This document shows, in pieces, positions 1-60,546 of a stretch of 60,546 nt of DNA. The translations under genes and the position numbers were made by a program. Below the pieces are notes generated by a model. The model saw only the letters and a list, made by a program, of their open reading frames with translations, did not search any database and was not told the DNA's origin. The stretch lies in assembly GCA_964467735.1 (NCBI GenBank), contig CAYXSR010000005.1, positions 1 to 60,546 on the forward strand. Reading direction: 5' to 3'. The stretch comes from an uncultured Pseudomonadales bacterium (lineage in GTDB: Bacteria > Patescibacteriota > Microgenomatia > UBA1400 > CAYXSR01). Numbering within the stretch: position 1 is the stretch's first letter; each line of letters begins with the position of its first letter.

Positions 1-198
1 ATTGGTGCTGGTATTGCCTTTCTGCTTATGGTTTGGGGTGTCTTTTTAATTATTACTAGCGCTGGCGATCCAGAAAAACTAAACGAAGGTAAGGAAATTA
101 TGGTTTCTGCTGGTGCAGGACTTTTATTTATCATTTTCTCTGTCTTTATCCTCGAGTTAATTGGTGTTAGAATATTAAAGATACCAGGCTTAACTTAA
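1..198 (+). CDS. TrbC/VirB2-like (T4SS_pilin family) pilin, 5'-truncated by window edge
   Basis: Frame 1 is open to TAA at 196-198: IGAGIAFLLMVWGVFLIITSAGDPEKLNEGKEIMVSAGAGLLFIIFS. Same TM-[TSxGxPEK]-TM pattern as the neighbouring pilins. Not in the ORF track. Confidence 0.8.
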   Translation: MGAGIAFLLMVWGVFLIITSAGDPEKLNEGKEIMVSAGAGLLFIIFSVFILELIGVRILKIPGLT

Positions 199-199
199 A

Positions 200-511
200 A
201 TGTCTTTTTATATTACTTTTCCAGGCGGTTTCCAGGTTGAAAATCCTCAAGGCTTTGCTTTCAATAATGCGGGGTTCGGAGAAATTTTATCTCAAGTTTT
301 AAAGTTGGCTTTTCCTTTTGCTGGTTTAATTTTATTTTTTATCCTAATCAGTGGCGGTTTTCAACTTTTAACTTCAGCCGGTAATCCAGAGGCAATGGAG
401 AAGGCTAAAAAAAAGATTACTAATGCCGTTATTGGGTTTTTTATTATCTTTTTAAGTTATTGGATACTTCAAATTCTGGAAGCTGTTTTTGGTATAAAAA
501 CTTTTCAATAA
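200..511 (+). CDS. TrbC/VirB2-like pilin
   Basis: Two hydrophobic helices flanking GGFQLLTSAGNPEAMEKAKKKITNAVIG. Confidence 0.8.
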   Translation: MSFYITFPGGFQVENPQGFAFNNAGFGEILSQVLKLAFPFAGLILFFILISGGFQLLTSAGNPEAMEKAKKKITNAVIGFFIIFLSYWILQILEAVFGIKTFQ

Positions 512-514
512 ACC

Positions 515-1195
515 TTACTTACCAAAGTTTCTTTGTCTATCGTCATACTCTGTTAGAGCTTTATCAAATTTTTTGACCGTAAATCCTGGAAAAAAAGTCT
601 TTGTAAAATAAAATTCACTATATTCACTTTGCCAAGGCAGAAAACCAGACATTCTTTGAGCTCCACCAGTTCGAATAATTAAGTCTGGATCAGGCATAGC
701 GGCCGTATCTAAATATTTAGAAAATTCATCAATAGTAATTCGTTTTTTACCTTCTTTTAGAACTTTGTTAATTGCTCGAGTAATTTCGTCTCGACCACCA
801 TAATTTAAAGCAAATGTCGCCATAACTTTTTTATTCTGTTTGCTTTCTTTCTTCCATTTTTCTAAAAGCTCAACGACGTCTTTTGGTAATCTCGAAAGCT
901 CACCAATAGTATTGACTCTAATTCCATCTTTAATATATTGATCCATTTTTTCTTCCAATCCCCCCCTGACGATGTCAAAAAGCATTTGAGCAAATTTTTC
1001 GCCTCTTTTCCAATTTTCCGTTGACCAACACCAAAAAGTCAGATAAGGAATCTTCAATTCCAAAGCATGATAAATTAAATCTTTAAAAACTTTGTAAACT
1101 GCTCTTTTATGTCCCTCTGTCTGATCTAAGCCTCGGGCCTTAGCCCAGCGTCGATTACCATCAACGATAAAAGCAACGTGTTTTGGTATTTTCAT
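515..1195 (-). CDS. uppS: Undecaprenyl diphosphate synthase (cis-prenyltransferase)
   Basis: Motifs HVAFIVDGNRRWAK, LNYGGRDEI and DLIIRTGG..R.SGFLPWQSEYSE. Start placed at 1195 (MKIPKH) behind SD AGGAG rather than at 1219. Confidence 0.95.
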   Translation of the reverse strand: MKIPKHVAFIVDGNRRWAKARGLDQTEGHKRAVYKVFKDLIYHALELKIPYLTFWCWSTENWKRGEKFAQMLFDIVRGGLEEKMDQYIKDGIRVNTIGELSRLPKDVVELLEKWKKESKQNKKVMATFALNYGGRDEITRAINKVLKEGKKRITIDEFSKYLDTAAMPDPDLIIRTGGAQRMSGFLPWQSEYSEFYFTKTFFPGFTVKKFDKALTEYDDRQRNFGK

Positions 1196-1240
1196 AACAC
1201 TCCTTTCTTTTTCCCGCATATTTAACGCATTTTTCCCGCA

Positions 1241-2038
1241 CTACCATTCAATTCTTGTCCCTAATACTTTTTTTCCAACAATCGCATCAGATAGGGTTCC
1301 CTGTTCTATCCCATCAATAATTAAAGCTGGTATGCCTTTTTCAGCCATTGATAAGGATTCTTTCACTTTATGCATCATTCCACCTGTAACATCGACTCCT
1401 GCTGATCCGTGTAAAATCTTCTGGTAATTTTTAAAATTATCTTTATTAATCAAGGGAATTGTTTTTCCATCTAAATCGTAAACTCCATTTGTTTGACCAC
1501 AATGAATAATCTTCTCTATCTTGAATCCTTCTTTCATTAATTTTTCTCCTATATAACCCAAAACTCTCTCCGTAGAAAAAATAGTTCCTCCGTAATGAGT
1601 GTCAATGATTACATCACCGTAAACCACGGGCAAAATCCCCATTGTTAATAATTTCTTTAAAGGCGCTAGAAAAATTTTCTCTAATTTAAAATTATTGCTT
1701 AAGAAAGAAGAGAAAGGACTTAAAGAAACCGCTGGTAATTTAATTTTAATGAGTTCTGAAATTACAATTCTATTAAGATGACAAGCAGCTTCACAAACTT
1801 CAGCCATTCCCAAGATTTCTTTCTTCGTCCTAACCCCATTAATTGTGTCATATTTCTTTGCTGGTAAATGACCAAAAGAACCGGCGCCATGACCAATAAT
1901 TAAAAGTTTGTCGGTCAAATCAAACGCTTTTTTAACCTCTTTTGCAATGATTTCTAGGGCTTTTTTTCTCAAAGTAAATGGTTTGTTTTTATCGGTAATT
2001 AGCGAACCTCCGATTTTTATTAGAATAATTGGTTTCAT
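1241..2038 (-). CDS. ipk: Isopentenyl phosphate kinase (amino-acid-kinase fold, archaeal type)
   Basis: Motifs KIGGSLITDK, HGAGSFGH, PVVYGDV, STE and DVTGGM.HKV. GGGAGG SD upstream. Confidence 0.88.
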   Translation of the reverse strand: MKPIILIKIGGSLITDKNKPFTLRKKALEIIAKEVKKAFDLTDKLLIIGHGAGSFGHLPAKKYDTINGVRTKKEILGMAEVCEAACHLNRIVISELIKIKLPAVSLSPFSSFLSNNFKLEKIFLAPLKKLLTMGILPVVYGDVIIDTHYGGTIFSTERVLGYIGEKLMKEGFKIEKIIHCGQTNGVYDLDGKTIPLINKDNFKNYQKILHGSAGVDVTGGMMHKVKESLSMAEKGIPALIIDGIEQGTLSDAIVGKKVLGTRIEW

Positions 2039-2121
2039 AACTTATAACCTCCCCCCAACAACATATCTTTCTTTTCCAAGATTTCTCTTAATGATAGATC
2101 AAAAATTCTTTTTACTTCCAT
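2035..2121 (-). other. 28-codon micro-ORF or gene remnant between idi and ipk (MEVKRIFDLSLREILEKKDMLLGGGYKL)
   Basis: ATG lies 13 nt after the idi stop, and its TGA overlaps the ipk ATG (ATGA). Confidence 0.35.
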
Positions 2122-2134
2122 TTTTATTCTCTAA

Positions 2135-2656
2135 TTAGTTTAGTTTCCCTAATTTTTCTAACTGTTTAATTTCTTTTTTAAACCACGGTGTGTATTTTTC
2201 TGGGTTATTTAAAATGTCTTTTTTTAATTCAGCTATTTTAATCCATCGGTAATCATTTACTTCTTGAGGGTTAGACTTTACTTGCCCATCGTAGTTGCCC
2301 AACAAAACATAGCAAATTTCATTCTCGGAGCCTATTTTTTTATATTCTGCTCGATAATAAAACTTGTAAATATGTTTCAGGTTAGTAGTAAAACCTAACT
2401 CCTCCTGTAGTCTTCTTTTAGCTGTCGCCAATATTTGTTCTCCTTTTCGAGGATGACTACAACAACTATTGGACCAAAATAGTGGCCATAATGGTTTATA
2501 TCTACTTCTCTGTTGAAACAATAATTCTCCTCTTTTATTAAAAATAAAAATTGAAAAAGCCCTATGTAAAAAACCTTTTAAAGAATGACATCTGGATTTT
2601 TCTTCAAAGCCTGTGATTTTATCGTTTTTATTAACTAATATTAAATAATTCTGCAT
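2135..2656 (-). CDS. idi: Type 1 isopentenyl-diphosphate delta-isomerase (Nudix fold)
   Basis: Motifs HRAFSIFIFN, WSNSCCSHP, ENEICYV and YTPWF. Confidence 0.93.
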   Translation of the reverse strand: MQNYLILVNKNDKITGFEEKSRCHSLKGFLHRAFSIFIFNKRGELLFQQRSRYKPLWPLFWSNSCCSHPRKGEQILATAKRRLQEELGFTTNLKHIYKFYYRAEYKKIGSENEICYVLLGNYDGQVKSNPQEVNDYRWIKIAELKKDILNNPEKYTPWFKKEIKQLEKLGKLN

Positions 2657-2877
2657 TAAAATAATCCTTCCATAATCATTGATAACTCCATAGTTATTAA
2701 ATTATCTTTTATTTGCTCTATCATCCCATGGGCATGCTCTAATGATGGGTTTGTTTTTATTTCCATTATTTGTGCCCAAGTTAAACCTCCAATATCTTCT
2801 AGAGATAAATCAGTTCTTAAACCTAAAAACGCATCCTCTAATCTCCACCATCGAGCTGCATTATCACTTTCTCTCAT
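2656..2877 (-). CDS. Hypothetical protein, first gene of the idi-ipk-uppS operon
   Basis: 73 aa; stop overlaps the idi start by 1 nt (TAATG). No recognisable motif. Confidence 0.55.
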   Translation of the reverse strand: MRESDNAARWWRLEDAFLGLRTDLSLEDIGGLTWAQIMEIKTNPSLEHAHGMIEQIKDNLITMELSMIMEGLF

Positions 2878-2896
2878 CTATATGAAACACAAATCA

Positions 2897-2924
2897 CAAT
2901 ACAATCTATGCTAAAATTGTATTG
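2897..2924. promoter_or_regulatory. Perfect 9-bp inverted repeat (CAATACAAT-N10-ATTGTATTG), operator-like
   Basis: Arms at 2897-2905 and 2916-2924, just upstream of the isoprenoid operon. Confidence 0.4.
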
Positions 2925-2951
2925 CAACTTTAAGCCTCCAGCTTTAAGTTG

Positions 2952-3317
2952 TTAGTCCCGTCTTTTTGGCGGGACTAAAATTTTTATTAACCAATAACCC
3001 AAATAAACAAATAATCCCAAGGCAATTAACAAAAAAAAGATTAACAATGATCTTGCTAAAAATCCCCATTCTTTTGGGGCTTTAATCAAAATCCTTAAAC
3101 CAGTAATAAAAACAAAACCAAAAGTAAAAAAATAGAAAGGTAAACCAAAAATTAAAAGTTCTTGCGATCGATCTTTTTCTAATATAATCTCTTTTAAGGT
3201 TTTAAACGGATGGAAAATTAAACCAAAAAGATTACGACTAAAAAGGTAGCTCTCCTTGATCGTCAGAAGAATCGAATATTTGCCAATTTTCATTAAAAAA
3301 GTTTTTATCTTTTGCAT
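2952..3317 (-). CDS. Small multi-pass membrane protein downstream of the ECF sigma (possible anti-sigma)
   Basis: 121 aa with 2-3 hydrophobic segments; overlaps the 3' end of the sigma gene. Confidence 0.65.
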   Translation of the reverse strand: MQKIKTFLMKIGKYSILLTIKESYLFSRNLFGLIFHPFKTLKEIILEKDRSQELLIFGLPFYFFTFGFVFITGLRILIKAPKEWGFLARSLLIFFLLIALGLFVYLGYWLIKILVPPKRRD

Positions 3318-3858
3318 TTAACTGTTTTGAATATTGTTTTTGAAAAGCAACTCGCGCTCTGAATAAAAGCGATTCTGTTGACTTAATGCTTTTACCTAAA
3401 ATATCAGCAATTTCTTTTACTGTTTTCTCTTCTATATACTTTAGTCGTAAAATTCGACAATATCCTTCGGATAAACTCTTAAAAGTTCTTAAGATTCTGC
3501 TTTTTATTTCTTTTTCCTGAAGAGCTAATTCTGGACTCAACGCCTTAGAAACTAATTTTTCCAAAAAGGGAAATTTAGAAAAGACAATCGTTTTTATTTT
3601 CTTTTTACGATAAAAGTCGCAAATTTCATGCCTAGTTATTGAACACAACCAGGTATAAAGTGAACTTTTAGCGGAAAAATTAGGTAAAGATAAAAAGGCA
3701 GAAGTAAAAACATCTTGAAGAATTTCTTCACTGTCCTGAAGATTCCCTACTTTTTTTTTAATAAAACCTAAAAGTTTTGCTTGATATTTTCTATAAAAAA
3801 TCCTGTGCGCTTTTTTATTACCGATTAAAATTTGATTAATTAATTTTTCTTCCTTCAT
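3238..3858 (-). CDS. ECF (sigma-70 group 4) RNA polymerase sigma factor
   Basis: Region 2: EEILQDVF and SSLYTWLCSITRHEICDFYRK. Region 4: LRLKYIEEKTVKEIADILGKSIKSTESLLFRAR. Confidence 0.92.
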   Translation of the reverse strand: MKEEKLINQILIGNKKAHRIFYRKYQAKLLGFIKKKVGNLQDSEEILQDVFTSAFLSLPNFSAKSSLYTWLCSITRHEICDFYRKKKIKTIVFSKFPFLEKLVSKALSPELALQEKEIKSRILRTFKSLSEGYCRILRLKYIEEKTVKEIADILGKSIKSTESLLFRARVAFQKQYSKQLNAKDKNFFNENWQIFDSSDDQGELPF

Positions 3859-3883
3859 TCTTTCTCTTCCTATATAGGCTTTT

Positions 3884-3892
3884 ATTATACCA
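3884..3892 (-). promoter_or_regulatory. Extended -10 promoter (TGgTATAAT) for the ECF sigma gene
   Basis: Reverse complement of attatacca, ~25 nt upstream of the ATG. Confidence 0.55.
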
Positions 3893-3948
3893 AAATGAAA
3901 ATTTATATCCTACCTCGTATGATTATATTGTTGTTTAAATCTTTCTGA

Positions 3949-3957
3949 TGATATAAT
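3949..3957 (+). promoter_or_regulatory. Extended -10 promoter (TGaTATAAT) for the pilin array, near-leaderless
   Basis: Lies 9 nt before ATG 3967; no SD. Confidence 0.6.
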
Positions 3958-3966
3958 ATTGTTCAA

Positions 3967-4296
3967 ATGTCTAAAAAACTAGCAATAAATATAGGTGAAG
4001 CTTTTAAGTTTGGTAACCAAGGAATTAGTCAAAAATCAGGTTACGAAAATGTTGGTTCCTTTATCTCTAAAATTCTTCCCAATATTTATGTGGTAGCTGG
4101 CCTTATTCTTCTTTTTTTGCTCATTGGTGGAGGCTTTGCTATAATATCTGGTGCGGGTAATCCAGAAAAACAATCTCAAGGAAGTAAGGCAATTACAGCC
4201 GCAATTGTAGGATTTATAATAATTTTTGCATCCTTTTGGATTATCCAGATAATTGAACAAATTACCGGAATAAAGATTTTTAATCCGGGAGTATAA
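3967..4296 (+). CDS. TrbC/VirB2-like pilin
   Basis: GGGFAIISGAGNPEKQSQGSKAITAAIVG between two TM helices. Confidence 0.8.
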   Translation: MSKKLAINIGEAFKFGNQGISQKSGYENVGSFISKILPNIYVVAGLILLFLLIGGGFAIISGAGNPEKQSQGSKAITAAIVGFIIIFASFWIIQIIEQITGIKIFNPGV

Positions 4297-4297
4297 A

Positions 4298-4642
4298 ATG
4301 GCTGACATTTTTGGACCAATTACTAACCCTCTCTCTCAAAGTTATGGTGACTTTGATGCTCCTGGGGGAGGCATTGTTAAGTTTCTTAATAATATTTTAA
4401 AAACGCTTACTGTAGCTGCTGGTATTTGGTTTCTCATAAATGTAATTCTGGCTGCTTTCGACTTTATCTCAAGCAGTGGTGAATCTGACAAGATAAGCAA
4501 GGCTTGGAGTAAAATTTGGTATTCTTTAATTGGTCTGGTGGTCATTATTATTTCCTTTGCGGTTGCGGCAATTTTGGGTTGGATTCTATTCAAAGATCCA
4601 AAAGCAATTCTACAACCAAAAATTTATGGTCCAGGAATATAA
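4298..4642 (+). CDS. TrbC/VirB2-like pilin
   Basis: AAFDFISSSGESDKISKAWSKIWYSLIGL between two TM helices. Confidence 0.78.
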   Translation: MADIFGPITNPLSQSYGDFDAPGGGIVKFLNNILKTLTVAAGIWFLINVILAAFDFISSSGESDKISKAWSKIWYSLIGLVVIIISFAVAAILGWILFKDPKAILQPKIYGPGI

Positions 4643-4643
4643 A

Positions 4644-5042
4644 ATGCAAAAAAAATCTTTAAAAATCTCTCATTTTCTACCAATTATGCTCCTTGCTCAA
4701 GGAAAACCTCTTGGTGGAACCTTAGAAGGAATCCCAGGGGCTTATAATCCTGATTTATCCGATCAAGGAACTGGCGCTTTAACGAAGATTTTTTCTAACA
4801 CCCTTGGTGTTTTTACAATTGTAGCGGGATTGATGTTTATACTCAACTTTATCCTTGGTGGTTTAAGTTGGTTAACAGCCAGTGGTAAATCTGATCAAGT
4901 AGAAAAAGCTAAAAAAAAGATGACTGATGCGGCAATTGGTTTGATCATTGTCGTTGCTGCTTACTCAATTGCCTTTATTATTGGAGAAATTCTTGGATTT
5001 AAAATTCTTGATCCAGGAAAATATATTAAAAATCTGTGGTAA
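4644..5042 (+). CDS. TrbC/VirB2-like pilin
   Basis: GGLSWLTASGKSDQVEKAKKKMTDAAIGL. True start is likely ATG 4644 (1 nt after the previous stop), not 4530. Confidence 0.8.
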   Translation: MQKKSLKISHFLPIMLLAQGKPLGGTLEGIPGAYNPDLSDQGTGALTKIFSNTLGVFTIVAGLMFILNFILGGLSWLTASGKSDQVEKAKKKMTDAAIGLIIVVAAYSIAFIIGEILGFKILDPGKYIKNLW

Positions 5043-5045
5043 AAA

Positions 5046-5387
5046 ATGAAACAAGTCTTTGCTCAAATTGAAAATCCAGTTTTAAAAGATGTTGGTGAAG
5101 GAACAGTAAAAGATATTGAGAGTGGTCCTTTAGTTCCTCTTTTTGTCCGTTTATGGCGTACTGCTGTTGTTTTGGGTGGTGTCGCCTTGCTTCTTTTTTT
5201 TGTCTGGGGAGCAATTGATTGGCTTATGAGTGAAGGTAATCCAGAAAAATTAAAATCAGCTAAAAATAAAATTGTCCATGCGGTCATTGGTATGGCCTTG
5301 TTGGCGGCATCATTTGCAATTGCTAAATTAGCAGAAACAATTTTTGGCTTTGATATCCTAAATATCATTTGGCCAACACCAAAATAA
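5046..5387 (+). CDS. TrbC/VirB2-like pilin
   Basis: WGAIDWLMSEGNPEKLKSAKNKIVHAVIG. Confidence 0.8.
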   Translation: MKQVFAQIENPVLKDVGEGTVKDIESGPLVPLFVRLWRTAVVLGGVALLLFFVWGAIDWLMSEGNPEKLKSAKNKIVHAVIGMALLAASFAIAKLAETIFGFDILNIIWPTPK

Positions 5388-5391
5388 ATAT

Positions 5392-5718
5392 ATGGCAGTC
5401 TCTAGTAATTTTCGATCATTTATTGAAAAAAACAAAATATTTGAAATAACTAATGTTGGTAGCATGGTTTCGGCGATTGTCAAACTAGCTTTAGGGGTAG
5501 GAACAATTCTTACTCTTGCCTATCTTATTTGGGGAGCAATTGATTGGATAACTTCTAGTGGTGATAAGTCTCAATATGAAGAGGCCAGAGACAAGATTAC
5601 TCATGCTATTATTGGTCTAACAATTCTCGCTTGTAGTTGGGCTATTTGGCAATTACTATTAAAGTTTTTTGGTTTAGGTAAGGGTGGTTCAACAGTCGAA
5701 ATTGATTTGCAATCTTAA
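5392..5718 (+). CDS. TrbC/VirB2-like pilin
   Basis: WGAIDWITSSGDKSQYEEARDKITHAIIGL. Confidence 0.82.
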   Translation: MAVSSNFRSFIEKNKIFEITNVGSMVSAIVKLALGVGTILTLAYLIWGAIDWITSSGDKSQYEEARDKITHAIIGLTILACSWAIWQLLLKFFGLGKGGSTVEIDLQS

Positions 5719-5725
5719 AATTGCC

Positions 5726-5798
5726 TTGACTTAAAATAAAAAAAACTTGTAATATCAGGTATTAATTGTTAAAAAATTTTAATTTAAAAAGGAGGTGA
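5726..5798 (+). promoter_or_regulatory. Sigma70-type promoter (TTGACT-N18-TAATAT) plus perfect SD AAGGAGGTGA for pilin 5803
   Basis: -35 at 5726-5731, -10 at 5750-5755, SD at 5789-5798. Confidence 0.55.
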
Positions 5799-5802
5799 CA
5801 AC

Positions 5803-6135
5803 ATGAAATTCGTCCAGCGCGTTTTGGCGGCTGACATCAGTATTCCCGGACCACAAAAAGGTGTTCCAGAAGGAAAAATCGGTGATTTTATTAGTAATGC
5901 TATCAGCTTAGTTTTAGGTGTGGCTGGTTTGTTAACTTTTGTTTATCTAATCTGGGGCGGTATTCAATGGATCACCTCCGGCGGAGACAAAACCCAATAT
6001 GAAGAGGCCAGAAATAAGATTACGGCGGCCTTAATTGGTTTGGCAATTGTTGCGGCTGCTTGGGCAGTAATGCAACTAGTGGCTAAATTCTTTGGTGTTA
6101 GTGTAAAAGAAATTGATATTCCTGCTATCAGGTAA
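5803..6135 (+). CDS. TrbC/VirB2-like pilin, candidate major pilin
   Basis: WGGIQWITSGGDKTQYEEARNKITAALIGL; has its own promoter and the strongest SD in the window. Confidence 0.85.
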   Translation: MKFVQRVLAADISIPGPQKGVPEGKIGDFISNAISLVLGVAGLLTFVYLIWGGIQWITSGGDKTQYEEARNKITAALIGLAIVAAAWAVMQLVAKFFGVSVKEIDIPAIR

Positions 6136-6148
6136 ATAAAATAAGAAA

Positions 6149-6460
6149 ATGGCATTAATACTTGATCAGTGGACTACAACAGCTGATGAACCAGCTCGTT
6201 TTAAAGACTTAGAAGTAATCTTTAAAAATATTTTAGCTTTGGTTGTCCCACTTGCCGGGACAGCTATTTTTGTGATGATTCTCATCGGCGGTTTTCAGTT
6301 TTTAACCGCCGGTGATAATCCGGAACAGGTGAAAAAAGCTAAAGGAACTTTAACGGCAGCTATTCTAGGTCTGTTTCTCTTAGTAGCTGTTTGGTTTATT
6401 TTCTTAATCATCCAAAAGTTTACTGGTGTTAGTGTAACCGAAGTTGAATTACCCGATTAG
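6149..6460 (+). CDS. TrbC/VirB2-like pilin
   Basis: GGFQFLTAGDNPEQVKKAKGTLTAAILGL. Confidence 0.82.
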   Translation: MALILDQWTTTADEPARFKDLEVIFKNILALVVPLAGTAIFVMILIGGFQFLTAGDNPEQVKKAKGTLTAAILGLFLLVAVWFIFLIIQKFTGVSVTEVELPD

Positions 6461-6463
6461 GAC

Positions 6464-6492
6464 TTGTACTAGGACTTTTTTTATCTTAAAAT
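6464..6492 (+). promoter_or_regulatory. Sigma70-type promoter TTGTAC-N17-TAAAAT for the VirB6-like gene
   Basis: -35 at 6464-6469, -10 at 6487-6492, 11 nt before the ATG. Confidence 0.45.
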
Positions 6493-6503
6493 AGATTTAT
6501 AAA

Positions 6504-8051
6504 ATGAAGTTAAAAAATTTTGTTTTTCTAGTTATTGGTTTTCTTTTTTTATTGTCGGCTTCTTTCTTTCCTGTTTATGCCCAAGGCCTCCAACAACAAA
6601 TTAAAGATACGCCTTTTAAAGAATTTCTTGATGCTTCAGCTAAAGGAGAAGAGGGCTATCTTAATAAACAATGGTATGATAAAGAAACTTTTATAAATAT
6701 TATTGCTGCTGGTGCGGCAGCTTCGGCTACTGTTCAACCAAACGAAGATGGAACAGTTACTGTAAGCGGTGCTGTTCCCCTTATGGGCAGAGCAATTAGT
6801 GAATTGACTGGCACTCCGGCAGTTAGCAGTGTTGAGTATTTTGCTGATATTGGCAGTCGATTAAATTTAGTTCCTCAGGCTTATGCTCAAGGAACTGGTT
6901 GGCGGGCACTGGCTCCAATTTTAAGCATTTGGAAGGCTTTTCGAAATTTGGCTTATATATTTTTTGTGGTTGTCTTTATTGTGATTGGTTTTATGATTAT
7001 GTTCCGGGCAAAAATTAACCCTCAAACCGTTATTTCTATTCAATCAGCCCTTCCCAAAATTATTGTCACTTTGCTTCTAATTACTTTTTCCTATGCAATT
7101 GCTGGTTTGTTTATTGATTTTATCTATATTCTTATTTATATTGTCGTTGGTCTTTTTGAATTTACCGATCTTGTTTCTAACTCCACGGAAGTTGTCAGAA
7201 GACTGCTAGAAGATAATCTCTTTCAAATTATGTACGCTGGAAAAGGCATCTTTATTACTGGGCCAGCGGAGGCAATTCAAGATGTGATTGCCGGACTCTT
7301 AGGAGAAGGAGTTTTTGGGGAATTTTTAGATTGGTTAGGAGTAGATAACTTTGGCGGCAGTATTTTAGCTCATCTTATTATCGCCGCAGCTTTGCTTTTT
7401 GTTGTTTTTAAACTATTTTTTACCCTCTTACTTACCTATGTTGGTATTATTGTTTCAGTTATTTTTTCGCCAATTATTCTTTTGTTTAATGCTTTACCAG
7501 GTAGTAATAGTTTTGGTAATTGGGTTAAAAGTCTTTTAGCTAATATTTTAGCTTTTCCAGCAGTGGCTTTAATGTTTTTACTGGCGGCCGTTATTATTGG
7601 TAACCGGACCAACATGAATCCTCCTTGTGATCCAGGCTGTTCTAAGGATAACCCTTGGTGTGTAGAATGTGATGTTGGCTACTTTAGCCAAAGGACGCTT
7701 GATCTTAGGGCTGGCCAAGAAACCGGCTCTGGAGAATCGGAGGTTTGGGTACCACCTTTTTTAAGTTTGTTTACTAGAACTGGCAGTACTGGCGGTACTG
7801 GTCCAATTATGTCAATTATTGCTTTGGGAATGATTTTCATGACCGCTCAAGTTCCTGCCATGATTAAAAAAGTCATGGGTGTTGAGGAAGGTGCTGGCGC
7901 GATGGGCTTCCAGGCAATTGCTGGTGGTATTGCTGCTCCATTCCAAACTTATGGCGCATATAAACAATATCGTGAGCAAAGACGAGCCAGGATGCTAACT
8001 GAGGCTCAACTTAACGCTTACAAAGAACGAGGCACTGGCCTAGGTGCATAA
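6504..8051 (+). CDS. TrbL/VirB6-like polytopic membrane protein
   Basis: Multi-TM core (WKAFRNLAY...PKIIVTLLLITFSYAIAG...IFSPIILLFNALPG...WVKSLLANILAFP) with a Gly/Ala-rich tail, following the pilin array. Confidence 0.72.
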   Translation: MKLKNFVFLVIGFLFLLSASFFPVYAQGLQQQIKDTPFKEFLDASAKGEEGYLNKQWYDKETFINIIAAGAAASATVQPNEDGTVTVSGAVPLMGRAISELTGTPAVSSVEYFADIGSRLNLVPQAYAQGTGWRALAPILSIWKAFRNLAYIFFVVVFIVIGFMIMFRAKINPQTVISIQSALPKIIVTLLLITFSYAIAGLFIDFIYILIYIVVGLFEFTDLVSNSTEVVRRLLEDNLFQIMYAGKGIFITGPAEAIQDVIAGLLGEGVFGEFLDWLGVDNFGGSILAHLIIAAALLFVVFKLFFTLLLTYVGIIVSVIFSPIILLFNALPGSNSFGNWVKSLLANILAFPAVALMFLLAAVIIGNRTNMNPPCDPGCSKDNPWCVECDVGYFSQRTLDLRAGQETGSGESEVWVPPFLSLFTRTGSTGGTGPIMSIIALGMIFMTAQVPAMIKKVMGVEEGAGAMGFQAIAGGIAAPFQTYGAYKQYREQRRARMLTEAQLNAYKERGTGLGA

Positions 8052-8064
8052 ATTATTTTCTCCT

Positions 8065-8167
8065 TGAATAAAAAAACAGAAAAGCTGGAAGTTAAAACTT
8101 CTTATTGTGGTGATCAACACAATAATCGCCTAAAGCGACAGCTTTCCCAAGATAGATCACTTATTCA
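8065..8167. ncRNA. Unassigned highly structured element: enclosing stem + perfect four-way junction + pseudoknot
   Basis: P1 8065-71/8161-67; P2 8081-87/8139-45; P3 8088-91/8098-101; P4 8102-09/8118-25; P5 8126-29/8135-38; PK 8110-15/8155-60. All 36 pairs are Watson-Crick. Strand is not determinable. Confidence 0.6.
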
Positions 8168-8209
8168 GTTTGTCTGCTTCTCAAAAGGACCGCTTCCTTC
8201 GGCTCAGTC

Positions 8210-8371
8210 CTACCCCCGTCCAAGCATTCCCTTGACCAGGGGGGCTACGAACGCTCCTACCACCGCCACCCCAAAAATGAAAAGGATGGACCCACAACAG
8301 CCAGCAAGCCCCCACTCTGTAGTTGCCATAATCACGATATACATGGCAACAAAGAGAAGCAAGGTTTCCAT
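8210..8371 (-). CDS. 53-aa hydrophobic membrane peptide (METLLLFVAM...GMLGRG)
   Basis: SD GAGGAGG just upstream of ATG 8371 within ORF-track frame 8210..8578; two hydrophobic helices. Confidence 0.6.
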   Translation of the reverse strand: METLLLFVAMYIVIMATTEWGLAGCCGSILFIFGVAVVGAFVAPLVKGMLGRG

Positions 8372-8388
8372 CACATCCTCCTCTAGGT

Positions 8389-8598
8389 TTATTTCCACCA
8401 TGAACCTTTTCCAATGGCGTAAATGACTAGTCCTATCACTAGTCCTACCAAAAGAAAAACTCCACCGATCAGATAGGACACCGCGCCGTACTCTGGTGGT
8501 GCAACAAAGAAAAAATAGACGATGCCGCCGCCCCAGCAGTACAGTAGGGCTGCAACAACTAAAACAACCAACAACCAAAATCCGATGCCACTTCCCAT
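8389..8598 (-). CDS. 69-aa two-TM membrane peptide
   Basis: SD AGGAG 7 nt upstream of the ATG; two hydrophobic helices and a basic C-terminus (GKGSWWK). Confidence 0.65.
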   Translation of the reverse strand: MGSGIGFWLLVVLVVAALLYCWGGGIVYFFFVAPPEYGAVSYLIGGVFLLVGLVIGLVIYAIGKGSWWK

Positions 8599-8623
8599 TT
8601 CCGTTCTCCTTTTTAAGGTGCTC

Positions 8624-8651
8624 GTCTACCCGCCATCAGAGGCGGGCAGGC
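8624..8651. repeat. GC-rich palindromic hairpin (GTCTACCCGCC-atcaga-GGCGGGCAGGC), REP-like
   Basis: 11-bp imperfect inverted repeat in an otherwise AT-rich leader. Confidence 0.5.
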
Positions 8652-8719
8652 AAAAACTGAACAATTCTTTTTCTTTCTATCCAAACGCCATTGTTTGGAA
8701 AAGAAATAAGATTGACGGG

Positions 8720-8748
8720 ATTATATAGTTAAAACCATTATAAATCAA
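8720..8748 (-). promoter_or_regulatory. Sigma70 promoter TTGATT-N17-TATAAT for the small-peptide operon
   Basis: -35 at 8743-8748 and -10 at 8720-8725 on the minus strand. Confidence 0.6.
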
Positions 8749-8833
8749 TACATATCCTATATGAATCTTACTTGCATGAAAAAATTTGGAAGTTTGTTTT
8801 ATAAAACTATAAATATTTAAATTCTATCAATGG

Positions 8834-11800
8834 CTATTGAACGGGCCATTTTTCACCAGTTGAATACTCATAAATTGTCTTGAAAAATCCTTTAACCGCA
8901 TCAGCAATCCCCCCGAAAAAACCAAAGAAACGATATTGAGCCATTTTCCAAGGACCTAAAACATACCAGCAATAAGCCTCAAAATTCCACGCATTGGTAA
9001 TTTTCGCCCTTATTCTGTCTCTTAAATCTTTTGGTTTCAGACTAAATTCTGGAGGAACATCAACAAAAAAATCTCTAGCCAATTTCCGAAGCAGAAAAAC
9101 CTGGCTGTCTATCGGAACAATATGACCAGCCATTACTGTTTTTACTGTTTCTATAGAAAGTTGGTCATTTCTATTAGCCCAAAAATCTTCTTGTTCTTCA
9201 ATTAAGCCTATACCTTCTAAAAGGCCATGACCAATTCTAAAAAATAAGTTTTTTTCCGGGGGAGACCCTGGAAGCACTGCTGGAAGTTGAAAGCTTTCAG
9301 AAATAAAATTCAGTCTTTTAAGTTTATTTACTGTCTCCTCTTCTACGCTTTCCATTGGTTCAAGTAATATTTCTCCCAACAAACCAGATGCTGCTTGAAC
9401 TCCTAAAAGTTCGTTGTGCCAGTCAACTGGGTGGGTGGCTTTTTTTTCAGCCGCCAACTTATCGCCCAAAAGCGAAATTGACTCTAAAGCTTCCAATTGA
9501 TCTTTGTGAGCTTCTCTATTTGTCAATGCTCCATCCACACCTCCTACTGCCTCATATTCAAAACTCATTGGTCTTAAATAATGATTTTCTGCATCCCAAT
9601 AATCTTTATGTTTAAGACTTTCGCCAAATTCAAAGGACATAAAGTCCCTTGCTTCAGTTAAAATTCTATCCCAACGTTCTCTAAGGCTTGATCCATAAGT
9701 AAAACCCTTCCGCCAATAGTTAAAATCAACGTTCATTATTCCTCTTATTTGAGCGTCCCATTCTCCTCGTCGGGAAAATTCCATCACTTTTCTTAAAATA
9801 CTGAATTTCCGCTCTAACTCTATTGCTTGTTCTCTTGAAACCTTTCTTTTGGCTTTAACAGAAGTAATTCGTTGATGATAATCAGGATCTCTTTCGATAT
9901 TCAGTAAAAACTCACCATGCTCTATATCTCCATTCTCATAGAAAGCACTGATTGCTTCTCTAAACTGCTCTGGTGCATTCCTTCCATACCACTCATATTG
10001 AAGAGGGTTATCGTTATATTCATCACTCCATTTTGCTTTGATTCTCCCATCCCTGTCTTTCTCTTGTTCTTCTGCTCGACTAAAACCGCTAAAACGAGCG
10101 TCTAAAACAGCAAATCTGCCGGTCCAACGTAGAAAATCATAAGACCACTCAATATCCCCGCTAGTTACCCATTCGCCATCTTTTAAGTTTGGTCTACCAA
10201 TTATTTCTTTTATTTTTTCTCTATCAAAATCATAGACGCCTCTTCTTTTATCAAAAAGTTTTTCTCCAAAAAGACGAACTAAAATTTGCCGGTCAGTATT
10301 TCTTAATTCAACATCTCGATTGCTATTAGCATTATTAATAATTGTTTCCAGCCATTTGTTAACTCTTCCCCTTGTATCCTCTTTAAATTTCTCTACCCTG
10401 TCTGGTCGCTCACCCAAAGCTAAATATTTTAAAACTTCATCTGGGTGTTCAGAAAGTTCTGCCCAAGCAAGTTTGCACCACCATTGCTGACCAAACCAAG
10501 CCATTTCTTTACTCGTGAAATAAGGCAAGGCTTTTAGTCTATCTTCAACATGCTGTTGAATACCTCCTACTTTAAAAGCAGAAATAAAGTTTAATTTAGC
10601 TCTAAACATTTTGGTTAATCGATCAAAAAGTTCTTGATTCTTGCCAGTCTCGAACATTCCTGTTTGATTGCGATACATACTAGCCACTTCTGTATAGGCT
10701 AAAGTTAAAATCTGAAAATAGGTTGAACTTTCTGGGCTTGGCTGTCGGGCTTCGTCTAACATTTGCTCAAACCACTCTTCTACTGTCTCTGGATTTCTAA
10801 GTGTTTTTATATCTATTTCACTTAACATTAAATTCAAACGACTACTCTCATATCTTCTGCCATACATTTCCTTTATAGCGTCGCGGGCAAAATCATCTCG
10901 TCCTGTCTCGAAAGATTTTCTAAAAGCTGCCATCTGTTCAGGAGTAACCCCTCTTCTTAAATTTGCCTGAACTAAGGCATCGTAAGCTTTGTCAATCGGG
11001 AGAACATCACCATAGAGACCAATCTGAAGTAAAGATTTTTCTTCCTGCACTCGATTAACTAAACGAATCATTTCATCATATGCTGCTTGTTGTTCTGATC
11101 GAGGTTTAAACTGACTCATTGCCTCCTGGAGTCTCTGGCTGGCTTGTTCTAATTGCCCGGCTAAAAATGGATTAACTAATTGATCTCTGAATGACTGCAC
11201 TCCTGGCCTAAGTCGGTCATCTAAAGCGACCCTTAATTCTTCATCCCTTCTCGTAAGGTCGGCTTTTTTCTCAATTGACAAAAGCCTAAGTTTTTCCATG
11301 GCTGGTAGAAAAACCTTGTTTAATTGCTCTCTAGCGGCAGGACTAATTTTTCTTCCTCTTAAAACCACTTGTACTCTTTTATAAAGATCTTCGGCATAAT
11401 CTGATGATATAAGTTCATAACCAAGCTCATCTAAATGAATTACTTCTGCGGCAATATCTCCTAAAGGATCATCTTTCTCAAGAAGTTCAAGTGGACTACC
11501 TAGTCCCTTTGCTGCTCTCCATGCTTTTTCCCAATTTTTTCCTTTTCTAGTTATTAAAACCTCCTCACCTATTTTGTCTTTTTCCTCCTTAGTAAGCCAC
11601 CATTGTCTGGCTTTTTCTAATCGTTTTTGCTCTTCTCTCTTATTTCCTTCTAACGCTTGTTTAGCAAGTCTTCTTAAAATTCTCTCTGCTGATTTGTCTT
11701 TACCTTCTCTTAACAACTGGGCCACTTTTTCTGGGGTCTCTCCTAATTTTTTCATTTCTTTTTCCAATTGTCGGGGAGTTAATTCAGTTGTTCGCAAAGC

Positions 11801-12586
11801 TAATGCAGCCTGAGGAATTAAGGCTTCTGCCTTGGCTTTGGCCTCTTTTACTCTCTCTGACAAGGAAGCTTTTTCTCTTGCCTCACCAATTCTTTCTCTT
11901 AATCTATCTGGTTTTTCGCTAGCTTTTTCTTCTAATTTTTCTAGACCTACTTCTTCTCCAAAAAGTTCATAACTTGCCCTTTCAACTAATTCTACTGCCT
12001 CTTTAGGAGGAGCCTCTGTAGCTCTTTCAGTTTTCAATTTCTCTTGCTGTCCACTAATCTCTTTTGTTAATTCTTTTCTTTCTTCTTTAGATAAGGTTAT
12101 TTCTGTAGATCTTGAATATTGAAGTTGGTTTCTCAAAACTGTTAATCGTTCTTGAACTTGAGCATTGTTAGTCGCGTTTTGTGACTCCCAAGCTTTTTCT
12201 CTTTGTTCTCTTGTAAGAAATCTTTCTAGTTCAGCAACCCTATTTCTCTCTCCAAAAATCAATCCGGCGATTTTCTTAATTAAACTCACTGCATCTTTAG
12301 GAGGCCTATCAGTTTCTTGCTTTTTGGCTAATTCTTTTTCTTTTTCTTCTAATTTTTGATAGGCTTCTGCCTTTTCTTCTGGAGATAACGAAGTTGAGAC
12401 ATCTATTTGTGATTTTAAAAAATTCAATCTTTCCTGAGCTTTGGTAATTGTATTAACATGAGCTCTTCGCCACTCTTTCTCTTCTCTTTTTCTGGTTTCC
12501 CTTTCTGTTTCACCACTAGTACCACCACGTTCAACACCACCGCCTGTTGGAGTAATTGGAGTTGGACCAGGATCTGTCATTAACAT
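8834..12586 (-). CDS. 1250-aa uncharacterised charged helical protein with N-terminal internal repeat
   Basis: Long uninterrupted ORF, rich in E/K/R, SD AAGGA. No enzyme motif recognised. Confidence 0.85.
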   Translation of the reverse strand: MLMTDPGPTPITPTGGGVERGGTSGETERETRKREEKEWRRAHVNTITKAQERLNFLKSQIDVSTSLSPEEKAEAYQKLEEKEKELAKKQETDRPPKDAVSLIKKIAGLIFGERNRVAELERFLTREQREKAWESQNATNNAQVQERLTVLRNQLQYSRSTEITLSKEERKELTKEISGQQEKLKTERATEAPPKEAVELVERASYELFGEEVGLEKLEEKASEKPDRLRERIGEAREKASLSERVKEAKAKAEALIPQAALALRTTELTPRQLEKEMKKLGETPEKVAQLLREGKDKSAERILRRLAKQALEGNKREEQKRLEKARQWWLTKEEKDKIGEEVLITRKGKNWEKAWRAAKGLGSPLELLEKDDPLGDIAAEVIHLDELGYELISSDYAEDLYKRVQVVLRGRKISPAAREQLNKVFLPAMEKLRLLSIEKKADLTRRDEELRVALDDRLRPGVQSFRDQLVNPFLAGQLEQASQRLQEAMSQFKPRSEQQAAYDEMIRLVNRVQEEKSLLQIGLYGDVLPIDKAYDALVQANLRRGVTPEQMAAFRKSFETGRDDFARDAIKEMYGRRYESSRLNLMLSEIDIKTLRNPETVEEWFEQMLDEARQPSPESSTYFQILTLAYTEVASMYRNQTGMFETGKNQELFDRLTKMFRAKLNFISAFKVGGIQQHVEDRLKALPYFTSKEMAWFGQQWWCKLAWAELSEHPDEVLKYLALGERPDRVEKFKEDTRGRVNKWLETIINNANSNRDVELRNTDRQILVRLFGEKLFDKRRGVYDFDREKIKEIIGRPNLKDGEWVTSGDIEWSYDFLRWTGRFAVLDARFSGFSRAEEQEKDRDGRIKAKWSDEYNDNPLQYEWYGRNAPEQFREAISAFYENGDIEHGEFLLNIERDPDYHQRITSVKAKRKVSREQAIELERKFSILRKVMEFSRRGEWDAQIRGIMNVDFNYWRKGFTYGSSLRERWDRILTEARDFMSFEFGESLKHKDYWDAENHYLRPMSFEYEAVGGVDGALTNREAHKDQLEALESISLLGDKLAAEKKATHPVDWHNELLGVQAASGLLGEILLEPMESVEEETVNKLKRLNFISESFQLPAVLPGSPPEKNLFFRIGHGLLEGIGLIEEQEDFWANRNDQLSIETVKTVMAGHIVPIDSQVFLLRKLARDFFVDVPPEFSLKPKDLRDRIRAKITNAWNFEAYCWYVLGPWKMAQYRFFGFFGGIADAVKGFFKTIYEYSTGEKWPVQ

Positions 12587-12605
12587 TTTCCTTTCTTAAG
12601 AAGAT

Positions 12606-12635
12606 ATTATATCAAAGAAGTCAGTCAACATCCAA
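12606..12635 (-). promoter_or_regulatory. Promoter TTGGAT-N18-TATAAT with extended -10 (TGaTATAAT) for the 1250-aa gene
   Basis: -10 at 12606-12611, TG at 12613-12614, -35 at 12630-12635. Confidence 0.5.
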
Positions 12636-12637
12636 GC

Positions 12638-13813
12638 TTATCTTCTTCCTTCTTCCGGAAGAACTTGTTGAAGAAAAACAGCTGAAAAAAGTTTACACCA
12701 GCTGGTAAATTTATCAGTTGCTTTTACTGGAAAATTAATTACTTCTCCTGTTTTCTTAATTACTCTCTGGGTGGTTCCTATTTTCTCAACCTTGCCTAAA
12801 AATTGCTCGGCCGCGGCAATTAGGTTTTCTTCTGACGTTTCTCGGGAATTCCTTTTTAATTCTCCGCCAACCCATTTTTGAAAGAATGAACTTAAAATAA
12901 CTTTTTTCACATCCCAAATGTTGGCCGGTGTTAAATCAAGTTTATCAGTTAAAATCTCTATTGCCTTGCCTGTTAATTCATTTATCTGAAGATCTTGAAG
13001 TTCAACAGTTAAGCGTCGTCTTTCTACCTCATTCAATCCACTTAAATTAGCGTGTTTCATTAACCAATCAACTAATTTTGCTTTTGTTTCTTCTAATTTT
13101 GTCTTTCCTGCCTCAGTGGCTGTTTGCTGACCTTGCTCATCAATAACTGTCTCTATCTGTTCATCTAATAATTCACCAGCTTCCCTTCCTTCCCATTCGC
13201 TTACTAAACTTTCATATCCTTTAGTTTTTCTAAATTTTTCCTGAATTTCTATTGGTATTCTTTCCCAACTAACACCCCCCTCTGCCTCACTTTTTCCCAA
13301 AAGATTAGCTGCTATTCCGGCTAACTGTTGATCAGAAATTTCTGTTCCCGGTTGAAAATTCTCTATAAAAGCTTTCCAAACGGCTGTCGATTCTGGCCCA
13401 GCAGAATCCTGAGCCTCCGATAAGAAATGGTCAGTTGCTTGTTGCTCTAGAGCCTCCAACCAGGTAACTCTATTATCTGCTCTTGTTGCCGGATTTCCTT
13501 CTGTCGCCTGCTCTCCTAGCTGAGGATATTTATCTAATAATTCTTGCCTTAGTCCTTCGTCTCTCATTACCTCCCGGAAATCTCCACCTTCTACCAATTG
13601 ACCTAATGAACTTCTAAATGTTAAAAAAGCTTGATAAAAAACATCAAATTTTCCCGGATCAACTTCTGCTGCCTTTCTATTGGAAAAATGGTCTGGAGTT
13701 TCTGTTTCTGTCCCAACTAAACCAACAAAAGAGGTCTCGACATCAACTAACAATTTTTCTGGTGTTTTTAAAGAAGTTTTTTCAACTTGAACTGGAACTT
13801 CGGCGGTTTCCAT
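12638..13813 (-). CDS. 391-aa uncharacterised acidic helical protein
   Basis: Long ORF coupled to the upstream gene (TAATAATG). No known motif. Confidence 0.8.
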   Translation of the reverse strand: METAEVPVQVEKTSLKTPEKLLVDVETSFVGLVGTETETPDHFSNRKAAEVDPGKFDVFYQAFLTFRSSLGQLVEGGDFREVMRDEGLRQELLDKYPQLGEQATEGNPATRADNRVTWLEALEQQATDHFLSEAQDSAGPESTAVWKAFIENFQPGTEISDQQLAGIAANLLGKSEAEGGVSWERIPIEIQEKFRKTKGYESLVSEWEGREAGELLDEQIETVIDEQGQQTATEAGKTKLEETKAKLVDWLMKHANLSGLNEVERRRLTVELQDLQINELTGKAIEILTDKLDLTPANIWDVKKVILSSFFQKWVGGELKRNSRETSEENLIAAAEQFLGKVEKIGTTQRVIKKTGEVINFPVKATDKFTSWCKLFSAVFLQQVLPEEGRR

Positions 13814-13815
13814 TA

Positions 13816-14040
13816 TTACTCTGTCATTTGTTGAGCTGTTTGCTTCATGTCATCAGCTGCTTTATCCAAAATATTGGCCGATCTGTCTAAATTATCTGCT
13901 CTTAGTTTTAAAAAGCTCAATATCTGTCCTTGAATTTCTGGGTTGTCTCCCTCTGCTTCAATTGTTTTTAAAAGAGTTTCCTTTGTTTTTTCATCTAAAG
14001 GAAGATTTTTAACTTCCTCTAATAATTGATTTTTGTCCAT
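13816..14040 (-). CDS. 74-aa helical hypothetical protein
   Basis: SD GAGAGG; tightly packed in the operon. Confidence 0.7.
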   Translation of the reverse strand: MDKNQLLEEVKNLPLDEKTKETLLKTIEAEGDNPEIQGQILSFLKLRADNLDRSANILDKAADDMKQTAQQMTE

Positions 14041-14065
14041 ATTTTCCTCTCTTTTTAATTTGATT

Positions 14066-14977
14066 TTATGGTTGAGTTTCTGTTTCTGATATCACCCCTA
14101 AAGCAATTCCAAAACCTCTTAATTCATACTGAAGTTGTTCTTTTAATTGTCTATATTCTTCTGTCTGTCTGAACTCTCTTAAATCAGAATATCTAGATTT
14201 GTCTCTATTCCGAGAGAGTAATCCGAGCTTGGCAGCATTCTGTCTTTTTCTTTCTAAATATTTTGCTTCTGCTTGTTGTTGTCTTTCCGCTTTTCTTAAG
14301 GCTTTTGCTTCTCTTCGTTCTTTTTTACTTAAAATCGCCAGTGGTCGGCGTTCTTTTTTTCCAGCGGCGGCTTCCAGTCCCTCAGGAATTTCAACAAGCT
14401 TTGCACCGCCTTCTACCGCCTGGTTAACAGTTTGTCTAATTGTCTGTGCCGCTTCTCTCCTTGTTAAAGCTTCTTGTCTTAAAAATTTTGCCTGTCTTTC
14501 TGTTTGTCGCCTGACAAAGTCAAAAAATTCTTTCCAAAACGGTTTTTCTGCGGCTCGAGCTTTTTTTTCTAAACCCTTTTCTTTAACATCAAGTTTTTCT
14601 GCTCTTGTCTCTTGGATCTGAGCTCTCATTTCTTTACCGATTGCTCCAATAACCTGCGGTCGTGTTTCTATCCAAGCACCAGAATATTCCATCGCTGTTT
14701 TCAACCATCTAGTTCCACTACCAATAAGTTCTGGTGTACCAGCTACTACACAAGCAGCTGTCTTTAATGCTTCTATTGCTTTTACTACTCTTCCTGCTCC
14801 TACTTGGCCAGCTTCTTCAACTGCTCTGCTAACCTCTGGTTTTCCTGGTTTCTTTACTGGACCTTGTTCTACTGTCGCTTCCTGGGTTACCACTGGCTCT
14901 TGTTGGGTCTCGGGGCGAGCCAAACCTGGCGCTAGTGGTTCATTCACTTGAGGAGTAGCTGTTTGTGTCTCGGTCAT
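14066..14977 (-). CDS. 303-aa coiled-coil hypothetical protein with T/E/P-rich N-terminus
   Basis: SD GGGAGG; first gene of the reverse-strand cassette. Confidence 0.8.
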   Translation of the reverse strand: MTETQTATPQVNEPLAPGLARPETQQEPVVTQEATVEQGPVKKPGKPEVSRAVEEAGQVGAGRVVKAIEALKTAACVVAGTPELIGSGTRWLKTAMEYSGAWIETRPQVIGAIGKEMRAQIQETRAEKLDVKEKGLEKKARAAEKPFWKEFFDFVRRQTERQAKFLRQEALTRREAAQTIRQTVNQAVEGGAKLVEIPEGLEAAAGKKERRPLAILSKKERREAKALRKAERQQQAEAKYLERKRQNAAKLGLLSRNRDKSRYSDLREFRQTEEYRQLKEQLQYELRGFGIALGVISETETQP

Positions 14978-15078
14978 TTTTCCTCCCTTTCTAAAAAACT
15001 AAATAGAGTCTTTCTTTCATTGTGAATATTACTTATCTTTTTTTCAATAGCTAATTTTTTTATGCTAAGCTTAAACTA

Positions 15079-16278
15079 ATGAAAAATTTTTGGGAAAGTT
15101 TAGAAAGCTTTGTTTTTGCTATTTTTTTATTTCTTCTTCCTTCTAATTTAGCTTTTCATTGGTGCACCTCCTCAGCTTTGGTTTTAGGTATTTATCGCGA
15201 TTATCTGATTCCCACTATTTTTGTGACAGATTTCCTAATCATTACTCTTTTCCTACTTTCTTTTTTTTCAAAAACAAAAATTTGTTTACCCAAAAAAACT
15301 ATTTTTTTTGTTTTTTTGTTAATTTTCTTTGTTTTTATTAGCCAAAACAAAATTAGTGCTAGCTATAAAGCCCTAAAAGTTTTTGAATGTTTTTTGCTTT
15401 TTTACTGGTTAAAAAGCAAAAAAGTAAGTCAGCAAAAAATAATTAGGATTTTATTCTGGACAGCTTGTTTTCAGGCAGGGTTAGCAGTTTTTCAATGGCT
15501 TAAACAAAGTTCGGTTTTAAGCTATCTTCCTTTTGGTGAACAACCCTTCAACAGCTTCACTCCAAACATAAAAAAAATTGTTTTACCCAATGGTAAACTC
15601 AGAATTACTCCTCTTGGAACTTTTCCTCATAGCAATGTTCTGGCTGGTTTTTTAGTTTTAGTTTTAACCATGAATTTAAAATCATTGAATAAAATCTGGC
15701 AAATCTTTTTTTACCTCCTAATTAGTAGCGCCCTTATTCTCTCCTTCTCGTTGCCAACAATATTCCTTTTTTCTTTGATTATTATTTTGATTCTGTTTAA
15801 AAACAAACAGAAATTACTTCTTAGCTCTCTTTTTTTATATTCGTTTGTATTTGGTTTAATATTCAACCAAGATATTATTTCTTCTTTGAACCGTCGTCTG
15901 CCGTTAATTAAAAGTGCTTTTTTAATGATTAAAGATAACTTTATTGTAGGAGTAGGTTTAAATAATTTCTTGGTTAAATTACCAAAATATATTTCTGGTT
16001 CGCAAGTTTATTTTTTCCAACCAGTTCATAATTTGTTTCTTCTTCTTTTGGCTGAAACAGGAATTATCGGCTTATTAATCTTTTTATTTTGGATTTTGAA
16101 ATCCCTTCGTTTCCTCAAAAAAGGGTTTAAAAAAAATTCTCTTTTTATTCTCTTACTAGTCGAGTGGTTTTTGTTAGCTCAATTTGATCATTATTTTTAT
16201 ACCACTCAACAAGGATTATTAATAACTGTTATTGTTTTTTATCTTGTTTCTTTAATTAAGGCAAAAGATTACAATTAA
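15079..16278 (+). CDS. O-antigen ligase-like (Wzy_C) membrane protein, possible O-oligosaccharyltransferase
   Basis: GTFPHSNVLAGF, RR...A..MIKDNFIVGVGLNNF, PVHNLFLLLLAETGIIG, FDHY. Leaderless promoter TGcTAAGCT at 15063-15071, 7 nt before the ATG. Confidence 0.85.
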   Translation: MKNFWESLESFVFAIFLFLLPSNLAFHWCTSSALVLGIYRDYLIPTIFVTDFLIITLFLLSFFSKTKICLPKKTIFFVFLLIFFVFISQNKISASYKALKVFECFLLFYWLKSKKVSQQKIIRILFWTACFQAGLAVFQWLKQSSVLSYLPFGEQPFNSFTPNIKKIVLPNGKLRITPLGTFPHSNVLAGFLVLVLTMNLKSLNKIWQIFFYLLISSALILSFSLPTIFLFSLIIILILFKNKQKLLLSSLFLYSFVFGLIFNQDIISSLNRRLPLIKSAFLMIKDNFIVGVGLNNFLVKLPKYISGSQVYFFQPVHNLFLLLLAETGIIGLLIFLFWILKSLRFLKKGFKKNSLFILLLVEWFLLAQFDHYFYTTQQGLLITVIVFYLVSLIKAKDYN

Positions 16279-16281
16279 TTA

Positions 16282-17022
16282 ATGTCATTATTTGGATTAT
16301 TTTTAATTTTTGTTGGTCTTCTAATCTTTCTTTTGCTTATATCTTTAAGTTTTCAAAAAAACTTTTATCTCTTTCTCCTTCTTTTAACTAAGAATAAATA
16401 CCAAGCTGTCCATCTATTTTCCCTTTTTCTTCTTCCTGGAACAATTATTCATGAAGTTGCTCACATGTTGACAGCGGAAATCCTCCAAGTTCCTACTGGT
16501 GAATTTTCGTTTATACCAGAAATTAAAGAAAGCCAAGAAGTAAGAGTGGGTAGTTTAAAAATTAGTCGTTCTGGGCTAATTAGACGAACGCTAATTGGCT
16601 TGGCTCCGTTAATAATAGGTTTGGCTATCCTTACAACTATTTTCTATTTCCAATTTCTTCCATTGCTTCAAAATCCACAAGAAATTTTTAATCAGAAAGC
16701 GGGCTTCTGGTGGCTGGCAGTTTTTTCTTGCTGTCTTATCTTTATTGTCTCTAACACTATGTTTTCCTCTAAAAAAGACCTAGAGCCTGCTTTCTTTCCT
16801 TTTCTTTTAATCCTCTTGGTTCAAATAGCTTTCTGGTTAGGAGGTATAAAACTCAAAATCTCTTTAGAAGAAAAAACTTATATTTTTTTAGCTAATGTCT
16901 TAACAAGTATTAATAGCGCTTTAGTTTTTACTATCGTTGTTGACTTAATTTTTCTTTTAGCTACTCAACTACTCATTCAAATTTCTAAAAAAACTCTCAA
17001 AAGCTCTTTATCTTTTAAATAG
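16282..17022 (+). CDS. M50-like intramembrane zinc metallopeptidase
   Basis: LPGTIIHEVAH (HExxH), LIGLAPLIIG and later SKKD; multi-TM. Confidence 0.7.
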   Translation: MSLFGLFLIFVGLLIFLLLISLSFQKNFYLFLLLLTKNKYQAVHLFSLFLLPGTIIHEVAHMLTAEILQVPTGEFSFIPEIKESQEVRVGSLKISRSGLIRRTLIGLAPLIIGLAILTTIFYFQFLPLLQNPQEIFNQKAGFWWLAVFSCCLIFIVSNTMFSSKKDLEPAFFPFLLILLVQIAFWLGGIKLKISLEEKTYIFLANVLTSINSALVFTIVVDLIFLLATQLLIQISKKTLKSSLSFK

Positions 17023-17057
17023 CCTAATTGTGGCTTTTTTGGTATCATATATAACAA

Positions 17058-20000
17058 ATGGATTCTTCTTTACTTCAACAAGCACAAGAGGTTTTAAAAG
17101 CAATTGATGAATGGCTAAATTTTATTGATTCTCAACAACCAATAACTTCACAAAAAGAAGCTAGTTTAAAATCTTTAATCGAACCATTTACTAAAACTCC
17201 AGCTTTTTCTTTGTTTTTTAGTAATGTTTTTTTCCCGGTTTTAAACGAGACAGAAAAAACAGTTGCCTCCTTAGAACCAAATTCTCAAAATCTAACTCTT
17301 ATTCGTCAAGCAATCACTGCTTTTATCTTTCAGGACAATCTTCCCTTTGAACAAACTGGTTTACCTTCCAGAGAAGTTCTTGAACAAGCGGCTTCTCAAG
17401 TTCAACAAGTTGATCCTCAAAATAGCATTAGCGTCCGTCAAATAGTTCGCCAAACAATTGAACAACACAACAAAGATTTACTAGACAAAGCTGGCAGCGT
17501 CGTTCAGCTTCAACAATCACTTCAAAAGAATTCTGAAGTTGCTTTAGCCGCCATCTTGGCTCAAGAGCCAAGCGACCAGCGTTATCGAAGTTCTCAGCTT
17601 AAAAGACAACGGCAACTCGCCGATACCTATGGGCCAATTGCTGCCCAAGTCGCTTTTGAAAGATATACCGACAGTTTAGTCGATAGTTATTCTGCTGAAT
17701 TGGAAAAACAACAAACTATTCAAAACAAAAGAGTTCAAAAAGGAGAAATTGATCAACTTACTGCCGATCGTCAAGCACAAGAAACTGCGAGTGAGCGCGT
17801 CCAACAATCAGCTTCCTTACTCCAAACTAAGGCCGCCCAGGCCGCCGTTAAAGAAATTAGTAAATATAGTGATTCAAACATTACTTTACAAGGTTCTGTT
17901 GCGGTTACGATCCAAGCTTCACCTGAAGTTGCTCCAGTTGTTGAAAGACTAGATAGAAAAACATATCTTCAAAGAACAATCGAGTTGGCTTTAAATGCTA
18001 GTAGAATTCATCAAACACCCTCTCAAATAATTGCCCAAAAACAAGAATTAACTCGGTTAAAAAATACTCGACTTTTCCAAAGTTATGTTGCCCCTCAAAG
18101 AGATGAACTTACCACTAGATTACAAGCCTTTTATACTAATCAAGTTTATTCTCTTATTCCTCTGGAAAAACAAACAGAAGCCTTGGAAGCAATACCAGCT
18201 TTAATCAACCAACAAATTAATTTAATAGAACAAAGACTGGGTGATGAATTAATTGATTCAGAAGTCTTACCGCAAGCTAAAGTCTCTCAAAGCATTGATC
18301 GAACAACTGAAAAAGTTCTTCAAAAGATCGTTCAAGATGCAGGTTTGACTGTTGATTATCCATCCCGAGATCCAAATGAACCTCTACCTTCCAACACGAA
18401 AAGTTATTTTGAAATAGAACAAGCGGCTGGCCAATTAACTCAAGAAGTTGAAGGTGACGCGCATGCCTTTTTCAATCTTAATTTCCGAGCCAGTAAAATC
18501 GAAGACCTTCCTCAATTAACAACTTTACAAGCTCTTAATACTCTACCAAGAAAAAATTTACCGCAAGTTGTTTTCAATGCCGCTGGACAACCAGGATCAT
18601 TAACTGAAATCCAACTTCTCCGATTAAGCAATAGTTTGGATGCTGATTTCACTACTCTTAAATTTTATTTAAATGGTCACACCTCACAAACTTTAACCAA
18701 TCTGGCGAAAAGCTTAGAAGATGGTTTTTCCATTGGTGATCTTACCCTAATCAAAAAACTTCATCCAAATGATCCGCGTTTATTAAAAATAAGAGAATTA
18801 AGCACCCAGCTGGGAGAGCTGGAAAAATTAATAAAATCTGGAGATATAAAACTGAAGGGTTTAAATAAATTATTATTCTCTGTTTTTCAAGCCCGAGCCA
18901 CTATAAACAACGCTAAATACAAAATTTATGATCGGGTTTTCCGTCTTAATCCTTTCCGCCCACTTGCTTTTGGAAAAGATTTTATCTCTCAGAAAATCTT
19001 TGATAAGAAAAATTTTATTGAAAAACAAATAAAAGATCATAAGGTTTTAGGTTTTCTTTATCCTCGATTTAAAAGCCGACAAGCTTGGAATAATTTTTTA
19101 AAAAAACATGACAAACTTGCTAAAGTAGTTAAATTTCTCCCTAACTTAAGCCCAAGTGGCTTGTGGGATCTGGGGAAAAGAAAGGCTTTCTCCTGGTTAA
19201 GAAAAAAAGCAGTTGATAAGGCAGCTGCCTACCTTATTAAAAAAGGCTTTGATAAAGCAGCAGAAGAGTTAGTAAAAAATGGCTTTAAAGCTCTTTTGAA
19301 ATTTGCTGTTAAGGAGGGTTTGGGATCAGTAGTTGGTGGTGCTCTTGGTTCTATTATTCCTGTTCCTATTCTTGGCACGGTTTTAGGAGCTGTTGCTGGT
19401 TGGGTTATAGAAAAAGCCGCTATTCTTCTTATTAAATATAATCCAGTAACTTTGCTAGCAAAAAAGGGTTGGCAGCAGCTTTCTCCTGGAACCAGAAAGG
19501 TAATTACTATTGGTGGAGTTGGTTTGCTTCTTGCCACTCCTCTTATCTCTTTGTTTTTCACTTCTCTTCCTGTTCTATTAATGGCTGGCGGTGCCTTAGG
19601 AGCAATCTTTTTCATCTATAAAAGCTTTTCCTCTATTGGCGGTTTTATCTCTAATGTCTTTAATGGTTTGGGTAAAGGGTTAAGCTCTGTTATACAAGGA
19701 GTTTCTCATGCTGGAGCTCAAGTTGGAGCGGTTTTAGCAAATGCCGCCCCTGTTGCCTTAGCAGTTACTGGCACTGGAACCATGATTACTCTGGCAAGTT
19801 TTTATTCTGCTTGGGTTTACCCATGGGGAGAACCAAGAGGAGTAAAACCTTTTGAATCTCGCTATATAAGAATTGAAAAAAAGGCTAACAAAAATCAATT
19901 TTCTAATCTGGAAGTCGCCGTTCCTCGAACTATTACTTATACTGTTACGATTACTCCAAAACAAGACGCCTTAACTAATATCCAAATAGAAGACAGTCTT

Positions 20001-20723
20001 TCTTTAGAGAGCTTAGCAGGTGAGCCCCCAAAACCAACGTTAACCCTTGTCAATCCTCAAGAAATTCCCACAATTATTGATAAAGAAACTGTTTTAACTT
20101 ATCAGATCAGCAATATTGATAGTCGTTACCAAGACACTAGAATTAGAAATACTTTCAAGCTAACTGCTCTTGTAGGAAAAACAACTGAAACAGTAGTTGC
20201 AACCGAAAAAGTAGAAATCGGCAATCCTCCTCGTCCAACTACTGTTCAAATGGCAATTGATGTCGTTAACATTCTTCTCAATTGTCAAGGTCTTGAACCA
20301 TCAAAAACCAATGGTGTTATTGTCAATAAAAGCAGTTGGTCAACAGCCAAAAATTGTTTAAAAACAAAAGGATTAGAACAGGATGTGTTAGACGAATTTC
20401 AGTCTAGTATTCAACGATTTGATAATCTACAATGTGTTGGTTTTGTTCTGGGAATAAGTCAGGGCTCTTTACTTCCTCCTAGCGGTCACGCTAAGGCCTA
20501 TTGCAGTGAACCTAATCTTCAAACTGACTGGACCCAAGTAGCTGAAGGTGATTATATTGCTTCAAGCAAAGGCCAATATGGTCACGTCGCAATTGTTATA
20601 AATGTTGACGGTGTGATTGTTAAGGTTGCTGAAGCTATGGGAGATACCGGAATTGTCCAATTTAGAAATCTCACTAAAGAAACTTTAGAACAATATTATT
20701 GCGGCTTTTTAAGAACAAACTAA
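17058..20723 (+). CDS. Giant membrane-anchored protein with glycine-zipper/TM region, Ig-like domain and C-terminal CHAP amidase (VirB1/CwlT analogue)
   Basis: QCVGFV (Cys1126), GHVAIV (His1176), VAEA (Glu1192). Extended -10 TGgTATCAT lies 9 nt before the ATG. Confidence 0.75.
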   Translation: MDSSLLQQAQEVLKAIDEWLNFIDSQQPITSQKEASLKSLIEPFTKTPAFSLFFSNVFFPVLNETEKTVASLEPNSQNLTLIRQAITAFIFQDNLPFEQTGLPSREVLEQAASQVQQVDPQNSISVRQIVRQTIEQHNKDLLDKAGSVVQLQQSLQKNSEVALAAILAQEPSDQRYRSSQLKRQRQLADTYGPIAAQVAFERYTDSLVDSYSAELEKQQTIQNKRVQKGEIDQLTADRQAQETASERVQQSASLLQTKAAQAAVKEISKYSDSNITLQGSVAVTIQASPEVAPVVERLDRKTYLQRTIELALNASRIHQTPSQIIAQKQELTRLKNTRLFQSYVAPQRDELTTRLQAFYTNQVYSLIPLEKQTEALEAIPALINQQINLIEQRLGDELIDSEVLPQAKVSQSIDRTTEKVLQKIVQDAGLTVDYPSRDPNEPLPSNTKSYFEIEQAAGQLTQEVEGDAHAFFNLNFRASKIEDLPQLTTLQALNTLPRKNLPQVVFNAAGQPGSLTEIQLLRLSNSLDADFTTLKFYLNGHTSQTLTNLAKSLEDGFSIGDLTLIKKLHPNDPRLLKIRELSTQLGELEKLIKSGDIKLKGLNKLLFSVFQARATINNAKYKIYDRVFRLNPFRPLAFGKDFISQKIFDKKNFIEKQIKDHKVLGFLYPRFKSRQAWNNFLKKHDKLAKVVKFLPNLSPSGLWDLGKRKAFSWLRKKAVDKAAAYLIKKGFDKAAEELVKNGFKALLKFAVKEGLGSVVGGALGSIIPVPILGTVLGAVAGWVIEKAAILLIKYNPVTLLAKKGWQQLSPGTRKVITIGGVGLLLATPLISLFFTSLPVLLMAGGALGAIFFIYKSFSSIGGFISNVFNGLGKGLSSVIQGVSHAGAQVGAVLANAAPVALAVTGTGTMITLASFYSAWVYPWGEPRGVKPFESRYIRIEKKANKNQFSNLEVAVPRTITYTVTITPKQDALTNIQIEDSLSLESLAGEPPKPTLTLVNPQEIPTIIDKETVLTYQISNIDSRYQDTRIRNTFKLTALVGKTTETVVATEKVEIGNPPRPTTVQMAIDVVNILLNCQGLEPSKTNGVIVNKSSWSTAKNCLKTKGLEQDVLDEFQSSIQRFDNLQCVGFVLGISQGSLLPPSGHAKAYCSEPNLQTDWTQVAEGDYIASSKGQYGHVAIVINVDGVIVKVAEAMGDTGIVQFRNLTKETLEQYYCGFLRTN

Positions 20724-20742
20724 TTGTTTAAAATTAATTAGA

Positions 20743-21321
20743 ATGAAATTATTAAAATTCTTAAATAGAAAAATCATTTATCTCCTAGTTTTTCTTATTT
20801 TCGTTCTTGCTATTGTTAGTTTATTTTTAAAACAAGAGCTTCGTATTGTTGAAGCTCAACCAACAGTGACCAATAATATTGATCTCGATCAAAAATTTGA
20901 ATTTATTTTTAATAAAAAACCAGAAAATATTGTCGTCGTTACTTCTCCGGAATTTAATTTTGACAAAATAATTGATGAAAAAAAATTGCTTCTGATTCCC
21001 CAAGAAATGCTTAAACAAAACAGTTACTATACTTTAAATATATATCAAAAAGAAAAACAGCTTTTTAAAAAAACTTTTAAAACCAGAGTGGGAACAGAAA
21101 CAGAAGTGATTCAAGAAGAAACTAGTTTTACTTTCTCAAAATATCCTTTAATTGATTTTTTACCTATCGACAATCCCCGATACCATCTTACTTATGCTGA
21201 TTCCCTTGTCTTAAAAGTAACCATTAAACAAGGTTCTCAAGAGCAAATTAGGCAAGAAGTTATTGATTGGATTTCTTCAAAAGGGATCGATCCAAACACT
21301 CACCAAGTCATTTTTGAATAA
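20743..21321 (+). CDS. Single-pass membrane protein with Ig-like (Big_5/SbsA-like) domain
   Basis: N-terminal TM followed by VEAQP...IFNK...PQEMLKQNSYYTLNI...FKT pattern. Confidence 0.6.
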   Translation: MKLLKFLNRKIIYLLVFLIFVLAIVSLFLKQELRIVEAQPTVTNNIDLDQKFEFIFNKKPENIVVVTSPEFNFDKIIDEKKLLLIPQEMLKQNSYYTLNIYQKEKQLFKKTFKTRVGTETEVIQEETSFTFSKYPLIDFLPIDNPRYHLTYADSLVLKVTIKQGSQEQIRQEVIDWISSKGIDPNTHQVIFE

Positions 21322-21406
21322 AATTGATATATTCTTATACCTTTTCAAATTTTTTCCTGCCTTGTATACTGGAAATAATCAATAATTTAGAAATGCTCTA
21401 AAAATT

Positions 21407-22534
21407 ATGAAACAGCATCCTGTTCCCCAGCATATTCAGTCTTACCAATTTCGCCTAGTCGGTGATATGACTTTAAAACAATTTTTGGAATTAGCAGGCG
21501 GAATAATTGTTGCTTGGATTTTTTATGCTCTACCTATTATTCCTATCTTCAAATGGCCTTTAATTGTTATTTCTGGCTTTAGCGGAGTTTTATTGGCTTT
21601 TTTCCCTTTGGAAGAAAGATCCTTAGATATTTGGTTTATTAACTTTTTTAAATCTATCTACTCTCCAACTCAATATGTTTGGGAAAAAAAAGAAAAAAAA
21701 CCTTCTTTTTTAGAAAAATCTGTTTCTCCTCCAGGTGTTCCCAAGGTAAGTTCTATCCAAAAACAATCCTCACGAACAAGTTTAGATGAATATCTTAAAA
21801 CCTTGCCAGAAACTCTAGGTCCCGAAGAAACAACAAATAAAAGACTTCAAGAAATTACCAAGTTATTAAATTCTCTAAATCCTCACGTTCCTTTATCTAT
21901 CCGAATGCGTCCCTCTCCCCAAGCAACGGTTAAAATTAATGTCCGTAAATTAAAACCACAAGAAATGGTTAAAAAAGAAGTTGTTGTTTTTTCCGCCGAT
22001 GGTACAGAAACTAAGGAAGAGAAAATATCTTCTGAGACAAAGGCCTCCCAATTAGCTGCTAAACCAGAAGATCTAGCGGTAAAACAGGCTCCAGTTATAG
22101 AAACTGCTCCTCCTTTAGCTCCCCCTCTTCCAGTTCATGCTATTCCTAAGCCAGTCGATCTTTCTGATAAAAAAACTGTTAAACCAGAATTCTCTCAACT
22201 TGTTCCTATTCCTCAGCCGCCAAAAATCCCTAATCTTTTGGTTGGCATGGTGACTGACTCATCAGGAAGAATTATCACTAATGCCTTAATTGAGATTAAA
22301 AATAGTCAAGGTGATACTGTTCGAGCCTTAAAAAGTAACAAATTAGGTCAATTCTTTACGGCTACCCCTCTTCCTAGTGGCACTTATCAATTAATTATTG
22401 AACATGATAATTATAAGTTTGATATAATTGAGTTAAGATTAGAGGGAAAAAATGTTCCCCCTTTAAGAATCAAGGCAAAAGAAAAATTAGAGGGAATCAA
22501 GGCGGATAATTCTCCGCCCTTAAAACTTTATTAA
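21407..22534 (+). CDS. PrgI/VirB3-like protein with Pro-rich linker and C-terminal carboxypeptidase-regulatory-like (transthyretin fold) domain
   Basis: HPVPQHIQSYQFRLVGDMTLKQF, two TMs, and a C-terminal GMVTDSSG..I.NALIEI...SNKLGQF...LPSGTYQLII segment. Confidence 0.8.
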   Translation: MKQHPVPQHIQSYQFRLVGDMTLKQFLELAGGIIVAWIFYALPIIPIFKWPLIVISGFSGVLLAFFPLEERSLDIWFINFFKSIYSPTQYVWEKKEKKPSFLEKSVSPPGVPKVSSIQKQSSRTSLDEYLKTLPETLGPEETTNKRLQEITKLLNSLNPHVPLSIRMRPSPQATVKINVRKLKPQEMVKKEVVVFSADGTETKEEKISSETKASQLAAKPEDLAVKQAPVIETAPPLAPPLPVHAIPKPVDLSDKKTVKPEFSQLVPIPQPPKIPNLLVGMVTDSSGRIITNALIEIKNSQGDTVRALKSNKLGQFFTATPLPSGTYQLIIEHDNYKFDIIELRLEGKNVPPLRIKAKEKLEGIKADNSPPLKLY

Positions 22535-22538
22535 TACT

Positions 22539-23231
22539 ATGGATCCTGCCCAAATTCCAATTCGAGCTAGTACTCAACAACATCTCGATATTGAAGATAT
22601 TAAAGATAATGTTGTTATCTTCAAAAACGGGTCTTGTTGTATGATTCTTCAGGCAAGCGCTGTTAATTTTGGTTTATTATCAGAAACAGAACAAGATGCC
22701 ACTATTTATGCTTATGCCGGTCTTTTAAATTCCCTATCCTTTCCAATTCAAATTGTTATTCGTTCTAAACAAAAAGACATTTCTTCTTATCTTAACCTTT
22801 TACAAACCCAAGAAAAAAAACAACAATCACCTCAACTTAAAAGTTGGATTAAAAATTACCGTCAATTTATTGAAAAAATTGTTAAAGAAAATGAAATTCT
22901 AGATAAAAAGTTTTATGTTATTATTCCTTTTTCATCCCTGGAATTAGGAATAACTACCAGCGTTTTAACAAACAAAAAGGGACTACCCTATCCTAAAGAA
23001 TATATTTTAGAAAAGGCTAAAACAAATCTTCATCCTAAAAGAGACCATATAATAAAACAGCTTGCCAGAATTGGTCTTAAGACAAAACAGCTTGGCACCC
23101 AAGAACTAATTGAACTTTTTTATAATATTTACAATCCAGAAAGTGAAGGACAAAAATTTGTCCAAAGTAAAGATTACCAAACACCTTTAGTTAGCGCTGC
23201 CATTGAAGAGCAAGAAAATAATAAAAAATGA
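22539..23231 (+). CDS. Conserved T4SS accessory protein preceding VirB4 (TraC/TrsD N-terminal-like)
   Basis: STQQHLDIEDIKD..VIFKNG...VNFGLLSETEQ..IIYAYAGLLNSL.FPIQI; position between prgI and virB4. Confidence 0.65.
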   Translation: MDPAQIPIRASTQQHLDIEDIKDNVVIFKNGSCCMILQASAVNFGLLSETEQDATIYAYAGLLNSLSFPIQIVIRSKQKDISSYLNLLQTQEKKQQSPQLKSWIKNYRQFIEKIVKENEILDKKFYVIIPFSSLELGITTSVLTNKKGLPYPKEYILEKAKTNLHPKRDHIIKQLARIGLKTKQLGTQELIELFYNIYNPESEGQKFVQSKDYQTPLVSAAIEEQENNKK

Positions 23232-25321
23232 TTAATTTACCTTTTTTAAATCAACTAACCAAATCTGGAAAATCAAAAAATAAAACTCCTGAAAAAAAAG
23301 AGTCAATTCAAGTTCTCTCTCAGGGTCTAGTTTCTGTAAAAGATGTCATTGCCCCTCCAGCCCTAGAAGTAGACTTTAATCACATTAAAATTGGCGATAA
23401 TTTTTTTAGAACTTTTTTCGTTGCTGGATATCCTCGTTTTGTAAATGCCAATTGGCTAGCCCCTTTAATAAACTTTGACCACTCATTAGATATTGCCATG
23501 TATATTTATCCTGCTGAAGGAAAAGGAATTCTAGAAAACCTTAAAAGAAAAATTGGTGAGATGGAAGCAGAAATTCAAACAGATGTCCAAAGAGGAAGAG
23601 TAATTAACATTGATACCCAGGTTAAATTGGAGGATGCTCGAGCTTTACAAGAACAATTAGCAAAAGGAGCGGAAAGATTTTTTCAATTTGCTCTTTATAT
23701 TACAGTTCCTGAAGAAACAGAAAAGGAACTGAATAATGTTTCTCAAAAAGTCCAATCAACTTTAGGCTCTCTTTTAATTGTCGCTAAACCAGCTACTCTT
23801 CAGATGGAAGAAGCTTTTAAAACAACCCTTCCAACATGCCAAGACAAATTAATGATAACTAGAAACATGGATACCACTTCTTTGGCCACAACTTTTCCTT
23901 TTACTTCCTCAGAACTTACTGATAATAAAGGAATATTATATGGAATTAATGAACACAATGATTCATTAATCGTTTTTGATCGATTTACGATGGAAAATGC
24001 CAATTCTTTAATTTTAGCCAAATCTGGTGCTGGTAAAAGCTATCTCGTTAAACTGGAAGCCTTAAGGTCTTTAATGTTTGACACTGAAGTTATCATCATT
24101 GATCCAGAAGCTGAATATCAAAACCTCACTAAGGCAGTGAATGGAGAATACATTAGTTTCTCCTTCTCCTCTCCTGCCAAAATTAATCCCTTTGACCTCT
24201 CTGGTGTTTTTGAGAAGGGAGAAAATGAATTAAGTATGAAAATTCTTTCTCTCCACTCTCTTTTTAAAATTATTATGGGTCAACTCACCCCTATTGAAGA
24301 AGCTTTATTAGATAAAGCCTTGGTTTTAACCTACCAACAGAAAGGGATTACTACTGATCCTGCTACCCAAACTAAAGAGCCTCCTCTAATGGAAGATTTA
24401 TACAAAATTCTTATTGGGATGGAAGATCCCCAAGCCAAAAGTATGGCTGCTAGACTAGAAAAATTTATAAAAGGCTCTCTAAAAGGAATTTTTAATCAAC
24501 ACTCTACCGTTAGTTTAAAAAATCCATTTACCGTTTTTTCTATCAGAGAATTAGAAGCAGAGCTTAGACCAGTAGCGATGTTTATCCTCTTAGATTATGT
24601 CTGGACAAAAATTAAAAAACAGTTAAAAAAACGACTTTTAATTGTTGATGAAGCTTGGTATTTAATGAAACATAAAGATTCTGCCGATTTCCTTTATAGT
24701 CTAGCTAAAAGGGCTAGAAAATATTATCTTGGGTTAACAACTATTACTCAAGATGTAGAAGATTTCATGAATAGTGAATATGGTAAAGCTATTATTACTA
24801 ATTCTTCTATTCAAATATTAATGAAACAATCGCCAGCAGCCATTGATCTTTTAGCAAAGGTTTTTTATTTATCTCAAGGAGAAAAGAACCTTTTACTTGC
24901 TTCTGAAATTGGCCGAGGAATCTTTTTTGCTGGAAACAATCATGTAGCTATGAGAGTTGTTGCTTCTCCGGAAGAACATCAAATTATTACCTCTAAACCA
25001 CAAGAGTTAATTCAACAACAAAAAGGAACTGCCTCTCCCACTCAAGCTCAAAATCAAACACCGGTTAATAAAACTCCAGTTTCTGTTTCGCAAAATACAG
25101 AAGTTTCTCCTTCTTTAGGGACAGTAAGTTCTCCAGTGGCAAAAAAAGAACTACCTCTTCAATCTTCTACTAGACAGAATAAACCGTTTTTCTACGTCGA
25201 TACTGAAACTTCAGAAAAAAAATCACCCTCTTCTCCATTAGACCAAAAACAAACAAATCCCCGTTCAACTGAAGTCTTTTCTCAAAAAAAAACTAACAAT
25301 CCTTCTAGCTCTCAACCCTAA
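23228..25321 (+). CDS. virB4: VirB4/TraC-family T4SS ATPase
   Basis: Walker A AKSGAGKS, Walker B LLIVDEAW, RARKYYLGLTTITQDVEDF; low-complexity S/Q/T/P tail. Confidence 0.92.
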   Translation: MINLPFLNQLTKSGKSKNKTPEKKESIQVLSQGLVSVKDVIAPPALEVDFNHIKIGDNFFRTFFVAGYPRFVNANWLAPLINFDHSLDIAMYIYPAEGKGILENLKRKIGEMEAEIQTDVQRGRVINIDTQVKLEDARALQEQLAKGAERFFQFALYITVPEETEKELNNVSQKVQSTLGSLLIVAKPATLQMEEAFKTTLPTCQDKLMITRNMDTTSLATTFPFTSSELTDNKGILYGINEHNDSLIVFDRFTMENANSLILAKSGAGKSYLVKLEALRSLMFDTEVIIIDPEAEYQNLTKAVNGEYISFSFSSPAKINPFDLSGVFEKGENELSMKILSLHSLFKIIMGQLTPIEEALLDKALVLTYQQKGITTDPATQTKEPPLMEDLYKILIGMEDPQAKSMAARLEKFIKGSLKGIFNQHSTVSLKNPFTVFSIRELEAELRPVAMFILLDYVWTKIKKQLKKRLLIVDEAWYLMKHKDSADFLYSLAKRARKYYLGLTTITQDVEDFMNSEYGKAIITNSSIQILMKQSPAAIDLLAKVFYLSQGEKNLLLASEIGRGIFFAGNNHVAMRVVASPEEHQIITSKPQELIQQQKGTASPTQAQNQTPVNKTPVSVSQNTEVSPSLGTVSSPVAKKELPLQSSTRQNKPFFYVDTETSEKKSPSSPLDQKQTNPRSTEVFSQKKTNNPSSSQP

Positions 25322-26429
25322 CAGGCATAATAATATGTAAAAAAGATGACTTTTTTGGAGATCGAAAAAGTCCTGGCTGAAGAGATCCATTCCCTTCAAA
25401 TAAAATTTCTTCTTCTGAAAAAGCACTTAAAAAATCTTGTAAAAATCGCCAGTTAAAAGCAATTTGAAAATCTGGTCCTTCTTGTTTTACATCTAAATTT
25501 ATCTGGTTATCTCCTATTTGAGGGGCATTAGCACTGATTTTTAACTTTCCTGCCTTTGATTCCAACTTAATAATATTAGCACTTTCTCGAGCAAAAATAG
25601 AAGCTGTTCTAATTGCTTTATCTAAAGCCTCTTTATCTATTTTCAACTTTGATTCCCCTTCTTTGGGAATAATTTTTTCAAAATCGGGAAATGTTCCGTC
25701 GATAATTCTAGTCACTATTTCTATCCCCTCGAATGAAAAAATTACCTGATTATTTTTTTTGGTAAAAGCCATCTTAAATTCTTCCTCCTTCTCATTCGTC
25801 GTTAACACTCTAACAACTTCTTCCAGTGACCGAGCGGGAATTACTGTTACTGGCATTTCTATTTTTTCTTTTAAGGAAATTGTCTCTAGGCTTAATCGAT
25901 AACCATCCGTAGCAACTAGCTGTAGTTTTTTATTATTAACACTAAATCTTACTCCATTTAGAACAGGTCTACTTTCATCATTTGCCGCCGCAAAAGCAAC
26001 TTGAGACACAATATCAATAAAGTTTTTTATATTTAAATTAAAAATATTACCTAATTCTTGCTTTTTTTTGATTGTGGGAATTTCAGGAAAGCCTTCTGTA
26101 TTTATTGTATTAAAAGTTGCATTATAATTTTTACAAGAAATAGTAATTTTATCTTTTTGTTGACTTAAAGTTACTTCTTCTGTTGGTAAAGAAGAAATAA
26201 ATTCGCTTATTTTTTTTGCTGGCAAAGCAAAAGTCCCCTCTTTTTCCACCTTAGCTGGAATCCAAAAAACTATTCCTGTTTCTAAATCAGTCGCTGAAAT
26301 TTCCAAACCTTCTTTATTTGCTGTAAAAAGAATATTTTCTAAAACAGAAAGTGTTAAATTGCTTCCAACGAAACGACTAACAACAGAAAGAGCTTTGTTT
26401 AAATTTTCTTGTAGTAAAATGGCTTTCAT
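25305..26429 (-). CDS. dnaN: DNA polymerase III beta sliding clamp
   Basis: SATDLE, SRPVLNG, VATDGYRLS, FPDFEKIIP and IAFN...IIMPVR motifs; adjacent to dnaA. Confidence 0.97.
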   Translation of the reverse strand: MKAILLQENLNKALSVVSRFVGSNLTLSVLENILFTANKEGLEISATDLETGIVFWIPAKVEKEGTFALPAKKISEFISSLPTEEVTLSQQKDKITISCKNYNATFNTINTEGFPEIPTIKKKQELGNIFNLNIKNFIDIVSQVAFAAANDESRPVLNGVRFSVNNKKLQLVATDGYRLSLETISLKEKIEMPVTVIPARSLEEVVRVLTTNEKEEEFKMAFTKKNNQVIFSFEGIEIVTRIIDGTFPDFEKIIPKEGESKLKIDKEALDKAIRTASIFARESANIIKLESKAGKLKISANAPQIGDNQINLDVKQEGPDFQIAFNWRFLQDFLSAFSEEEILFEGNGSLQPGLFRSPKKSSFLHIIMPVRVES

Positions 26430-26499
26430 TGTTCCTTAATAAATAAAAGTTAAGTTTTAGTCCGTAAATATAATATCAATTTCTTAATAAAATATCTAG

Positions 26500-26724
26500 G
26501 TTTTAATATATATTGTTTAATAGTATTAGTAATAAGAACAGTGGAAAAGTGGAAAATTTTCATTTTAAAAGATCAAATTTTTTTTTAGATATGTTAATTA
26601 AAACAATTCAAAATTGTTAACTTTTTTGTTAAAAAAAAATTATTTTTGTGGAAAAGTGGAAATAATTAAAAAAGTATTCCACCTTTCCACTTATTAAAAA
26701 TAATTTTCCACAATGTTTTCCACT
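26500..26724. other. Replication origin oriC (dnaA-dnaN intergenic): DnaA boxes, DnaA-trios, AT-rich unwinding region
   Basis: TTTTCCAC(A/T)-type boxes at 26540-48, 26548-56, 26647-55, 26655-63, 26675-83, 26683-91, 26704-12 and 26716-24. Trios TAA TAG TAT TAG TAA TAA GAA at 26518-26538. GC skew changes sign across the region. Confidence 0.9.
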
Positions 26725-28105
26725 ATTTCTTCCCAAAAATATTTTTATGAATTGTGTTGATATCTAGCCTTAAAGATTCGGAGATAGTCATTTGTTTGCC
26801 TATTTTTTCCACAGCATACATAACAGTGGTATGATCCTTTCCTCCAAAGATTTCTCCTATTTTTATGAAAGGAAGTTTTAATTCCGTTTTAAGGAGATAC
26901 ATCGCTATCTGTCGAGGAACAACAATTTCTTGTTTTCTTTTTTGACCTTTTAGGGTATTTAATTTTAAATCAAAATATAAACATACTTTTTCTAGAATTT
27001 CTTCAGGTTTGATGTTTTTTCTTAATTCTTTTTCATCCTTTTTTTCACCCAACAAAGATTGGACCATTGAAGGAGAAATAGGCTCCCCTTTTCTTAATGA
27101 TTCTGTGATTAGACGCATAAGAAAGCCTTCTAATGCTCTGGTACTTTCAAAATTAGCGGCAATCATTTGAGCAGCATCCATAGGAAGAGATTGCTTCCAT
27201 TGGTTGGCCTTAATTAATAAAATAGCTGTTCTTAATTCAAAATTTGGTTGTTGAATATCAATTGATAATCCTCCTTCAAAACGGGAACGTAATCTATCTT
27301 CAAGACCCTCAATTTCATGAGGAAGGCGATCACTAGTAAGGATAACTTGTCCTTTTGCTTTATAGATGGTATTAAAGGTGTGAAAGAACTCTTCTTGGAC
27401 AGCATCTTTACCACCAATAAATTGAATATCATCAATTAAAAGGGTTTTTGCCGAACGATATTTTTGTCGAAAAAACTGGGTGGTTTTAGTTTGAATTGCT
27501 TGAATAATTTCATTTGTAAATTCCTCTCCGGTACAATAAACAACTGAGGTTTGAGGATTTTTTTCTAATATAATATGACCAATTGCTTGCATAAGATGAG
27601 TTTTTCCTACTCCCACTCCCCCATATAAAAAAAGAAGCTGATACATCTTTCCTGGGTTTTTGGCAACGCTTTGGGCAGCGGCATAAGCCACCTCATTAGT
27701 TGAAGAAACAGCAAAATTTTTAAAAGTAAAATCTTCTCTTAAGCCTGCTCGTCTTATTGCTTTTAAAACCGCCAATTCTTGTTGTTTTTCTAAATCTTTA
27801 GAAAAAAGTGGTCCTAGAGTTTTTTCTTTTGTAATTCTTTTGTTAATTAATTTAACCGTAAAAACAATAGTATTTTCTTTGTCTGTAATTCTATCGATAA
27901 TTTCTTTGATTTGACTTTTATAACGTCCCTCTAATGTTTCTTGAATAAAAGAATTGGGGACAATAATTTCTACTTGTTGTTTTCTTTTTGATAGCTTATT
28001 TATTTTATTTATTTGGGTTTGGTTAAACCAAGCAGAGAAAGTGGGTTTTGATAAAGTCAATTTAAGCTCTTCTGAAACTGCTTGCCAAAGCTGTTTTTTA
28101 TCCAT
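26723..28105 (-). CDS. dnaA: Chromosomal replication initiator DnaA
   Basis: GGVGVGKTHL, LLIDDIQFI, RLRSRFEGGL and GGKDHTTV motifs. Confidence 0.98.
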   Translation of the reverse strand: MDKKQLWQAVSEELKLTLSKPTFSAWFNQTQINKINKLSKRKQQVEIIVPNSFIQETLEGRYKSQIKEIIDRITDKENTIVFTVKLINKRITKEKTLGPLFSKDLEKQQELAVLKAIRRAGLREDFTFKNFAVSSTNEVAYAAAQSVAKNPGKMYQLLFLYGGVGVGKTHLMQAIGHIILEKNPQTSVVYCTGEEFTNEIIQAIQTKTTQFFRQKYRSAKTLLIDDIQFIGGKDAVQEEFFHTFNTIYKAKGQVILTSDRLPHEIEGLEDRLRSRFEGGLSIDIQQPNFELRTAILLIKANQWKQSLPMDAAQMIAANFESTRALEGFLMRLITESLRKGEPISPSMVQSLLGEKKDEKELRKNIKPEEILEKVCLYFDLKLNTLKGQKRKQEIVVPRQIAMYLLKTELKLPFIKIGEIFGGKDHTTVMYAVEKIGKQMTISESLRLDINTIHKNIFGKK

Positions 28106-28166
28106 ATTTAAAAACCTAAGGGCAGAAGTTTATTTTTAAAAACTTTTAAAGAAGCTTTTAATAACA

Positions 28167-28224
28167 ACTATAGTTTAAAATTTTTTTGAAACCAAGTTAA
28201 TTTAAAACTACAAAGTTTTCCACA
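28167..28224 (-). promoter_or_regulatory. dnaA promoter (TTGGTT-N17-TATAGT) with upstream DnaA box TTTTCCACA
   Basis: -35 at 28190-28195, -10 at 28167-28172, box at 28216-28224. Confidence 0.5.
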
Positions 28225-28296
28225 ATTAGTCAAGCAGGAAATTAATCAAAAAAAGCCGCTTTTAGAAAATAAAATATTTTATCTTTTTATAAGTTA

Positions 28297-28305
28297 TGTT
28301 ATACT
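28297..28305 (+). promoter_or_regulatory. Extended -10 (TGtTATACT) giving a leaderless rpmH transcript
   Basis: Exactly 7 nt upstream of the rpmH ATG; no SD. Confidence 0.65.
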
Positions 28306-28312
28306 AAAAAAC

Positions 28313-28450
28313 ATGGTTAAAAGAACATATCAACCCAAAAAAAGAAAAAGGAAAAAAGTTCATGGTTTTAGAGCAAGAATGAGTGATAAAAAGGGGAGAG
28401 AAGTTTTAAAACGCAGAAGAACAAAAAAAAGAAAACGTTTAACAATTTAA
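28313..28450 (+). CDS. rpmH: 50S ribosomal protein L34
   Basis: [45 protein letters not shown] (45 aa; below the ORF-track cutoff). Confidence 0.97.
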
Positions 28451-28452
28451 GA

Positions 28453-28812
28453 ATGCTTCCTAAAAATTATCGCTTGCCGGCTTATCTTATTCCAGAGATT
28501 TTAAGAAGAGGGAAAATACTTAATTCTTTAAGCTTTAGGATTTTTGTTTTACCAAATACAAAAAAGATAATTAGAATAGCAGTTATTGTTCCAATTAAAT
28601 TAGAAAAAAGGGCGGTTAAAAGAAATAAAATAAAGCGTTTATTTAAAGAAACAATAAGAATTAATTTAAAAAAAATAAAAAAGGGGACTGATTTAATTTT
28701 TTTGATTAAAAAAAAAGCAATGGAAAAAAACTTTTTTGAGATAAAAGAAGAGACAGAAGATTTTTTAATCAGAGAAAAAATAATGAAAGATGTTGAAAAA
28801 AATCATTCTTAA
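28453..28812 (+). CDS. rnpA: Ribonuclease P protein component
   Basis: LPKNYRL and [11 protein letters not shown] (RNR motif); position after rpmH. Confidence 0.93.
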
Positions 28813-29029
28813 ATTAATTTCTGCTTATCGAAAAAGTACTTTTTTTCATAGTTCAACTTTAAAAAGTCTTTTTTTGTCAGATGCTAATTGTCGTTTTCAA
28901 CCGACATGTTCATTATATTGCTATCAAGCAATTAAAAAATATGGTATTATAAAGGGCATATTTTTGTGTTTAAAAAGGGTGGGGAAATGTCATCCGTGGA
29001 GTAAAGGAGGCAAAGACCCACTTGTATAA
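28790..29029 (+). CDS. yidD: Membrane protein insertion efficiency factor
   Basis: [10 protein letters not shown]...KYG...[11 protein letters not shown]. Confidence 0.93.
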
Positions 29030-29032
29030 AAA

Positions 29033-29839
29033 ATGAATATTTGGTTTTCTTTACTTTATCAACCATTAGTTAATTGTTTAATCTTCTTTTATCAAATTCT
29101 AGGACAGAATTTAGGTTTAGCAATTGTGGCAATGACTGTTTTCATCCGCTCACTCCTGATTCCTTTAACTCTTCCTTCTTTTAAATCGTCTTCTAAAATA
29201 AGAGAGCTTGCTCCAGAACTTGAGAAATTAAAGAAAAAATATAAAAATAATCAAAAAGCCTTTGCCCAAGCTCAAATAGAGCTTTACAAAAAGGCGGGGG
29301 TAAACCCAGCCGCTGGTTGTCTGCCACAAATAATCCAAATAATAATTTTAATTGCCCTGTTTCAAGCTTTTAACCAAGTAGTTAGGCCAAACGGAGATGT
29401 TATTGAGAAGTTAAACGCCGTTCTTTATTCATTTTTGCAGCTTCCAAAAACAGAAGCAATAAAGACAGGTTTTTTATATCTTGATTTGACAAAGCCAGAT
29501 CTTATAAAACTTCCTTTTCAATTAAACTTATTAATCTTAAAACTAGATAGCCTTCCGGGTTTATTTTTATTAGCTTCTGCTTTAACTCAATTTCTTTCTT
29601 CCAAAAAAATGATGCCTGCTGCAGAAGCAGCTAAACAAAAAGCAGAGAAGACCAAAGAAAAAGAGGATGATATGGCGGCTATGATGCAAAAGCAAATGCT
29701 ATATATGATGCCTTTAATGACAATTTTAATTGGTTTTAGCTTTCCTTCAGGGTTAGTGCTTTATTGGTTGACCTTTAGTCTTTTTATGCTTGTTCAGCAA
29801 TCCTTCTTAATCAAAAATAAAAATCAGACTGGTAGATAA
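29033..29839 (+). CDS. yidC: YidC/Oxa1 insertase, short monoderm type
   Basis: FIRSLLIPL, NPAAGCLPQIIQ and GLVLYW; no periplasmic domain. Confidence 0.93.
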   Translation: MNIWFSLLYQPLVNCLIFFYQILGQNLGLAIVAMTVFIRSLLIPLTLPSFKSSSKIRELAPELEKLKKKYKNNQKAFAQAQIELYKKAGVNPAAGCLPQIIQIIILIALFQAFNQVVRPNGDVIEKLNAVLYSFLQLPKTEAIKTGFLYLDLTKPDLIKLPFQLNLLILKLDSLPGLFLLASALTQFLSSKKMMPAAEAAKQKAEKTKEKEDDMAAMMQKQMLYMMPLMTILIGFSFPSGLVLYWLTFSLFMLVQQSFLIKNKNQTGR

Positions 29840-29841
29840 AA

Positions 29842-30282
29842 ATGATTGAAAAACTTTCTATTTATTGTGATGGAGCTTCAAGAGGAAATCCTGGATTAGC
29901 AGCAGCAGCTTTTTTAGTAAAAGATGAAAAAGACAAGACTATTCATCAGCAATCATTTTTTTTGGGTAGAACAACTAATAATGTTGCTGAATATAATGGT
30001 GTTTTGCTAGCCTTACAGTGGTTAGCTAAAGAAAGCCTTTCTGAAAACAAAGAAATTCATTTTTATCTAGACTCTTTATTGGTTGTTAATCAGTTAACAG
30101 GAGTTTTTAAGATTAAAAATGAAAGATTAAGAAGAATGACTGTTCAAATAAAGAGAATAGAGGAAAAAATAAAGAAAACAATCTTTTATCATCATGTAGA
30201 AAGGAAGTATAATAAAAAGGCAGACGAGTTGGTTAATAAATGTTTAGATAGATGTAGTAAGACACGTGTTCTGAAAGACTAA
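29842..30282 (+). CDS. rnhA: Ribonuclease HI (bacterial/archaeal short type)
   Basis: DGASRGNPG, TNNVAEY, DSLLVVNQ and ADELVN motifs. Confidence 0.92.
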   Translation: MIEKLSIYCDGASRGNPGLAAAAFLVKDEKDKTIHQQSFFLGRTTNNVAEYNGVLLALQWLAKESLSENKEIHFYLDSLLVVNQLTGVFKIKNERLRRMTVQIKRIEEKIKKTIFYHHVERKYNKKADELVNKCLDRCSKTRVLKD

Positions 30283-30333
30283 CCTAAAGGTTTCGCGAAT
30301 ATACCGCGAAGAACAGCCAAGACAGCTGCCCAG

Positions 30334-33321
30334 ATGAATAAAAAAAAGATTGCTCGAACAAAATCCAAAGTTATTTCACAGGGACCGAAAATTTTAGTTG
30401 CAGGTGGCGCGGGATTTGTTGGTTCCTTTCTCTGTAGAAATCTTCTTTTCCAAGATTGTGAAGTTTTTTGTATAGATAATTTTTCTACAGGAAAAAAACA
30501 AAATATTGATGACTTGCTGGTTAATGATAATTTTCATTTAATAAAAAAAGATATTAATAACTCTTTGTCAGGATTGGGTTTGCCAGAGTTAGATTATATT
30601 TTTCATTTAGCCGGTTTAGATTATTCTCCTCAAAAAAAATTTTTGACTCTTAAAAACACGTTAGTTAATTCTTCAGGAACAAAGAATCTTCTTGATTTGG
30701 CTATTTCTAATAAAGCAAAGTTCCTTTTAGGCTCGTCAATTAACGTTTTTGAAGGATTTGTGTCTCAAAATAAATTAGTTGACTATTTTGGTAAAGAAAA
30801 AGGAGAGCTATATAGTTTAAATGAAGCCAAACGTTTTTCTGAGAACCTAACCTTTCAATATTTTCAAAACTATCAATTAAACGCGCGAATTGTTCGTTTA
30901 GGAGATATTTATGGGCCACGGATGAATTTGGATAGGGGAGGACTTATTTCTCAGATTTTTTCTCAGTTAAAAAATAACCAGAATTTAAAGATTCCCAATA
31001 AAGGAGAGACGATAATCTACCCGACTTTTATTGAAGACATAGTTTATGGTTTGTTAAAAGCAATGTTTCTTCAGGACTCTGGGGGTAAAATTTTTACTTT
31101 AGTAACTGATCAGAAAATTACGATTTCTGACTTTGTTCATTTAATAAAAGAAGAAGCTAATCAAGATATCTCGATAGACTATGTAGAAGCTAAGGAAACA
31201 AGAGAAACTGATTTAGAAAAGGAAATAACTCAAACGCAGAAGTTTTTAAACTGGAAGCCGAAAACAACCCTTAAGGAAGGAATTAAGAAAACAATTGATT
31301 GGTTACATACAGAAATAAAAGATTTTGAAAAAAAACAGGAGGAAAATAGACAAAAAAAGAAGAAAAAAGAAGAAAAACAAGTAAACCAGCAAACTTCCGG
31401 AAAAGAAGAGAAAGAAACAAAGGTTATAAAAAAATCAATGAAACTAAAGCTTTTTTTAATTGTTTTTAGTACAACAATTTTTTTATTTCTTCTTCCTTTT
31501 ATTCTTTTTACCTTTTATTTCATTAATGGTCTAGAAACCTTTGATAGGGCTTTTATGGCTTTTAAAAACCAAGAAGTTATTAAAGCTAGTCAGCAGGGAA
31601 CAAAAGTAAAGCGTTTATTTCAAAAAGGTAAAAAAACAATTTTTGCCTTAACAGAAACAGTTCCGTTTTTAAACAACTCCGAGAAAATAGAAGAACTTCT
31701 AAATTTTTATGATATGGCTATACCAATAGGGGAGAGTTTTGAAAAATATGAGTCTTTGGCTGCTAATCTAAAAGATTTAAAAGAAGTTTTATTTTCTCAA
31801 AAGCAACTTAATCCTCAAGAGACAATAAATAGAACTTTTCTTTCGATAGAATATATCCGGGAAAAAACCAATATATTATTAGCAGAAGTAGATAGGAATA
31901 GAGATTTTTCCTCGAAGTTACTTAATAGAAGGCTAGAAGATATAAAAAGTAGTAAAAAGGAAATAGAGGAATTAAATAGTGAACTTGGTAAAATGTCAAC
32001 TTTTATTAAAACTTTAGCCGATATAACTGGAATAAAAGAAAAAAAGACCTATTTAATTCTTTTTCAAGACAATTTGGAAATTCGTCCTACTGGAGGTTTT
32101 ATTTCTTCTTTTGGTTTATTAACTTTTCAACAAGGAAAAATTTTAGATTTTCAAGTAAAAGATGTTTATTTAGCTGATAACCAACTTGCTGGTAAAACAG
32201 AGCCGCCGCCTGAATTGAAAAAATATTTAGGAGAAAAGGTTTGGTATTTGAGAGATTCTAATTGGAATCCTGATTTTCCTTCGAGTGCTTTTCAGGCGGA
32301 ATGGTTTATAGCAAAGGAGTTGAATAAAAAAATAGATGGTACTTTTGCTTTAACTTGGAACACTCTTAGACAATTATTAGATGTTGTTGGACCAATAACA
32401 ATAGACTCTTTTGGAGAAGAAATTACTAGTGACAATTTATTAGAGAGAGCAATCCAAAATAGTAAAATTACTTTTTCTTCGGACCTTAAAGAGAAAGGTG
32501 ATTTTATGGGGCAAGTAGGAGAGACGATTTTTGAAAGATTAAAAGAAATAAACGAAGAAGAGACCTTTCAGGTGATGCTCTCTTTAGCAGAGAGCTTGAG
32601 AAAGAAAGAGTTTTTAATTTACCTTGAAGACGGAAATTCTATGAGAATTATTAAAGATAATGGTTGGAGTGGTTCTTTAAGAATGACTTTGCCACAATCA
32701 ATTTATTCTAGAATTTCTAATAATTATCCCTTCACTGATTTTTTAATGCCTGTAGAGGCTAATTTAGGAGTAAATAAAGCCAATTTTTATACTAAGAGAA
32801 ATGTTTATCATACAATAAATATTTTGAAGAGTGGAGAATTAGAAGAGACTCTACGTTTGGTTTGGGAAAATGGTAGTCCTTCGACAAGTTGGCCAGGAGG
32901 ACAATATAAAAATTATTTAAGAATCTTAATTCCAGAAAATAGCCAATTAATAAAATTAAAGGAGGGAGTGGATGAGAGTAAGCTGAGTTTGGTTGACAGA
33001 GAAAAGATAGATATATCTCGACAAAATTCGAAAGAAGTAATTGGTTTTTATACCGAAATTCAACCAGGTGGAAAGAAAGTTATCGAAGTGACTTATCGTT
33101 TACCCGGAAAGTTAATTTTTAACAATAGAAAAGCATATTATGTGTTTTATTTTCAAAAACAACCAGGAATAGGGGATTCACCGTTATTTTTACAAGTTAA
33201 TTATCCAGAAAATTTTAAACTTGCCAAGATTACTCCTGAAGGTGAAGTTCAAAAAAACACTGTTCTTTTTGAAGACCAAATTGACGAAGATAAAGTTTTT
33301 GCCCTTCAATTTATTAAATAA
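30334..33321 (+). CDS. Fusion: degenerate NAD-dependent epimerase/SDR domain - TM - extracellular DUF4012 domain
   Basis: GGAGFVGS at the N-terminus, TM near aa 370-400, and YLILFQDNLEIRPTGGFISSFG (DUF4012-like). Confidence 0.8.
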   Translation: MNKKKIARTKSKVISQGPKILVAGGAGFVGSFLCRNLLFQDCEVFCIDNFSTGKKQNIDDLLVNDNFHLIKKDINNSLSGLGLPELDYIFHLAGLDYSPQKKFLTLKNTLVNSSGTKNLLDLAISNKAKFLLGSSINVFEGFVSQNKLVDYFGKEKGELYSLNEAKRFSENLTFQYFQNYQLNARIVRLGDIYGPRMNLDRGGLISQIFSQLKNNQNLKIPNKGETIIYPTFIEDIVYGLLKAMFLQDSGGKIFTLVTDQKITISDFVHLIKEEANQDISIDYVEAKETRETDLEKEITQTQKFLNWKPKTTLKEGIKKTIDWLHTEIKDFEKKQEENRQKKKKKEEKQVNQQTSGKEEKETKVIKKSMKLKLFLIVFSTTIFLFLLPFILFTFYFINGLETFDRAFMAFKNQEVIKASQQGTKVKRLFQKGKKTIFALTETVPFLNNSEKIEELLNFYDMAIPIGESFEKYESLAANLKDLKEVLFSQKQLNPQETINRTFLSIEYIREKTNILLAEVDRNRDFSSKLLNRRLEDIKSSKKEIEELNSELGKMSTFIKTLADITGIKEKKTYLILFQDNLEIRPTGGFISSFGLLTFQQGKILDFQVKDVYLADNQLAGKTEPPPELKKYLGEKVWYLRDSNWNPDFPSSAFQAEWFIAKELNKKIDGTFALTWNTLRQLLDVVGPITIDSFGEEITSDNLLERAIQNSKITFSSDLKEKGDFMGQVGETIFERLKEINEEETFQVMLSLAESLRKKEFLIYLEDGNSMRIIKDNGWSGSLRMTLPQSIYSRISNNYPFTDFLMPVEANLGVNKANFYTKRNVYHTINILKSGELEETLRLVWENGSPSTSWPGGQYKNYLRILIPENSQLIKLKEGVDESKLSLVDREKIDISRQNSKEVIGFYTEIQPGGKKVIEVTYRLPGKLIFNNRKAYYVFYFQKQPGIGDSPLFLQVNYPENFKLAKITPEGEVQKNTVLFEDQIDEDKVFALQFIK

Positions 33322-33419
33322 ATGAAGTAAAATGATCCTTGTCTGTATAAGTATTATTTAAGAATAAAAGACGATTTTAAAAGCTTCCAAGCATCAAATT
33401 TTAAAAAGGAAATTCAAAG

Positions 33420-34208
33420 ATGGCCAGAAAAATCGCTGTTGTTTTAAGAAAGGGTGGAAGTGGTAAAACCACAACGGCGGTAAATTTAGCCGCCGCTCTT
33501 CATAAAAAAAAGCAAAAAACTCTCTTAATTGATTTAGATCCTCAGGCTAATGCAACAATAAGTTTGGGAATTGATCCAATTGAACTTACAAGACATGTGA
33601 ATAATCTTTTTACTGACATAAATATCCAGCCAGAAGAAACAATTACTAAAACTAGTTTTGGAATGTTTATTTTACCGTCTCATCCAGATTTAGCAGATAC
33701 AGAAGCTGGAATGAGAGCTACCCAAGTAGGTCTTTTAAAGGGAATTTTGGAACCAATTGAACAATTATTTGATTTTATCATTATTGACACTCCACCTTCA
33801 GAAAGTTATTTGACAGTGAATGCTTTAGCAGCTGTTGACGAAGTAATAATTCCTTTACAAACTCATTATTTAGCAATGAGAGGATTAAGAGAGGTTTTAG
33901 AAGAAATAGAGCAGGTTAGAAAGGGATTAAATCCAAGTTTAAAAATTGCCGGAATTTTACCAACTATGGTAAATAAAAGGACAAACATGGCTAAAACAGT
34001 TTTAGAAACAGTACTGGAGACTTATAAAGAATTAGTTTATCCATTTCAAGTAAATTTTAGTATTCGCCATACTGAAGCAAGTCTAGTCGGTTTACCAATA
34101 ATTCTTTATCGACCAGAACATCAAGGTAGTCAAGCTTACTTTCAATTAACTGATCATATTTTAAGAAAGGAACCAAAAGGGAAGACCTCCCGTGGTAAAA
34201 AATTATGA
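33420..34208 (+). CDS. parA: ParA/Soj-family deviant Walker ATPase (short, no N-terminal HTH)
   Basis: RKGGSGKTT, IDLDPQAN and IIDTPPS motifs. Confidence 0.92.
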   Translation: MARKIAVVLRKGGSGKTTTAVNLAAALHKKKQKTLLIDLDPQANATISLGIDPIELTRHVNNLFTDINIQPEETITKTSFGMFILPSHPDLADTEAGMRATQVGLLKGILEPIEQLFDFIIIDTPPSESYLTVNALAAVDEVIIPLQTHYLAMRGLREVLEEIEQVRKGLNPSLKIAGILPTMVNKRTNMAKTVLETVLETYKELVYPFQVNFSIRHTEASLVGLPIILYRPEHQGSQAYFQLTDHILRKEPKGKTSRGKKL

Positions 34209-34498
34209 ATCAAACAAAAACTTTAAAAGATCTAATTAAAAAAAGAACTCAATTGTTTTCCGATAGACAGATAGTAAAACCGATTAATTTATATGATGGT
34301 TCAGGATCAGAAAATAAACCAGAAAGCAAGCAAACCAGTAAGAATACAAATACTCAAAAAACTTCGCTTAAAAAATTTTCTAGCTATTTAAAACCAGAAA
34401 CAATTAAAGATTTAAAAAGATTAGCAATAGAAAAAGACAAAAAAGATTATGAAGTTTTACAAGCTGCCGTTGATCAATATATTGAAAAGGAAAGTTAG
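34205..34498 (+). CDS. Small ParA partner with C-terminal ribbon-helix-helix (ParG/CopG-like)
   Basis: Polar flexible N-terminal half, then KKFSSYL-KPETIKDLKRLAI-DKKDYEVLQAAVDQYI; ATGA-coupled to parA. Confidence 0.7.
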   Translation: MNQTKTLKDLIKKRTQLFSDRQIVKPINLYDGSGSENKPESKQTSKNTNTQKTSLKKFSSYLKPETIKDLKRLAIEKDKKDYEVLQAAVDQYIEKES

Positions 34499-35211
34499 GT
34501 TTTTAAGTATTGGGAAATTACTTTTTTACTTCGGCCAACAATCTTTATCCGCCCTTTATCAATCCACAAACTTCTTGGACAGAGCCATTCAATAGTTTCT
34601 AGATTATGAGAAACAAAAAGAATAGTTTTTTTGTCCTTAAAAAATTCTTGAATTTTTTTATAACTTTTCTTCCTAAAGTTTTCATCACCAGCAGTAATAA
34701 CTTCGTCAATAATGAGAATATCTGGGTTAGAATGAATTGCAATAGAGAAACCGAGCCTTAATTTCATACCGGAGGAATAGGTATGTAGGGGAGAATCGAT
34801 AAATTTTCCAATTCCAGAAAACCGGACAATTTTTTTAAGATTAGTTTTGATCTGTTTTTTTGTCATTCCCAATAAAAGACCATTAATATAAATGTTTTCT
34901 TCACCTGTTAAGTCAGGTTCAAAACCAGCCTCGAGGTCTATTAGAGAAGCAATTTTTCCAGTAGTTTTTATTTGTCCTGTTGTTGGGGCAGTAATTCCAG
35001 TAATAATTTTAAGTAAAGTTGATTTTCCTGCTCCATTGGCGCCAATAATACCTATTTTTTCACCTTTTTGAATTTCCAGATTTATGTTTTTCAATGCCCA
35101 AAATTCTTCCTTCTTTTTTAACAAACTTTCTACAAGGGTTGGTTTCTCGTGATGAAGAATGTATTTTTTAGATATATTAGATAATTTAATCGCTATATTG
35201 TTCATAACCAA
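34495..35211 (-). CDS. wzt: Polysaccharide ABC exporter ATPase (Wzt/TagH, no C-terminal binding domain)
   Basis: GANGAGKST, YSSGMKLRLGFS and IIDEVI motifs. Confidence 0.92.
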   Translation of the reverse strand: MVMNNIAIKLSNISKKYILHHEKPTLVESLLKKKEEFWALKNINLEIQKGEKIGIIGANGAGKSTLLKIITGITAPTTGQIKTTGKIASLIDLEAGFEPDLTGEENIYINGLLLGMTKKQIKTNLKKIVRFSGIGKFIDSPLHTYSSGMKLRLGFSIAIHSNPDILIIDEVITAGDENFRKKSYKKIQEFFKDKKTILFVSHNLETIEWLCPRSLWIDKGRIKIVGRSKKVISQYLKT

Positions 35212-35969
35212 TCACTAAAATTTTTTGCTTTTTTTCTAAAAACCCTCCAGCCAAAAACAAAAGTAACAAAAACAATAAAAACATGAATTAAAATAATAGA
35301 AAATGGGACAAAAGTATCAATAATTGGTTTTTGAAAAAAGCAGAAAATAGAGACCAAAGGATTAAGATAAAAGATCTTAAGAAATTTATCTGGAATAAGA
35401 GATATTGGGTAGATAATTGGCGTAATATAAAACCAAAGCATAATTATCATTTGAGTAATAAAATTTATATCTCGATAAAAGACTGTTAATGATGAGGTTA
35501 GTAAAGAAATTCCAGAGGAAAAAATTAATAATAAAAAAACAGCTACCAACTGAGATCCTAAATTAACCAAACTAAAGAATTGCCACTGTTTTATCAATAA
35601 AAGAAAGACTAAGAAAAGAATCCAAGAAATAATAAAATGGAAAAAATGAGATAAAACCATAGAAAGAGGAATAACTTCTCTAGGAAATTTAGATTTTTGG
35701 ATTAAGTTTCGATCCCAAACAATTCTTGGCGTAGCCTTATTAATGGCTAAGGAAAAAAAGTTCCAAGGAAGTAAACCAGCAAATAAGTAAAGATAGTAAT
35801 TTTTAATACCAAAATTAAAAACTAAAGAAAAAACAAAACCCATGACTACCATTTGAGCTAAAGGATTAATAAAAATCCACAAAAATCCTAAAACCGCATA
35901 TTTATATCTTGCCTTAATTTCTTTTTCTGTTAAAGCAAAGAGCAGGTCAATGAAATATTTATTAAACAT
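35202..35969 (-). CDS. wzm: Polysaccharide ABC exporter permease (Wzm/TagG)
   Basis: EIKARYK...LGFLWIFINP, YRDI and ITPIIYP motifs. Confidence 0.92.
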   Translation of the reverse strand: MFNKYFIDLLFALTEKEIKARYKYAVLGFLWIFINPLAQMVVMGFVFSLVFNFGIKNYYLYLFAGLLPWNFFSLAINKATPRIVWDRNLIQKSKFPREVIPLSMVLSHFFHFIISWILFLVFLLLIKQWQFFSLVNLGSQLVAVFLLLIFSSGISLLTSSLTVFYRDINFITQMIIMLWFYITPIIYPISLIPDKFLKIFYLNPLVSIFCFFQKPIIDTFVPFSIILIHVFIVFVTFVFGWRVFRKKAKNFSDWL

Positions 35970-36175
35970 GGCTTTCTTATTTTATCCTCTATCTTAAATC
36001 ACAATTTATAATAATTATCTCACTAAAGAAAAATGCAAATTCTTGACCAATTTATTATAATTTGTTTAGTTTTCGATGACAATTAGTGCAGAATAAGAAT
36101 GCAATTAATAGTGAAATGACTCATTTTAAAACAAAATAAATTTAATTCCTCAAAGAATAAAATTTAGAATTAACA

Positions 36176-37294
36176 ATGAAAAAAGAACCCACTTTATTAT
36201 TTATTAACCATTATTTTCCACTCGGTTTTGAAGCACATTTGACAAATTTTCTATTGAGAAAAAAAGCCTTGATTGCTTCAGGCATGAAAGTAAAAACACA
36301 CAATTTTATGGGTGGGAAAATAAACTTTATTAAAGAAATGATTTCACTTTTTAAAATTTTACCTAATGTTGATATTTTATATGTTGAACTAGATGGCACC
36401 GGTATTTTGGAGAAATTTTCTTTACTTAAATTATTAAAGCCAAAATTATTTTTAATTTGGGAAATCCATGCTTCTTTAGAAGAAGCCTATTGGTTTGAGA
36501 ACAGTCAAAAAATAAAAATAGCCGTTTTTATAAGAAATGTTAAAAGAAAGCTATTAGCAAAATTAGTTAATGCTACTATTTGTGTTTCTTATGAAATGGA
36601 AAATTATACTCAGAAAGTATTAAAAATTAACCGTAATTATGTTATTCCTAATTTTATTGATAAAACAGATTTTCAAAGGATGTCTTCGGTTAGAAACAAA
36701 AACCAACAAAACTCTTCAATAGCAATTTTAAAGAATCCTAATTTTTTTAAAGTTTTATGGGGAGGAGGTGCTAATTATCCATGGCAGGGTTTAGATATTA
36801 TTGAAAAAGTGGCTAAAAAAATATACTACTTGGATAAGAAAATCGTATTTTTAATCTTTGGTTCTTATAAATGGCATAAATTTACTTTTACCAAAAATAT
36901 AATCCTTTTAGACTCGGTTCCATATAAGCAATTTCTGCACAACATTTCTTGTGCAGACATTTGTTTGGCTTTATATAAAAACCCTAAAACACATAGAGTA
37001 AAAGATAATTTTTATTTTTCCCCTATGAAAATATTCGATTATTTAATGTTGGCTAAGCCGGTTATTGCTTCTCGTCTGGGACAAATAAAACAAATTATTA
37101 CTCATGGTAAGAATGGATTTTTGACTAATAATTCAACAGACGACATTATTAGAAAAATTCTTTTATTAAAAAGAAATCCTTTAATGGCAGCTAAAATGGG
37201 AAAAGCAGGAAAAACGACAGTTTTGAGAAAGTTTGAATTAAAGACAGCAACAAGGCAATATAAACAAGCGTTTAAGAGTATGGGTATTTTATGA
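36176..37294 (+). CDS. GT4 glycosyltransferase
   Basis: SPMKIFDYLMLAKPVIAS, GFL motif, GT-B C-terminal domain. Confidence 0.88.
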   Translation: MKKEPTLLFINHYFPLGFEAHLTNFLLRKKALIASGMKVKTHNFMGGKINFIKEMISLFKILPNVDILYVELDGTGILEKFSLLKLLKPKLFLIWEIHASLEEAYWFENSQKIKIAVFIRNVKRKLLAKLVNATICVSYEMENYTQKVLKINRNYVIPNFIDKTDFQRMSSVRNKNQQNSSIAILKNPNFFKVLWGGGANYPWQGLDIIEKVAKKIYYLDKKIVFLIFGSYKWHKFTFTKNIILLDSVPYKQFLHNISCADICLALYKNPKTHRVKDNFYFSPMKIFDYLMLAKPVIASRLGQIKQIITHGKNGFLTNNSTDDIIRKILLLKRNPLMAAKMGKAGKTTVLRKFELKTATRQYKQAFKSMGIL

Positions 37295-37415
37295 AATTAA
37301 TGTTTGCTGTAGTTTTTTACTTGGAAGAGTTAAAGTTTAGCAAAAGCAATTATTATAAGAGAATTTAATGGTTTATGTAAGAAAAACAAGTAATTATGAT
37401 TTAGATAACTTATGA
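37291..37415 (+). other. Two chained micro-ORFs (37291-37368, 25 aa; 37368-37415, 15 aa) bridging two GT4 genes; possibly a gene remnant
   Basis: ATGA, TAATG and ATGA overlaps in series. Confidence 0.45.
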
Positions 37416-38641
37416 AAATTTTGTTGGTTTCTCCAGAAGATTTGAAAGGCAAAAGATGGGGTGGTGTTTCCACATATAATACTTTATTAGCAGAAGAGCT
37501 AGTTAATCTTGGTAACCAAGTTTCTATTTTAACACCGGGAAACAAAAATGAATTTTTTTATCAAAATGGTATTAAGATTTATAGAATTCACCATAGTAAT
37601 AGAAAAAAGAAAACTGTTTTCTTAAAAATCTACTATCGATTTTTAGGGATATTAAATAGGTTTTTATCAGATTTTACTAAAAGGCTATATTGGATTTTAG
37701 ATGTTTATCTTTTTGTTGAAAAACATGGCCCTTTTGATATTATTGAGACTCCAGAATGGGGTAGTAGTGCTTTGTTTATTTCATTATTTTCAAAACAAAA
37801 ACTGATAGTTCGCTTGCACCGTGGTTGGTATTTTTACAAGAAGGATAATAATCTACCTTTTAGTATTGATGATTATTTAATAAGTCTTTTAGAGCTACTT
37901 TCTGTAATTTTTGCTACTGCTATTACTTCTCCTACAAGATATATGCTTGCTCGATATAAAAAAATTTTATGTTTATTAAAACTGGTAAAAGGTAATAGAA
38001 ATTTTGAAGTTATATCTAATGGAATGAAGATAGACAGAAAGATAAAATGTTTAACAAAGGACAAAATTACGAATTATATTCTTTTCGTAGGTAGGCTGGA
38101 AAAAGCGAAAGGAGCAGATGTTATTATTAAGGCTTTCAAAAAAATAAGCAAGAAATTCAAAAAGATAAAATTATTAATGATTGGTGAAAGTACAAACATG
38201 CAGGATAATAAAAAAATGGTTGATTATAAAACATTTTTATTAAGATATCTTAGGAGTCATAAATTAGAAAAACAAATTTTTATTTTATCTAGAAAATCAA
38301 GAGAACAATTAAGTTCATATTATTCAGATTGTTTGTTTTGTGTAGTGCCCTCAGTGGGAAATGAAAATTTACCGACAGTTTTATTAGAGGCAATATCTTT
38401 TGATAAAGCCTTAATCAGTAGTAATACCGGAGGCATTCCTGAAGTTATTAGAAATAACATTAATGGGTTGCTTTTTCAACCTGGAGCAGTAAAAGATTTA
38501 GCTGAAAAGATATTAATTTTATTAAAAGATAGAGGGTTGAGGTTTAGATTCGAAACTTATAATGCTGAACTGAAATACCATTATGATATCAAAAAGACAG
38601 CTAGAGAAACACTTAATTTTTATCAACAATTAACACAATGA
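37412..38641 (+). CDS. GT4 glycosyltransferase
   Basis: GGVSTY, FVGRLEKAKG and ENLPTVLLEAI motifs. Confidence 0.92.
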   Translation: MKILLVSPEDLKGKRWGGVSTYNTLLAEELVNLGNQVSILTPGNKNEFFYQNGIKIYRIHHSNRKKKTVFLKIYYRFLGILNRFLSDFTKRLYWILDVYLFVEKHGPFDIIETPEWGSSALFISLFSKQKLIVRLHRGWYFYKKDNNLPFSIDDYLISLLELLSVIFATAITSPTRYMLARYKKILCLLKLVKGNRNFEVISNGMKIDRKIKCLTKDKITNYILFVGRLEKAKGADVIIKAFKKISKKFKKIKLLMIGESTNMQDNKKMVDYKTFLLRYLRSHKLEKQIFILSRKSREQLSSYYSDCLFCVVPSVGNENLPTVLLEAISFDKALISSNTGGIPEVIRNNINGLLFQPGAVKDLAEKILILLKDRGLRFRFETYNAELKYHYDIKKTARETLNFYQQLTQ

Positions 38642-39543
38642 CTAAAATTACTGTCATCATTAACACTAATGGCAAGAGGAAAAAAAGAATTAAGAATTGC
38701 CTCTTATCTATAAAAGAAAATAGTTTTAGAGATTTTGACATTTTAGTGGTTCAGCAATGTCTTCAAAAAATTACCTTGAAAGGTGTTAGAAATATTAATG
38801 TAGCTTTAAAAGGTGTCGGTTATGCAAAAAATCAAGGAATAAAAAGAACCCAGGGACAGATTATTGTCTTTACGGATGACGATTGTATTGTAGATAAAGA
38901 TTGGTTAAAGAATATTTATTTATCTTTTAAAAAACATAAAGATATAGCTGGTGTTTTTGGCAAAGTTTTGCCTTATAAACCACAGTCAAATAAAGATAAA
39001 ATTTGTCCCTGTACTTTTCTAAAAAATAAAAAGAAATTTATTACCAAACCTTGTTTTCATATCAAAAATATTGGTTTTGGTAATAATATGGCATTTAAAA
39101 GAGAAGTATTTGATAAAGTAGGATTTTTTAAAAATTGGTTAGGTCCAGGGTCAATTGGTAGTAATGCTGAAGATGCAGAATTTGTCTTAAGAGTTTTATT
39201 TAATAACTATAAAATTTTATATAATCCTAAAATCAAAGCGTGGCATAATAGGTGGCTAACTAATCAAGAACTTAAAAAACAAAAAATGTCTTATTTATGT
39301 GGAGAAGTAGCTTGTTATAGTTATTTTGCCTTCCAAGGAAAAAAATTTGCCCAAAAAATCATAATCAATGATTTAAAAGAATTATATTGGAAATTAAGAA
39401 AAGCTATAAAGTATTTAATTTTTTTTAGAAAAGGAAGTCTGTCATTATTTATTCTAAGAATGAAAGAAATTTATTTCTGTTTACGAGGCTTGATAGTTGG
39501 TTTTTATTTTTCTAGAAAAGAACCTTTAGTAAAGAATAATTGA
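38638..39543 (+). CDS. GT2 glycosyltransferase
   Basis: VFTDDDC, GNNMAF and AEDAE motifs. Confidence 0.92.
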   Translation: MTKITVIINTNGKRKKRIKNCLLSIKENSFRDFDILVVQQCLQKITLKGVRNINVALKGVGYAKNQGIKRTQGQIIVFTDDDCIVDKDWLKNIYLSFKKHKDIAGVFGKVLPYKPQSNKDKICPCTFLKNKKKFITKPCFHIKNIGFGNNMAFKREVFDKVGFFKNWLGPGSIGSNAEDAEFVLRVLFNNYKILYNPKIKAWHNRWLTNQELKKQKMSYLCGEVACYSYFAFQGKKFAQKIIINDLKELYWKLRKAIKYLIFFRKGSLSLFILRMKEIYFCLRGLIVGFYFSRKEPLVKNN

Positions 39544-39546
39544 TAT

Positions 39547-40650
39547 ATGGAAGCATGGTTTAGGTCTTTAATCAAAACTATCAATAAAATTCATCTCAAT
39601 TTAGGAATTAAGAAGTTTCTCTCGCGCAACTTTAGAATTAATTTTTATTCAAAAGGACCAGTTTTTTTTCGTATAAATCCTGTAGATTATCGTTGTAATC
39701 ATAATTGTATCATGTGTTGGAGAAAAACAATTAAGGGTAAGACTAAAACAGAAAGATTAGAAAAAGAAAAGAATTCACTAGCTTTATTTGAATATAAGAA
39801 ATTGTTTAAAGAATTGCCTTTAAGCACTTATACTATCAATGTAACAGGAGGTGGGGAACCACTACTCCATCCTCAGATATGGCAGATTTTAAGATTAATT
39901 AAAAAACATTGTTTTTATGGATATCTTATGACGAATGGGGCACTACTAACGAAAGAGAGAGTAAAACAACTTTTAGATATGAAATGGGATCTTATCAGAT
40001 TTTCTTTTCATGCTTCTAACAAACAAACTTACTGTAAAATCCACGGCAAGAATGATTTTGGAAGGGTGATCAAAATAATAAAGTTTCTTAAGAGTTCTCA
40101 TGAGCAATTTTCAGAACATTCTATTAAAATTTCTTTATTATTTGTCATTCAAAAATTAAATTTTAGAGAAATTAAAAGATTCGTTGCTTTAGCACAAAAA
40201 CTGGCTGTTGATGAGATAGAGTTTGATAATTTAATGCCTGTTGTTTCGAATACTTTACTGGAAAAGAATCAGATTAAATCTGTAATAAAAGATTTACAAA
40301 GAGTTGTTCAGTTTTCTACGATTCCGAATAATGCTCTTGCTGTTATTAGAAGATATAAAACTTTGTATCAGAATAATCATTCAATTAAAAAAAACGGTGT
40401 TACTTTAAGCAAGAAAAGGTTTATTGGTAAAAAATGTCCCTATGTAAGTGACTCTGTTTTTATTAATTCTTATGGTGATGTCCAAGCTTGTTGTCTTCTA
40501 TCAAACAAAATAGGAAATATCCGAGAAAAAGCCTTTTCAAAAATTTGGACATCAAAATTATATAAAAAAGTGCGTTGGAATTTAAATAGAGGTCTTTTTT
40601 ATCCAGATTGTTTTAAAAAATGTTCTTTTGAATTAATGGACAAGAAATAA
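39547..40650 (+). CDS. Radical SAM protein with SPASM/Twitch domain
   Basis: CNHNCIMC, TGGGEPLLHP and a C-terminal CPY...GDVQACC...C..C segment. Confidence 0.92.
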   Translation: MEAWFRSLIKTINKIHLNLGIKKFLSRNFRINFYSKGPVFFRINPVDYRCNHNCIMCWRKTIKGKTKTERLEKEKNSLALFEYKKLFKELPLSTYTINVTGGGEPLLHPQIWQILRLIKKHCFYGYLMTNGALLTKERVKQLLDMKWDLIRFSFHASNKQTYCKIHGKNDFGRVIKIIKFLKSSHEQFSEHSIKISLLFVIQKLNFREIKRFVALAQKLAVDEIEFDNLMPVVSNTLLEKNQIKSVIKDLQRVVQFSTIPNNALAVIRRYKTLYQNNHSIKKNGVTLSKKRFIGKKCPYVSDSVFINSYGDVQACCLLSNKIGNIREKAFSKIWTSKLYKKVRWNLNRGLFYPDCFKKCSFELMDKK

Positions 40651-40655
40651 AAAGA

Positions 40656-41975
40656 TTATTTTAAATTAAAAGTCTTCATAAAATTTTTAGCCTCCATAAA
40701 ACAATTATCCATATTTCCTAGTTCATACTTCCATGAGCCAAACCGACCAATAGAATAAATCTGATTTAAATTCAAATATTGGTTGATTGTCTTTAATGTT
40801 TTATCCCTATCTAATGTTGGGATTGGATAATAATATTTTGGAAAAAAAGAAAAAGTTGTAATTGGTTTGATATTTTCATTGTCAAAAAATATTTTTCCTA
40901 TTTGTTTGCTAATTTTATTGATTAACTCATCATATCTTTTGTTCTGTTTCTTGCGTGTAGAGATTTCAACTAAAAAAGATGAATATTTTTTATTAGGAAC
41001 TGTTTTTTCTCCAATTTTTGATAAAAGACAAAGCCTGAAGAATGGATATTTTTTATTAGGGAAATAAATCCAATGCCAATCTTTAAATTTTGGTTGTTGA
41101 GAGAAACCCAATCCAATAACTATTCCCGAATTGTATTTAAGTTTTGAGGATAATATTTTTGTTTTTCTAGGAGAATTAGAAATATTAATTAATTCATTAA
41201 TTGGAATTGTTGAGATAAGTATGTCAAATTTTATAACTTTGCCTTTTTGAATAATAATGGTTTTTTTAACTATATCTATTTGCTTAGCTTTTGTTTCAAA
41301 GAGAATAGAATTTTTAAATAAACTCGCCATTTTTCTCCATAAAAACCCAATTCCCCCTTTTTTGGGGTAAAAAAAATATTGATGCGGTCCCCAATCTAAT
41401 ATTTTTTTGTTTTTTCTCTTAAATTCTTTTCTAATAAGAGATAAAGGTGGGAGACTTATTTTTTTAGATAACCAATTTGTATTTAATTGCTCCAAAGGAT
41501 AAGTCCAGCTTTTTTCATTTTGGGGAACCATAAAAAATTTAGCAATTCCTTCTCCAAAGTTTGATAAAATCCATTGATAGAAATTCTTTGGATGTGATTT
41601 TGTTTTTCGCAGATTTTCTAAATCTTTTAAACATTTATCCCTATAGGCTTTTGGCAAGAAAGAGATGTTATTCTGAAAAGGATAAGGGATAAAATAGTTT
41701 TTGAAATATATATAAGCTTTTCTTTTTTGTCTGGCAACATTCTTTTTCAATATTTTTTGACAGAATTTAACAAAGTCTTGTTGTTTATCATGAATAACAT
41801 GACCTCCGATATCCCAAAAGAAACCTTTATCATCTTGAAAGCTAGCAGATAGTCCACCAATATATGAATTTTTTTCTAAAATTAGAAAATCATTAAAATT
41901 TTGTTTTTTCAGCCTCCAGGCGACTGAAAGCCCCATAGGTCCAGCACCAATAATAATTATTTTCTTTTTAATCAT
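40656..41975 (-). CDS. FAD-dependent UDP-galactopyranose mutase-like protein (eukaryote-type motifs)
   Basis: GAGPMGL, DIGGHVI, YPFQNNI and GRFGSWKYELGNMD motifs. Confidence 0.7.
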   Translation of the reverse strand: MIKKKIIIIGAGPMGLSVAWRLKKQNFNDFLILEKNSYIGGLSASFQDDKGFFWDIGGHVIHDKQQDFVKFCQKILKKNVARQKRKAYIYFKNYFIPYPFQNNISFLPKAYRDKCLKDLENLRKTKSHPKNFYQWILSNFGEGIAKFFMVPQNEKSWTYPLEQLNTNWLSKKISLPPLSLIRKEFKRKNKKILDWGPHQYFFYPKKGGIGFLWRKMASLFKNSILFETKAKQIDIVKKTIIIQKGKVIKFDILISTIPINELINISNSPRKTKILSSKLKYNSGIVIGLGFSQQPKFKDWHWIYFPNKKYPFFRLCLLSKIGEKTVPNKKYSSFLVEISTRKKQNKRYDELINKISKQIGKIFFDNENIKPITTFSFFPKYYYPIPTLDRDKTLKTINQYLNLNQIYSIGRFGSWKYELGNMDNCFMEAKNFMKTFNLK

Positions 41976-43188
41976 TGAATTTATCTGGAAATTCTTTTTT
42001 TAAAATCTGACTGATTTTTCCAATTTTTTCTTCCCAAGAATTAACAATCGCTAGTTGTTTTTGTTGTTTTTGATATTTTTTTGACCAACCTTTTTTAAGA
42101 ATTATTTTGATTTCTTTCTCAAATTGATTAGCATTTTTAGCAATTTTGACATAAGGTTTAAGAGAAGTTAATGATTCAATAGGAGTGCTTATTACTGGTT
42201 TTCCTCGGGCAAAAAATTCAAAAATTTTCATAGGATAGCAATATTTGCAAAATTCATAATTTATATTATATGGGATTATTCCAATATTGAAATTTTCGAT
42301 ATATCTTATAATTTGGTTTTTTGACTTTCTATCTAATAAAAAGACATTATCATTTTTTTGTAATTTTTTTAGATTTTTTTCAAGATTTAAAAATTTATCT
42401 GTAGTAGGATCATTCCAGCTTGGGCCAAGAAAAACAAAAGACCAGTCTGGATTTTTTTTAGATAATTCGTTTATTAATTTGAAATTAATGCGATAGTCAA
42501 TATTTCCTATGAAGCCAATAATTGGTTTCATAATTTTTTTTAAATCTCTGGGAATTGTATTATTCCGAGTTTTTTTAAAAAAAAGCTTGGCCGCAAAACC
42601 CTGGGGAACTTGAAATGTTTTCGGATGAAACCTTTTTTTAATTCGATATAATGAGGGAGAATTTGTAAATACAACATCAACTTTGTTAATTAATTCTTTT
42701 TCCTTTTGTTTTAATCGTTGATCTTCTTTAAGAATGGGCGAGGAATAAAAATCTACACAATCGTATATAGCTAGAGTTTCATTGAATTTATTAAGAAAAA
42801 GATTATGTCTGGGTTCGAATAACCAAAGTATTATATTGTGTTGTTTTCTTATAAAACTGCTATATATTTTTAAGAAAAAACGGAGGAGAAAAATATTTAT
42901 CCAAAGGTTTAATTTTTGTACCAACTGGAATCTTCTTAGAGGAATAAAATGGATGGGAGTTATATAAAAACACGAGCTTTTTCTTTTAACTAAATTAATA
43001 TTTTTTTTGTTTTTTATTTTCTTTAACAAAAGCTCTTTAATTGATAAGGCATCCTCCCATAAAAAATTTATGATGATGTTTGATTTAGCAAGTATTTTTT
43101 CCGTTTGCTGTACATAGTCACACACCCACCATTGTGGTAAATTATAGGGGATAATAACAATTTTGTTTCTTATTATAGATGACACCAT
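41968..43188 (-). CDS. GT-B glycosyltransferase (TuaH-like GT4)
   Basis: YDCVD, PIIGFIGNI and YPMKIFEFFARGKPVIST motifs. Confidence 0.85.
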   Translation of the reverse strand: MVSSIIRNKIVIIPYNLPQWWVCDYVQQTEKILAKSNIIINFLWEDALSIKELLLKKIKNKKNINLVKRKSSCFYITPIHFIPLRRFQLVQKLNLWINIFLLRFFLKIYSSFIRKQHNIILWLFEPRHNLFLNKFNETLAIYDCVDFYSSPILKEDQRLKQKEKELINKVDVVFTNSPSLYRIKKRFHPKTFQVPQGFAAKLFFKKTRNNTIPRDLKKIMKPIIGFIGNIDYRINFKLINELSKKNPDWSFVFLGPSWNDPTTDKFLNLEKNLKKLQKNDNVFLLDRKSKNQIIRYIENFNIGIIPYNINYEFCKYCYPMKIFEFFARGKPVISTPIESLTSLKPYVKIAKNANQFEKEIKIILKKGWSKKYQKQQKQLAIVNSWEEKIGKISQILKKEFPDKFND

Positions 43189-44681
43189 ATAGAGAATATA
43201 ATTCTATCTTAAAGAGAATGAAAGATGAAGTCTACCTTGTGTGGACAACGTTAGCTTTTTATTTATTCTTGTTTTTCAATTTAAATAACAAAACTCTTGT
43301 TGCATTTTTTTTTATTTATCTTTTTGTTCTTTATTTTTTCAACAAAGATTTTAGAAAATCCTTACTTTTAGTCTTTCTTGCTAGTTTGCCTTTTAATGTA
43401 GGTAAAACTTATGTTATAGAACTGGTTCCTGCTTGGCAGCTAGGATTGTCTATTCGTCCTTATGGAATTGCTAGTAATATTATTATTTCCATTAAAGAAG
43501 TTTTAATCGTTATAATGTTTATCTTTTTAATAAGAGATTTTTTTTCAGGAAAGAAAAGAGTTTTTAAGATTGATAGAATTAGCATGCTCCTATTATTTTA
43601 TTTTTTATCTCTAATTATTGCCTCCATTGCTGGTTCGATTAGACCAGAAATATCCTTAATCTATAGTCTTTATTCAATAGAGTCACTTATTTTGTATTTT
43701 TATGCAAAGGAGTTAATTCGAGACAAGAAAGATATACTTTTGTCTTCTTTCAAAATTTTTTCTTCTATAATATTTCTAGAAGTAATAATTTCGATTATTC
43801 AGTTTATAAAACGCAGTCCTTTAGGAATTTCTATAGAAGAATCTTCGGAATTTTTACCTATAGATCCTAGTTTAGAAGCAACTGCTTTAGATTATCGTCC
43901 CGTTGGGACTTTTTCTCATGCTAATTGGTTGGCAAATTTTTTACTCCTATTTTTGTTTATTTTTTTACCTTCATTATTTTTAAAATTTAAAAGTCAGAGA
44001 AAGACTTTTCTTTTCACTTTTCTTTCTGCTTTTCTAGTTTTTTTATTAACTCTTAGTCGTTCAGCTTGGTTTTCATTTTTCGTTAGTTTTTTACTATTCC
44101 TTTTTATTGTTGAAAAAAAATGGAACCTTCGATTAAAAATAACAAAAGAATTGTTAAAATTATTTTTTCTTATCTCGCCTTTCCTTCTACTGTTTGTAAT
44201 ATTTTTTCTATTTCCAAGGATAATTAACACTTTTTATTCTTTTGAAGTTTATGGTGGTGGTTATACAAGAATTCAATTAATAAAAGAAACAATAGAAACA
44301 ATAAGAGAATTTCCTTTTTTTGGAGTAGGATTAGGAATGTCAATTTTTTATTCATATATAAATAGACAAACTAATATAAGCAGTATTTTTTCTTATTTTC
44401 CAGAAGCAGTTCATAATGGGTTTCTATTTCTAATAGTTCAGGTAGGAATATTTTCTTTTTTATTTTTTGCAATGCTTTGTTTTTTTATTTTCAAAAATTT
44501 AATAGAAGATATCAATAGAGAAAAAAATTCTCATAAAAGAATATTGTTATTATCATTGTTATTAGGTTTTTTTAGTCTTTTCCTAAATGCTTTTTTGCAA
44601 CCCTTTATACCTAGTTTGCAGAATTTAGTCTTTTTAAGTATGATTTATACTGATAGAAAAAACCTAGAGGAATTAATTTAA
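43179..44681 (+). CDS. O-antigen ligase-like (Wzy_C) protein; true start may be 43218
   Basis: RPVGTFSHANWLA, TLSRSAW, FGVGLG and AVHNGFL motifs. Confidence 0.88.
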   Translation: MTPYREYNSILKRMKDEVYLVWTTLAFYLFLFFNLNNKTLVAFFFIYLFVLYFFNKDFRKSLLLVFLASLPFNVGKTYVIELVPAWQLGLSIRPYGIASNIIISIKEVLIVIMFIFLIRDFFSGKKRVFKIDRISMLLLFYFLSLIIASIAGSIRPEISLIYSLYSIESLILYFYAKELIRDKKDILLSSFKIFSSIIFLEVIISIIQFIKRSPLGISIEESSEFLPIDPSLEATALDYRPVGTFSHANWLANFLLLFLFIFLPSLFLKFKSQRKTFLFTFLSAFLVFLLTLSRSAWFSFFVSFLLFLFIVEKKWNLRLKITKELLKLFFLISPFLLLFVIFFLFPRIINTFYSFEVYGGGYTRIQLIKETIETIREFPFFGVGLGMSIFYSYINRQTNISSIFSYFPEAVHNGFLFLIVQVGIFSFLFFAMLCFFIFKNLIEDINREKNSHKRILLLSLLLGFFSLFLNAFLQPFIPSLQNLVFLSMIYTDRKNLEELI

Positions 44682-44684
44682 AAG

Positions 44685-45524
44685 ATGAATAAAAAAAATT
44701 CGATTTTTAAAAGATTTCAACTATTTGATTATATAATTCTCGCCAGCTTTTCTTTATTGACAGTTGCTTTTTTTATTTTTTTCTTTAGAAAAAGTCATTA
44801 TTTAACTGTTAAAGTAAAAATAACAGAAAAAAATATTTTATATGCGAATACTGATTCCCCCTCCTGGTTTGCCTATTTATTTAAGAAAGGAATGAAGGAA
44901 AAAGATGGTTTAGGAAGAGTCAAAGCAGAGGTAATGGACGTTTATTTCTATGATAATTCTATTGACAAAAAAGCAGTATATTTAACCCTAAAATTGAAAA
45001 CTACTTACAACAATAGAACTGGAGAAAATAAATATGAAGGCACATCAGTGGTAATTGGAGAAGGATTAAGAATTAAGTTAGAAAAAATCTTAGTAGAAGG
45101 TCTGATAGTAGAGATAGAAGGTTTAAAGAATCCCTATGAAGAAGTAAATTTTTTAGTTCAAGCAAAGCTTCTAGATTACAATTCTACTTTTTCCGAAACA
45201 ACAGGGGTTGAGAATTTTATTAGCGATAATATAAATATTGGAGATAAAGTGTTTGATTCTAACAATCAGATAGTAGCAGAAATTGTAGATAAAAAAGTTT
45301 ACCCTGCTCAAAAGAATACTTTTGATAATTCTGGAAATGTTTATGGAAAGTTTGATCCAAGACTGAAAGACGTTTTTTTAACGATTAAATTAACAACAAA
45401 AAAAATCAATAATGAATATTTCTTTCTGGATGACATAAGTTTAAAGACAAACAGGACAATCCCACTTCATCTTCAGAACATTAGTGTTTGGCCGATGATT
45501 ACCGAAATCTCTGAAATTAAATAA
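44685..45524 (+). CDS. Single-pass protein with two tandem DUF4330-like beta domains
   Basis: TM followed by repeated G(M/D)K..D..G...AE(V/I).D...K.V(Y/F)LT(L/I)KL units. Confidence 0.55.
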   Translation: MNKKNSIFKRFQLFDYIILASFSLLTVAFFIFFFRKSHYLTVKVKITEKNILYANTDSPSWFAYLFKKGMKEKDGLGRVKAEVMDVYFYDNSIDKKAVYLTLKLKTTYNNRTGENKYEGTSVVIGEGLRIKLEKILVEGLIVEIEGLKNPYEEVNFLVQAKLLDYNSTFSETTGVENFISDNINIGDKVFDSNNQIVAEIVDKKVYPAQKNTFDNSGNVYGKFDPRLKDVFLTIKLTTKKINNEYFFLDDISLKTNRTIPLHLQNISVWPMITEISEIK

Positions 45525-45528
45525 AGCA

Positions 45529-46701
45529 ATGGAAAATAGTGCTTCAATCTTATTTGTGTTTTGTAGGAAACCAGGTGGTGAATATTTAGCTACGAAAAAT
45601 ATTTGTAGCATTCTATCTAAGAATAAAAACCTGAGGGTTTTAATAGAAGAAATTAAAAATTATCATTTTATTCTTCCCTTGGGCAGATTTCGACTACTAA
45701 GAAATTTTTTAAGCAATATTTTCCTTTTTTTAAAAAGATTAAAAAAAATTAATAATTATAAAAATAAGAATTTTAATTATGTCTATTCTCCATCGATTGT
45801 TTTTCTATTTCTATTTATTCTCTTTTCAAGGTTTAGAAAAAGTAAAATAATTTATCATTTTCATGGTTTTAACTATGGAGAAAATAATAAAACTACTTTT
45901 AAATATATAAAAGATGAAAAATTAAACTTTTTCATTAAGTATGTTTATTTACTTCCGTTTTTGGTTATTTTTTCTCAAATAGAAAAGATAGTATTGAAGA
46001 GAGCTTTTAAAATATTTGTTCCGACAGATTATTCAAAATCAATAATTTTAAAAAGATATCCATCTCTTGATAAGAAAAAAATTTATACTATTCCCAACGG
46101 CCTTGATAAAAAAATTTTCAAACCAAAAAAAAACTTTAAACCATCAAAATATGGCAAGCTTAAAATTTTATACGTTGGCAGGTTAGTAAAAGAGAAAGGA
46201 GTAAGAGAATTAGTAGAGGCTTTTAATCTTTTAGATAAAGAGAAATATTTTTTGACAATTGTTTATCCAGATTCAGAAGATATGGTTTTTGAAAAAGAGA
46301 TTAAAAAATATTTAAAAAACAAAAAAAATATTAATTTAGTTAAAAATCCTTCCACAAAACAGATAGTTTCTTTTTATAACACACATGATTTAACTGTTTT
46401 AATTTCGACTAAAGATTTCGAGCAATTTCCTTTGGTTTATTTAGAATCATTGGTTTGTGGAACACCTGTTCTTATCAGCAATAAAGTACAAGGAGTAATA
46501 GATTGGCAGAGGACAATTAATTCAGACTTGATTGTTGCTAAACCAACAAAAGAACAAATAAGTGAGATTATATTAGAATTTTCTAAGAAATCAGAAGACG
46601 AAAGAAAAAAAATAAGTAAAAAATGCATAAATTTATCTAAGAGTTTTACTTGGAAAAATACTGTTAGATTATTTTTAAAGAATCTTGAGGACAGACAATA
46701 A
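45529..46701 (+). CDS. GT4 glycosyltransferase
   Basis: IPNGLD, YVGRLVKEKG and EQFPLVYLESL motifs. Confidence 0.92.
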   Translation: MENSASILFVFCRKPGGEYLATKNICSILSKNKNLRVLIEEIKNYHFILPLGRFRLLRNFLSNIFLFLKRLKKINNYKNKNFNYVYSPSIVFLFLFILFSRFRKSKIIYHFHGFNYGENNKTTFKYIKDEKLNFFIKYVYLLPFLVIFSQIEKIVLKRAFKIFVPTDYSKSIILKRYPSLDKKKIYTIPNGLDKKIFKPKKNFKPSKYGKLKILYVGRLVKEKGVRELVEAFNLLDKEKYFLTIVYPDSEDMVFEKEIKKYLKNKKNINLVKNPSTKQIVSFYNTHDLTVLISTKDFEQFPLVYLESLVCGTPVLISNKVQGVIDWQRTINSDLIVAKPTKEQISEIILEFSKKSEDERKKISKKCINLSKSFTWKNTVRLFLKNLEDRQ

Positions 46702-48166
46702 TTTTCGTTTCTTTACCTGTGCTTTGAACACGGCATGATTGGGATAATTTTTCAATTAATTTTAATTCATTTTTAGAGAGAAAAGAATGAGAATTAACAA
46801 TTACGAAAAGACTATTTTTAACCGCTTTTAAATCCTCAAATTGATAATTTTCGGTAGCAATATTAGATTCGACAAGTTTTGTTATTTTGTATAAATTTTC
46901 ATTTTGACTGTTAAAATCTCCCCAATGATACCAAAACAAATGTTGAAAATAGGTTGGTAATATCAATAATTCATCATCCTTTTTTAGATTTTCCTTAACA
47001 AAAAGAACAGTATTTTTATATTCTTCTTCAATGTAGAAAGATTTTAGGTTAATAATTGTATGTGTTTTAAGATTAATGAAAAAAACAAAACTAAAAAATG
47101 CTAATAGACCAGATCTAAAAAGGCTAGATCTATCTTTTTTAATCAAAAAGTATAAAGAACATGCTAAGGCTAGTTGATTAAAAATAAGAATAAAACTTAA
47201 TGTTCGAGGTAAAGCAACAGAAATAGAGCTAATTTGTTGAAAAAAAAGGATGATAAAAAAAGGTAAAAAAACCATAATAAGGGATAAAATAAAAATATGA
47301 GGGTATTTTTTTTTAAACTGCCAAAAGCCATAAAAAATAAGAGAGAAGAGGATGATTACCAACAAACAGCAAAGCCCTGGTTTGATTGGTACTAAACCAA
47401 AAACATCTTTATAAAGACCATTAAGGCTTAGGAATATAAAAAAAATTCTTTCCAAGTTAATTGGTTTTATCCAATGAGTGAGAGCAAGAACATCGCCTGA
47501 TTTATTGTTCAGTAGTAAAAAATAAAAAAGTGGAATAGTTAAATGAGCTGATAAAAAAGCGATTGAAGATTTTTGTTTTTTTAGAATAAAAAACAAGTTA
47601 TTTTTGGACATATAAAAGACAAGGAATATAAAGAGGCAGAAAAGATAAATACCATACCCATAGTTTGTTAAGCTTCCTAAGAGATTAATTATAAAAAATA
47701 AAAGAACTGCTTTTGGATTAATAGAATTTTTATTTTTAATTTGTTTAAAAATGATAAAAAAGAAATATAAAGAAGAGATAGTTAATAATATATAAAGTGA
47801 ATACATTCTAATTTGCCAACCATAATGGACATGAAAGGGAGAAATTGTTAATAGAAATAACGATAGTAAAGCAAAATTTTTATTTAAAATTAACTTTGTT
47901 AATTTAAAATATATATAAAGAGAACTTATAGAAAATAAAACACTTAATATCCTTGCCCATCGAAAATTAAAAAAAACAGCTGTCCATATCTTTAAAATTA
48001 AATAGTAAAAAGGAGGGTGAACAATATCATAAGGAAAATTGTAAAATTTGATTGCATATAAAGAATAGGCTTCATCAATCCATAATTCTTGTTTAAAAAC
48101 AGAAAGAAGCCTTATAATAAAGCCGAAAACTAAAATTATAATTAAGAAGTAGCAATTTTTTTTCAT
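46664..48166 (-). CDS. GT-C fold (PMT/ArnT-like) membrane glycosyltransferase
   Basis: LWIDEAYS, VHPPFYY, ISPFHVHY..QIRMY; multi-TM. Confidence 0.85.
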   Translation of the reverse strand: MKKNCYFLIIILVFGFIIRLLSVFKQELWIDEAYSLYAIKFYNFPYDIVHPPFYYLILKIWTAVFFNFRWARILSVLFSISSLYIYFKLTKLILNKNFALLSLFLLTISPFHVHYGWQIRMYSLYILLTISSLYFFFIIFKQIKNKNSINPKAVLLFFIINLLGSLTNYGYGIYLFCLFIFLVFYMSKNNLFFILKKQKSSIAFLSAHLTIPLFYFLLLNNKSGDVLALTHWIKPINLERIFFIFLSLNGLYKDVFGLVPIKPGLCCLLVIILFSLIFYGFWQFKKKYPHIFILSLIMVFLPFFIILFFQQISSISVALPRTLSFILIFNQLALACSLYFLIKKDRSSLFRSGLLAFFSFVFFINLKTHTIINLKSFYIEEEYKNTVLFVKENLKKDDELLILPTYFQHLFWYHWGDFNSQNENLYKITKLVESNIATENYQFEDLKAVKNSLFVIVNSHSFLSKNELKLIEKLSQSCRVQSTGKETKIIVCPQDSLKII

Positions 48167-48172
48167 AGGTTA

Positions 48173-49072
48173 ATGAAAAATTCTAAAATAAACATTTTAA
48201 TAGTTACTGCGGGTAGACTTGACTTTTTAACTAAATGTCTTAATTCTTTAAAGAAACAGACAGTTTGGCCTGGCGAAATTATTATTATTGATAATAGTTA
48301 TAAATATAAAACTAAAAAGATTATAGCTGATTTTAAGAAAAACTTTGAGATAATTTACAAAACAGAAAGATATAAAGGAGAAGCTTTTGTTAGAAATAGG
48401 GCCATAAAAGAGACAAAAAGAAAATTATCTGTATTTATTGATGATGATTGTTTAGCCTCGGAAAATTGGTTAGAAAATATACAAAAGACTTTTGATAAAC
48501 AAACAACACTTGATGGAATTGTAGGAAAAACAGAAAATCATTTAAGGGAAAATATTTATGCAAATGTTTACCAATGCTACTATATTCGTTGGTTGATGGA
48601 GAATTTTGAGGATATAACAAAAACTTCTTTATTAGGTGATGAAAATAGTTTTTTTGACACTAAAAATTTTGCTTTCAAGAAAAAATTAGTTAAGAATTTC
48701 TGTTTTGATCCAGAGATTTTATTTCATAGTATTAATGTTGATAACATTGCTGGAAAGATTTTAAGTAAAAAAGGAAAAGTGTTTTTTATACCCAATATTG
48801 TTGTTCATCATTATAATCCTAGTTCATTTTTCAAATTAATGACTAAAAATTTTTTTCAAGGAATGGCTGATGAGTTATTATTGAAGAAAAAGAAAATTAA
48901 TCCTAGACAAAGAAAGATAAAAGTTTCATTGTTATCTTGGTTAAAAAATTGTCAAAAAGAAATTGCTAAGCTGAATTTTACCCAAAAATTACTTTTTTGG
49001 CCTATTTTTTTTATTTACCCGGTTCCTTATAAACTTGGCAGGCTTTTTTATAAAATTAAATATTCATTTTAA
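48173..49072 (+). CDS. GT2 glycosyltransferase
   Basis: IIIDNS, RNRAI and FIDDDC motifs. Confidence 0.9.
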   Translation: MKNSKINILIVTAGRLDFLTKCLNSLKKQTVWPGEIIIIDNSYKYKTKKIIADFKKNFEIIYKTERYKGEAFVRNRAIKETKRKLSVFIDDDCLASENWLENIQKTFDKQTTLDGIVGKTENHLRENIYANVYQCYYIRWLMENFEDITKTSLLGDENSFFDTKNFAFKKKLVKNFCFDPEILFHSINVDNIAGKILSKKGKVFFIPNIVVHHYNPSSFFKLMTKNFFQGMADELLLKKKKINPRQRKIKVSLLSWLKNCQKEIAKLNFTQKLLFWPIFFIYPVPYKLGRLFYKIKYSF

Positions 49073-49074
49073 AT

Positions 49075-49524
49075 ATGAAGATTGGTCTGATCACCTCTCG
49101 CGGAGGACATCTTTTTCAAGTTTATCAGTTAAGAAAATGGTGGAGAAAATATAATCGTTTTTGGATTACTGATAAAGGAGAGGATAGCGCGTGCTTATTA
49201 AAGAAAGAAAAAGTATTTTATGGTTTTTTTCCAGAATCAAGGAATATTATTAATGCTATTAGAAATTTTCTTTTAGCCTTTAAAGTTCTGAAGAAAGAAA
49301 AACCAGATTTACTTTTCTCTTGTGGAGCGGGAATTGCTCCTCCAGTTTTTCTAGCAGGTAAAATTTTGGGAGTTAAATTAATTTTTATGGAGCCTTATGA
49401 TTTTGTTGCTTATCCTAGTTTATCTGGAAGATTAGTTTATCCAATTGTTAACAAGTTTTTAGTCCAACACCAATTTCAAAGGAAGTTTTTTAAGAAAGCT
49501 GAATTTTGGGGATCGACATTATGA
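49075..49524 (+). CDS. Split GT28 acceptor-binding subunit (Alg14/PssD/Cps14F-like)
   Basis: TSRGGHL, PDLLFSCGAGIA and PSLSGRL motifs. Confidence 0.9.
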   Translation: MKIGLITSRGGHLFQVYQLRKWWRKYNRFWITDKGEDSACLLKKEKVFYGFFPESRNIINAIRNFLLAFKVLKKEKPDLLFSCGAGIAPPVFLAGKILGVKLIFMEPYDFVAYPSLSGRLVYPIVNKFLVQHQFQRKFFKKAEFWGSTL

Positions 49525-50021
49525 TTTTTGTAACTATTGGAACAACAAAATTTGCCTTTAATAGAATGTTTAAAACAATAGATGAGGCATTAATTGAACT
49601 TAAGATAAAAGAAAAACTAATAGTCCAAAAAGGAAACAGCGATTATCAATTTAAATATTCAAATATAGAAGTTTTTAAAGAAGTTTCTTTTAATAAGCTA
49701 ATTTTATTTATGAAAAAGGCCAGAATTGTGATTACTCACGGTGGTCCAGGAAGCATATATCTTTGTTGGCAAGCTGGCAAAAAGCCAATAGTTATTACTC
49801 GCTTAAAGAAGTTTGACGAACATATAGACAATCATCAATTGTTCTTTGGTAGGTTTTTAGAAAGAAGAAAGCTTGCCAAAGTAATCTCGGACAGAAAAGA
49901 ATTAGAAGGATTAATTAAAAATTATACATTAGGTAGTAAAAAAGGAGATATTTTTGCTGTAAGCAATCACGAGAATAAAAATTTAGTGCAATCATTAACT
50001 CAATTTACTAACAGCTTATGA
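49521..50021 (+). CDS. Split GT28 catalytic subunit (Alg13/PssE/Cps14G-like)
   Basis: MIFVTIGT, ITHGGPGS and EHIDNHQ; start at 49521 (ATGA overlap). Confidence 0.9.
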   Translation: MIFVTIGTTKFAFNRMFKTIDEALIELKIKEKLIVQKGNSDYQFKYSNIEVFKEVSFNKLILFMKKARIVITHGGPGSIYLCWQAGKKPIVITRLKKFDEHIDNHQLFFGRFLERRKLAKVISDRKELEGLIKNYTLGSKKGDIFAVSNHENKNLVQSLTQFTNSL

Positions 50022-50983
50022 GGCGAAAAAGAAAACCATCTGGTGCTTTTATTGCTATAACTCTAAGATGTAATTCTCGTTGTGTAATGTGTAATATTTG
50101 GAAAAAAAAGATAAAAAAAGAGGTCAAACCGGAAATTTTCAGCAAATTACCTCCGGGCTTAACTTCTATTGATATTACTGGGGGTGAGCCTTTTTTAAGA
50201 AATGATTTAGTGGAAATTGTTCAAATAATTAAGAGACGTTGTCCAAAAGCAAAATTACTAATTACTACTAATGGATTATTAATTGAAAAAATAAAAAAAA
50301 CTCTTCCTAATTTGCTTAAGGTAGATAAAAATATTTCTTTTAGGGTTTCCTTGGATGGTTTTGGAAAACTTCACGGTAAGATTAAAGGTTTTCCTAATGC
50401 TTTTAAAAAAGCAAGAACAACACTGAAAATTCTTAAAAAATATAAAGTTAAAGATTTAGGAATTATTTTTACATTAATGGATTTGAATAAGAATATATTA
50501 TCAAAGATGTTAGAATTCTGCAAAAGAGAGAAATTAAACTTTTCTTTAAACATAGTTCACGATTCGCCTATTTATTTTGGTAAAAAACATATTCGTTTGA
50601 GACCAACAATTGATGATTGTAGACAAAATCTGATAAAAACAAGTAAATTTTTTTCTAGGAGCATCAATCCCAAAAACTGGGTGAAAGCTTGGTTTTATCG
50701 AGAAACGATTAGCTATTTAAAAACTAGCAGAAGACCAATACCTTGCGGAGCCGGAGAAAATTTTTTCTATATGGACTCTTTAGGAAATATTTATATGTGT
50801 CATTTTAAAAATTATAAAATTGGAAATTTAAAGATAAAAAACTTTAATCAAATTTGGCAAGGACAAAAGAGAAAACAATTTTTGGCACAAACAAAATTAT
50901 GTAATGATTGCTGGATGATTTGTTCAGTAAAAGAGAATATAAAGAAAAATAAATTAAAAATTTTACGGGATGTCTTGTTTTAA
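50018..50983 (+). CDS. Radical SAM protein with SPASM/Twitch domain
   Basis: CNSRCVMC, TGGEPFLR and CGAG...GNIYMC...C..C motifs. Confidence 0.92.
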   Translation: MRRKRKPSGAFIAITLRCNSRCVMCNIWKKKIKKEVKPEIFSKLPPGLTSIDITGGEPFLRNDLVEIVQIIKRRCPKAKLLITTNGLLIEKIKKTLPNLLKVDKNISFRVSLDGFGKLHGKIKGFPNAFKKARTTLKILKKYKVKDLGIIFTLMDLNKNILSKMLEFCKREKLNFSLNIVHDSPIYFGKKHIRLRPTIDDCRQNLIKTSKFFSRSINPKNWVKAWFYRETISYLKTSRRPIPCGAGENFFYMDSLGNIYMCHFKNYKIGNLKIKNFNQIWQGQKRKQFLAQTKLCNDCWMICSVKENIKKNKLKILRDVLF

Positions 50984-52522
50984 TGATCGGTATATTATTA
51001 AGTTAGAATTATCTGGAAGAATAACTACTTTTATTTTTTCAAATTCATTTATATTTTTCTGGAATAAATTATAGGCATTCTCAACTATTGTAAAATAGGG
51101 TGAGGAAAGAGTTATCGGTTCACTTTTTAGAACTATATAATCATTATTTAATATTTGATATTTTAAGTCTTTGTTAGGAATATAAGCAGCATTGTGAATT
51201 TCTATAGGTAGTTTTTTTAAGAAGGCAAAATACTGATAAGTTAAACCATTAACATAAGGATGATCAGGTAGAACAATGACTTTGCAATTTGCCTTTTGAC
51301 ATTTTCCGGCTTCAGAAGATAAAATTTGAAAAATTTTATCTATTTGCCAGCTTTTCTCTTCAAGTACTCTCGTATGGGGATAAAGATTGAGATTAATAAG
51401 CTTTTCAAATCTTGGATAACCAAAAGTTAGAGTTAATAATTGAGCTATTCCGGCAATAAAGATAAAGAGAATTAATAAATTTCTAATACAAATTCTTTTA
51501 ATTCTAAAGATTCCAAGAGCAGAAATTAAACTAACAAAAATCAATAATGGTAAAGTATATCTTATATCCTTGTTTTGAATAATTGAAAAAACCAAATAAG
51601 GAAAAAAAATGGAACCTAAAAGAAAAATTTTGCTTTTCAGAAAATTTTTCTTAAAAAAGATGAATACAAAAATAGGTATAAGAATAAAAGAGAATAAAAA
51701 TACTTGATTTTGAATAGCCTTAATATAGAAAGTAAACTTTGATGTAAGACTCATTATGGCATCCTCTTCTTGTATATCAATCTGAGAAGTTTTAGCATTT
51801 CCATAATGAATGATGGCTGGGTATAAAGTTTTAAAATTTGGAAGATACCAGATTGATAAGACAAAGAGGGCCAATAGGAAAGAAATTAAAGCATTTTTTA
51901 ACCTCAACTTAATATTTTTTTGTTTAATAGCAAAAAAGAAAGTATTCAGTAAAGGAAATATCAGAAAAAAAACAGCTGTCCATTTTGTCAACATACTTAT
52001 GCCAAGGCTTAAGCCAAAAAATACAGAGTGTCGAAGATTTTTAAAATAATTAGCTTTTATTAAAAAATAAATTGATAAGGCAATTAATGAGGTTAGGCTA
52101 AAATCAATCAAATAAGTTCTTCTTATTGAAATAATTGCCGGATAAAACGAAATTAAACAGGTAGATAAAAAACCAACTTTTTCATTAAAAAGAGACTTTC
52201 CAATTAAAAAAACAGCAGACATAAGTATTACTAAATAAAATAAATTAACACACAAAGCAATATTTGCTGTTTCGCCAAAGAAATATAGAGGAACTGTCGA
52301 TAAATAAAAAAAAGGGGGATAATATTGGCTAACTTTAATTAATTTCGTAAACTCATTTTTTTTAATTAAACGATAGAAAGTCAGAGAATTTTTAAGATGA
52401 AGTGATTGATCCCAAGCAGGCGGAAGAGCATTTGTTTTTAAATAAAAAATATCGGCAAAAGCGTGGATTAGAAATAAAAACAATAAGAGAACTTTGAAAT
52501 TGTGTTTTTTAAATAAAATCAT
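50963..52522 (-). CDS. GT-C fold (ArnT/PMT-like) membrane glycosyltransferase
   Basis: PPAWDQSLH, YYPPFFY, LTKWT and KDIRYTLP motifs. Confidence 0.85.
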   Translation of the reverse strand: MILFKKHNFKVLLLFLFLIHAFADIFYLKTNALPPAWDQSLHLKNSLTFYRLIKKNEFTKLIKVSQYYPPFFYLSTVPLYFFGETANIALCVNLFYLVILMSAVFLIGKSLFNEKVGFLSTCLISFYPAIISIRRTYLIDFSLTSLIALSIYFLIKANYFKNLRHSVFFGLSLGISMLTKWTAVFFLIFPLLNTFFFAIKQKNIKLRLKNALISFLLALFVLSIWYLPNFKTLYPAIIHYGNAKTSQIDIQEEDAIMSLTSKFTFYIKAIQNQVFLFSFILIPIFVFIFFKKNFLKSKIFLLGSIFFPYLVFSIIQNKDIRYTLPLLIFVSLISALGIFRIKRICIRNLLILFIFIAGIAQLLTLTFGYPRFEKLINLNLYPHTRVLEEKSWQIDKIFQILSSEAGKCQKANCKVIVLPDHPYVNGLTYQYFAFLKKLPIEIHNAAYIPNKDLKYQILNNDYIVLKSEPITLSSPYFTIVENAYNLFQKNINEFEKIKVVILPDNSNLIIYRSLKQDIP

Positions 52523-53385
52523 ATTTGAAGATAGCCAAAAATTCTGGTGAAAAATAATAATAGATAGACAAAAGGAAGTTTTAAAAAATTAATAAAATCA
52601 CCACTTTTTAAGAAGAAAAATTCTTGTTTGATTGCTGAATATAAGTTTAAAAAAGTTTTTTTTCCTGGAAATAAACCAATATCATTAGGAAAAAATTTAT
52701 TAATTTTTGCTTCACTTTTTGCAATTCGGTAGTGTTGTTTTAAGAATTCTTTAAAATTAGTTCTTTCATGATGGTAAGCAATTGCTTGAGGGCAAAAAAT
52801 AATTTTTATCCCCTTTCCTCTCAACCGAAGGCTCAATTCTAAATCTTCAGAACCAATACTATGTTTCTCTGAAAATCCACTATATATTTTTAAAATCTTT
52901 TTGGGGATAGCACAATTTTTATTATCTAAAAACCTCAATTCTGTTTGATTAATTAAATTAGATTTTAACCAATTTTGATAATGACTTCCCATTATCTGGG
53001 CGTAAAGATTATTTTTAGGAAGACTAAACGTTTGTCCCTGAATAACAGAATTTGGATATTTTTTATGATATTCTATTAATTCAAAAAGCCAATCTTTGGA
53101 TGCAAGGCAATCATCATCTAAAAAACAAATTAATTCTCCCTTAGCTTTTTTTATTCCTAAATTGTAAAGTTTAGGATAACCAGAAATTGCAGTTTTAACG
53201 TGATTTATTTTTAAAGTTCGTTTATATTTTTTAATTATATCTTGTGTTTTGTCAATAGAATTATTATCAATAATAACTATCTCTGAGGGTTTTATAATTT
53301 GTTTAGAAAGAGAGGAGAGATTTTTATTTAGAAGTTTTGCTCTGTTTTTTGTTAAAATAACAACTGAGATTATTAATTTATTCAT
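52519..53385 (-). CDS. GT2 glycosyltransferase
   Basis: SVVILTKNR, FLDDDC and SEDLEL motifs. Confidence 0.92.
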   Translation of the reverse strand: MNKLIISVVILTKNRAKLLNKNLSSLSKQIIKPSEIVIIDNNSIDKTQDIIKKYKRTLKINHVKTAISGYPKLYNLGIKKAKGELICFLDDDCLASKDWLFELIEYHKKYPNSVIQGQTFSLPKNNLYAQIMGSHYQNWLKSNLINQTELRFLDNKNCAIPKKILKIYSGFSEKHSIGSEDLELSLRLRGKGIKIIFCPQAIAYHHERTNFKEFLKQHYRIAKSEAKINKFFPNDIGLFPGKKTFLNLYSAIKQEFFFLKSGDFINFLKLPFVYLLLFFTRIFGYLQI

Positions 53386-53404
53386 ATAAGTTAAATTATA
53401 CAGA
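53386..53404. promoter_or_regulatory. 19-bp bidirectional leaderless promoter (overlapping -10 hexamers)
   Basis: TAAATT (+, 53392-97) is 7 nt from ATG 53405; TATAAT (-, 53395-400) is 9 nt from ATG 53385. Confidence 0.5.
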
Positions 53405-54325
53405 ATGAAAATAGCAATTGTTGGTTTTGGTTATTGGGGAGAAAAATTAGTAAAGATACTTCTAAACTTTGAGAAATCAACAGTAGGATACCTTTGCATT
53501 GTTGATACTGATAAGACTAAGAAAGCAAAGGCTTATGAATATAGACTTGATTTCTTCAATAATCTTTCTGAAGTTTATGATAGAGTTGATGTTTGTATAA
53601 TTGCTACCTGGGAAACCACCCACTATACCATTGCCAAGCAATGTTTACTTGCTGGAAAGCATATTCTGGTGGAAAAACCAATATGTTTAAATTCTATACA
53701 ACTCAGAGACCTTCTAAAAATAGCTAAGAAGAAAAAATTAATTGTAATGCAGGATGAAACTTTTTTATATGATAAAAGTTTTTTATCTCTTAAAAAAGAG
53801 ATCAAAAGAAATAATATTGGTAGGTTATTAAGAATAGATTCTTGGCGTTTCTCACCAAATATAATAAAGCCTTATACAAATGTAATAGTTGACCTTTTTC
53901 CACATGATCTTTCTATTTTCTACTCTTTGCTTAGAAAAAAATCAATGAAAACCAAAATCAGTAAAAAAGTCTTTCTTAACAAAAATAGAGATAGTGCCTT
54001 TATTGAATTAAAATTTAATTCATGTTTAACTTATTCTTTTCTAAGTTGGATCTATCCAGAAACAAAAAGAGAAATGATTTTTTATGGAAAAAAAGGAGTG
54101 TTATCTTGGCAAAAAAAAGATAATAAGAGCGATGAGATTAGAAAATACTTTTATAATGAAAACAAACAATTGATTTTAAAGAATAAAAAAACAATAAAAG
54201 GAAAAGACAAAACACTTTATGAAGTTATGAAAAGTTTTTTTAACCGAATTAGAACCCAAAGATCAACTGAAAAAATACTTATTGAGAAATCAAAATTATT
54301 AGAGAGCATCTTAAAAGATATATGA
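53405..54325 (+). CDS. Gfo/Idh/MocA oxidoreductase (WbpB-like sugar dehydrogenase)
   Basis: VGFGYWG, GKHILVEKP and DLFPHD motifs. Confidence 0.85.
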   Translation: MKIAIVGFGYWGEKLVKILLNFEKSTVGYLCIVDTDKTKKAKAYEYRLDFFNNLSEVYDRVDVCIIATWETTHYTIAKQCLLAGKHILVEKPICLNSIQLRDLLKIAKKKKLIVMQDETFLYDKSFLSLKKEIKRNNIGRLLRIDSWRFSPNIIKPYTNVIVDLFPHDLSIFYSLLRKKSMKTKISKKVFLNKNRDSAFIELKFNSCLTYSFLSWIYPETKREMIFYGKKGVLSWQKKDNKSDEIRKYFYNENKQLILKNKKTIKGKDKTLYEVMKSFFNRIRTQRSTEKILIEKSKLLESILKDI

Positions 54326-55428
54326 AAATTCCTTTTTTAGATTTAAAAAGAGAATATCGTTTAATTGAGAACGAAGTTAAAAAAGAGATTAACTCTATTT
54401 TAGAGAAAGGAGAATATTGTTATGGCCAGCAAACTGACTTATTTGAAAAAAAATTTGCTAAGCTTGTTGGCTGTAAATATTGTTTGGGCACTAAATCAGG
54501 AACTGATAGTTTAATAATTGCTCTAAAGACATTAAGAATAGGTTATGGTGATGAGGTTATTACTACTCCTTTTACTTTTATTGCTACTGCTGAAGCAATT
54601 ATTAATGTTGGAGCTCGACCAGTTTTTGTTGATATTGACAGCCAGACATTGAATATTGACGTGAAAAAAATAGAACAAGTTATCGGCAATAAGACAAAGG
54701 CAGTCATTCCTGTTCATATTTATGGTGTTTGTGTAGAAATGGATTCGCTTTTACAAATTGCCAAAAAACATAACTTATTTATTATTGAAGATAGTGCTCA
54801 TGCAGAAGGTAGTTTATATAAGGGAAAGCCAGCTGGAAGTTTAGGGAATATTGGTTGTTTTTCTTTATATCCATCAAAAACCCTCGGAGCCTATGGTAAT
54901 GCCGGGGCAATTGTTACTAATAACAAAAAAGTATTTGAAAAAACAAAGATGATTAGCAATCATGGCAGAGGGAAAGATAAAGATATTCATGAATTAATTG
55001 GCTTAACAGGGAATATTGATAATATTCAGGCAGCTATTTTAAACGTAAAACTTAGGTTTTTTAAAAAATGGCTTAAAAGAAAATCTCAGATTGCTCAGAG
55101 ATATAATAAAGCATTTGAGAATTTATCATTCTTGAAGCCTCAAAAAGTTCCATCTTTTTGTGAACCTTCTTATTATGTTTATACTGTTTTATGTGAACAA
55201 AGAGATAAATTAGCTCGATATTTGATGAACTATGGTATTGAAACAAAAATTTACTATCCGAATCCTCTCCATTTGCAACCTTCTTTAAATTTTTTAAGGT
55301 ACAAGAAAGGAAACTTTCCAGTTGCTGAGAAACAAGTAACTTCTATTTTGTCTTTACCTCTATATCCTCAACTAACAGATAAAGAAGTGGACTTTATTAT
55401 TAAAAAAGTAAAACAATTTTCCGTTTAA
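54322..55428 (+). CDS. DegT/DnrJ/EryC1/StrS PLP-dependent sugar aminotransferase (WbpE-like)
   Basis: PVHIYG, IEDSAHA and FSLYPSKTLGAYGNAG motifs. Confidence 0.95.
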   Translation: MKIPFLDLKREYRLIENEVKKEINSILEKGEYCYGQQTDLFEKKFAKLVGCKYCLGTKSGTDSLIIALKTLRIGYGDEVITTPFTFIATAEAIINVGARPVFVDIDSQTLNIDVKKIEQVIGNKTKAVIPVHIYGVCVEMDSLLQIAKKHNLFIIEDSAHAEGSLYKGKPAGSLGNIGCFSLYPSKTLGAYGNAGAIVTNNKKVFEKTKMISNHGRGKDKDIHELIGLTGNIDNIQAAILNVKLRFFKKWLKRKSQIAQRYNKAFENLSFLKPQKVPSFCEPSYYVYTVLCEQRDKLARYLMNYGIETKIYYPNPLHLQPSLNFLRYKKGNFPVAEKQVTSILSLPLYPQLTDKEVDFIIKKVKQFSV

Positions 55429-55501
55429 TATAAGTTATATATCTATTACTCATTGAAAAATCAGGCGTTTTCTTTAAAATTAAATCTTAAGATAATGGAT
55501 C

Positions 55502-55544
55502 AAAAGCAATCTAAGAGTTTGAGACTGTCAGATTGCTTTTTTTT
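55502..55544 (+). terminator. Possible intrinsic terminator (11-bp stem, 17-nt loop, T run)
   Basis: AAAAGCAATCT (55502-12) / AGATTGCTTTT (55530-40) followed by TTTT; loop is larger than typical. Confidence 0.45.
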
Positions 55545-55819
55545 ACTATTTTCTGTTTATTCTTGTGGTAAAAGTAGTTATCGCTAAAAGCAGCTTTAAT
55601 TTGCTGAACCAACAAGATTGCACTTTGAAAATCCCAAGAGCATGAGAACTTTCTTCTTCAATATTCTGGAACAGGATTGAGAGCAAAAAATAAAGTTTTT
55701 TGTTGCCATTCCTGTTTCAGAAAGATCAGAGAGAATAGAAAAGGAGTTGAGTATGAGACAAAACGAGAAGTAAAAGCGGAAATTTGTAACCTTGTAGCTA
55801 TCTGAAAAAGGAGAAAGCG

Positions 55820-57118
55820 ATGAACGCCAGATCAAGAGGAAAGATTTTTATCGGAGTGGCCAGCGCACTTGCGCTTCTTGCGATTGCAGCGCTATTTTTC
55901 AGTTTGGGAAAGACAGCTCTGGCTACAACAGAGCTGCATGTTTGCTCCACATGTTTCTATACGTCTGTTCAAGCGGCCGTGGATGCTGCCAGTGAGGGTG
56001 ATATCATCAAGGTTGCTGCGGGGAGATACGCAGATGTAAGTCAACGGCCTCGCAACGACGTTGTTGCTACCGGGGTAGTCACTCAGATGCTGTATGTCAG
56101 TAAAACAGTGACCATTCTCGGCGGCTATGATGATAGCAATTGGGGCGTTTCCGATCCGGTTGCCAATCCGACTGTTTTGGACGCCCAAGGGGAAGGTAGG
56201 GTGATCTACATCACCAATGGAGCTAATCCAACGATTCGAGGTTTGCAGATTACCGGTGGACAGGCAGCAGGATTGGCCGGCGATCCGTGGGATAGCGATG
56301 CTGGCGGCGGGATCTACGGCTACCGTACTGGTTTCACGTTAGAAAATAGCGTGATTAACGATAACCACGCTAATGTTGGTGGAGGAATTTACCTTTTTGA
56401 CAGTCCGGCTGTTATTGAAGGAAACAATATCTATAGCAACACAGCCGGAGACGGAGGAGGCTTCCTTTTATGGGTCAGTGCGGCTGAGATTCGCAGCAAC
56501 AAGATTAGCGGAAACACTGCTTGGAGTTGCGGCGGCGGGATCTACCTTGACAATAGTCCCGCTGACTTAACAGGGAATATGTTCAGTGGAAATACTGCCT
56601 GGAAGGGTGCCGCACTAATGGTGGAATATAGTGTCCTCAGTTTGGTAAACAACGTTATTGTTGATAACCACGCTAATGTTGGTGGTGGAGTCTACATTTC
56701 CAGCGGAGATGTGGATATGTTCCACACCACCATTGTCGCCAACTCCGAAGGGATTCACCTTGCCAAAAGCCAGTGGCATGAAGAATACAGCGACGTTAGT
56801 TTGGTCAATACGATCTTTGTCAGTCATACGATTCCTATCAGTGTAGAATCAGGTAGCGCTATTACCGTCAATGGTGTTCTTTGGGATAGCCCGATGCCTG
56901 GTTTGAGCGGGGTATCGATTGAGAACCAGTACGTGGGCGATCCCTGTTTCACAGGCGACGGATATCACATTGCGATGGAGTCGGCGGCAAAAGACAAGGG
57001 AGTTTTGTCAAGCGTCTCTAACGACATTGATGGTCAGTCTCGTCTCGGTTTACCCGACCTCGGCGCCGATGAGTTCGTGCAACAAGTTTTTCTTCCCCTG
57101 GTCATACGAGAAGAATAA
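55820..57118 (+). CDS. Secreted right-handed parallel beta-helix (pectin-lyase fold) protein, GC-rich and probably horizontally acquired
   Basis: N-terminal signal/TM, YTSVQAAVDAA..GD.IKVAAG.Y, repeated N.A..GGG.Y coils, DIDG..R...PDLGADE, C-terminal VFLPLVIR; SD AGGAG. Confidence 0.85.
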   Translation: MNARSRGKIFIGVASALALLAIAALFFSLGKTALATTELHVCSTCFYTSVQAAVDAASEGDIIKVAAGRYADVSQRPRNDVVATGVVTQMLYVSKTVTILGGYDDSNWGVSDPVANPTVLDAQGEGRVIYITNGANPTIRGLQITGGQAAGLAGDPWDSDAGGGIYGYRTGFTLENSVINDNHANVGGGIYLFDSPAVIEGNNIYSNTAGDGGGFLLWVSAAEIRSNKISGNTAWSCGGGIYLDNSPADLTGNMFSGNTAWKGAALMVEYSVLSLVNNVIVDNHANVGGGVYISSGDVDMFHTTIVANSEGIHLAKSQWHEEYSDVSLVNTIFVSHTIPISVESGSAITVNGVLWDSPMPGLSGVSIENQYVGDPCFTGDGYHIAMESAAKDKGVLSSVSNDIDGQSRLGLPDLGADEFVQQVFLPLVIREE

Positions 57119-57134
57119 AGGAAGAGCGATTGAG

Positions 57135-57192
57135 GAAGAAAGGTGGCAGGTCGAAGGCTTGCTAGTTTGGCGATATCTGCCACCTTTTCTTC
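57135..57192 (+). terminator. Long hairpin/terminator after the beta-helix gene
   Basis: GAAGAAAGGTGGCAG (57135-49) / CTGCCACCTTTTCTTC (57177-92). Confidence 0.5.
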
Positions 57193-57320
57193 GGGTGAAA
57201 CCCCAAAGACTATTAGCCTGTTGTTGGCTAATGTGCTTTCTGTCTTAAAGTGCTCTTGGGGTTTTCTTGAATTTACTTCTAAACTGGAAATATTATCTTT
57301 TAACAGATATTATTTTATTA

Positions 57321-59597
57321 ATGATTTTTTACTTCTTTTTTCTAATCTTGGCTTTTCTACCCTTAATTGAAGGTGAATTTTTAGGTATTGGACGTTTTTT
57401 ATTGCTTTCTTCTTGTTTACCACTGACTTTTTTCTTGGCGAAGAAAAAGATTGTTAAAGATAATATTTTCATTAGTTTTGTTGGTTTTTTAATTTTAGCT
57501 TTATTATCAACAATTTTATCTTCTGTTTTCTCCAGAAGCTTAAATAGTTTAGTTTTATATTTTGTTTATTTTGTCTTCTTTCTGACATCTAGAATTTTAG
57601 CCGATGAGAAAAAACAGTTTTTTAAAGATTTTTTAATTATTAGTATTATTTTTCCTAGTCTAGTTTTATGTCTTTTGAGTTTTTACCTTCTTTTTATAAA
57701 AGAGACACCACCATTTTCGACAATGAACTTGATTTTTGCTAACTTCGGCCATAATCACTTAATTGATTATTTAATTTTTGCTTTTCCTATTAGTTTGTTT
57801 CTTTTATTTAAAGAAACAGAAAAGTTTAAAAGATTTTTATTTCTAATTTTAAGCTCGATTTTTCTAGCTGGTTTTATTTTCAGTTTTTCCCGCGGAGGCA
57901 TGTTGATGGCAATTTTAATAATTCTTTCAGTGAATTTTTTATTAAGATTTAATAAGCAAGTAAAAACCTATAATTTACTGAATTTTCTGATGATATTGTT
58001 AGTTATTGCAGTTTTAATATCTGGGACTAGTGGCTTTTATATTTTTGGTGAAGACAAAATTCAATCTTCTAATAATTTACTTATTAAAAAAATATTCCGT
58101 CAGTTACCTGTTGAGAGTCGTCTAGAATATTGGCGGCAGGCAATTTTATCATTTAAAGAAAGACCATTTGGTTGGGGACTAGATAATTTCCGCTACCTTT
58201 CAAGAAAATACCAAAGCAATTCTTTTGATTGGTCTTGGTATGTTCATAATCATTTTTTGCAGACATTTGTGGAAACTGGATGTTTGGGTGGAGCAGTGTT
58301 TTTATTATTAATATTTTTTGTGATAAAAAATATTTTTAAAAATCTTAAAAAAGAATTCAGTCTGAATTCAATTTTAACAATTGGCGTATTTACTTCTATT
58401 TTCCATTCTTTTTTTGATTATGATTGGCAGTTTCCTTCTGTTTTCCTACTTTTTTGGGTAATTACGGGATATTTGACTCAAACACAATCTCAAATTAATA
58501 AAAAACATATAGTGGATAAAACCTTATTTCTTTTTTTAGGAACAATAATTTTTGCGATAAGTATTTTAGAATTTACTGCTAATTCATTTTTGTTTTTTGG
58601 GACAAGCATAGGGGAAAAAACCTATCATCAGAAAGCGGAACACTTTTATCAAAAAACTCTAGCAGTTTGGCCATTTAAATTAGAGAATTGGCAAATAATA
58701 ATTAATTTTTATAAAAATAAGGATCGAGATAAAGCGATAGAATTAACTAAAAAACTCGTCCTTTTAGAACCAATTTATGATGAGAACTTTGTTTTATTAG
58801 GAGATTTATTTTATGAAAACAACAATTTTAAAGAAGCTAAAGACAATTACTTAAAAGCCATAAAGTTTAATCCTCAAGAATCAATAGGACTTTATATTAA
58901 AATTGCCAGTAATTGGCCGAAATGGAAAGATTCTCCAAGAGAACTATTTTCTATATTACAGACAATAGAAAATATTAAAGGAAAAACATGTAGTCTGAAG
59001 TGTTTGGGTTTCGAGAATGAAGAAAAGATATTAGATTTTCTACTTCAATTAATTAAACAAGATGAGTTTTACCAACTAGGTGAAAAACAACAAGCTAAGG
59101 TTTATTTTTGGTTAGCGGTTTTAACTTCTCATGAAAGAGATTGGGATAAAAATATTCATTGGCTCCAAAAAGCAATTAATGTAGATCAAAAAGAAGAGTA
59201 TAAAGATTTTTTGGATGATCTTGTTACTGTTGAAAAAATTAAAGATAAATTTTTGAAAAAAGACTACGCAGAAATAGAAAAATTATCAGAAGAGTTAGTC
59301 TTAAAGAGAAAAGATTATGCTTTTTATCAAAAATTTTACTTGTCAGAGGTTTATTACTTTTTAAGTAGATTCTATCTTTTTGAACAAGATCTAAAATTAG
59401 CTTTAGAGACAGCAGAAAAAGGTTTAAAAATCAATCCTTGGCTAGATCTTTTATATATTGTGCGGGCAGATATTTATGAATCAGAGAATGAGAAAGATGG
59501 GGAAAAGAGAATAATTGAAAAGTGTTTAGCTATTAACGAATGGAGTTTTTTTTGTAGAGAAAGATTAAACAAGATTACTTCAGATGATAAAAATTAG
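57321..59597 (+). CDS. O-antigen ligase-like (Wzy_C) protein with C-terminal TPR repeats
   Basis: FGHNH, SFSRGG, SRLEYW, GWGLDNF, YVHNHFLQ..ETG and FFDYDW, then TPR helices. Start likely 57321 (TATTAT-N7-ATG) rather than TTG 57267. Confidence 0.88.
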   Translation: MIFYFFFLILAFLPLIEGEFLGIGRFLLLSSCLPLTFFLAKKKIVKDNIFISFVGFLILALLSTILSSVFSRSLNSLVLYFVYFVFFLTSRILADEKKQFFKDFLIISIIFPSLVLCLLSFYLLFIKETPPFSTMNLIFANFGHNHLIDYLIFAFPISLFLLFKETEKFKRFLFLILSSIFLAGFIFSFSRGGMLMAILIILSVNFLLRFNKQVKTYNLLNFLMILLVIAVLISGTSGFYIFGEDKIQSSNNLLIKKIFRQLPVESRLEYWRQAILSFKERPFGWGLDNFRYLSRKYQSNSFDWSWYVHNHFLQTFVETGCLGGAVFLLLIFFVIKNIFKNLKKEFSLNSILTIGVFTSIFHSFFDYDWQFPSVFLLFWVITGYLTQTQSQINKKHIVDKTLFLFLGTIIFAISILEFTANSFLFFGTSIGEKTYHQKAEHFYQKTLAVWPFKLENWQIIINFYKNKDRDKAIELTKKLVLLEPIYDENFVLLGDLFYENNNFKEAKDNYLKAIKFNPQESIGLYIKIASNWPKWKDSPRELFSILQTIENIKGKTCSLKCLGFENEEKILDFLLQLIKQDEFYQLGEKQQAKVYFWLAVLTSHERDWDKNIHWLQKAINVDQKEEYKDFLDDLVTVEKIKDKFLKKDYAEIEKLSEELVLKRKDYAFYQKFYLSEVYYFLSRFYLFEQDLKLALETAEKGLKINPWLDLLYIVRADIYESENEKDGEKRIIEKCLAINEWSFFCRERLNKITSDDKN

Positions 59598-60546
59598 TCT
59601 TTTCTTAAAATTGATTACTTTTTTCTTTCTAGGTTTTTTTGTTTTTAATCTTTATTGGAAGGATGTAAAAATTCACGTTTTCCATGTTGATGAGTATTTA
59701 TTTCTAAAGAAATCTTTATTTTTCGACTTGTTGTTTATTAAAAAAAAGATAGATGATCCTCGTTGGCAGAAGGATGATTTTGATCAGCCTAAACTTGGCC
59801 CCTATATTTATGGTTTGACTTTGCACCTAAACAGTATAAAAGATATAGAAGCCTTTCAAAAAGAAATAAAGTTTAATGAAATCAAAATAAACAATCAAAA
59901 CTGGTGGTTTAAACTTTTCTTTGAAAAATTTGAAAATATTCCTGAATCTCTTAAACCGGCAAGAGAATTGATTTATAAAGGAAGAAAAACATCGGTCATT
60001 TTCAGTTTGGGAGTGTTTATTTTAGTTTTTATTTTTACTAGTTTATTTAAGAAACCTTTTTTTAATTTTATAGCAGTGATTTTATTAGCTAATAATAACT
60101 TAATGTGGTATTACGGTCGGATGGCAATGACTGATTCTTTTCAGCTTTTCTTCTTTTTTAGTAATCTGATTGTAGTTTACTTTTATTTTCAGTCTTTTTG
60201 TAAAAAACAAAAATCTCAATTTATTTTTTTAAGTATTCTCATTGGTTTAGTGACCGCTTTAGCAGCCGGTGTAAAATTAATCGGGATTTTATCATTACTA
60301 TTTTTTATTGGAGTTTTTATTCTGGTGTCTTTTTATAATTTTAAGAAGAAATCTCTTGATGCAAAAATAATGTTAAGCAGCTTAATAATAACAATTTTAA
60401 TCTTCTTTTTCGTCTTTGTTTTTTTAAATCCACAAATTTACCACCAGCCACTTAGGGGTTTTTATAAAATGTTTACTTCTCGCTGGCAGGCAGCAGAAAA
60501 TTATCAATTAATAGAAGGAAAACCAGTATCTAATCAAAAAGAAGCT
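59584..60546 (+). CDS. GT-C fold membrane glycosyltransferase, 3'-truncated by window edge
   Basis: Open frame from ATG 59584 to the window end: HVDEY, DQPKLG, GRMAMTDS, AAGVKLIG. Not in the ORF track. Confidence 0.8.
   Translation, partial: MIKISLFLKLITFFFLGFFVFNLYWKDVKIHVFHVDEYLFLKKSLFFDLLFIKKKIDDPRWQKDDFDQPKLGPYIYGLTLHLNSIKDIEAFQKEIKFNEIKINNQNWWFKLFFEKFENIPESLKPARELIYKGRKTSVIFSLGVFILVFIFTSLFKKPFFNFIAVILLANNNLMWYYGRMAMTDSFQLFFFFSNLIVVYFYFQSFCKKQKSQFIFLSILIGLVTALAAGVKLIGILSLLFFIGVFILVSFYNFKKKSLDAKIMLSSLIITILIFFFVFVFLNPQIYHQPLRGFYKMFTSRWQAAENYQLIEGKPVSNQKEA

What the first reader, a model, noticed from the sequence alone, without database searches (positions are those of the whole stretch)
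8065..8167. Unannotated four-way-junction element with enclosing stem and pseudoknot, between VirB6 and a small-peptide operon
Seen in sequence: TGAATAA(8065-71) pairs with TTATTCA(8161-67). AAAGCTG(8081-87) pairs with CAGCTTT(8139-45) and encloses three hairpins with zero linker nucleotides: GAAG/CTTC, TTATTGTG/CACAATAA and TCGC/GCGA. The middle loop GTGATC(8110-15) is complementary to GATCAC(8155-60), which abuts the 3' arm of the outer stem, forming a pseudoknot able to stack on P1. That is 36 Watson-Crick pairs in 103 nt of AT-rich spacer. The 7-bp inner stem is followed by C-CCA (8146-49), a tRNA-like 3' end, but no T- or D-loop consensus is present. The middle loop also contains the palindrome TGATCA. 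I do not recognise it as any known riboswitch, ribozyme or tRNA. Inference: a novel structured ncRNA or cis element tied to the CPR T4SS locus, or a ssDNA cruciform, since both strands fold equally.
Basis: partly seen in the sequence, partly recalled or inferred. Interest (0 to 1): 0.92.

Follow-up and report, generated by a model that had tools for sequence, protein, structure and literature searches.

The report
Conserved pseudoknotted RNA ending small-gene transcripts
The fold is real and belongs to a previously uncatalogued, rare RNA family of Microgenomates-type bacteria, but it most likely works on the opposite strand as the structured, U-tailed 3' end of small-protein messages, and it has no general link to the secretion locus or to tRNA.

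Summary
Both strands fold into the four-way junction better than all 200 shuffles, z -3.9 and -3.6.

I found about 20 homologues: a second copy in this genome (contig C12), 12 of 401 genomes of the class, and 2 hits in other classes of the phylum. On 15 sequences, 92.6% of pair cells are standard pairs (slid controls 37-50%). 30 of 33 pairs change on both sides. The pseudoknot was not in the search model and still covaries at 5 of 7 pairs.

The outer stem (8065-71/8161-67) and the 'CCCA' end occur only in the window copy. There is no tRNA and no Rfam family. In the other genomes VirB4-like genes lie far away or on other contigs.

G·U counts, a co-directional ORF ending just upstream in nearly every locus examined, and a U-rich tail after the enclosing stem all point to the window's minus strand. 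A conserved box before the fold is complementary to a 5'-UTR box in 6-8 loci, with covariation.

Best reading: a terminator/3'-stabiliser domain of small-ORF mRNAs. The function is inferred, and no RNA data could be obtained.

The parts
8078..8148 (-). Core four-way junction. The enclosing stem P1 (RNA 5' arm GGGAAAGCUG 8148->8139, 3' arm CAGCUUUUCU 8087->8078) surrounds three hairpins.
   Evidence: MFE fold. P1 is 98.7% paired and all 10 pairs change on both sides across 15 homologues. In the window copy P1 reaches 10 bp only on the minus strand, through two G·U pairs.
8126..8138 (-). Hairpin a, the first hairpin on the RNA: UCGC-UUUAG-GCGA.
   Evidence: 100% paired, 4 of 4 pairs covary, for example UCGC/GCGA versus CUGG/CCAG versus CUCC/GGAG. 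The loop is variable.
8102..8125 (-). Hairpin b, the middle hairpin. Its 8-nt loop UUGAUCAC (8117->8110) carries the pseudoknot acceptor GAUCAC (8115->8110).
   Evidence: The top 5 bp are conserved and covary (pairs 77-81 with 90-94). The lower 3 bp are paired only in the window copy.
8088..8101 (-). Hairpin c: GAAG-UUUUAA-CUUC.
   Evidence: 91% paired, 5 of 5 pairs covary. The GAAG/CUUC sequence is kept in most close relatives.
8155..8160 (-). 5' strand of the pseudoknot (GUGAUC), which pairs with the loop of hairpin b.
   Evidence: The pseudoknot was not part of any covariance model, yet it is 92.3% paired in 15 sequences and 5 of 7 pairs change on both sides. Examples: GUGAUC/GAUCAC, GUGACC/GGUCAC, GUGGCAA/UUGCCAC, GUAGC/GCUAC, GUGGG/CCCAC.
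8161..8172 (-). Box2 (CAAACUGAAUAA).
   Evidence: AACUGAAUAAGUG is nearly invariant in the aligned members. It is complementary to a 5'-UTR box in 6-8 loci.
8065..8077 (-). U-rich tail after P1 (GUUUUUUUAUUCA).
   Evidence: The first 10 nt after P1 are 67% U across 15 members, against 30% in the element overall. Runs of 4-7 U occur in 11 of 15. The outer-stem complementarity is seen only in this copy.
8654..8664 (-). Box1 (UUGUUCAGUUU) in the 5' UTR, complementary to box2 over 11 bp including one G·U.
   Evidence: In the window alone the duplex is not significant (7 of 40 shuffles reach it). However, it sits at the same position behind the conserved leader hairpin as in C12, G022 and L023, where z is -3.5 to -5.2.
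8681..8698 (-). Conserved 5'-leader hairpin CCAAAC-AAUGGC-GUUUGG.
   Evidence: The same hairpin with an AANNGC loop and compensatory stems is found in C12, G022, L023, L073 and L075. The window leader folds with z -4.4.
8720..8748 (-). Promoter-like site TTGATT-17 nt-TATAAT of the small-ORF unit.
   Evidence: Read from the sequence. The tool's scan covered only 7900-8500, so this rests on inspection.
8210..8598 (-). Two Shine-Dalgarno-led small hydrophobic ORFs (69 aa at 8598->8389, 53 aa at 8371->8210) lying between box1 and box2.
   Evidence: ORF list and sequence. No Pfam match.

Best explanation
The element is the 3'-terminal structured domain of a transcription unit read on the window's MINUS strand. 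The unit runs in this order:
1. a promoter-like site (8748-8720);
2. a structured leader with box1;
3. two small ORFs;
4. box2 (8172-8161);
5. the pseudoknot strand (8160-8155);
6. a four-way junction (8148-8078);
7. a U-rich tail (8077-8065).

Shown:
- The junction and the pseudoknot are conserved by covariation in about 20 loci of Microgenomatia and a few other Patescibacteria.
- A co-directional ORF ends within about 60 nt upstream in nearly every locus examined. It is a 53-92 aa ORF in most. Exceptions: a 307-aa ORF before one copy in G261, a 482-aa ORF overlapping the model start in L080, and only a doubtful ORF in L074.
- A U-rich tract follows the enclosing stem.
- Box2 is complementary to a 5'-UTR box in a subset of loci.

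Inferred:
- P1 plus the U tract stops, or attenuates, transcription after the small ORF.
- The compact pseudoknotted fold blocks 3' exonucleases. The small-ORF message would then be stable and abundant relative to whatever lies downstream.
- Where box1 is present, box1:box2 pairing abuts the pseudoknot helix with a 0-2 nt gap and closes the mRNA into a loop.
For: - Homologues and covariation. Pair counts are (MAFFT-only alignment of 7 sequences: 93.8% paired, 15 pairs with double changes; 15 sequences: 92.6% paired against 37-50% when slid, 30 of 33 pairs with double changes).
- Strand, by wobble pairs: G·U 11 versus A·C 6 on the minus-strand reading. Most A·C cells sit at pairs that are usually unpaired anyway. 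In L076 a wobble inside the 5-bp middle stem would be a C·A mismatch on the other strand.
- Strand, by context: upstream ORFs are co-directional in all loci. They are truly coding, with codon-position differences of 12/14/42 between G022 and L023.
- U-rich tail.
- Tandem modules: in G261, L023 and L046 modules repeat in tandem. In L023 both modules, and in G261 the first, carry their own box1 and Shine-Dalgarno sequence.
- Equivalent 3' end: in the first L023 module, box2 is followed by a different fold ending in an ordinary hairpin plus U run. This suggests the 3' parts are interchangeable transcript ends.
- Downstream genes differ (HExxH protein, M16 peptidase, LexA, or none) and are convergent in the window and in L073.
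- Box1:box2 pairing is significant in 5 loci (0 of 40 shuffles reach it), weaker in L075 (3 of 40). It covaries: A-U becomes C-G in L075 and U·G in L073.
Against: - No transcript data.
- P1 is AU-rich next to the U tract and encloses about 60 nt with three hairpins. This is atypical for an intrinsic terminator. In the L073-L075 clade the tail is mixed U/C.
- Folding energies do not favour the minus strand: summed MFE is -358.9 against -374.8 kcal/mol for the opposite strand.
- One member (L074) has a better pseudoknot on the opposite strand.
- Termination and stabilisation alone do not explain why so elaborate a fold and an invariant box2 are kept.
- Box1 is missing in about two thirds of the loci.
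Confidence: 0.5

Rival explanations
1. Regulated attenuator: a riboswitch-like or protein-responsive sensor. A ligand or protein would stabilise the pseudoknotted junction and so set how much transcription reads through P1 and the U tract into the downstream gene (HExxH or M16 peptidase genes in several loci).
For: The fold is complex, with a pseudoknot and conserved junction nucleotides (UAN and NA flanking hairpin b). The U tract comes directly after P1. In the G022 group a covarying alternative hairpin (P5) overlaps 2 nt of the pseudoknot and 3 nt of P1, which hints at a switch. A co-directional peptidase-like gene starts 20-80 nt downstream in C12, G022, L027, L077 and L078.
Against: The downstream gene is not conserved and is convergent or absent in the window and in L073. 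The constant partner is the upstream ORF. There is no similarity to any Rfam riboswitch. Hairpin loops a and c are freely variable.
Confidence: 0.15
2. 3'-UTR-derived trans-acting small RNA. The roughly 115-nt piece (box2 as a 5' seed, a structured body, a U tail) would be released and pair with box1-type leaders of the same or sister modules.
For: The layout of seed, structured body and U-tailed end is that of classical bacterial sRNAs. Box2 is conserved even where no box1 lies in cis. Several genomes carry 2-3 modules with similar boxes.
Against: No promoter or processing site is evident before box2. In this genome only the two modules' own box1 sites match. There is no expression data.
Confidence: 0.12
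3. Plus-strand RNA, in the reader's orientation. This would be an antisense sRNA convergent with, and overlapping, the 3' end of the small-ORF mRNA. The layout would match the 3'-overlapping type I antitoxins of Bacillus (RatA/txpA, SR4/bsrG; from my own knowledge). Alternatively it would be a tRNA-like ncRNA.
For: All helices are nearly pure Watson-Crick, so the + strand folds the same way, and its energies are slightly better. The L074 pseudoknot pairs fully only on this strand. The window ORFs are small hydrophobic peptides.
Against: G·U pairs turn into A·C mismatches on this strand, including inside a 5-bp stem. The conserved tract would be an A run before P1, which has no known role. CCA and the outer stem are not conserved. 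No tRNA is found. Most partner ORFs are soluble 69-92 aa proteins, not toxin-like.
Confidence: 0.1
4. DNA-level element. The fold would form in single-stranded DNA as a recombination or transfer site (attC-like or oriT-like), or box1 and box2 would be the inverted repeats of an invertible segment.
For: Box1 and box2 are inverted repeats 395-655 bp apart that flank variable cargo ORFs. Modules occur in tandem arrays. The window copy lies inside a T4SS locus.
Against: In every locus that has both boxes, the cargo has the same orientation relative to the promoter, so no inverted state was captured. There is no linkage to T4SS genes elsewhere. No integron-type R/L boxes were seen in P1. A loop-to-flank pseudoknot and a U tail fit RNA better.
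Confidence: 0.05
5. Self-cleaving ribozyme or RNase processing signal that cuts the polycistronic RNA after the small ORF.
For: Compact junction plus pseudoknot in an intercistronic position.
Against: No match to twister, twister-sister, hairpin, hammerhead, pistol or hatchet models in Rfam, even at E up to 10. The helices lack conserved internal loops. A terminator-like tail argues against a cleavage role, as was argued for comparable motifs in PMC5737381.
Confidence: 0.05

Closest known systems
Orphan structured bacterial RNA motifs with 3' terminators and a link to a neighbouring gene (DUF3800-I, drum, FuFi-1, skipping-rope; Weinberg et al. 2017, PMC5737381)
   Same: A complex covarying fold, followed by a terminator-like end. 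It is rarely in a 5' UTR of a conserved gene class, it is associated with a nearby (here upstream) gene, and its function is unknown.
   Different: No sequence or structure match to any of them in Rfam. The terminator stem here is the enclosing stem of the junction itself. The taxon differs (Microgenomatia).
Intercistronic or 3' stabiliser-attenuator hairpins that set stoichiometry within operons (puf operon hairpins, REP after malE, terminators after lantibiotic precursor genes such as nisA). This comparison rests on my own knowledge.
   Same: Sits right after a small, presumably abundant gene product and before, or instead of, downstream genes. It has a U-rich 3' side. It recurs after successive genes in tandem clusters.
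   Different: Those are simple hairpins. This is a four-way junction locked by a pseudoknot, with a conserved sequence box.
5'-3' UTR pairing in bacterial mRNAs (icaR of S. aureus, hbs of B. subtilis, hok fbi-tac, aapA1), cited from my own knowledge. The type I toxin folding principle is also summarised in the abstract of PMC11228461.
   Same: A 10-13 bp complementarity between a box near the 5' end or Shine-Dalgarno sequence and a box in the 3' region, with covariation. The window ORFs are small hydrophobic peptides.
   Different: Box1 is absent in about two thirds of the loci. Most cargo ORFs are not toxin-like. No antisense RNA was identified. Pairing does not cover the Shine-Dalgarno sequence in the window.
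Rfam RF02980 freshwater-2
   Same: Three consecutive hairpins, then a U run, AAGGAG and ATG on the minus strand of the window.
   Different: It scores 23.1 bits against a gathering score of 49.9 (E 0.34). None of six homologous loci hits it. Much of the exact letter identity in the printed alignment lies in the AAGGAGAAAA stretch, which belongs only to the window. I treat it as a chance resemblance.
tRNA and tRNA-like structures
   Same: Cloverleaf-like outline with a 7-10 bp enclosing stem and three arms.
   Different: No D- or T-loop consensus. The side loops are 3-8 nt and variable. The 'anticodon' loop is consumed by a pseudoknot. There is no conserved CCA. ARAGORN and the Rfam tRNA model are negative.

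Membership tests
tRNA / tRNA-like structure | Detected by tRNA models (cloverleaf with D- and T-loop consensus) | tested here: not met
   ARAGORN finds 0 genes in the whole window. There is no Rfam tRNA hit at E up to 10 in 7800-8500.
tRNA / tRNA-like structure | Conserved single-stranded NCCA 3' end after the acceptor stem | tested here: not met
   CCCA occurs only in the window copy. The others read CCAA, CTGA, CTAA, CCTA, CTTT and so on, and these bases pair as an extension of P1.
Rfam RF02980 freshwater-2 | Score at or above the curated gathering threshold | tested here: not met
   23.1 bits against 49.9. Homologues give no hit at E up to 5.
Any Rfam 15 family | cmscan match | tested here: not met
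   The only hits are unrelated ones elsewhere in the loci (tRNA, and a sub-threshold 6S).
Rho-independent (intrinsic) terminator | Stem immediately followed by a U-rich tract on the transcribed strand | tested here: met
   P1 is followed by 67% U in the next 10 nt over 15 members. Runs of 4-7 U occur in 11 of 15.
Rho-independent (intrinsic) terminator | Simple G+C-rich hairpin with a short loop | tested here: not met
   P1 encloses three hairpins (about 60 nt) and is AU-rich at its base. The tool's terminator scan reports only an inner hairpin.
Rho-independent (intrinsic) terminator | Transcripts end in the U tract | not testable with these tools
Pseudoknotted structured RNA (loop-to-flank pseudoknot) | Loop-flank pairing kept through compensatory changes | tested here: met
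   Of 7 pairs, 92.3% of cells are paired and 5 pairs change on both sides. The pseudoknot was not modelled in the CM.
Riboswitch | Lies in the 5' UTR of a consistent class of regulated genes | tested here: not met
   Downstream genes vary (HExxH protein, M16 peptidase, LexA, unknown) or are convergent.
Type I toxin mRNA with fold-back (hok-like) or 3'-overlapping antitoxin | Small hydrophobic toxin ORF | tested here: inconclusive
   The window has two hydrophobic ORFs of 69 and 53 aa. Most other members precede soluble Gly/Pro-rich proteins of 69-92 aa.
Type I toxin mRNA with fold-back (hok-like) or 3'-overlapping antitoxin | 5'-3' long-range pairing in the mRNA | tested here: inconclusive
   Significant in L018, L023, L072, L073 and L078 (0 of 40 shuffles reach it) and weaker in L075 (3 of 40). 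It is weak in the window (7 of 40 shuffles reach it) and absent in about 12 loci.
T4SS-linked element (oriT or T4SS regulator) | Consistent linkage to T4SS genes | tested here: not met
   VirB4-like hits in G022, G202, G215, G218, G222, G261 and G317 are on other contigs or 547-590 kb from the element.

The most novel reading that the evidence does not exclude
The junction and pseudoknot would be a new functional RNA class specific to Patescibacteria. It would be a sensor or protein platform at the 3' end that docks onto the 5' leader through box1:box2 stacked on the pseudoknot, controlling translation, decay or read-through of small-protein cassettes. That would be a bacterial counterpart of the closed-loop 3' elements of plant RNA viruses, or a 3'-located riboswitch.
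Probability: 0.2. Interest if true: 0.8.

Novelty: new variant of a known kind. Interest (0 to 1): 0.6.

Why it matters
Very few structured RNAs are known from candidate-phyla-radiation (CPR) bacteria. Their gene regulation is almost unexplored because they are uncultured.

This is a well-supported new RNA family. The four-way junction and pseudoknot covary at nearly every pair. The family marks the 3' end of small-protein genes. Many of these proteins share an uncharacterised motif and sit beside M16 or HExxH peptidase genes.

If the element sets transcript ends and stability, it explains how these tiny genomes tune small-protein output. If it is a sensor or a 5'-3' closing device, it would be a new regulatory principle for bacteria.

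It also corrects the idea that this is a T4SS-specific or tRNA-like element.

Tried and rejected
- Rfam at permissive thresholds on the window and on six homologous loci gave only a sub-threshold, non-recurring freshwater-2 hit.
- ARAGORN found nothing.
- The outer stem and the CCA are not conserved.
- T4SS linkage was rejected.
- CM hits in G175 and G010 lie inside long ORFs and were discarded. L081, L082 and L084 are partial or decayed copies.
- I tested whether the G+C-rich stretch next to the element is a larger ncRNA rather than genes. It was rejected for the 78-80 aa ORFs by codon-position bias. The '86-aa ORF' of G022 is probably non-coding leader, because its frame is broken in L023.
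- Deciding the strand by folding energy was inconclusive and went slightly the other way.
- The weak hairpin plus UUUU right after the 53-aa ORF (8211-8184) is no better than shuffles (z 0.33), so it is unlikely to end the transcript before the element.
- Box2 read as a promoter: I saw no acceptable -10 hexamer (inspection only).
- Box2 as a three-frame stop block: not conserved, for example in L076.
- Trans targets of box2 in this genome: none beyond the two modules.
- Pfam on neighbouring proteins mostly returned nothing.
- Literature searches found no description of this motif. One search failed on syntax.

Full report
**1. The observation**

These are the outer stem 8065-71/8161-67 and the inner stem 8081-87/8139-45. 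There are three abutting hairpins at 8088-8101, 8102-8125 and 8126-8138. The 6-nt complementarity lies between the middle loop (8110-15) and 8155-60.

RNAfold returns this four-way junction as the minimum-energy fold on both strands. The z-scores are -3.91 (+) and -3.57 (-), and no shuffle of 200 does as well.

The region is convergent. A 515-aa ORF on the + strand ends at 8051, and small ORFs on the - strand end at 8210.

**2. It is not a catalogued RNA**

- ARAGORN finds no tRNA or tmRNA in the window.
- Rfam 15 at E up to 10 gives one weak minus-strand hit, freshwater-2, at 23.1 bits against a gathering score of 49.9.
- That hit is not reproduced by any of six homologous loci. Much of the exact letter identity in the printed alignment lies in an AAGGAGAAAA stretch private to the window. 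I treat it as chance.

**3. Homologues**

- A BLAST of the spacer against the window's own genome found a 69%-identical copy on contig C12. It shows visible compensatory changes.
- A covariance model built from the two copies found one more member in 201 genomes of the order (G022, 52.5 bits).
- Pattern scans of GTDB genomes and JGI metagenomes added a Microgenomates MAG (L023) and four metagenome contigs, one of them identical to G022.
- A second model found 12 of 401 genomes of the class.
- A third model found three tandem copies in G261 and two hits in other classes of the phylum.
- Hits inside long ORFs (G175, G010) were rejected.

The family is real, rare (about 3% of class genomes) and widely scattered.

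**4. Structure**

On a MAFFT-only alignment of 7 copies, 93.8% of pair cells are standard pairs and 15 pairs change on both sides.

On 15 sequences aligned to the model:
- 92.6% of pair cells are paired, against 37-50% when the 3' partner is slid by 1-3 columns.
- 30 of 33 pairs change on both sides, and no shuffle of 500 reaches the observed covariation score.
- P1 is 98.7% paired.
- The pseudoknot was not in the model, so it is an independent test. It is 92.3% paired and covaries at 5 of 7 pairs.
- Pseudoknot variants: GUGAUC/GAUCAC, GUGACC/GGUCAC, GUGACU/AGUCAC, GUGGCAA/UUGCCAC, GUAGC/GCUAC, GUGGG/CCCAC and GUGAG/CUCAC.

The bases read as CCA are the extension of P1 in the other copies. The family consensus also has a few unpaired nucleotides at the base of the middle hairpin rather than a perfect zero-linker junction.

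**5. Which strand**

Nearly all pairs are Watson-Crick, so both strands fold, and summed energies even slightly favour the + strand. Three other lines favour the window's minus strand.

- *Wobble pairs.* There are 11 G·U cells against 6 A·C cells. Four of the A·C cells sit at positions that are usually unpaired. The G·U cells include two that make the window's P1 10 bp long, as in its relatives, and one inside the 5-bp middle stem of L076.
- *Gene context.* In almost every locus examined an ORF on that strand ends within about 60 nt before the element. L080 (a 482-aa ORF overlapping the model start) and L074 (a doubtful ORF) are the exceptions. The 78-80 aa ORFs are genuinely coding, with differences by codon position of 12/14/42.
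- *U-rich tail.* The 10 nt after P1 are 67% U, against 30% overall.

L074 is a counter-example for the pseudoknot. I put the minus strand at about 0.8.

**6. The larger unit**

On the minus strand the window reads as follows:
- TTGATT-17-TATAAT (8748-8720);
- a leader that folds with z -4.4 and contains the hairpin CCAAAC-AAUGGC-GUUUGG (8698-8681);
- box1 UUGUUCAGUUU (8664-8654);
- two Shine-Dalgarno-led hydrophobic ORFs of 69 and 53 aa;
- box2 CAAACUGAAUAA (8172-8161);
- the pseudoknot strand, the junction and the U tail.

The same leader hairpin (AANNGC loop, compensatory stems) and box1 occur in C12, G022, L023 (twice), L073 and L075. L078 has box1 and an AGCAGC-loop hairpin downstream of it.

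Box1:box2 duplexes of 10-13 bp beat all 40 shuffles in five loci and show covariation. A-U becomes C-G in L075 and U·G in L073. In the window the duplex is 11 bp but not significant by itself. About two thirds of the loci lack box1, yet box2 is conserved in nearly all, so box2 must do something more than pair in cis.

Cargo ORFs vary. Many share a motif (..DG.(L/V)H....AIEANL...GG.CGQDP..) unknown to Pfam and very rare in protein databases.

Downstream genes also vary: HExxH proteins, M16 peptidases, LexA, or none. They are convergent in the window and in L073.

Modules occur in tandem in L023, L046 and G261. In the first L023 module, box2 is followed by a different fold that ends in a plain hairpin plus U run. 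This suggests that these 3' parts are interchangeable transcript ends.

**7. Not a T4SS element**

VirB4-like genes in seven other element-bearing genomes are on other contigs or 547-590 kb away. The second copy in this genome is on another contig.

**8. Mechanism**

Most likely (0.5) the domain ends, or attenuates, transcription after the small ORF and protects the 3' end. This would give a stable, abundant small-ORF message. Where box1 exists, the 5' leader pairs to box2 right next to the pseudoknot helix and closes the mRNA.

The fold, its conservation, the U tail and the context are shown. Termination, stabilisation and closure are inferred.

The rivals are:
- a regulated attenuator or 3' sensor (0.15);
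- a released sRNA with box2 as seed (0.12);
- a + strand antisense RNA (0.10);
- a DNA recombination or inversion site (0.05), which is disfavoured because no locus shows inverted cargo;
- a ribozyme or processing site (0.05).

**9. Comparison with known systems and novelty**

The nearest known kind is the set of orphan complex motifs with 3' terminators and a neighbouring-gene association described by Weinberg et al. (PMC5737381). From general knowledge, intercistronic stabiliser hairpins and the 5'-3' UTR pairings of icaR, hbs and hok are also comparable. The element is a member of none of these. It is a new family, and an unusual architectural variant of a 3'-end or terminator element.

**10. 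Limits**

R-scape was not available. The pair-count controls used here do not fully correct for phylogeny, and the 15-sequence alignment is fitted to the model for the nested helices, though not for the pseudoknot.

Noticed in passing
L018 1612-1848 (-), L023 6979-7620, L073 1264-1491, L075 1270-1500, L077 1250-1495, L078 1273-1482; C12 534-773: A family of 69-81 aa proteins sits directly upstream of the element. They share M(A/P)GP at the start and the motif ..DG.(L/V)H....AIEANL...GG.CGQDP... The family has no Pfam match and only 7 clusters in the large protein database. The genes often lie beside M16 (HxxEH) or HExxH peptidase genes, so they may be peptide precursors.
   Followed up: partly
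window 8600-8715 (-); L075 880-1270; L073 850-1264; L018 1850-2280 (-): The small ORFs have long, strongly structured leaders (up to about 400 nt). These contain recurring hairpins with AANNGC hexaloops (AAUGGC, AAAGGC, AACAGC, AAAAGC) and a second conserved block (AUCGAAGCC..GGGCGGAAAC...). The '86-aa ORF' of G022 in this stretch is frame-broken in L023 and is probably non-coding.
   Followed up: partly
L023 6160-6290 (+): The first of two tandem modules has the same leader and box2 (CCAAAACUGAAUAAG). It is followed by a different fold and an ordinary hairpin plus U-run terminator instead of the four-way junction.
   Followed up: partly
own genome contig C11 about 990-1050: A third box2-like sequence (reverse complement CUAAAACUGAAUAGUGAC) lies next to an AAAGGC-loop hairpin. 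No junction was detected by the model. It may be a degenerate or variant module.
   Followed up: no
L091 (G261:C1:59000-65500, minus strand): A cluster containing an M16 peptidase, two small ORFs (83 and 82 aa), and several paralogues of an unknown protein family with a ..(F/L)L.(S/A).(R/Y)DF..GKI.. motif. It is punctuated by three copies of the element, one of them after a 307-aa gene rather than a small one.
   Followed up: partly
window 8015-8062 (-): A strong Shine-Dalgarno sequence (AAGGAG) plus ATG follows the U tail. It opens only a 12-codon frame running antisense into the end of the 515-aa gene. It is probably chance or a remnant of a lost downstream gene. This stretch contributed much of the exact identity in the weak freshwater-2 hit.
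   Followed up: partly
A VirB4-like frame lies at 23582-23836 but scores below the family cut-off.
   Followed up: no
L022 / L018 (record CAYNMC010000004.1): The public record that carries the G022 copy is titled 'uncultured Pseudomonadales bacterium', yet the genome search places it in the same order as this Patescibacteria genome. It is likely a mislabelled MAG.
   Followed up: no
L023 2879-3035 (-): A 6S RNA match just below the gathering score (43.0 against 46.4 bits) lies next to two tRNA genes in the Microgenomates MAG.
   Followed up: no

Follow-up and report, generated by a model that had tools for sequence, protein, structure and literature searches.

What does the T4SS of Patescibacteria export? 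Epibiotic growth requires the system in the only Patescibacterium with genetics (Wang et al. 2023, PMC10633639), and the substrates are stated as unknown (PMC10633639, PMC12102498, PMC12857230). No coupling protein, relaxase or known effector lies near the machine genes. We have analysed a DNA stretch of 60,546 nucleotides from an ultrasmall Microgenomates-type bacterium, referred to below as the window, in which a cassette of four minus-strand ORFs is located inside the T4SS locus. The products are named by length as p303, p74, p391 and p1250. An earlier note had proposed the four as candidate substrates, with p74 as a possible chaperone. Only p1250 belongs to a widely conserved class, and this protein is a good but unproven candidate for the exported protein of the machine.

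The locus and its cassette

The locus holds the hallmark set of VirB4 (TraG P-loop), a TrsD/TraC-like protein, PrgI (VirB3-like), a CHAP hydrolase and an array of divergent VirB2-like pilins, as assigned with Pfam. At least seven VirB2-like pilins, each with a T4SS_pilin match or pilin-like by BLAST, are found in the window. This gene content, together with the proximity to dnaA and dnaN, agrees with the criteria for the Patescibacteria MPF-FATA-like T4SS, and the locus is of the MPF-FATA-like, pilin-rich, oriC-proximal type. The assignment of the VirB6-like protein rests on topology and position, because it has no Pfam match. Homologues of it occur in 37 of 41 relatives and in 518 GTDB loci, whereas VirB6 homologues were reported to be scarce in Microgenomatia (PMC10633639 / PMC12102498). 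Two orphan VirD4/TrwB-like coupling proteins of 781 and 726 aa are encoded on contig C3. Both carry TrwB_AAD_bind and TraG-D_C above cut-off, in housekeeping-gene surroundings far from virB4. The earlier note had called the system relaxase-less, and the genome yielded no MOBP or MOBV relaxase.

The cassette is flanked by the VirB6-like gene on one side and the Wzy_C-to-VirB4 genes on the other (Table 1); the coordinates and lengths of the four ORFs were exact in the earlier note. A sister species has orthologues of all four genes (dN/dS 0.04-0.20), the codon usage of the four is that of the host and their GC3 is like that of adjacent genes. For these reasons all four ORFs are real genes under purifying selection. 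Within the genus, dN/dS is ordinary and similar to that of other accessory machine genes, with no signal of positive selection at that scale. The sister cassette contains an additional 229-aa gene and has therefore undergone gene turnover. No paralogue of the cassette was found elsewhere in the genome, and no integrase, transposase, PADLOC or PHROG match was found within it.

Table 1. Positions in the window of the cassette genes, their neighbours and the sequence features discussed in the text.
Feature	Position	Strand	Basis or remark
VirB6-like 8-TM protein gene, convergent with p1250	6504-8051	plus	TM count; 515 aa
p1250	8834-12586	minus	1250-aa ORF as first called
Conserved C-terminal region, p1250 residues ~560-1250	8837-10909	minus	alignments A1, A2, A5; dN/dS 0.10
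WYVLGP (residues 1207-1212), helix FFGFFGGIADAVKGFFKTI (1220-1238) and 12-residue polar tail	8873-8968	minus	hydrophobicity, alignment
Tandem internal duplication, p1250 residues 49-121 and 143-219	11930-12442	minus	local alignment
p391-p1250 spacer	12587-12637	minus	extended -10-like TGATATAAT at 12614-12606; SD AAGGA
p391	12638-13813	minus	391-aa ORF
p74	13816-14040	minus	74-aa ORF
p303	14066-14977	minus	303-aa ORF
Divergent intergenic region, p303 (minus) / Wzy_C gene (plus)	14978-15078	.	sequence
Wzy_C / 5-TM protein / CHAP / PrgI / TrsD-like / VirB4 genes	15079-25321	plus	other cassette flank
dnaN	25305-26429		beside T4SS locus
dnaA	26723-28105		beside T4SS locus

The cassette is a single operon on the minus strand, with a possible internal promoter ahead of p1250. 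In the divergent intergenic region a promoter-like site, TTGAAA-17-CACAAT, lies on the minus strand at 15047-15019 and is a consensus match only, at 9 of 12 positions. The SD motifs noted earlier were read from the sequence as GGGAGG at 14987-14982 for p303, GAGAGG at 14051-14046 for p74 and AAGGA at 12593-12589 for p1250. The earlier note's remark that such motifs are unusual here was roughly right: an SD-like motif precedes only ~20-25% of the long ORFs in the genome (4-9% in a control window). The stop codon of p74 and the start of p391 are 2 nt apart (TAA-TA-ATG), hence these two genes are translationally coupled, as had been proposed. A consensus promoter scan gave a related site at 12628-12601 in the p391-p1250 spacer, and p1250 may have a putative promoter of its own there, since the spacer holds both the extended -10-like TGATATAAT and an SD. 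Translation of p1250 probably begins at the ATG at 12580 (Met3), because this gives an SD spacing of 8 nt rather than 2, the sister protein starts with MTDPG and the database call is 1248 aa.

The four proteins and their relatives

The four proteins were compared with Pfam, NCBIfam, PHROGs and PADLOC, where nothing was significant or above the curated cut-off, and with the PDB, where the sequence search gave no significant match. No Pfam AAA or TraG domain is present in any of them, and Pfam revealed no T4SS translocation-signal domain (BID, XVIPCD, Arg-rich or E-block signal). Judged by hydropathy and N-terminal polarity, no TM segment or signal-like N-terminus was found in the four: the maximum of the Kyte-Doolittle 19-residue mean is at most 1.2 in each, and the N-termini are polar. 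Each protein has 30-35% charged residues. Lack of a signal peptide or known domain, and richness in charge, had been claimed earlier and are borne out. The claim that the proteins are helical stands for p391 and the C-terminal part of p1250 only, and there on low-confidence AF2 models (all-alpha, with pLDDT of 40 and 36, respectively, too low for fold inference). The hydrophobic C-terminal segments are present as described: the C-terminal window is the top 18-mer of p391 (99.7th percentile) and of p1250 (99.8th percentile), and ranks at the 96th percentile among the 18-mers of p303. These C-termini consist of a hydrophobic helix followed by a short polar or charged tail and fit no defined translocation signal.

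p303 is basic (net +13, 33% charged) and soluble, with a T/E/P/Q-rich N-terminus, a K/R/E-rich body and a C-terminus in which GFGIALGVI is followed by a polar tail. Its sole relative is the sister-species orthologue of 311 aa (69-72% identical, dN/dS 0.17), and no match was found among 80 named loci. p74 is small and acidic (net -6), and its gene is the best conserved of the four (86% identical to its sister orthologue, dN/dS 0.04). Beyond the sister species no homologue was found, including in the 80 named loci, and the likeness of its LPLDEK to proteins of 115-117 aa in other loci falls short of significance (hhalign probability 9%). By these searches p303 and p74 are genus-specific. The size, acidity and strong conservation of p74, and its coupling to p391, make the chaperone role proposed earlier possible.

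p391 is acidic (net -22) and soluble, and its conserved C-terminal part ends in SWCKLFSAVFLQQVL and a charged tail. The sister orthologue is 74% identical (dN/dS 0.18). A further homologue of 304 aa, encoded in the related genome G001 directly upstream of the gene that corresponds to p1250, is significant by both blastp (E 1.4e-12) and phmmer (E 4e-9). From the detectable homologues, p391 is a family-level partner of p1250 and accompanies it to that level.

p1250 is a large soluble protein, 34% charged, which fills the position after the VirB6-like gene. We call this position the slot. An HMMER search of 1.84 billion representatives gave only two relatives of p1250, both in the slot of a T4SS locus. 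The relatives are confined to five genomes or contigs, invariably in the slot, and the family consists of the window protein and those of the sister species (79% identical), the metagenome contigs P0002 (E 7e-38) and P0003 (E 6e-25), and G001 (hhalign 98%). The C-terminal region is conserved over ~650 aa in the family, with QWW.KLA, YDFLRW, RRGEW and LISE.F.FP as shared motifs. The motifs of this region in the family include YF..E..W...QWW.KLA, GER...VE, YDFLRW, DAR, RRGEW, LISE.F.FP and WYV(L/I)GP.K. The last of these is found in four of the five members, G001 having FNVLG, and WYVLGP is invariant within the close family. The following helix, FFGFFGGIADAVKGFFKTI, is amphipathic and hydrophobic. 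The C-terminal window has a mean Eisenberg <H> of 0.50, below the TM threshold; p1250 was for this reason rejected as a tail-anchored membrane protein. A VirD4-type coupling protein or a VirB4/VirB11 ATPase was likewise rejected, as p1250 has no Walker A motif (G....GK[ST]).

The N-terminal part of p1250 contains a tandem internal duplication with a local alignment score of 118, whereas shuffled sequences scored 44 on average (sd 7; z = 10.5). Each copy consists of a helix, PPK(D/E)AV and an amphipathic helix ending in FGE...LE. A similar PP-containing module appears by eye to be present once in P0002 and in P0003 and is not significant there (z ~1 or less).

The slot gene is on the opposite strand and convergent with the VirB6-like gene in 28 of 28 order-level relatives and in 48 of 48 named Microgenomates loci, and its product has 700 aa or more and at most one TM segment in 41 of these 48. 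Sizes are mostly 800-1300 aa (full range 744-1821 aa), and none of 33 slot proteins has a Pfam domain. The slot thus belongs to the conserved, ancestral layout of the locus, and the cassette cannot be described as inserted between virB6 and the other T4SS genes, as had been suggested; its operon is a vertically inherited, dedicated element of the Patescibacteria-type T4SS locus. Across relatives VirB4 is 60-73% and the VirB6-like protein 30-50% identical. By phmmer only 25 of 1035 slot-protein pairs were detectable (97.6% lie beyond detection) against 1035 of 1035 VirB6-like pairs from the same genomes; on this measure the slot class has diverged at a much higher rate than the machine genes. 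In the window, this class of large, soluble, charged proteins without a known domain is represented by p1250. Composition and the low-confidence AF2 models suggest that the class is probably all-alpha. A strongly hydrophobic C-terminal helix, in some cases TM-grade, was found in 14 of 46 slot proteins. The arrangement of aromatic-x-GP, hydrophobic helix and charged tail recurs in other slot-protein families, some of them TM-like, and the helix is TM-grade (KD15 above 2) in G001, L022/L023/L029 and others.

Homologues outside T4SS loci, or matches to housekeeping or cytoskeletal proteins, would have spoken against a T4SS role according to the earlier note. None were found: the homologues of p1250 (sister, G001 and the two metagenome contigs) and of p391 (sister and G001) all occupy the same position in a T4SS locus. 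The proposal that all four proteins are substrates is supported in part, by the linkage to the T4SS, the hypervariability of the slot proteins, synthesis in the cytoplasm and the presence of coupling proteins in a genome that yielded no MOBP or MOBV relaxase. The four are not equivalent, and p303, p74 and p391 look like helpers rather than parallel effectors, because the slot gene stands without helper genes in two thirds of the related loci.

Cargo or machine component

The explanation to which we tentatively incline is that p1250 is a substrate or translocator of the T4SS with lineage-specific helpers. p1250 would be synthesised in the cytoplasm at high level, in keeping with its strong SD, and lineage-specific helical helpers, namely p391, p74 (coupled to p391) and p303, may maintain its solubility or target it. 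It would then be passed to the T4SS, plausibly by one of the two orphan VirD4-like coupling proteins, and be exported as the signature substrate or translocator of the system. Its C-terminal aromatic-GP motif and hydrophobic/amphipathic helix would engage the membrane of the host cell. Export, the contacts between helpers and substrate, and membrane activity are what we infer here.

This explanation is supported by real genes whose p1250 and p391 homologues keep one position in the T4SS locus, by the constant convergent placement of the slot gene, by the hypervariability of the slot, extreme divergence being typical of host-facing proteins, by cytoplasmic synthesis, and by a genome with two coupling proteins and no MOBP/MOBV relaxase found. 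Strong SDs where the genome seldom uses them, the p74-p391 coupling and the C-terminal hydrophobic windows also support it. Against it, one copy at a fixed place next to the VirB6-like gene would be expected of a machine part sooner than of an effector, and the C-terminal helix in 14 of 46 slot proteins would anchor them in the producer's own membrane. The ordinary within-genus dN/dS, the absence of a known translocation-signal domain and the absence of helpers from two thirds of the loci also count against it. The wider claim, that slot proteins are the dedicated cargo or host-membrane translocator of the essential Patescibacterial T4SS, would have them recruited by orphan VirD4-like proteins, in some lineages with private helpers, and their divergence tracking host adaptation. 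We hold this with more reserve.

The fixed single position and the recurrent tail-anchor-like helix fit a machine component about equally well. Slot proteins would then be retained by the producer as a membrane-tethered cytoplasmic scaffold or docking platform with the VirB6-like protein, VirB4 and TrsD, as a trans-encoded functional counterpart of the large helical hydrophilic domains of extended VirB6, with p391, p74 and p303 as assembly factors or additional subunits. We regard this main rival as somewhat less likely. The slot gene is single-copy in all loci examined, with the same position and orientation beside the VirB6-like gene; the helix with its short charged tail is TM-like in G001 and L022/L023/L029; and dN/dS resembles that of other accessory machine genes. 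Two essential VirB6-like proteins of S. epibionticum, 998 and 1088 aa long, contain ARM-like helical domains (Wang et al. 2023 supplementary tables; PMC12857230). In the saccharibacterial listing, every gene between PrgI (SEML1_0010) and the pilins has the same orientation (Wang et al. 2023 supplementary tables), so that the convergent arrangement is absent there, which favours a machine part. However, loci with longer VirB6-like proteins (650-816 aa) keep the slot gene, and the two features are therefore not distributed in a cleanly complementary way. Searches gave no match to a VirB6 hydrophilic domain, p1250 itself is without a TM-grade segment, and cytoplasmic partners of the highly conserved VirB4 and of the VirB6-like protein are not expected to diverge undetectably in 97.6% of pairs.

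By analogy, slot proteins could be a secreted structural or regulatory passenger, such as an exported ruler, tape-measure, plug or pilus-associated component, whose length is kept while its sequence drifts. Rulers and tape-measures of T3SS, flagella and phages are size-conserved, sequence-divergent and helical, and have no signal peptide. The size of most slot proteins (800-1300 aa) despite near-total loss of similarity, the all-alpha look of the low-confidence AF2 models, the lack of a signal peptide and a locus unusually rich in VirB2-like pilins would agree with this. We consider it improbable, as the full length range is broad, a membrane-active C-terminus is not a trait of rulers, the idea is purely analogical and we know of no ruler for any T4SS pilus.

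That the four genes are unrelated passengers (a mobile insertion, a defence or toxin-antitoxin module or a housekeeping coiled-coil set) with no T4SS role is very improbable: none is assignable to a function, the cassette is on the strand opposite to the machine genes and the sister cassette shows turnover, but synteny with the VirB6-like gene throughout the order and in the named Microgenomates lineages, host-like GC3, and the lack of mobile-element or defence matches, of a paralogue in the genome and of homologues outside T4SS loci all argue against it.

As cargo, p1250 would be the first candidate for a substrate of a CPR secretion system; as a machine part, it would represent a new class of T4SS subunit, specific to these monoderm, pilus-bearing systems.

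Comparison with known systems

In T7SSb, LXG toxins are large helical substrates without a signal peptide, encoded after one to three lineage-variable small genes for helical Lap partners. A large candidate substrate with small, lineage-variable partner genes is also what the cassette may represent. T7SSb is a different secretion system, and the cassette is without an LXG, WXG100, toxin or immunity domain.

VirE2/VirE1 of Agrobacterium and CagA/CagF of Helicobacter are locus-encoded large substrates without a signal peptide, together with small dedicated partners, in diderm systems with eukaryotic targets. By analogy, p1250 resembles VirE2 and CagA as a fast-evolving large protein at a secretion locus, without a signal peptide and with no likeness to characterised proteins. 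In layout only, the small acidic p74, directly upstream of p391 and coupled to it, is reminiscent of VirE1/VirE2 and CagF/CagA. There is no sequence similarity to these proteins, no cassette protein having a significant Pfam, NCBIfam or PDB match; the coupled pair here is p74-p391 rather than p74-p1250, and p391 is acidic and not a DNA-binding protein.

Extended VirB6 proteins (RvhB6 of Rickettsiales, TraG of F/SXT, saccharibacterial SEML1_0011/0013) have in common with the slot a hydrophilic helical mass of ~500-800 aa tied to VirB6. p1250 as an extended VirB6 was rejected, as it has no TM segment, is encoded by an ORF of its own on the other strand and shows no detected homology, and the VirB6-like protein here has 515 aa and 8 TM.

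The closest system is the chromosomal MPF-FATA-like T4SS of Patescibacteria (PMC10633639; PMC12102498), which has the same hallmark genes, pilin array and dnaN/dnaA adjacency, and likewise coupling-protein homologues far from virB4 and no relaxase found. A convergent large soluble protein or helper genes are not part of its description in Wang et al. 2023 and Quinonero-Coronel et al. 2025 (PMC10633639, PMC12102498). Of the leads to what this system transports or contacts, the slot class is the most concrete: it is always encoded beside the VirB6-like gene, is made in the cytoplasm, has no known fold or domain and diverges fastest among the genes of the locus. To this class the window contributes an alignable p1250 family with clear motifs and a putative membrane-active C-terminus, as well as the co-transcribed helper candidates p391, p74 and p303 as handles on interactions.

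Gene layout, signals and protein properties

The four minus-strand ORFs of the cassette, called p303, p74, p391 and p1250 by the length of their products, have exactly the positions and lengths that the earlier note gave. The SD motifs of three of them, and the coupling of the fourth (the p74 stop and the p391 start are 2 nt apart), are also as described there, as read from the sequence. Since an SD-like motif precedes only about 20-25% of the long ORFs of this 794-kb genome, these signals stand out. Translation of p1250 probably begins at the ATG at 12580, where the SD spacing is 8 nt, against 2 nt from the first ATG of the ORF; the database protein has 1248 aa, and the sequence of the sister orthologue opens with MTDPG. 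An extended -10-like element in the p391-p1250 spacer suggests that p1250 may be transcribed on its own as well.

The flank of the cassette away from the VirB6-like gene carries, in order, genes for Wzy_C, a 5-TM protein, a CHAP hydrolase of 1221 aa, a protein of 192 aa, PrgI, a TrsD/TraC-like protein and VirB4; beyond these lie dnaN and dnaA. A divergent ECF-type sigma-70 gene borders the pilin array, both in the window and in the two distant contigs with p1250 homologues (L002 and L003), and may be a dedicated regulator of the T4SS locus.

Features of the cassette, its locus and the loci compared with it (positions refer to the window unless a fetched locus, L, or another contig of the same genome, C3, is named; L004 and L005, sister species; L021, the related genus G001; L133, the stretch fetched from C3)
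Feature	Position	Strand	Remarks	dN/dS against sister species
p303	14066-14977	-	303 aa ORF	0.17
p74	13816-14040	-	74 aa ORF	0.04
p391	12638-13813	-	391 aa ORF	0.18
p1250	8834-12586	-	1250 aa ORF	0.20 (N-terminal part); 0.10 (C-terminal part)
VirB6-like gene	6504-8051	+	8-TM product; one flank of the cassette, after an array of VirB2-like pilin genes	
SD GGGAGG	14987-14982	-	before p303	
SD GAGAGG	14051-14046	-	before p74	
SD AAGGA	12593-12589	-	before p1250	
Extended -10-like TGATATAAT	12614-12606	-	p391-p1250 spacer	
Tandem duplication in p1250	11930-12442	-	residues 49-121 and 143-219, z = 10.5	
p1250 stop to VirB6-like stop	8052-8833		about 780 bp	
Same interval, sister species	L004:2613-2790		about 180 bp	
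Extra 229-aa gene, sister species	L005:11226-11915		domain-less; between p391 and p1250 orthologues; absent from window	
ECF-type sigma-70 gene	3238-3858	-	adjoins pilin array	
ECF-type sigma-70 gene	L002:19386-19928		adjoins pilin array	
ECF-type sigma-70 gene	L003:20149-20694		adjoins pilin array	
Giant protein gene	L021:3330-12233		2967 aa	
Giant protein gene	L003:3484-9555		2023 aa	
Transposase/integrase-like ORF	L043:5207-6265		co-oriented, upstream of slot gene	
Coupling-protein homologue, 781 aa	C3 ~40.5-42.8 kb (L133:5490-7835)	-		
Coupling-protein homologue, 726 aa	C3 ~50.4-52.6 kb (L133:15382-17562)	-		

Hydropathy revealed no TM-grade segment or hydrophobic N-terminus in any of the four proteins, each of which has 30-35% charged residues. 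Their description as domain-less held, as Pfam, NCBIfam, PHROGs, PADLOC and PDB sequence and profile searches gave no match that was significant or above a curated cut-off. The hydrophobic C-terminal segments that had been pointed out are likewise confirmed: no other 18-mer of p391 or p1250 is more hydrophobic, and in p303 the segment ranks near the top. AF2 models of the p1250 C-terminal region (alignment of 4 sequences, pLDDT 36) and of p391 (2 sequences, pLDDT 40) were too poor for a fold search. The four proteins showed no kinship to one another and no paralogues elsewhere in the genome.

Relatives of the cassette and anatomy of p1250

In the sister species, represented by two metagenome assemblies from one sample series, the whole cassette adjoins the same Wzy/CHAP/PrgI/TrsD genes in the order 311 aa, 74 aa, 390 aa, an extra 229-aa gene and the p1250 orthologue. 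As the extra gene shows, the cassette gains or loses genes. The distance from the p1250 stop to the VirB6-like stop is much shorter there, and the block between them in the window is therefore specific to this genome. Against the sister species, dN/dS was 0.12-0.14 for wzy, CHAP and prgI and 0.03-0.06 for the VirB6-like, TrsD and pilin genes. Because dN/dS is low, the cassette is kept and its GC3 (0.23-0.25) is like that of neighbouring genes, all four cassette genes are real and vertically inherited.

Relatives beyond the sister species are very few for all four proteins. With p1250, no match was obtained in 40 order-level relatives, in 400 class-level genomes or in a GTDB pattern scan; a word-index search retrieved only p1250 itself and a metagenome scan only the sister species. 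When 1.84 billion representative proteins were searched in full with HMMER, only two relatives came up: P0002 (975 aa, E 7e-38) and P0003 (1154 aa, E 6e-25). Profile comparison added a third, a 1154-aa protein (hhalign 98%, E 2e-13) of G001, the one other genus that GTDB places in this family. The single p391 homologue beyond the sister species, a 304-aa protein, is also from G001, where its gene lies directly upstream of the p1250 homologue and the latter is convergent with the VirB6-like gene. No homologue of p303 or p74 was found outside the sister species. Kinship of p74 with the 115-117 aa proteins of other loci, which have the motif LPLDEK in common with it, was rejected (hhalign probability only 9%).

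The p1250 family has a C-terminal region of about 650 aa in common, with the motifs QWW.KLA, GER…VE, YDFLRW, DAR, RRGEW, LISE.F.FP and WYV(L/I)GP.K, closing with the helix FFGFFGGIADAVKGFFKTI and a polar tail. The N-terminal third of p1250 is variable and coiled-coil-like and contains the tandem duplication, which is statistically significant and each copy of which is a helix-PPK(D/E)AV-helix module of about 75 aa. A similar PP-containing module looks present once each in P0002 and P0003, without statistical support.

The slot beside the VirB6-like gene

The contigs of P0002 and P0003 carry a pilin array, a protein of about 780 aa, a VirB6-like protein of about 500 aa and the large protein on the opposite strand, followed by hydrolase/PrgI/TraC-like/VirB4/dnaN/dnaA or by giant soluble proteins. 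Thus, in the synteny check that the earlier note had proposed, both distant homologues and the G001 pair occupy the same position of a T4SS locus. We use the term slot for this position, next to and convergent with the VirB6-like gene.

Two samples of slots were collected. In the first, VirB6-like neighbourhoods were fetched from 28 order-level relatives, and in all 28 the convergent gene encodes a TM-poor protein (0-1 predicted TM, 24-37% charged), of 790-1306 aa in 26; in L028 and L044 the first gene encodes a protein of 248-500 aa, with a co-oriented giant (2122 or 1821 aa) next to it. In the second, a VirB6-like profile run against GTDB species genomes gave 518 relatives, 80 of which were fetched, named Beckwith-, Chisholm-, Collier-, Woese-, Curtiss-, Gottesman-, Shapiro- and Pacebacteria. 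Where at least 4 kb was present downstream, the next gene was convergent in 48/48 loci, and in 41 of them its product had 700 aa or more and no more than one TM segment. Many GTDB MAGs with the Patescibacteria-type locus (L049, L050, L055 and others) are titled 'uncultured Pseudomonadales', 'Gammaproteobacteria', 'Bathyarchaeia' or 'Clostridia', evidently automatic mislabels.

This constancy in both samples makes the slot an ancestral, fixed part of this locus type, filled here by p1250. The cassette was therefore not 'inserted' between virB6 and the other T4SS genes, and a recent horizontal insertion is rejected on its neighbour-like GC3 and conserved synteny.

In 27 of 41 loci (two thirds of lineages) no co-oriented gene adjoins the slot gene upstream, and the latter must be transcribed alone there. 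Helper genes are present in the other 14, and because these are nearly always soluble and unrelated between lineages, p303, p74 and p391 are most readily taken for helpers of the slot protein that are particular to their lineage, and not for parallel effectors. Of the four candidate effectors proposed previously, p1250 is the one kept as a tentative substrate or translocator candidate.

In L021 (G001) and in L003 the variable region adjoining the slot gene encodes a giant protein, of 2967 and 2023 aa respectively, for which one TM segment at most is predicted. The two giants are mutually homologous (E ~1e-35), and beside each lies a protein of 108-117 aa, these two being homologous as well; the window has no counterpart. 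In the variable region of L043, the end of one ORF resembles a transposase/integrase (rve-like) core (…HHDRIHESLADQTPSQV), and an IS element has probably landed there.

The slot proteins diverge exceptionally quickly. All-against-all phmmer comparison of 46 named loci gave mutual detection of the VirB6-like proteins in 1035/1035 pairs and of the slot proteins in only 25/1035, forming 26 clusters, and VirB4 retains 60-73% identity across the same genomes. Profile-profile links join some slot families only (A with G001; B with L029 and C), and a common origin of all slot proteins in one superfamily is not demonstrated. No Pfam domain was found in the 33 slot proteins searched. An ending of aromatic-x-GP, hydrophobic helix and charged tail occurs in 14 of the 46 loci, being TM-grade in several families and amphipathic in p1250; a C-terminal hydrophobic helix as a universal trait of partners or slot proteins is ruled out. 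Seven of the 46 have a Gly/His tail (…GGH or …HH). Such tails (…GGH, …HH, …GGGGGHGGGHGGH) were seen in L080, L083, L093, L096, L105, L106 and L122, also in L031, L033, L038 and L041; the slot proteins bearing them are otherwise unrelated, and the tail could be a shared C-terminal signal or metal-binding tag.

Coupling proteins and the role of the slot protein

A search with PF02534 returned only the housekeeping FtsK, but the reading that the genome has no coupling protein was overturned by PF12696, which detected two orphan VirD4/TrwB-like homologues on C3 (TrwB_AAD_bind and TraG-D_C above cut-off). Far from the T4SS locus, their genes are surrounded by housekeeping genes (FtsH, class I aaRS, Xer-type recombinase, pyruvate kinase and NrdD/NrdG). 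The system had been called relaxase-less, and for the two classes searched, MOBP and MOBV, no relaxase was found in the genome. Orphan coupling proteins without relaxases are the typical pattern according to a published survey (PMC12102498). They fit protein rather than DNA transfer.

There is good support for the cassette operon being part of the T4SS. Our favoured reading, held tentatively, is that the cassette is a dedicated T4SS substrate or translocator with its helpers, because of the hypervariability of the slot, cytoplasmic synthesis, the available coupling proteins, strong translation signals, the coupled small acidic gene and the conserved, presumably membrane-active C-terminus. The main rival, somewhat improbable, is that the slot protein is a membrane-tethered cytoplasmic part of the machine, analogous to the hydrophilic domains of extended VirB6. 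The fixed single-copy position and the TM-grade tail anchors of relatives argue for it, as does the saccharibacterial architecture, the supplementary tables on S. epibionticum listing VirB6-like proteins that are extended (998 and 1088 aa) and contain ARM-like helical domains (PMC10633639). A secreted ruler- or plug-like structural passenger is unlikely, and a cassette that is an unrelated passenger very unlikely.

No description of this slot-protein class was found in the literature searched. Specific to the window are a small protein family that can be aligned and has defined motifs, the conservation of p391 and p1250 as a pair, the tight conservation of p74, and orphan coupling proteins. 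For S. epibionticum, a saccharibacterium, the T4SS is described as essential and as having no known substrate; the listed genes from PrgI to the pilins are all co-oriented there, unlike the convergent arrangement of the window (PMC10633639).

What the first reader, a model, noticed from the sequence alone, without database searches (positions are those of the whole stretch)
55820..57118. GC-rich, Chloroflexota-style surface beta-helix gene inserted in the glycan locus: possible host-derived acquisition
Seen: GC is roughly 45-50% by eye against ~25-30% in the flanks, with different codon usage and a strong SD. The protein has the architecture signal - TIQAAVDAA-type cap - beta-helix - DIDG/PDLGADE - VFLPLVIR. 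From my knowledge of the family, the terminal (Y/F)LPLV motif and this architecture are typical of Anaerolineae/Chloroflexota extracellular proteins. Inference: recent transfer from a Chloroflexota cell, hinting at host identity; the sorting motif may be orphaned or used for mimicry.
Basis: partly seen in the sequence, partly recalled or inferred. Interest (0 to 1): 0.65.

Follow-up and report, generated by a model that had tools for sequence, protein, structure and literature searches.

The report
Chloroflexota-type surface gene in CPR genome
An ultra-small (CPR/Microgenomates) bacterium carries a foreign, GC-rich gene for a secreted beta-helix surface protein of a kind found almost only in Chloroflexota, including that phylum's 'YLP-box' tail; it is one of at least five YLP-tailed genes in this genome, which makes Chloroflexota a testable candidate for the partner organism.

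Summary
ORF 55820-57118 (+, 432 aa) has 50% GC and GC3 0.50, in a 794-kb genome of 33% GC with median GC3 0.225. It encodes a signal peptide, a right-handed beta-helix, a DIDG...DLGADE cap and a C-terminal FLPLVIREE tail, which matches NCBIfam's 'YLP-box' model.

The contig is chromosomal and of the Microgenomates group: its DnaA is closest to Candidatus Beckwithbacteria. Homologues of the gene occur in 121 of 201 Anaerolineae genomes. They occur in only 1 of 60 genomes of the window's own order (weak) and 9 of 400 of its phylum. 76 of 79 typed loci are Chloroflexota, and 92 of 120 top homologues end in a YLP box. A syntenic relative lacks the gene. Transfer from a Chloroflexota lineage is therefore well supported.

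'Recent' is only relative. The best identity is about 50% and no donor was identified.

New here: the genome holds at least four more YLP-tailed genes. Three lie in separate GC-rich islets. One small gene is fully adapted to the CPR composition (GC3 0.15) yet keeps FLPIVIREN, which suggests the tail is kept by selection rather than orphaned.

How the protein works, as a host-directed adhesin or a glycan-binding protein, is inferred.

The parts
54322..55428 (+). Native left flank: DegT/DnrJ-type aminotransferase gene of the glycan locus
   Evidence: Pfam PF01041, E 2.9e-111. About 68% aa identity and collinear with relative contig L114. GC is about 0.29.
55429..55599 (+). Native AT-rich spacer with a hairpin (55502-55540) followed by a T-run, probably the DegT terminator
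   Evidence: GC 0.263. Inverted repeat I1. Sequence read.
55600..55819 (+). 5' non-coding part of the foreign islet (GC 0.36), holding the left arm of a 16-nt inverted repeat (55627-55642) and the GGAG ribosome-binding site (about 55810-55813)
   Evidence: No similarity to relatives or to the flanks of the Chloroflexota loci.
55820..57118 (+). Foreign gene: 432-aa secreted right-handed beta-helix protein with a YLP-box tail
   Evidence: AF2 mean pLDDT 90.3.
55820..55924 (+). Signal peptide or signal anchor (residues 1-35: basic N-region, about 21 hydrophobic residues, A-L-A then T)
   Evidence: By inspection. AF2 helix at residues 7-29. Homologues share this N-terminus. No dedicated signal-peptide predictor was available.
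55931..56935 (+). Beta-helix body (residues 38-372) with an Asn ladder and repeated GGG(I/V)Y turns. A conserved Cys42/Cys45 pair lies just before the N-terminal cap helix (QAAVDAA, residues 50-56)
   Evidence: Fold matches.
57023..57073 (+). Conserved acidic C-terminal cap motif DIDGxxR...DLGADE (D402-E418)
   Evidence: Invariant columns D402, D404, D413, G415, D417 and E418 across 27 homologues.
57089..57109 (+). YLP box (F424-L-P-L-V-I-R430), followed by E-E and the stop codon
   Evidence: NCBIfam NF053834, 11.9 bits, at or above the cut-off of 10. 92 of 120 homologues have the same kind of tail. The tail is disordered in the model.
57119..57266 (+). 3' non-coding part of the islet (GC 0.47), holding a perfect 11-bp stem (57139-57149 / 57177-57187, probable donor-derived terminator) and the right arm of the inverted repeat (57251-57266)
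57267..59597 (+). Native right flank: Wzy_C (O-antigen-ligase-like) plus TPR membrane protein. The real start is probably near 57321
   Evidence: Pfam PF04932, E 2.1e-18. Orthologues at 44-55% identity in CPR contigs, including Ca. Beckwithbacteria. Collinearity with L114 resumes at 57321.

Best explanation
The gene is a real, single-gene islet of about 1.67 kb (about 55600-57266) that a Microgenomates-group CPR bacterium acquired by horizontal transfer from a Chloroflexota (Anaerolineae-type) lineage. It sits in a variable slot of the surface-glycan locus.

Shown: foreign composition at all codon positions; intact family architecture; a phyletic distribution centred on Anaerolineae; absence from relatives and from the syntenic locus; a chromosomal CPR context; and several more YLP-tailed genes in the same genome.

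Inferred mechanism: the protein is exported by Sec through its N-terminal signal peptide or anchor. It then displays a non-enzymatic or glycan-binding beta-helix on the cell surface. Its disordered C-terminal YLP box is a functional tag, not a relic. The tag would either attach the protein to an envelope component or be recognised by the YLP-dependent surface machinery of a Chloroflexota partner, so that the protein acts in epibiont-host contact.

The transfer itself I hold at about 0.85. A role in host contact I hold at about 0.35.
For: Composition: GC 0.50 and GC3 0.495 against a genome median GC3 of 0.225, robust z 7.8. The non-coding edges are also GC-enriched, at 0.36 and 0.47.

Family: Beta_helix PF13229, the YLP-box model NF053834 above its cut-off, and an AF2 beta-helix model with pLDDT 90.

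Distribution: 121 of 201 Anaerolineae genomes have matches, often many paralogues, with a best identity of 48%. In the window's own order 1 of 60 genomes matches, weakly. In its phylum 9 of 400 match. 76 of 79 genome-contig loci are Chloroflexota. 92 of 120 top homologues end in a YLP box.

Recipient: DnaA lies on the same contig and its named hits are Ca. Beckwithbacteria and Microgenomates at 53-61% identity.

Empty slot: relative contig L114 is collinear up to 55419 and again from 57321. It has no beta-helix gene and is AT-rich throughout.

Genome-wide pattern: four of about 11 foreign-composition genes end in a YLP box and a fifth carries one internally. In 380 kb of an Anaerolineae genome, 6 of 320 genes do.

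Tail retention: the gene at C3:59485-59937 has GC3 0.153 and still ends FLPIVIREN, written in AT-rich codons.

Two other CPR genomes (G191, G245) carry homologues in their own GC-rich islets, and one of these has a YLP tail.
Against: No donor is identified. The best identity is about 50%. In the trees the protein sits alone or pairs weakly (SH-aLRT 91, likely long-branch attraction) with another CPR copy, and it is not nested in a defined Chloroflexota clade.

There is no integrase, tRNA or clear att repeat at this islet.

No read-level or independent-assembly support exists for the junctions.

No YLP-processing enzyme is known or seen among the foreign genes.

The enrichment of YLP tails may only reflect a general bias towards keeping secreted proteins.

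There is no expression evidence. The function of the beta-helix is not resolved: the top fold match is the uncharacterised Rhombotarget A, followed by glycosidases and lyases at TM 0.4-0.5.
Confidence: 0.72

Rival explanations
1. Assembly chimera or mis-join: a Chloroflexota fragment was spliced into a CPR contig by the assembler, and the gene is not in this genome.
For: This is a metagenome-assembled genome of 23 contigs. Reads could not be examined. The protein is known from this one contig only.
Against: The foreign stretch is exactly one complete gene with its own RBS and terminator-like hairpin. It has the same orientation as its neighbours and native sequence on both sides, with no Ns. 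The same pattern recurs for three other whole genes on other contigs, giving eight clean junctions in all. Independent CPR assemblies (G191, G245) show similar islets. The non-coding edges have intermediate GC, as expected after some time in an AT-rich genome. A YLP-tailed gene with native codon usage exists. CheckM-type contamination is 0.06%.
Confidence: 0.06
2. The transfer is real but the gene is a neutral passenger. The protein and its YLP tail have no role in the CPR cell and are on their way to decay (the 'orphaned motif' reading).
For: No cognate sorting enzyme is known or evident. There is no expression evidence. The gene is confined to this lineage. The phylogenetic branch is long.
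Against: The reading frame is intact, and every residue that is invariant across the 27 aligned family members, the window's protein among them, is in place. The RBS is strong. A 794-kb reduced genome keeps at least four such large genes, about 9.5 kb in total. The codon-adapted gene at C3:59485-59937 keeps the motif. YLP tails are far more frequent among the foreign genes than in a donor-type genome.
Confidence: 0.15
3. The immediate donor was not a Chloroflexota cell. The gene arrived through another CPR bacterium or a mobile element or phage that shuttles YLP-box genes, so it says little about the host.
For: In the larger tree the window's protein pairs with the copy from CPR genome G245 (SH-aLRT 91). 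A large serine recombinase of foreign composition and a foreign three-gene membrane/M23 cluster exist elsewhere in the genome. A 16-nt inverted repeat brackets the islet.
Against: The two CPR copies are only about 38% identical, less than either is to Chloroflexota proteins, and both branches are long. There is no PHROG family match and no plasmid match. No mobility gene lies at this islet. The inverted repeat is unique in the genome and only marginally beyond chance.
Confidence: 0.1
4. It is a vertically inherited CPR gene whose odd composition is caused by its Gly/Ala/Asn-rich repeats.
For: Beta-helix repeats do raise GC at codon positions 1 and 2 (0.55 and 0.45).
Against: GC3 is 0.495 against a genome median of 0.225. 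The gene is absent from 59 of 60 genomes of the order and from the syntenic locus. The flanking non-coding DNA is also GC-rich.
Confidence: 0.02

Closest known systems
Chloroflexota (Anaerolineae, Ardenticatenaceae, Thermoflexales) right-handed beta-helix exoproteins with a C-terminal YLP box (e.g. P0004, P0011, P0022; loci L003, L005)
   Same: The architecture matches from end to end: signal peptide, Cys-x2-Cys, QAAVDAA cap, beta-helix with an Asn ladder and GGG turns, DIDG...DLGADE, and the YLP tail. Identity is 41-50% over about 90% of the length.
   Different: This copy is encoded in a 33%-GC CPR genome. Its GC3 of 0.50 is in the low tail of the family (median 0.73). It sits on its own branch. 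Its tail variant FLPLVIREE is uncommon: none of the 120 listed homologue tails has R-E after the motif.
NCBIfam NF053834 (ultrashort_CTERM) and NF050076 (sort_motif_YLP): 'YLP-box putative sorting motif-containing protein'
   Same: The motif lies at the extreme C-terminus and reaches the curated cut-off of NF053834.
   Different: It is below the cut-off of NF050076 (12.5 against 15). The motif is only catalogued: the paper library has no hit for it, and I know of no processing enzyme or experiment.
Rhombotarget A of Acinetobacter (PDB 9cdu/9cdv), a beta-helix substrate of the GlyGly-CTERM/rhombosortase system
   Same: It is the best fold match (Foldseek E 5e-7, TM about 0.5) and a weak profile match. 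Like the window's protein, it is a surface beta-helix with a C-terminal sorting tag.
   Different: Identity is 16-18%. Its tag is a tripartite GlyGly-CTERM with a transmembrane helix (PMC3237569, PMC6219818), not a 7-residue tail. Its function is also unknown.
Beta-helix carbohydrate-active enzymes (GH136 lacto-N-biosidase 7v6i/5gqc, PL9 Pel9A 1ru4, PL6 chondroitinase B 1dbg, GH110)
   Same: The right-handed parallel beta-helix fold.
   Different: TM is only 0.4-0.5 and identity 8-12%. No catalytic residues could be mapped. The conserved residues are structural (Asn ladder, Gly turns) or lie in the C-terminal cap.
Genes exchanged between episymbionts and their hosts (for example Saccharibacteria with Actinobacteria, Nanoarchaeum with Ignicoccus; from my own knowledge, not checked here)
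   Same: A reduced-genome symbiont-type organism carries surface genes whose nearest relatives are in one other phylum.
   Different: No host is known for this lineage. Here the shared feature among the acquired genes is a particular C-terminal tag of the donor phylum.

Membership tests
Right-handed parallel beta-helix repeat proteins (Pfam PF13229 / TIGR03804) | Profile match above the curated threshold | tested here: met
   PF13229: 61.2 bits against a cut-off of 25.9. TIGR03804: 23.3 bits against 19.45.
Right-handed parallel beta-helix repeat proteins (Pfam PF13229 / TIGR03804) | Predicted three-dimensional fold is a right-handed beta-helix | tested here: met
   AF2 model with pLDDT 90.3 and pTM 0.85, with regular three-strand coils over residues 38-372. 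All the top PDB matches are beta-helix proteins.
YLP-box putative sorting-motif proteins (NCBIfam NF053834 / NF050076) | Motif match at or above the curated cut-off | tested here: inconclusive
   NF053834: 11.9 bits, at or above 10 (met). NF050076: 12.5 bits, below 15 (not met).
YLP-box putative sorting-motif proteins (NCBIfam NF053834 / NF050076) | Motif at the extreme C-terminus of a protein that also has an N-terminal export signal | tested here: met
   The motif spans F424-R430 of 432 residues. The N-terminus has a basic region, a hydrophobic stretch and A-L-A, forming an AF2 helix at residues 7-29. The signal peptide was judged by inspection only.
YLP-box putative sorting-motif proteins (NCBIfam NF053834 / NF050076) | Homologues share the tail (family-level conservation) | tested here: met
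   92 of 120 top homologues match (Y/F/W/H/L)(L/I/V/M)P(L/M/I/V/F)(L/I/V/M/A) within their last 22 residues.
YLP-box putative sorting-motif proteins (NCBIfam NF053834 / NF050076) | Cognate processing or anchoring machinery present in the same genome | not testable with these tools
   No enzyme has been described. The other foreign genes are two polytopic membrane proteins, an M23 peptidase, a serine recombinase and unknowns.
Horizontally acquired genomic islet | Composition and codon usage deviate from the host genome | tested here: met
   GC3 0.495 against a median of 0.225, robust z 7.8.
Horizontally acquired genomic islet | Patchy distribution: absent in close relatives, common in another clade | tested here: met
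   1 of 60 (own order), 9 of 400 (own phylum), 121 of 201 (Anaerolineae).
Horizontally acquired genomic islet | Absent from the orthologous locus of a relative | tested here: met
   L114 is collinear on both sides. The slot there holds other AT-rich glycan genes and no beta-helix gene. It is a replaced slot, not a clean empty site.
Horizontally acquired genomic islet | Phylogeny nests the gene inside the donor clade | tested here: inconclusive
   All other family members sampled are Chloroflexota, but the window's protein branches alone and no branch that places it among the Chloroflexota sequences reaches SH-aLRT 95.
Horizontally acquired genomic islet | Physical continuity confirmed by reads | not testable with these tools
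Polysaccharide lyase / glycoside hydrolase beta-helix enzymes (PL6, PL9, GH136, GH110) | Family profile match or conserved catalytic residues | tested here: not met
   No Pfam or NCBIfam enzyme family match. There is only fold-level similarity at TM 0.4-0.5.
Chlamydial Pmp-type adhesin repeats (PF02415) | Repeat profile above threshold | tested here: not met
   13.9 bits against a cut-off of 20.6. The GGG(I/V)Y turns only resemble GGA(I/L/V).

The most novel reading that the evidence does not exclude
This Microgenomates lineage repeatedly captures surface proteins from an Anaerolineae-type Chloroflexota partner and keeps those that carry the partner's YLP-box tail. The tail would let the epibiont's exported proteins dock onto, or be processed by, the partner's own YLP-dependent envelope machinery, a 'borrowed anchor' for attachment or camouflage. 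If so, YLP tails in CPR genomes would be a sequence-only marker that predicts Chloroflexota hosts, and the uncharacterised YLP box would gain its first functional context.
Probability: 0.2. Interest if true: 0.8.

Novelty: new member of a known kind. Interest (0 to 1): 0.52.

Why it matters
To my knowledge, hosts are unknown for almost all Microgenomates-group CPR bacteria. A set of host-phylum surface genes that share one phylum-specific C-terminal tag gives a concrete, testable prediction of the host: Anaerolineae-type Chloroflexota. It also points to candidate contact proteins. In addition, it is indirect evidence that the catalogued but unstudied YLP box is under selection, even in a genome that probably lacks the donor's machinery. 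Taken alone, the gene is an ordinary horizontally acquired islet.

Tried and rejected
- The search for related loci with the 27-sequence alignment failed because no stretch was conserved enough. An 8-sequence alignment worked.
- Extracting homologous domains by HMM envelopes split the repeats and dropped the query. I used single-domain full-length proteins for the trees instead.
- Trees did not resolve a donor clade. The pairing with the G245 CPR copy is probably long-branch attraction, since the two are only 38% identical.
- Flanking non-coding DNA showed no tblastx or blastn similarity to the 79 Chloroflexota loci.
- The 16-nt inverted repeat bracketing the islet (55627-55642 / 57251-57266) is unique in the genome. 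Comparable repeats at the other islets are at chance level. I do not treat it as terminal repeats of an element.
- No tRNA or Rfam family was found in the window.
- No PHROG family and no plasmid similarity were found.
- The paper search for the YLP box returned nothing. Searches for CPR-Chloroflexota associations returned nothing specific.
- The C1 896-aa YLP protein had no match in 8 Chloroflexota genomes. The C3 VWA protein matched only through its generic VWA domain. For these two, Chloroflexota origin rests on tail and composition only.
- For the C7 1270-aa protein, genome tallies are not contrasting (23 of 151 Anaerolineae against 64 of 300 CPR), because CHAP and Ig domains are common. 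Only the identity levels favour Anaerolineae, at 41-62% against 32% or less over long stretches.
Full report
**Observation**

In 300-nt windows GC rises from 0.23-0.33 in the flanks to 0.45-0.53 between about 55700 and 57200.

The window is a whole contig (C5) of a 793,905-bp, 23-contig genome. That genome has 32.9% GC, 97.9% estimated completeness and 0.06% contamination. Among 596 long ORFs the median GC3 is 0.225. This gene has GC3 0.495, a robust z of 7.8, and only about a dozen ORFs exceed 0.42. Amino-acid content therefore cannot explain the anomaly. The non-coding edges of the islet are also GC-enriched: 0.36 for 55600-55819 and 0.47 for 57119-57266, against 0.24-0.26 just outside.

A GGAG ribosome-binding site precedes the ATG.

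**What the protein is**

Pfam gives Beta_helix PF13229 (E 1.2e-16). NCBIfam gives the parallel-beta-helix repeat and, for residues 422-430, NF053834, 'YLP-box putative sorting motif' (11.9 bits, cut-off 10). The longer model NF050076 stays below its cut-off (12.5 against 15).

An AlphaFold2 model built on 27 homologues is confident, with mean pLDDT 90.3:
- an N-terminal helix at residues 7-29, the signal peptide or anchor, ending A-L-A then T;
- a regular right-handed beta-helix over residues 38-372;
- a less regular C-terminal cap;
- a disordered tail that contains the YLP box.

Family-wide invariant residues are structural (an Asn ladder, Gly turns, a Cys42/Cys45 pair) or lie in the acidic DIDG...DLGADE cap.

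The best PDB fold match is Rhombotarget A (9cdu/9cdv, TM about 0.5, 16-18% identity), itself an uncharacterised surface beta-helix with a C-terminal sorting tag. After it come GH136, PL9, PL6 and GH110 enzymes and phage tailspikes, at TM 0.2-0.5. No enzyme family profile matches. I therefore favour a binding or adhesin role over catalysis, but this is inference.

**Who owns the contig**

DnaA is encoded at 26723-28105 (-) of the same contig, at the minimum of cumulative GC skew. Its named relatives are Candidatus Beckwithbacteria, 'Microgenomates group' and 'Patescibacteria group' bacteria at 53-61% identity. An unnamed protein 86% identical comes from other samples. The right-flank Wzy_C-TPR protein also has its orthologues in such contigs. 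The recipient is therefore a chromosomal CPR/Microgenomates genome.

**Where the gene family lives**

The 120 best homologues in the 5.8-billion-protein collection are 31-51% identical. The few that carry names are Chloroflexi or Anaerolineae. 92 of the 120 end in a (Y/F)LP(L/V)-type tail.

In one-genome-per-species collections:
- 76 of 79 confirmed loci lie in Chloroflexota: Anaerolineae/Anaerolineales, Ardenticatenaceae, Thermoflexales and Ca. Brachythrix. The three exceptions are two short contigs binned as a Thermoplasmata archaeon and an Arcobacter, and an 11.6-kb contig labelled only 'uncultured bacterium'.
- 121 of 201 genomes of the Anaerolineae class have matches, often 5-14 paralogues, with a best identity of 48%.
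- Only 1 of 60 genomes of the window's own order has a match, and it is weak: E 2e-8 at 31% identity.
- 9 of 400 genomes of its phylum have a match.

The only two good CPR hits (G191, G245) are themselves 56%-GC islets in contigs of about 43% GC. One of them ends LYLPLVFINN. They look like independent cases of the same phenomenon.

**The locus in relatives**

A contig from a related organism (L114; its Wzy_C-TPR protein is 50% identical) is collinear with the window. The order is radical-SAM/SPASM, GT2, GFO/MocA, DegT, then Wzy_C-TPR, at 49-69% protein identity. Similarity stops at 55419 and resumes at 57321. Between DegT and Wzy_C that contig holds other AT-rich glycan genes (Alg14/Alg13-like, GT2, PMT_2, radical SAM) and no beta-helix gene. 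Two further relatives also lack a beta-helix gene next to this gene.

The islet thus occupies a variable slot of a conserved glycan locus. Its limits are about 55600 and 57266. No tRNA, integrase or convincing att repeat is present. A 16-nt inverted repeat (15 of 16 bases complementary) sits at both compositional boundaries, but it is unique in the genome and of marginal significance.

**Donor and age**

Trees of single-domain family members do not place the protein in a defined clade. It has its own branch (0.75-1.1 substitutions per site, against a median of 0.5-0.7). In the larger tree it pairs with the long-branched G245 copy (SH-aLRT 91). I read this as unresolved, because those two are only 38% identical.

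GC3 of the Chloroflexota homologues ranges from 0.43 to 0.93 with a median of 0.73. The window's 0.50 could reflect partial adaptation to the CPR composition or a lower-GC donor. 'Recent' holds only in the sense that the composition is still far from equilibrium.

**The wider pattern, which changes the reading**

The genome has several other GC-rich islets. Besides this gene, three of them each encode one large exported protein ending in a YLP box:
- C1:1503-4181: 892 aa, a beta-helix with further domains, ending ...LYLPLVIR, GC3 0.62.
- C3:19610-21397: 595 aa, a VWA protein, ending ...LYLPMLVRNH, GC3 0.55.
- C7:52471-56280: 1269 aa, with CHAP, beta/gamma-crystallin-like repeats and Ig domains, ending ...VYLPLVLR, GC3 0.51.
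- A contig-edge ORF at C9:1-888 carries VYLPLVERNY in frame before a glycosyl-hydrolase core.

So four or five of about 11 foreign-composition genes carry the tag. In 380 kb of an Anaerolineae genome, 6 of 320 genes do. A binomial estimate gives P of about 4e-5. The caveat is that secreted proteins in general may be preferentially retained.

For the C7 protein, the strongest matches are again in Anaerolineae, at 41-62% identity per domain. CPR matches are mostly common CHAP and Ig domains, at 32% or less over long stretches. For the C1 and C3 proteins no specific donor family emerged.

Most informative is a 150-aa gene at C3:59485-59937, next to tRNA-Thr and tRNA-Tyr. It has a signal peptide and one crystallin-like repeat about 35% identical to those of the C7 protein. 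It has no homologue in 400 other CPR genomes, and its GC3 is 0.153, fully native. Yet it ends FLPIVIREN, written in AT-rich codons. A seven-residue motif would not be expected to survive complete codon turnover without selection. On that argument the tail appears to matter in this organism.

Its tail form (F-L-P-x-V-I-R-E-x, then stop) is also the rare form seen in the window's gene. This is suggestive, but it rests on two genes.

**Mechanism**

Shown:
- an intact, exported-type beta-helix protein with a YLP tail;
- foreign composition and Chloroflexota family membership;
- absence from relatives;
- several more YLP-tailed foreign genes in the same genome, and one that has adapted to the CPR codon usage.

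Inferred:
- Sec export and surface display.
- The YLP tail acts as an attachment or recognition tag. Either the CPR envelope can use it without a dedicated enzyme, or it is recognised on the surface of a Chloroflexota partner.
- On the second reading, these proteins would serve attachment or camouflage.

No processing enzyme is known. The other foreign genes offer no obvious candidate: two polytopic membrane proteins, an M23 peptidase, a large serine recombinase and unknowns.

**Rivals**

- A chimeric assembly is unlikely. The pattern is four whole genes with eight clean junctions, intermediate-GC edges, parallel cases in other assemblies and very low contamination.
- A neutral passenger gene remains possible (about 0.15).
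- Transfer through another CPR bacterium or a mobile element is possible (about 0.1) but unsupported by the PHROG and plasmid searches.
- Vertical inheritance is contradicted.

**Earlier notes of this scan (leads only)**

One note had treated the C3 VWA islet of this genome as an ordinary transfer of unknown donor. Its boldest reading was a YLP-using host. Others reported a CPR gene inside a Chloroflexota chromosome and another CPR genome with a Chloroflexota-type gene. My genome-wide count and the codon-adapted YLP gene add to these. I confirmed the composition, the VWA domain and the tail of the C3 islet myself. The reciprocal cases I did not test.

**Verdict**

The gene is a Chloroflexota-type YLP-box beta-helix exoprotein acquired horizontally by a Microgenomates CPR bacterium. 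As a single gene it is a new member of a known kind. As part of a set of at least five YLP-tailed genes it becomes a useful, testable pointer to a Chloroflexota partner and to a function for the YLP box.

Noticed in passing
G000 contigs C1:1503-4181(-), C3:19610-21397(-), C7:52471-56280(-), C9:1-888(+): Four further GC-rich (0.50-0.56), single-gene islets. Three encode large exported proteins ending in a YLP box (LYLPLVIR, LYLPMLVRNH, VYLPLVLR). The C9 ORF at a contig edge has VYLPLVERNY in frame before a Glyco_hydro_cc domain.
   Followed up: partly
G000 C3:59485-59937(+): A 150-aa secreted protein with one beta/gamma-crystallin-like repeat, directly after tRNA-Thr and tRNA-Tyr. It has fully CPR-like codon usage (GC3 0.153) but ends FLPIVIREN. 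It has no homologue in 400 other genomes of the phylum.
   Followed up: partly
window 55627-55642 and 57251-57266: A 16-nt inverted repeat (15 of 16 bases complementary) lies at the two compositional boundaries of the islet. It is unique in the genome. Its meaning is unclear: chance, a remnant of the insertion event, or pairing of the mRNA ends.
   Followed up: partly
G000 C4:41845-46587(+): A foreign-composition (GC3 0.47-0.58) three-gene cluster: two polytopic membrane proteins without Pfam matches and a 638-aa protein with an M23 peptidase domain.
   Followed up: partly
G000 C13:4900-6700: The most GC-rich stretch of the genome (up to 0.61 GC), with a 253-aa secreted Thr/Pro-rich protein and a 157-aa highly basic coiled-coil-like protein. 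Neither matches a Pfam family.
   Followed up: partly
G000 C7:49487-50986(+) and tRNA-Gly 50975-51049(-): A large serine recombinase (Resolvase, Recombinase and Zn-ribbon domains) of foreign composition abuts a tRNA-Gly. It lies 1.5 kb from the C7 YLP islet but is separated from it by a 425-aa gene of intermediate GC (0.33-0.44), not scanned.
   Followed up: partly
G191:C83:8000-10000 (L102) and G245:C33:8000-13565 (L101): Two other Patescibacteria genomes of one family carry homologues of the beta-helix gene in 56%-GC islets within contigs of about 43% GC. The G245 copy (447 aa) ends LYLPLVFINN.
   Followed up: partly
Chloroflexota loci L003-L081 (e.g. L042:113-2824): In 10 of 79 Chloroflexota loci a roughly 900-aa P-loop protein (N-terminal GxxGxGKS motif; not scanned against any family library) lies within 3 kb of the beta-helix gene. 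It may be a conserved neighbour, possibly a regulator.
   Followed up: no
window 26723-28105(-): dnaA coincides with the minimum of cumulative GC skew (about 27-28 kb), so the contig probably contains the replication origin.
   Followed up: no
window 49029-52522 versus L114:3584-7993: Compared with the relative contig, the Alg14/Alg13-like genes and the PMT_2 gene lie on the other side of the DegT block (PMT_2 on the opposite strand), so the glycan locus has been rearranged around the slot that now holds the islet.
   Followed up: partly
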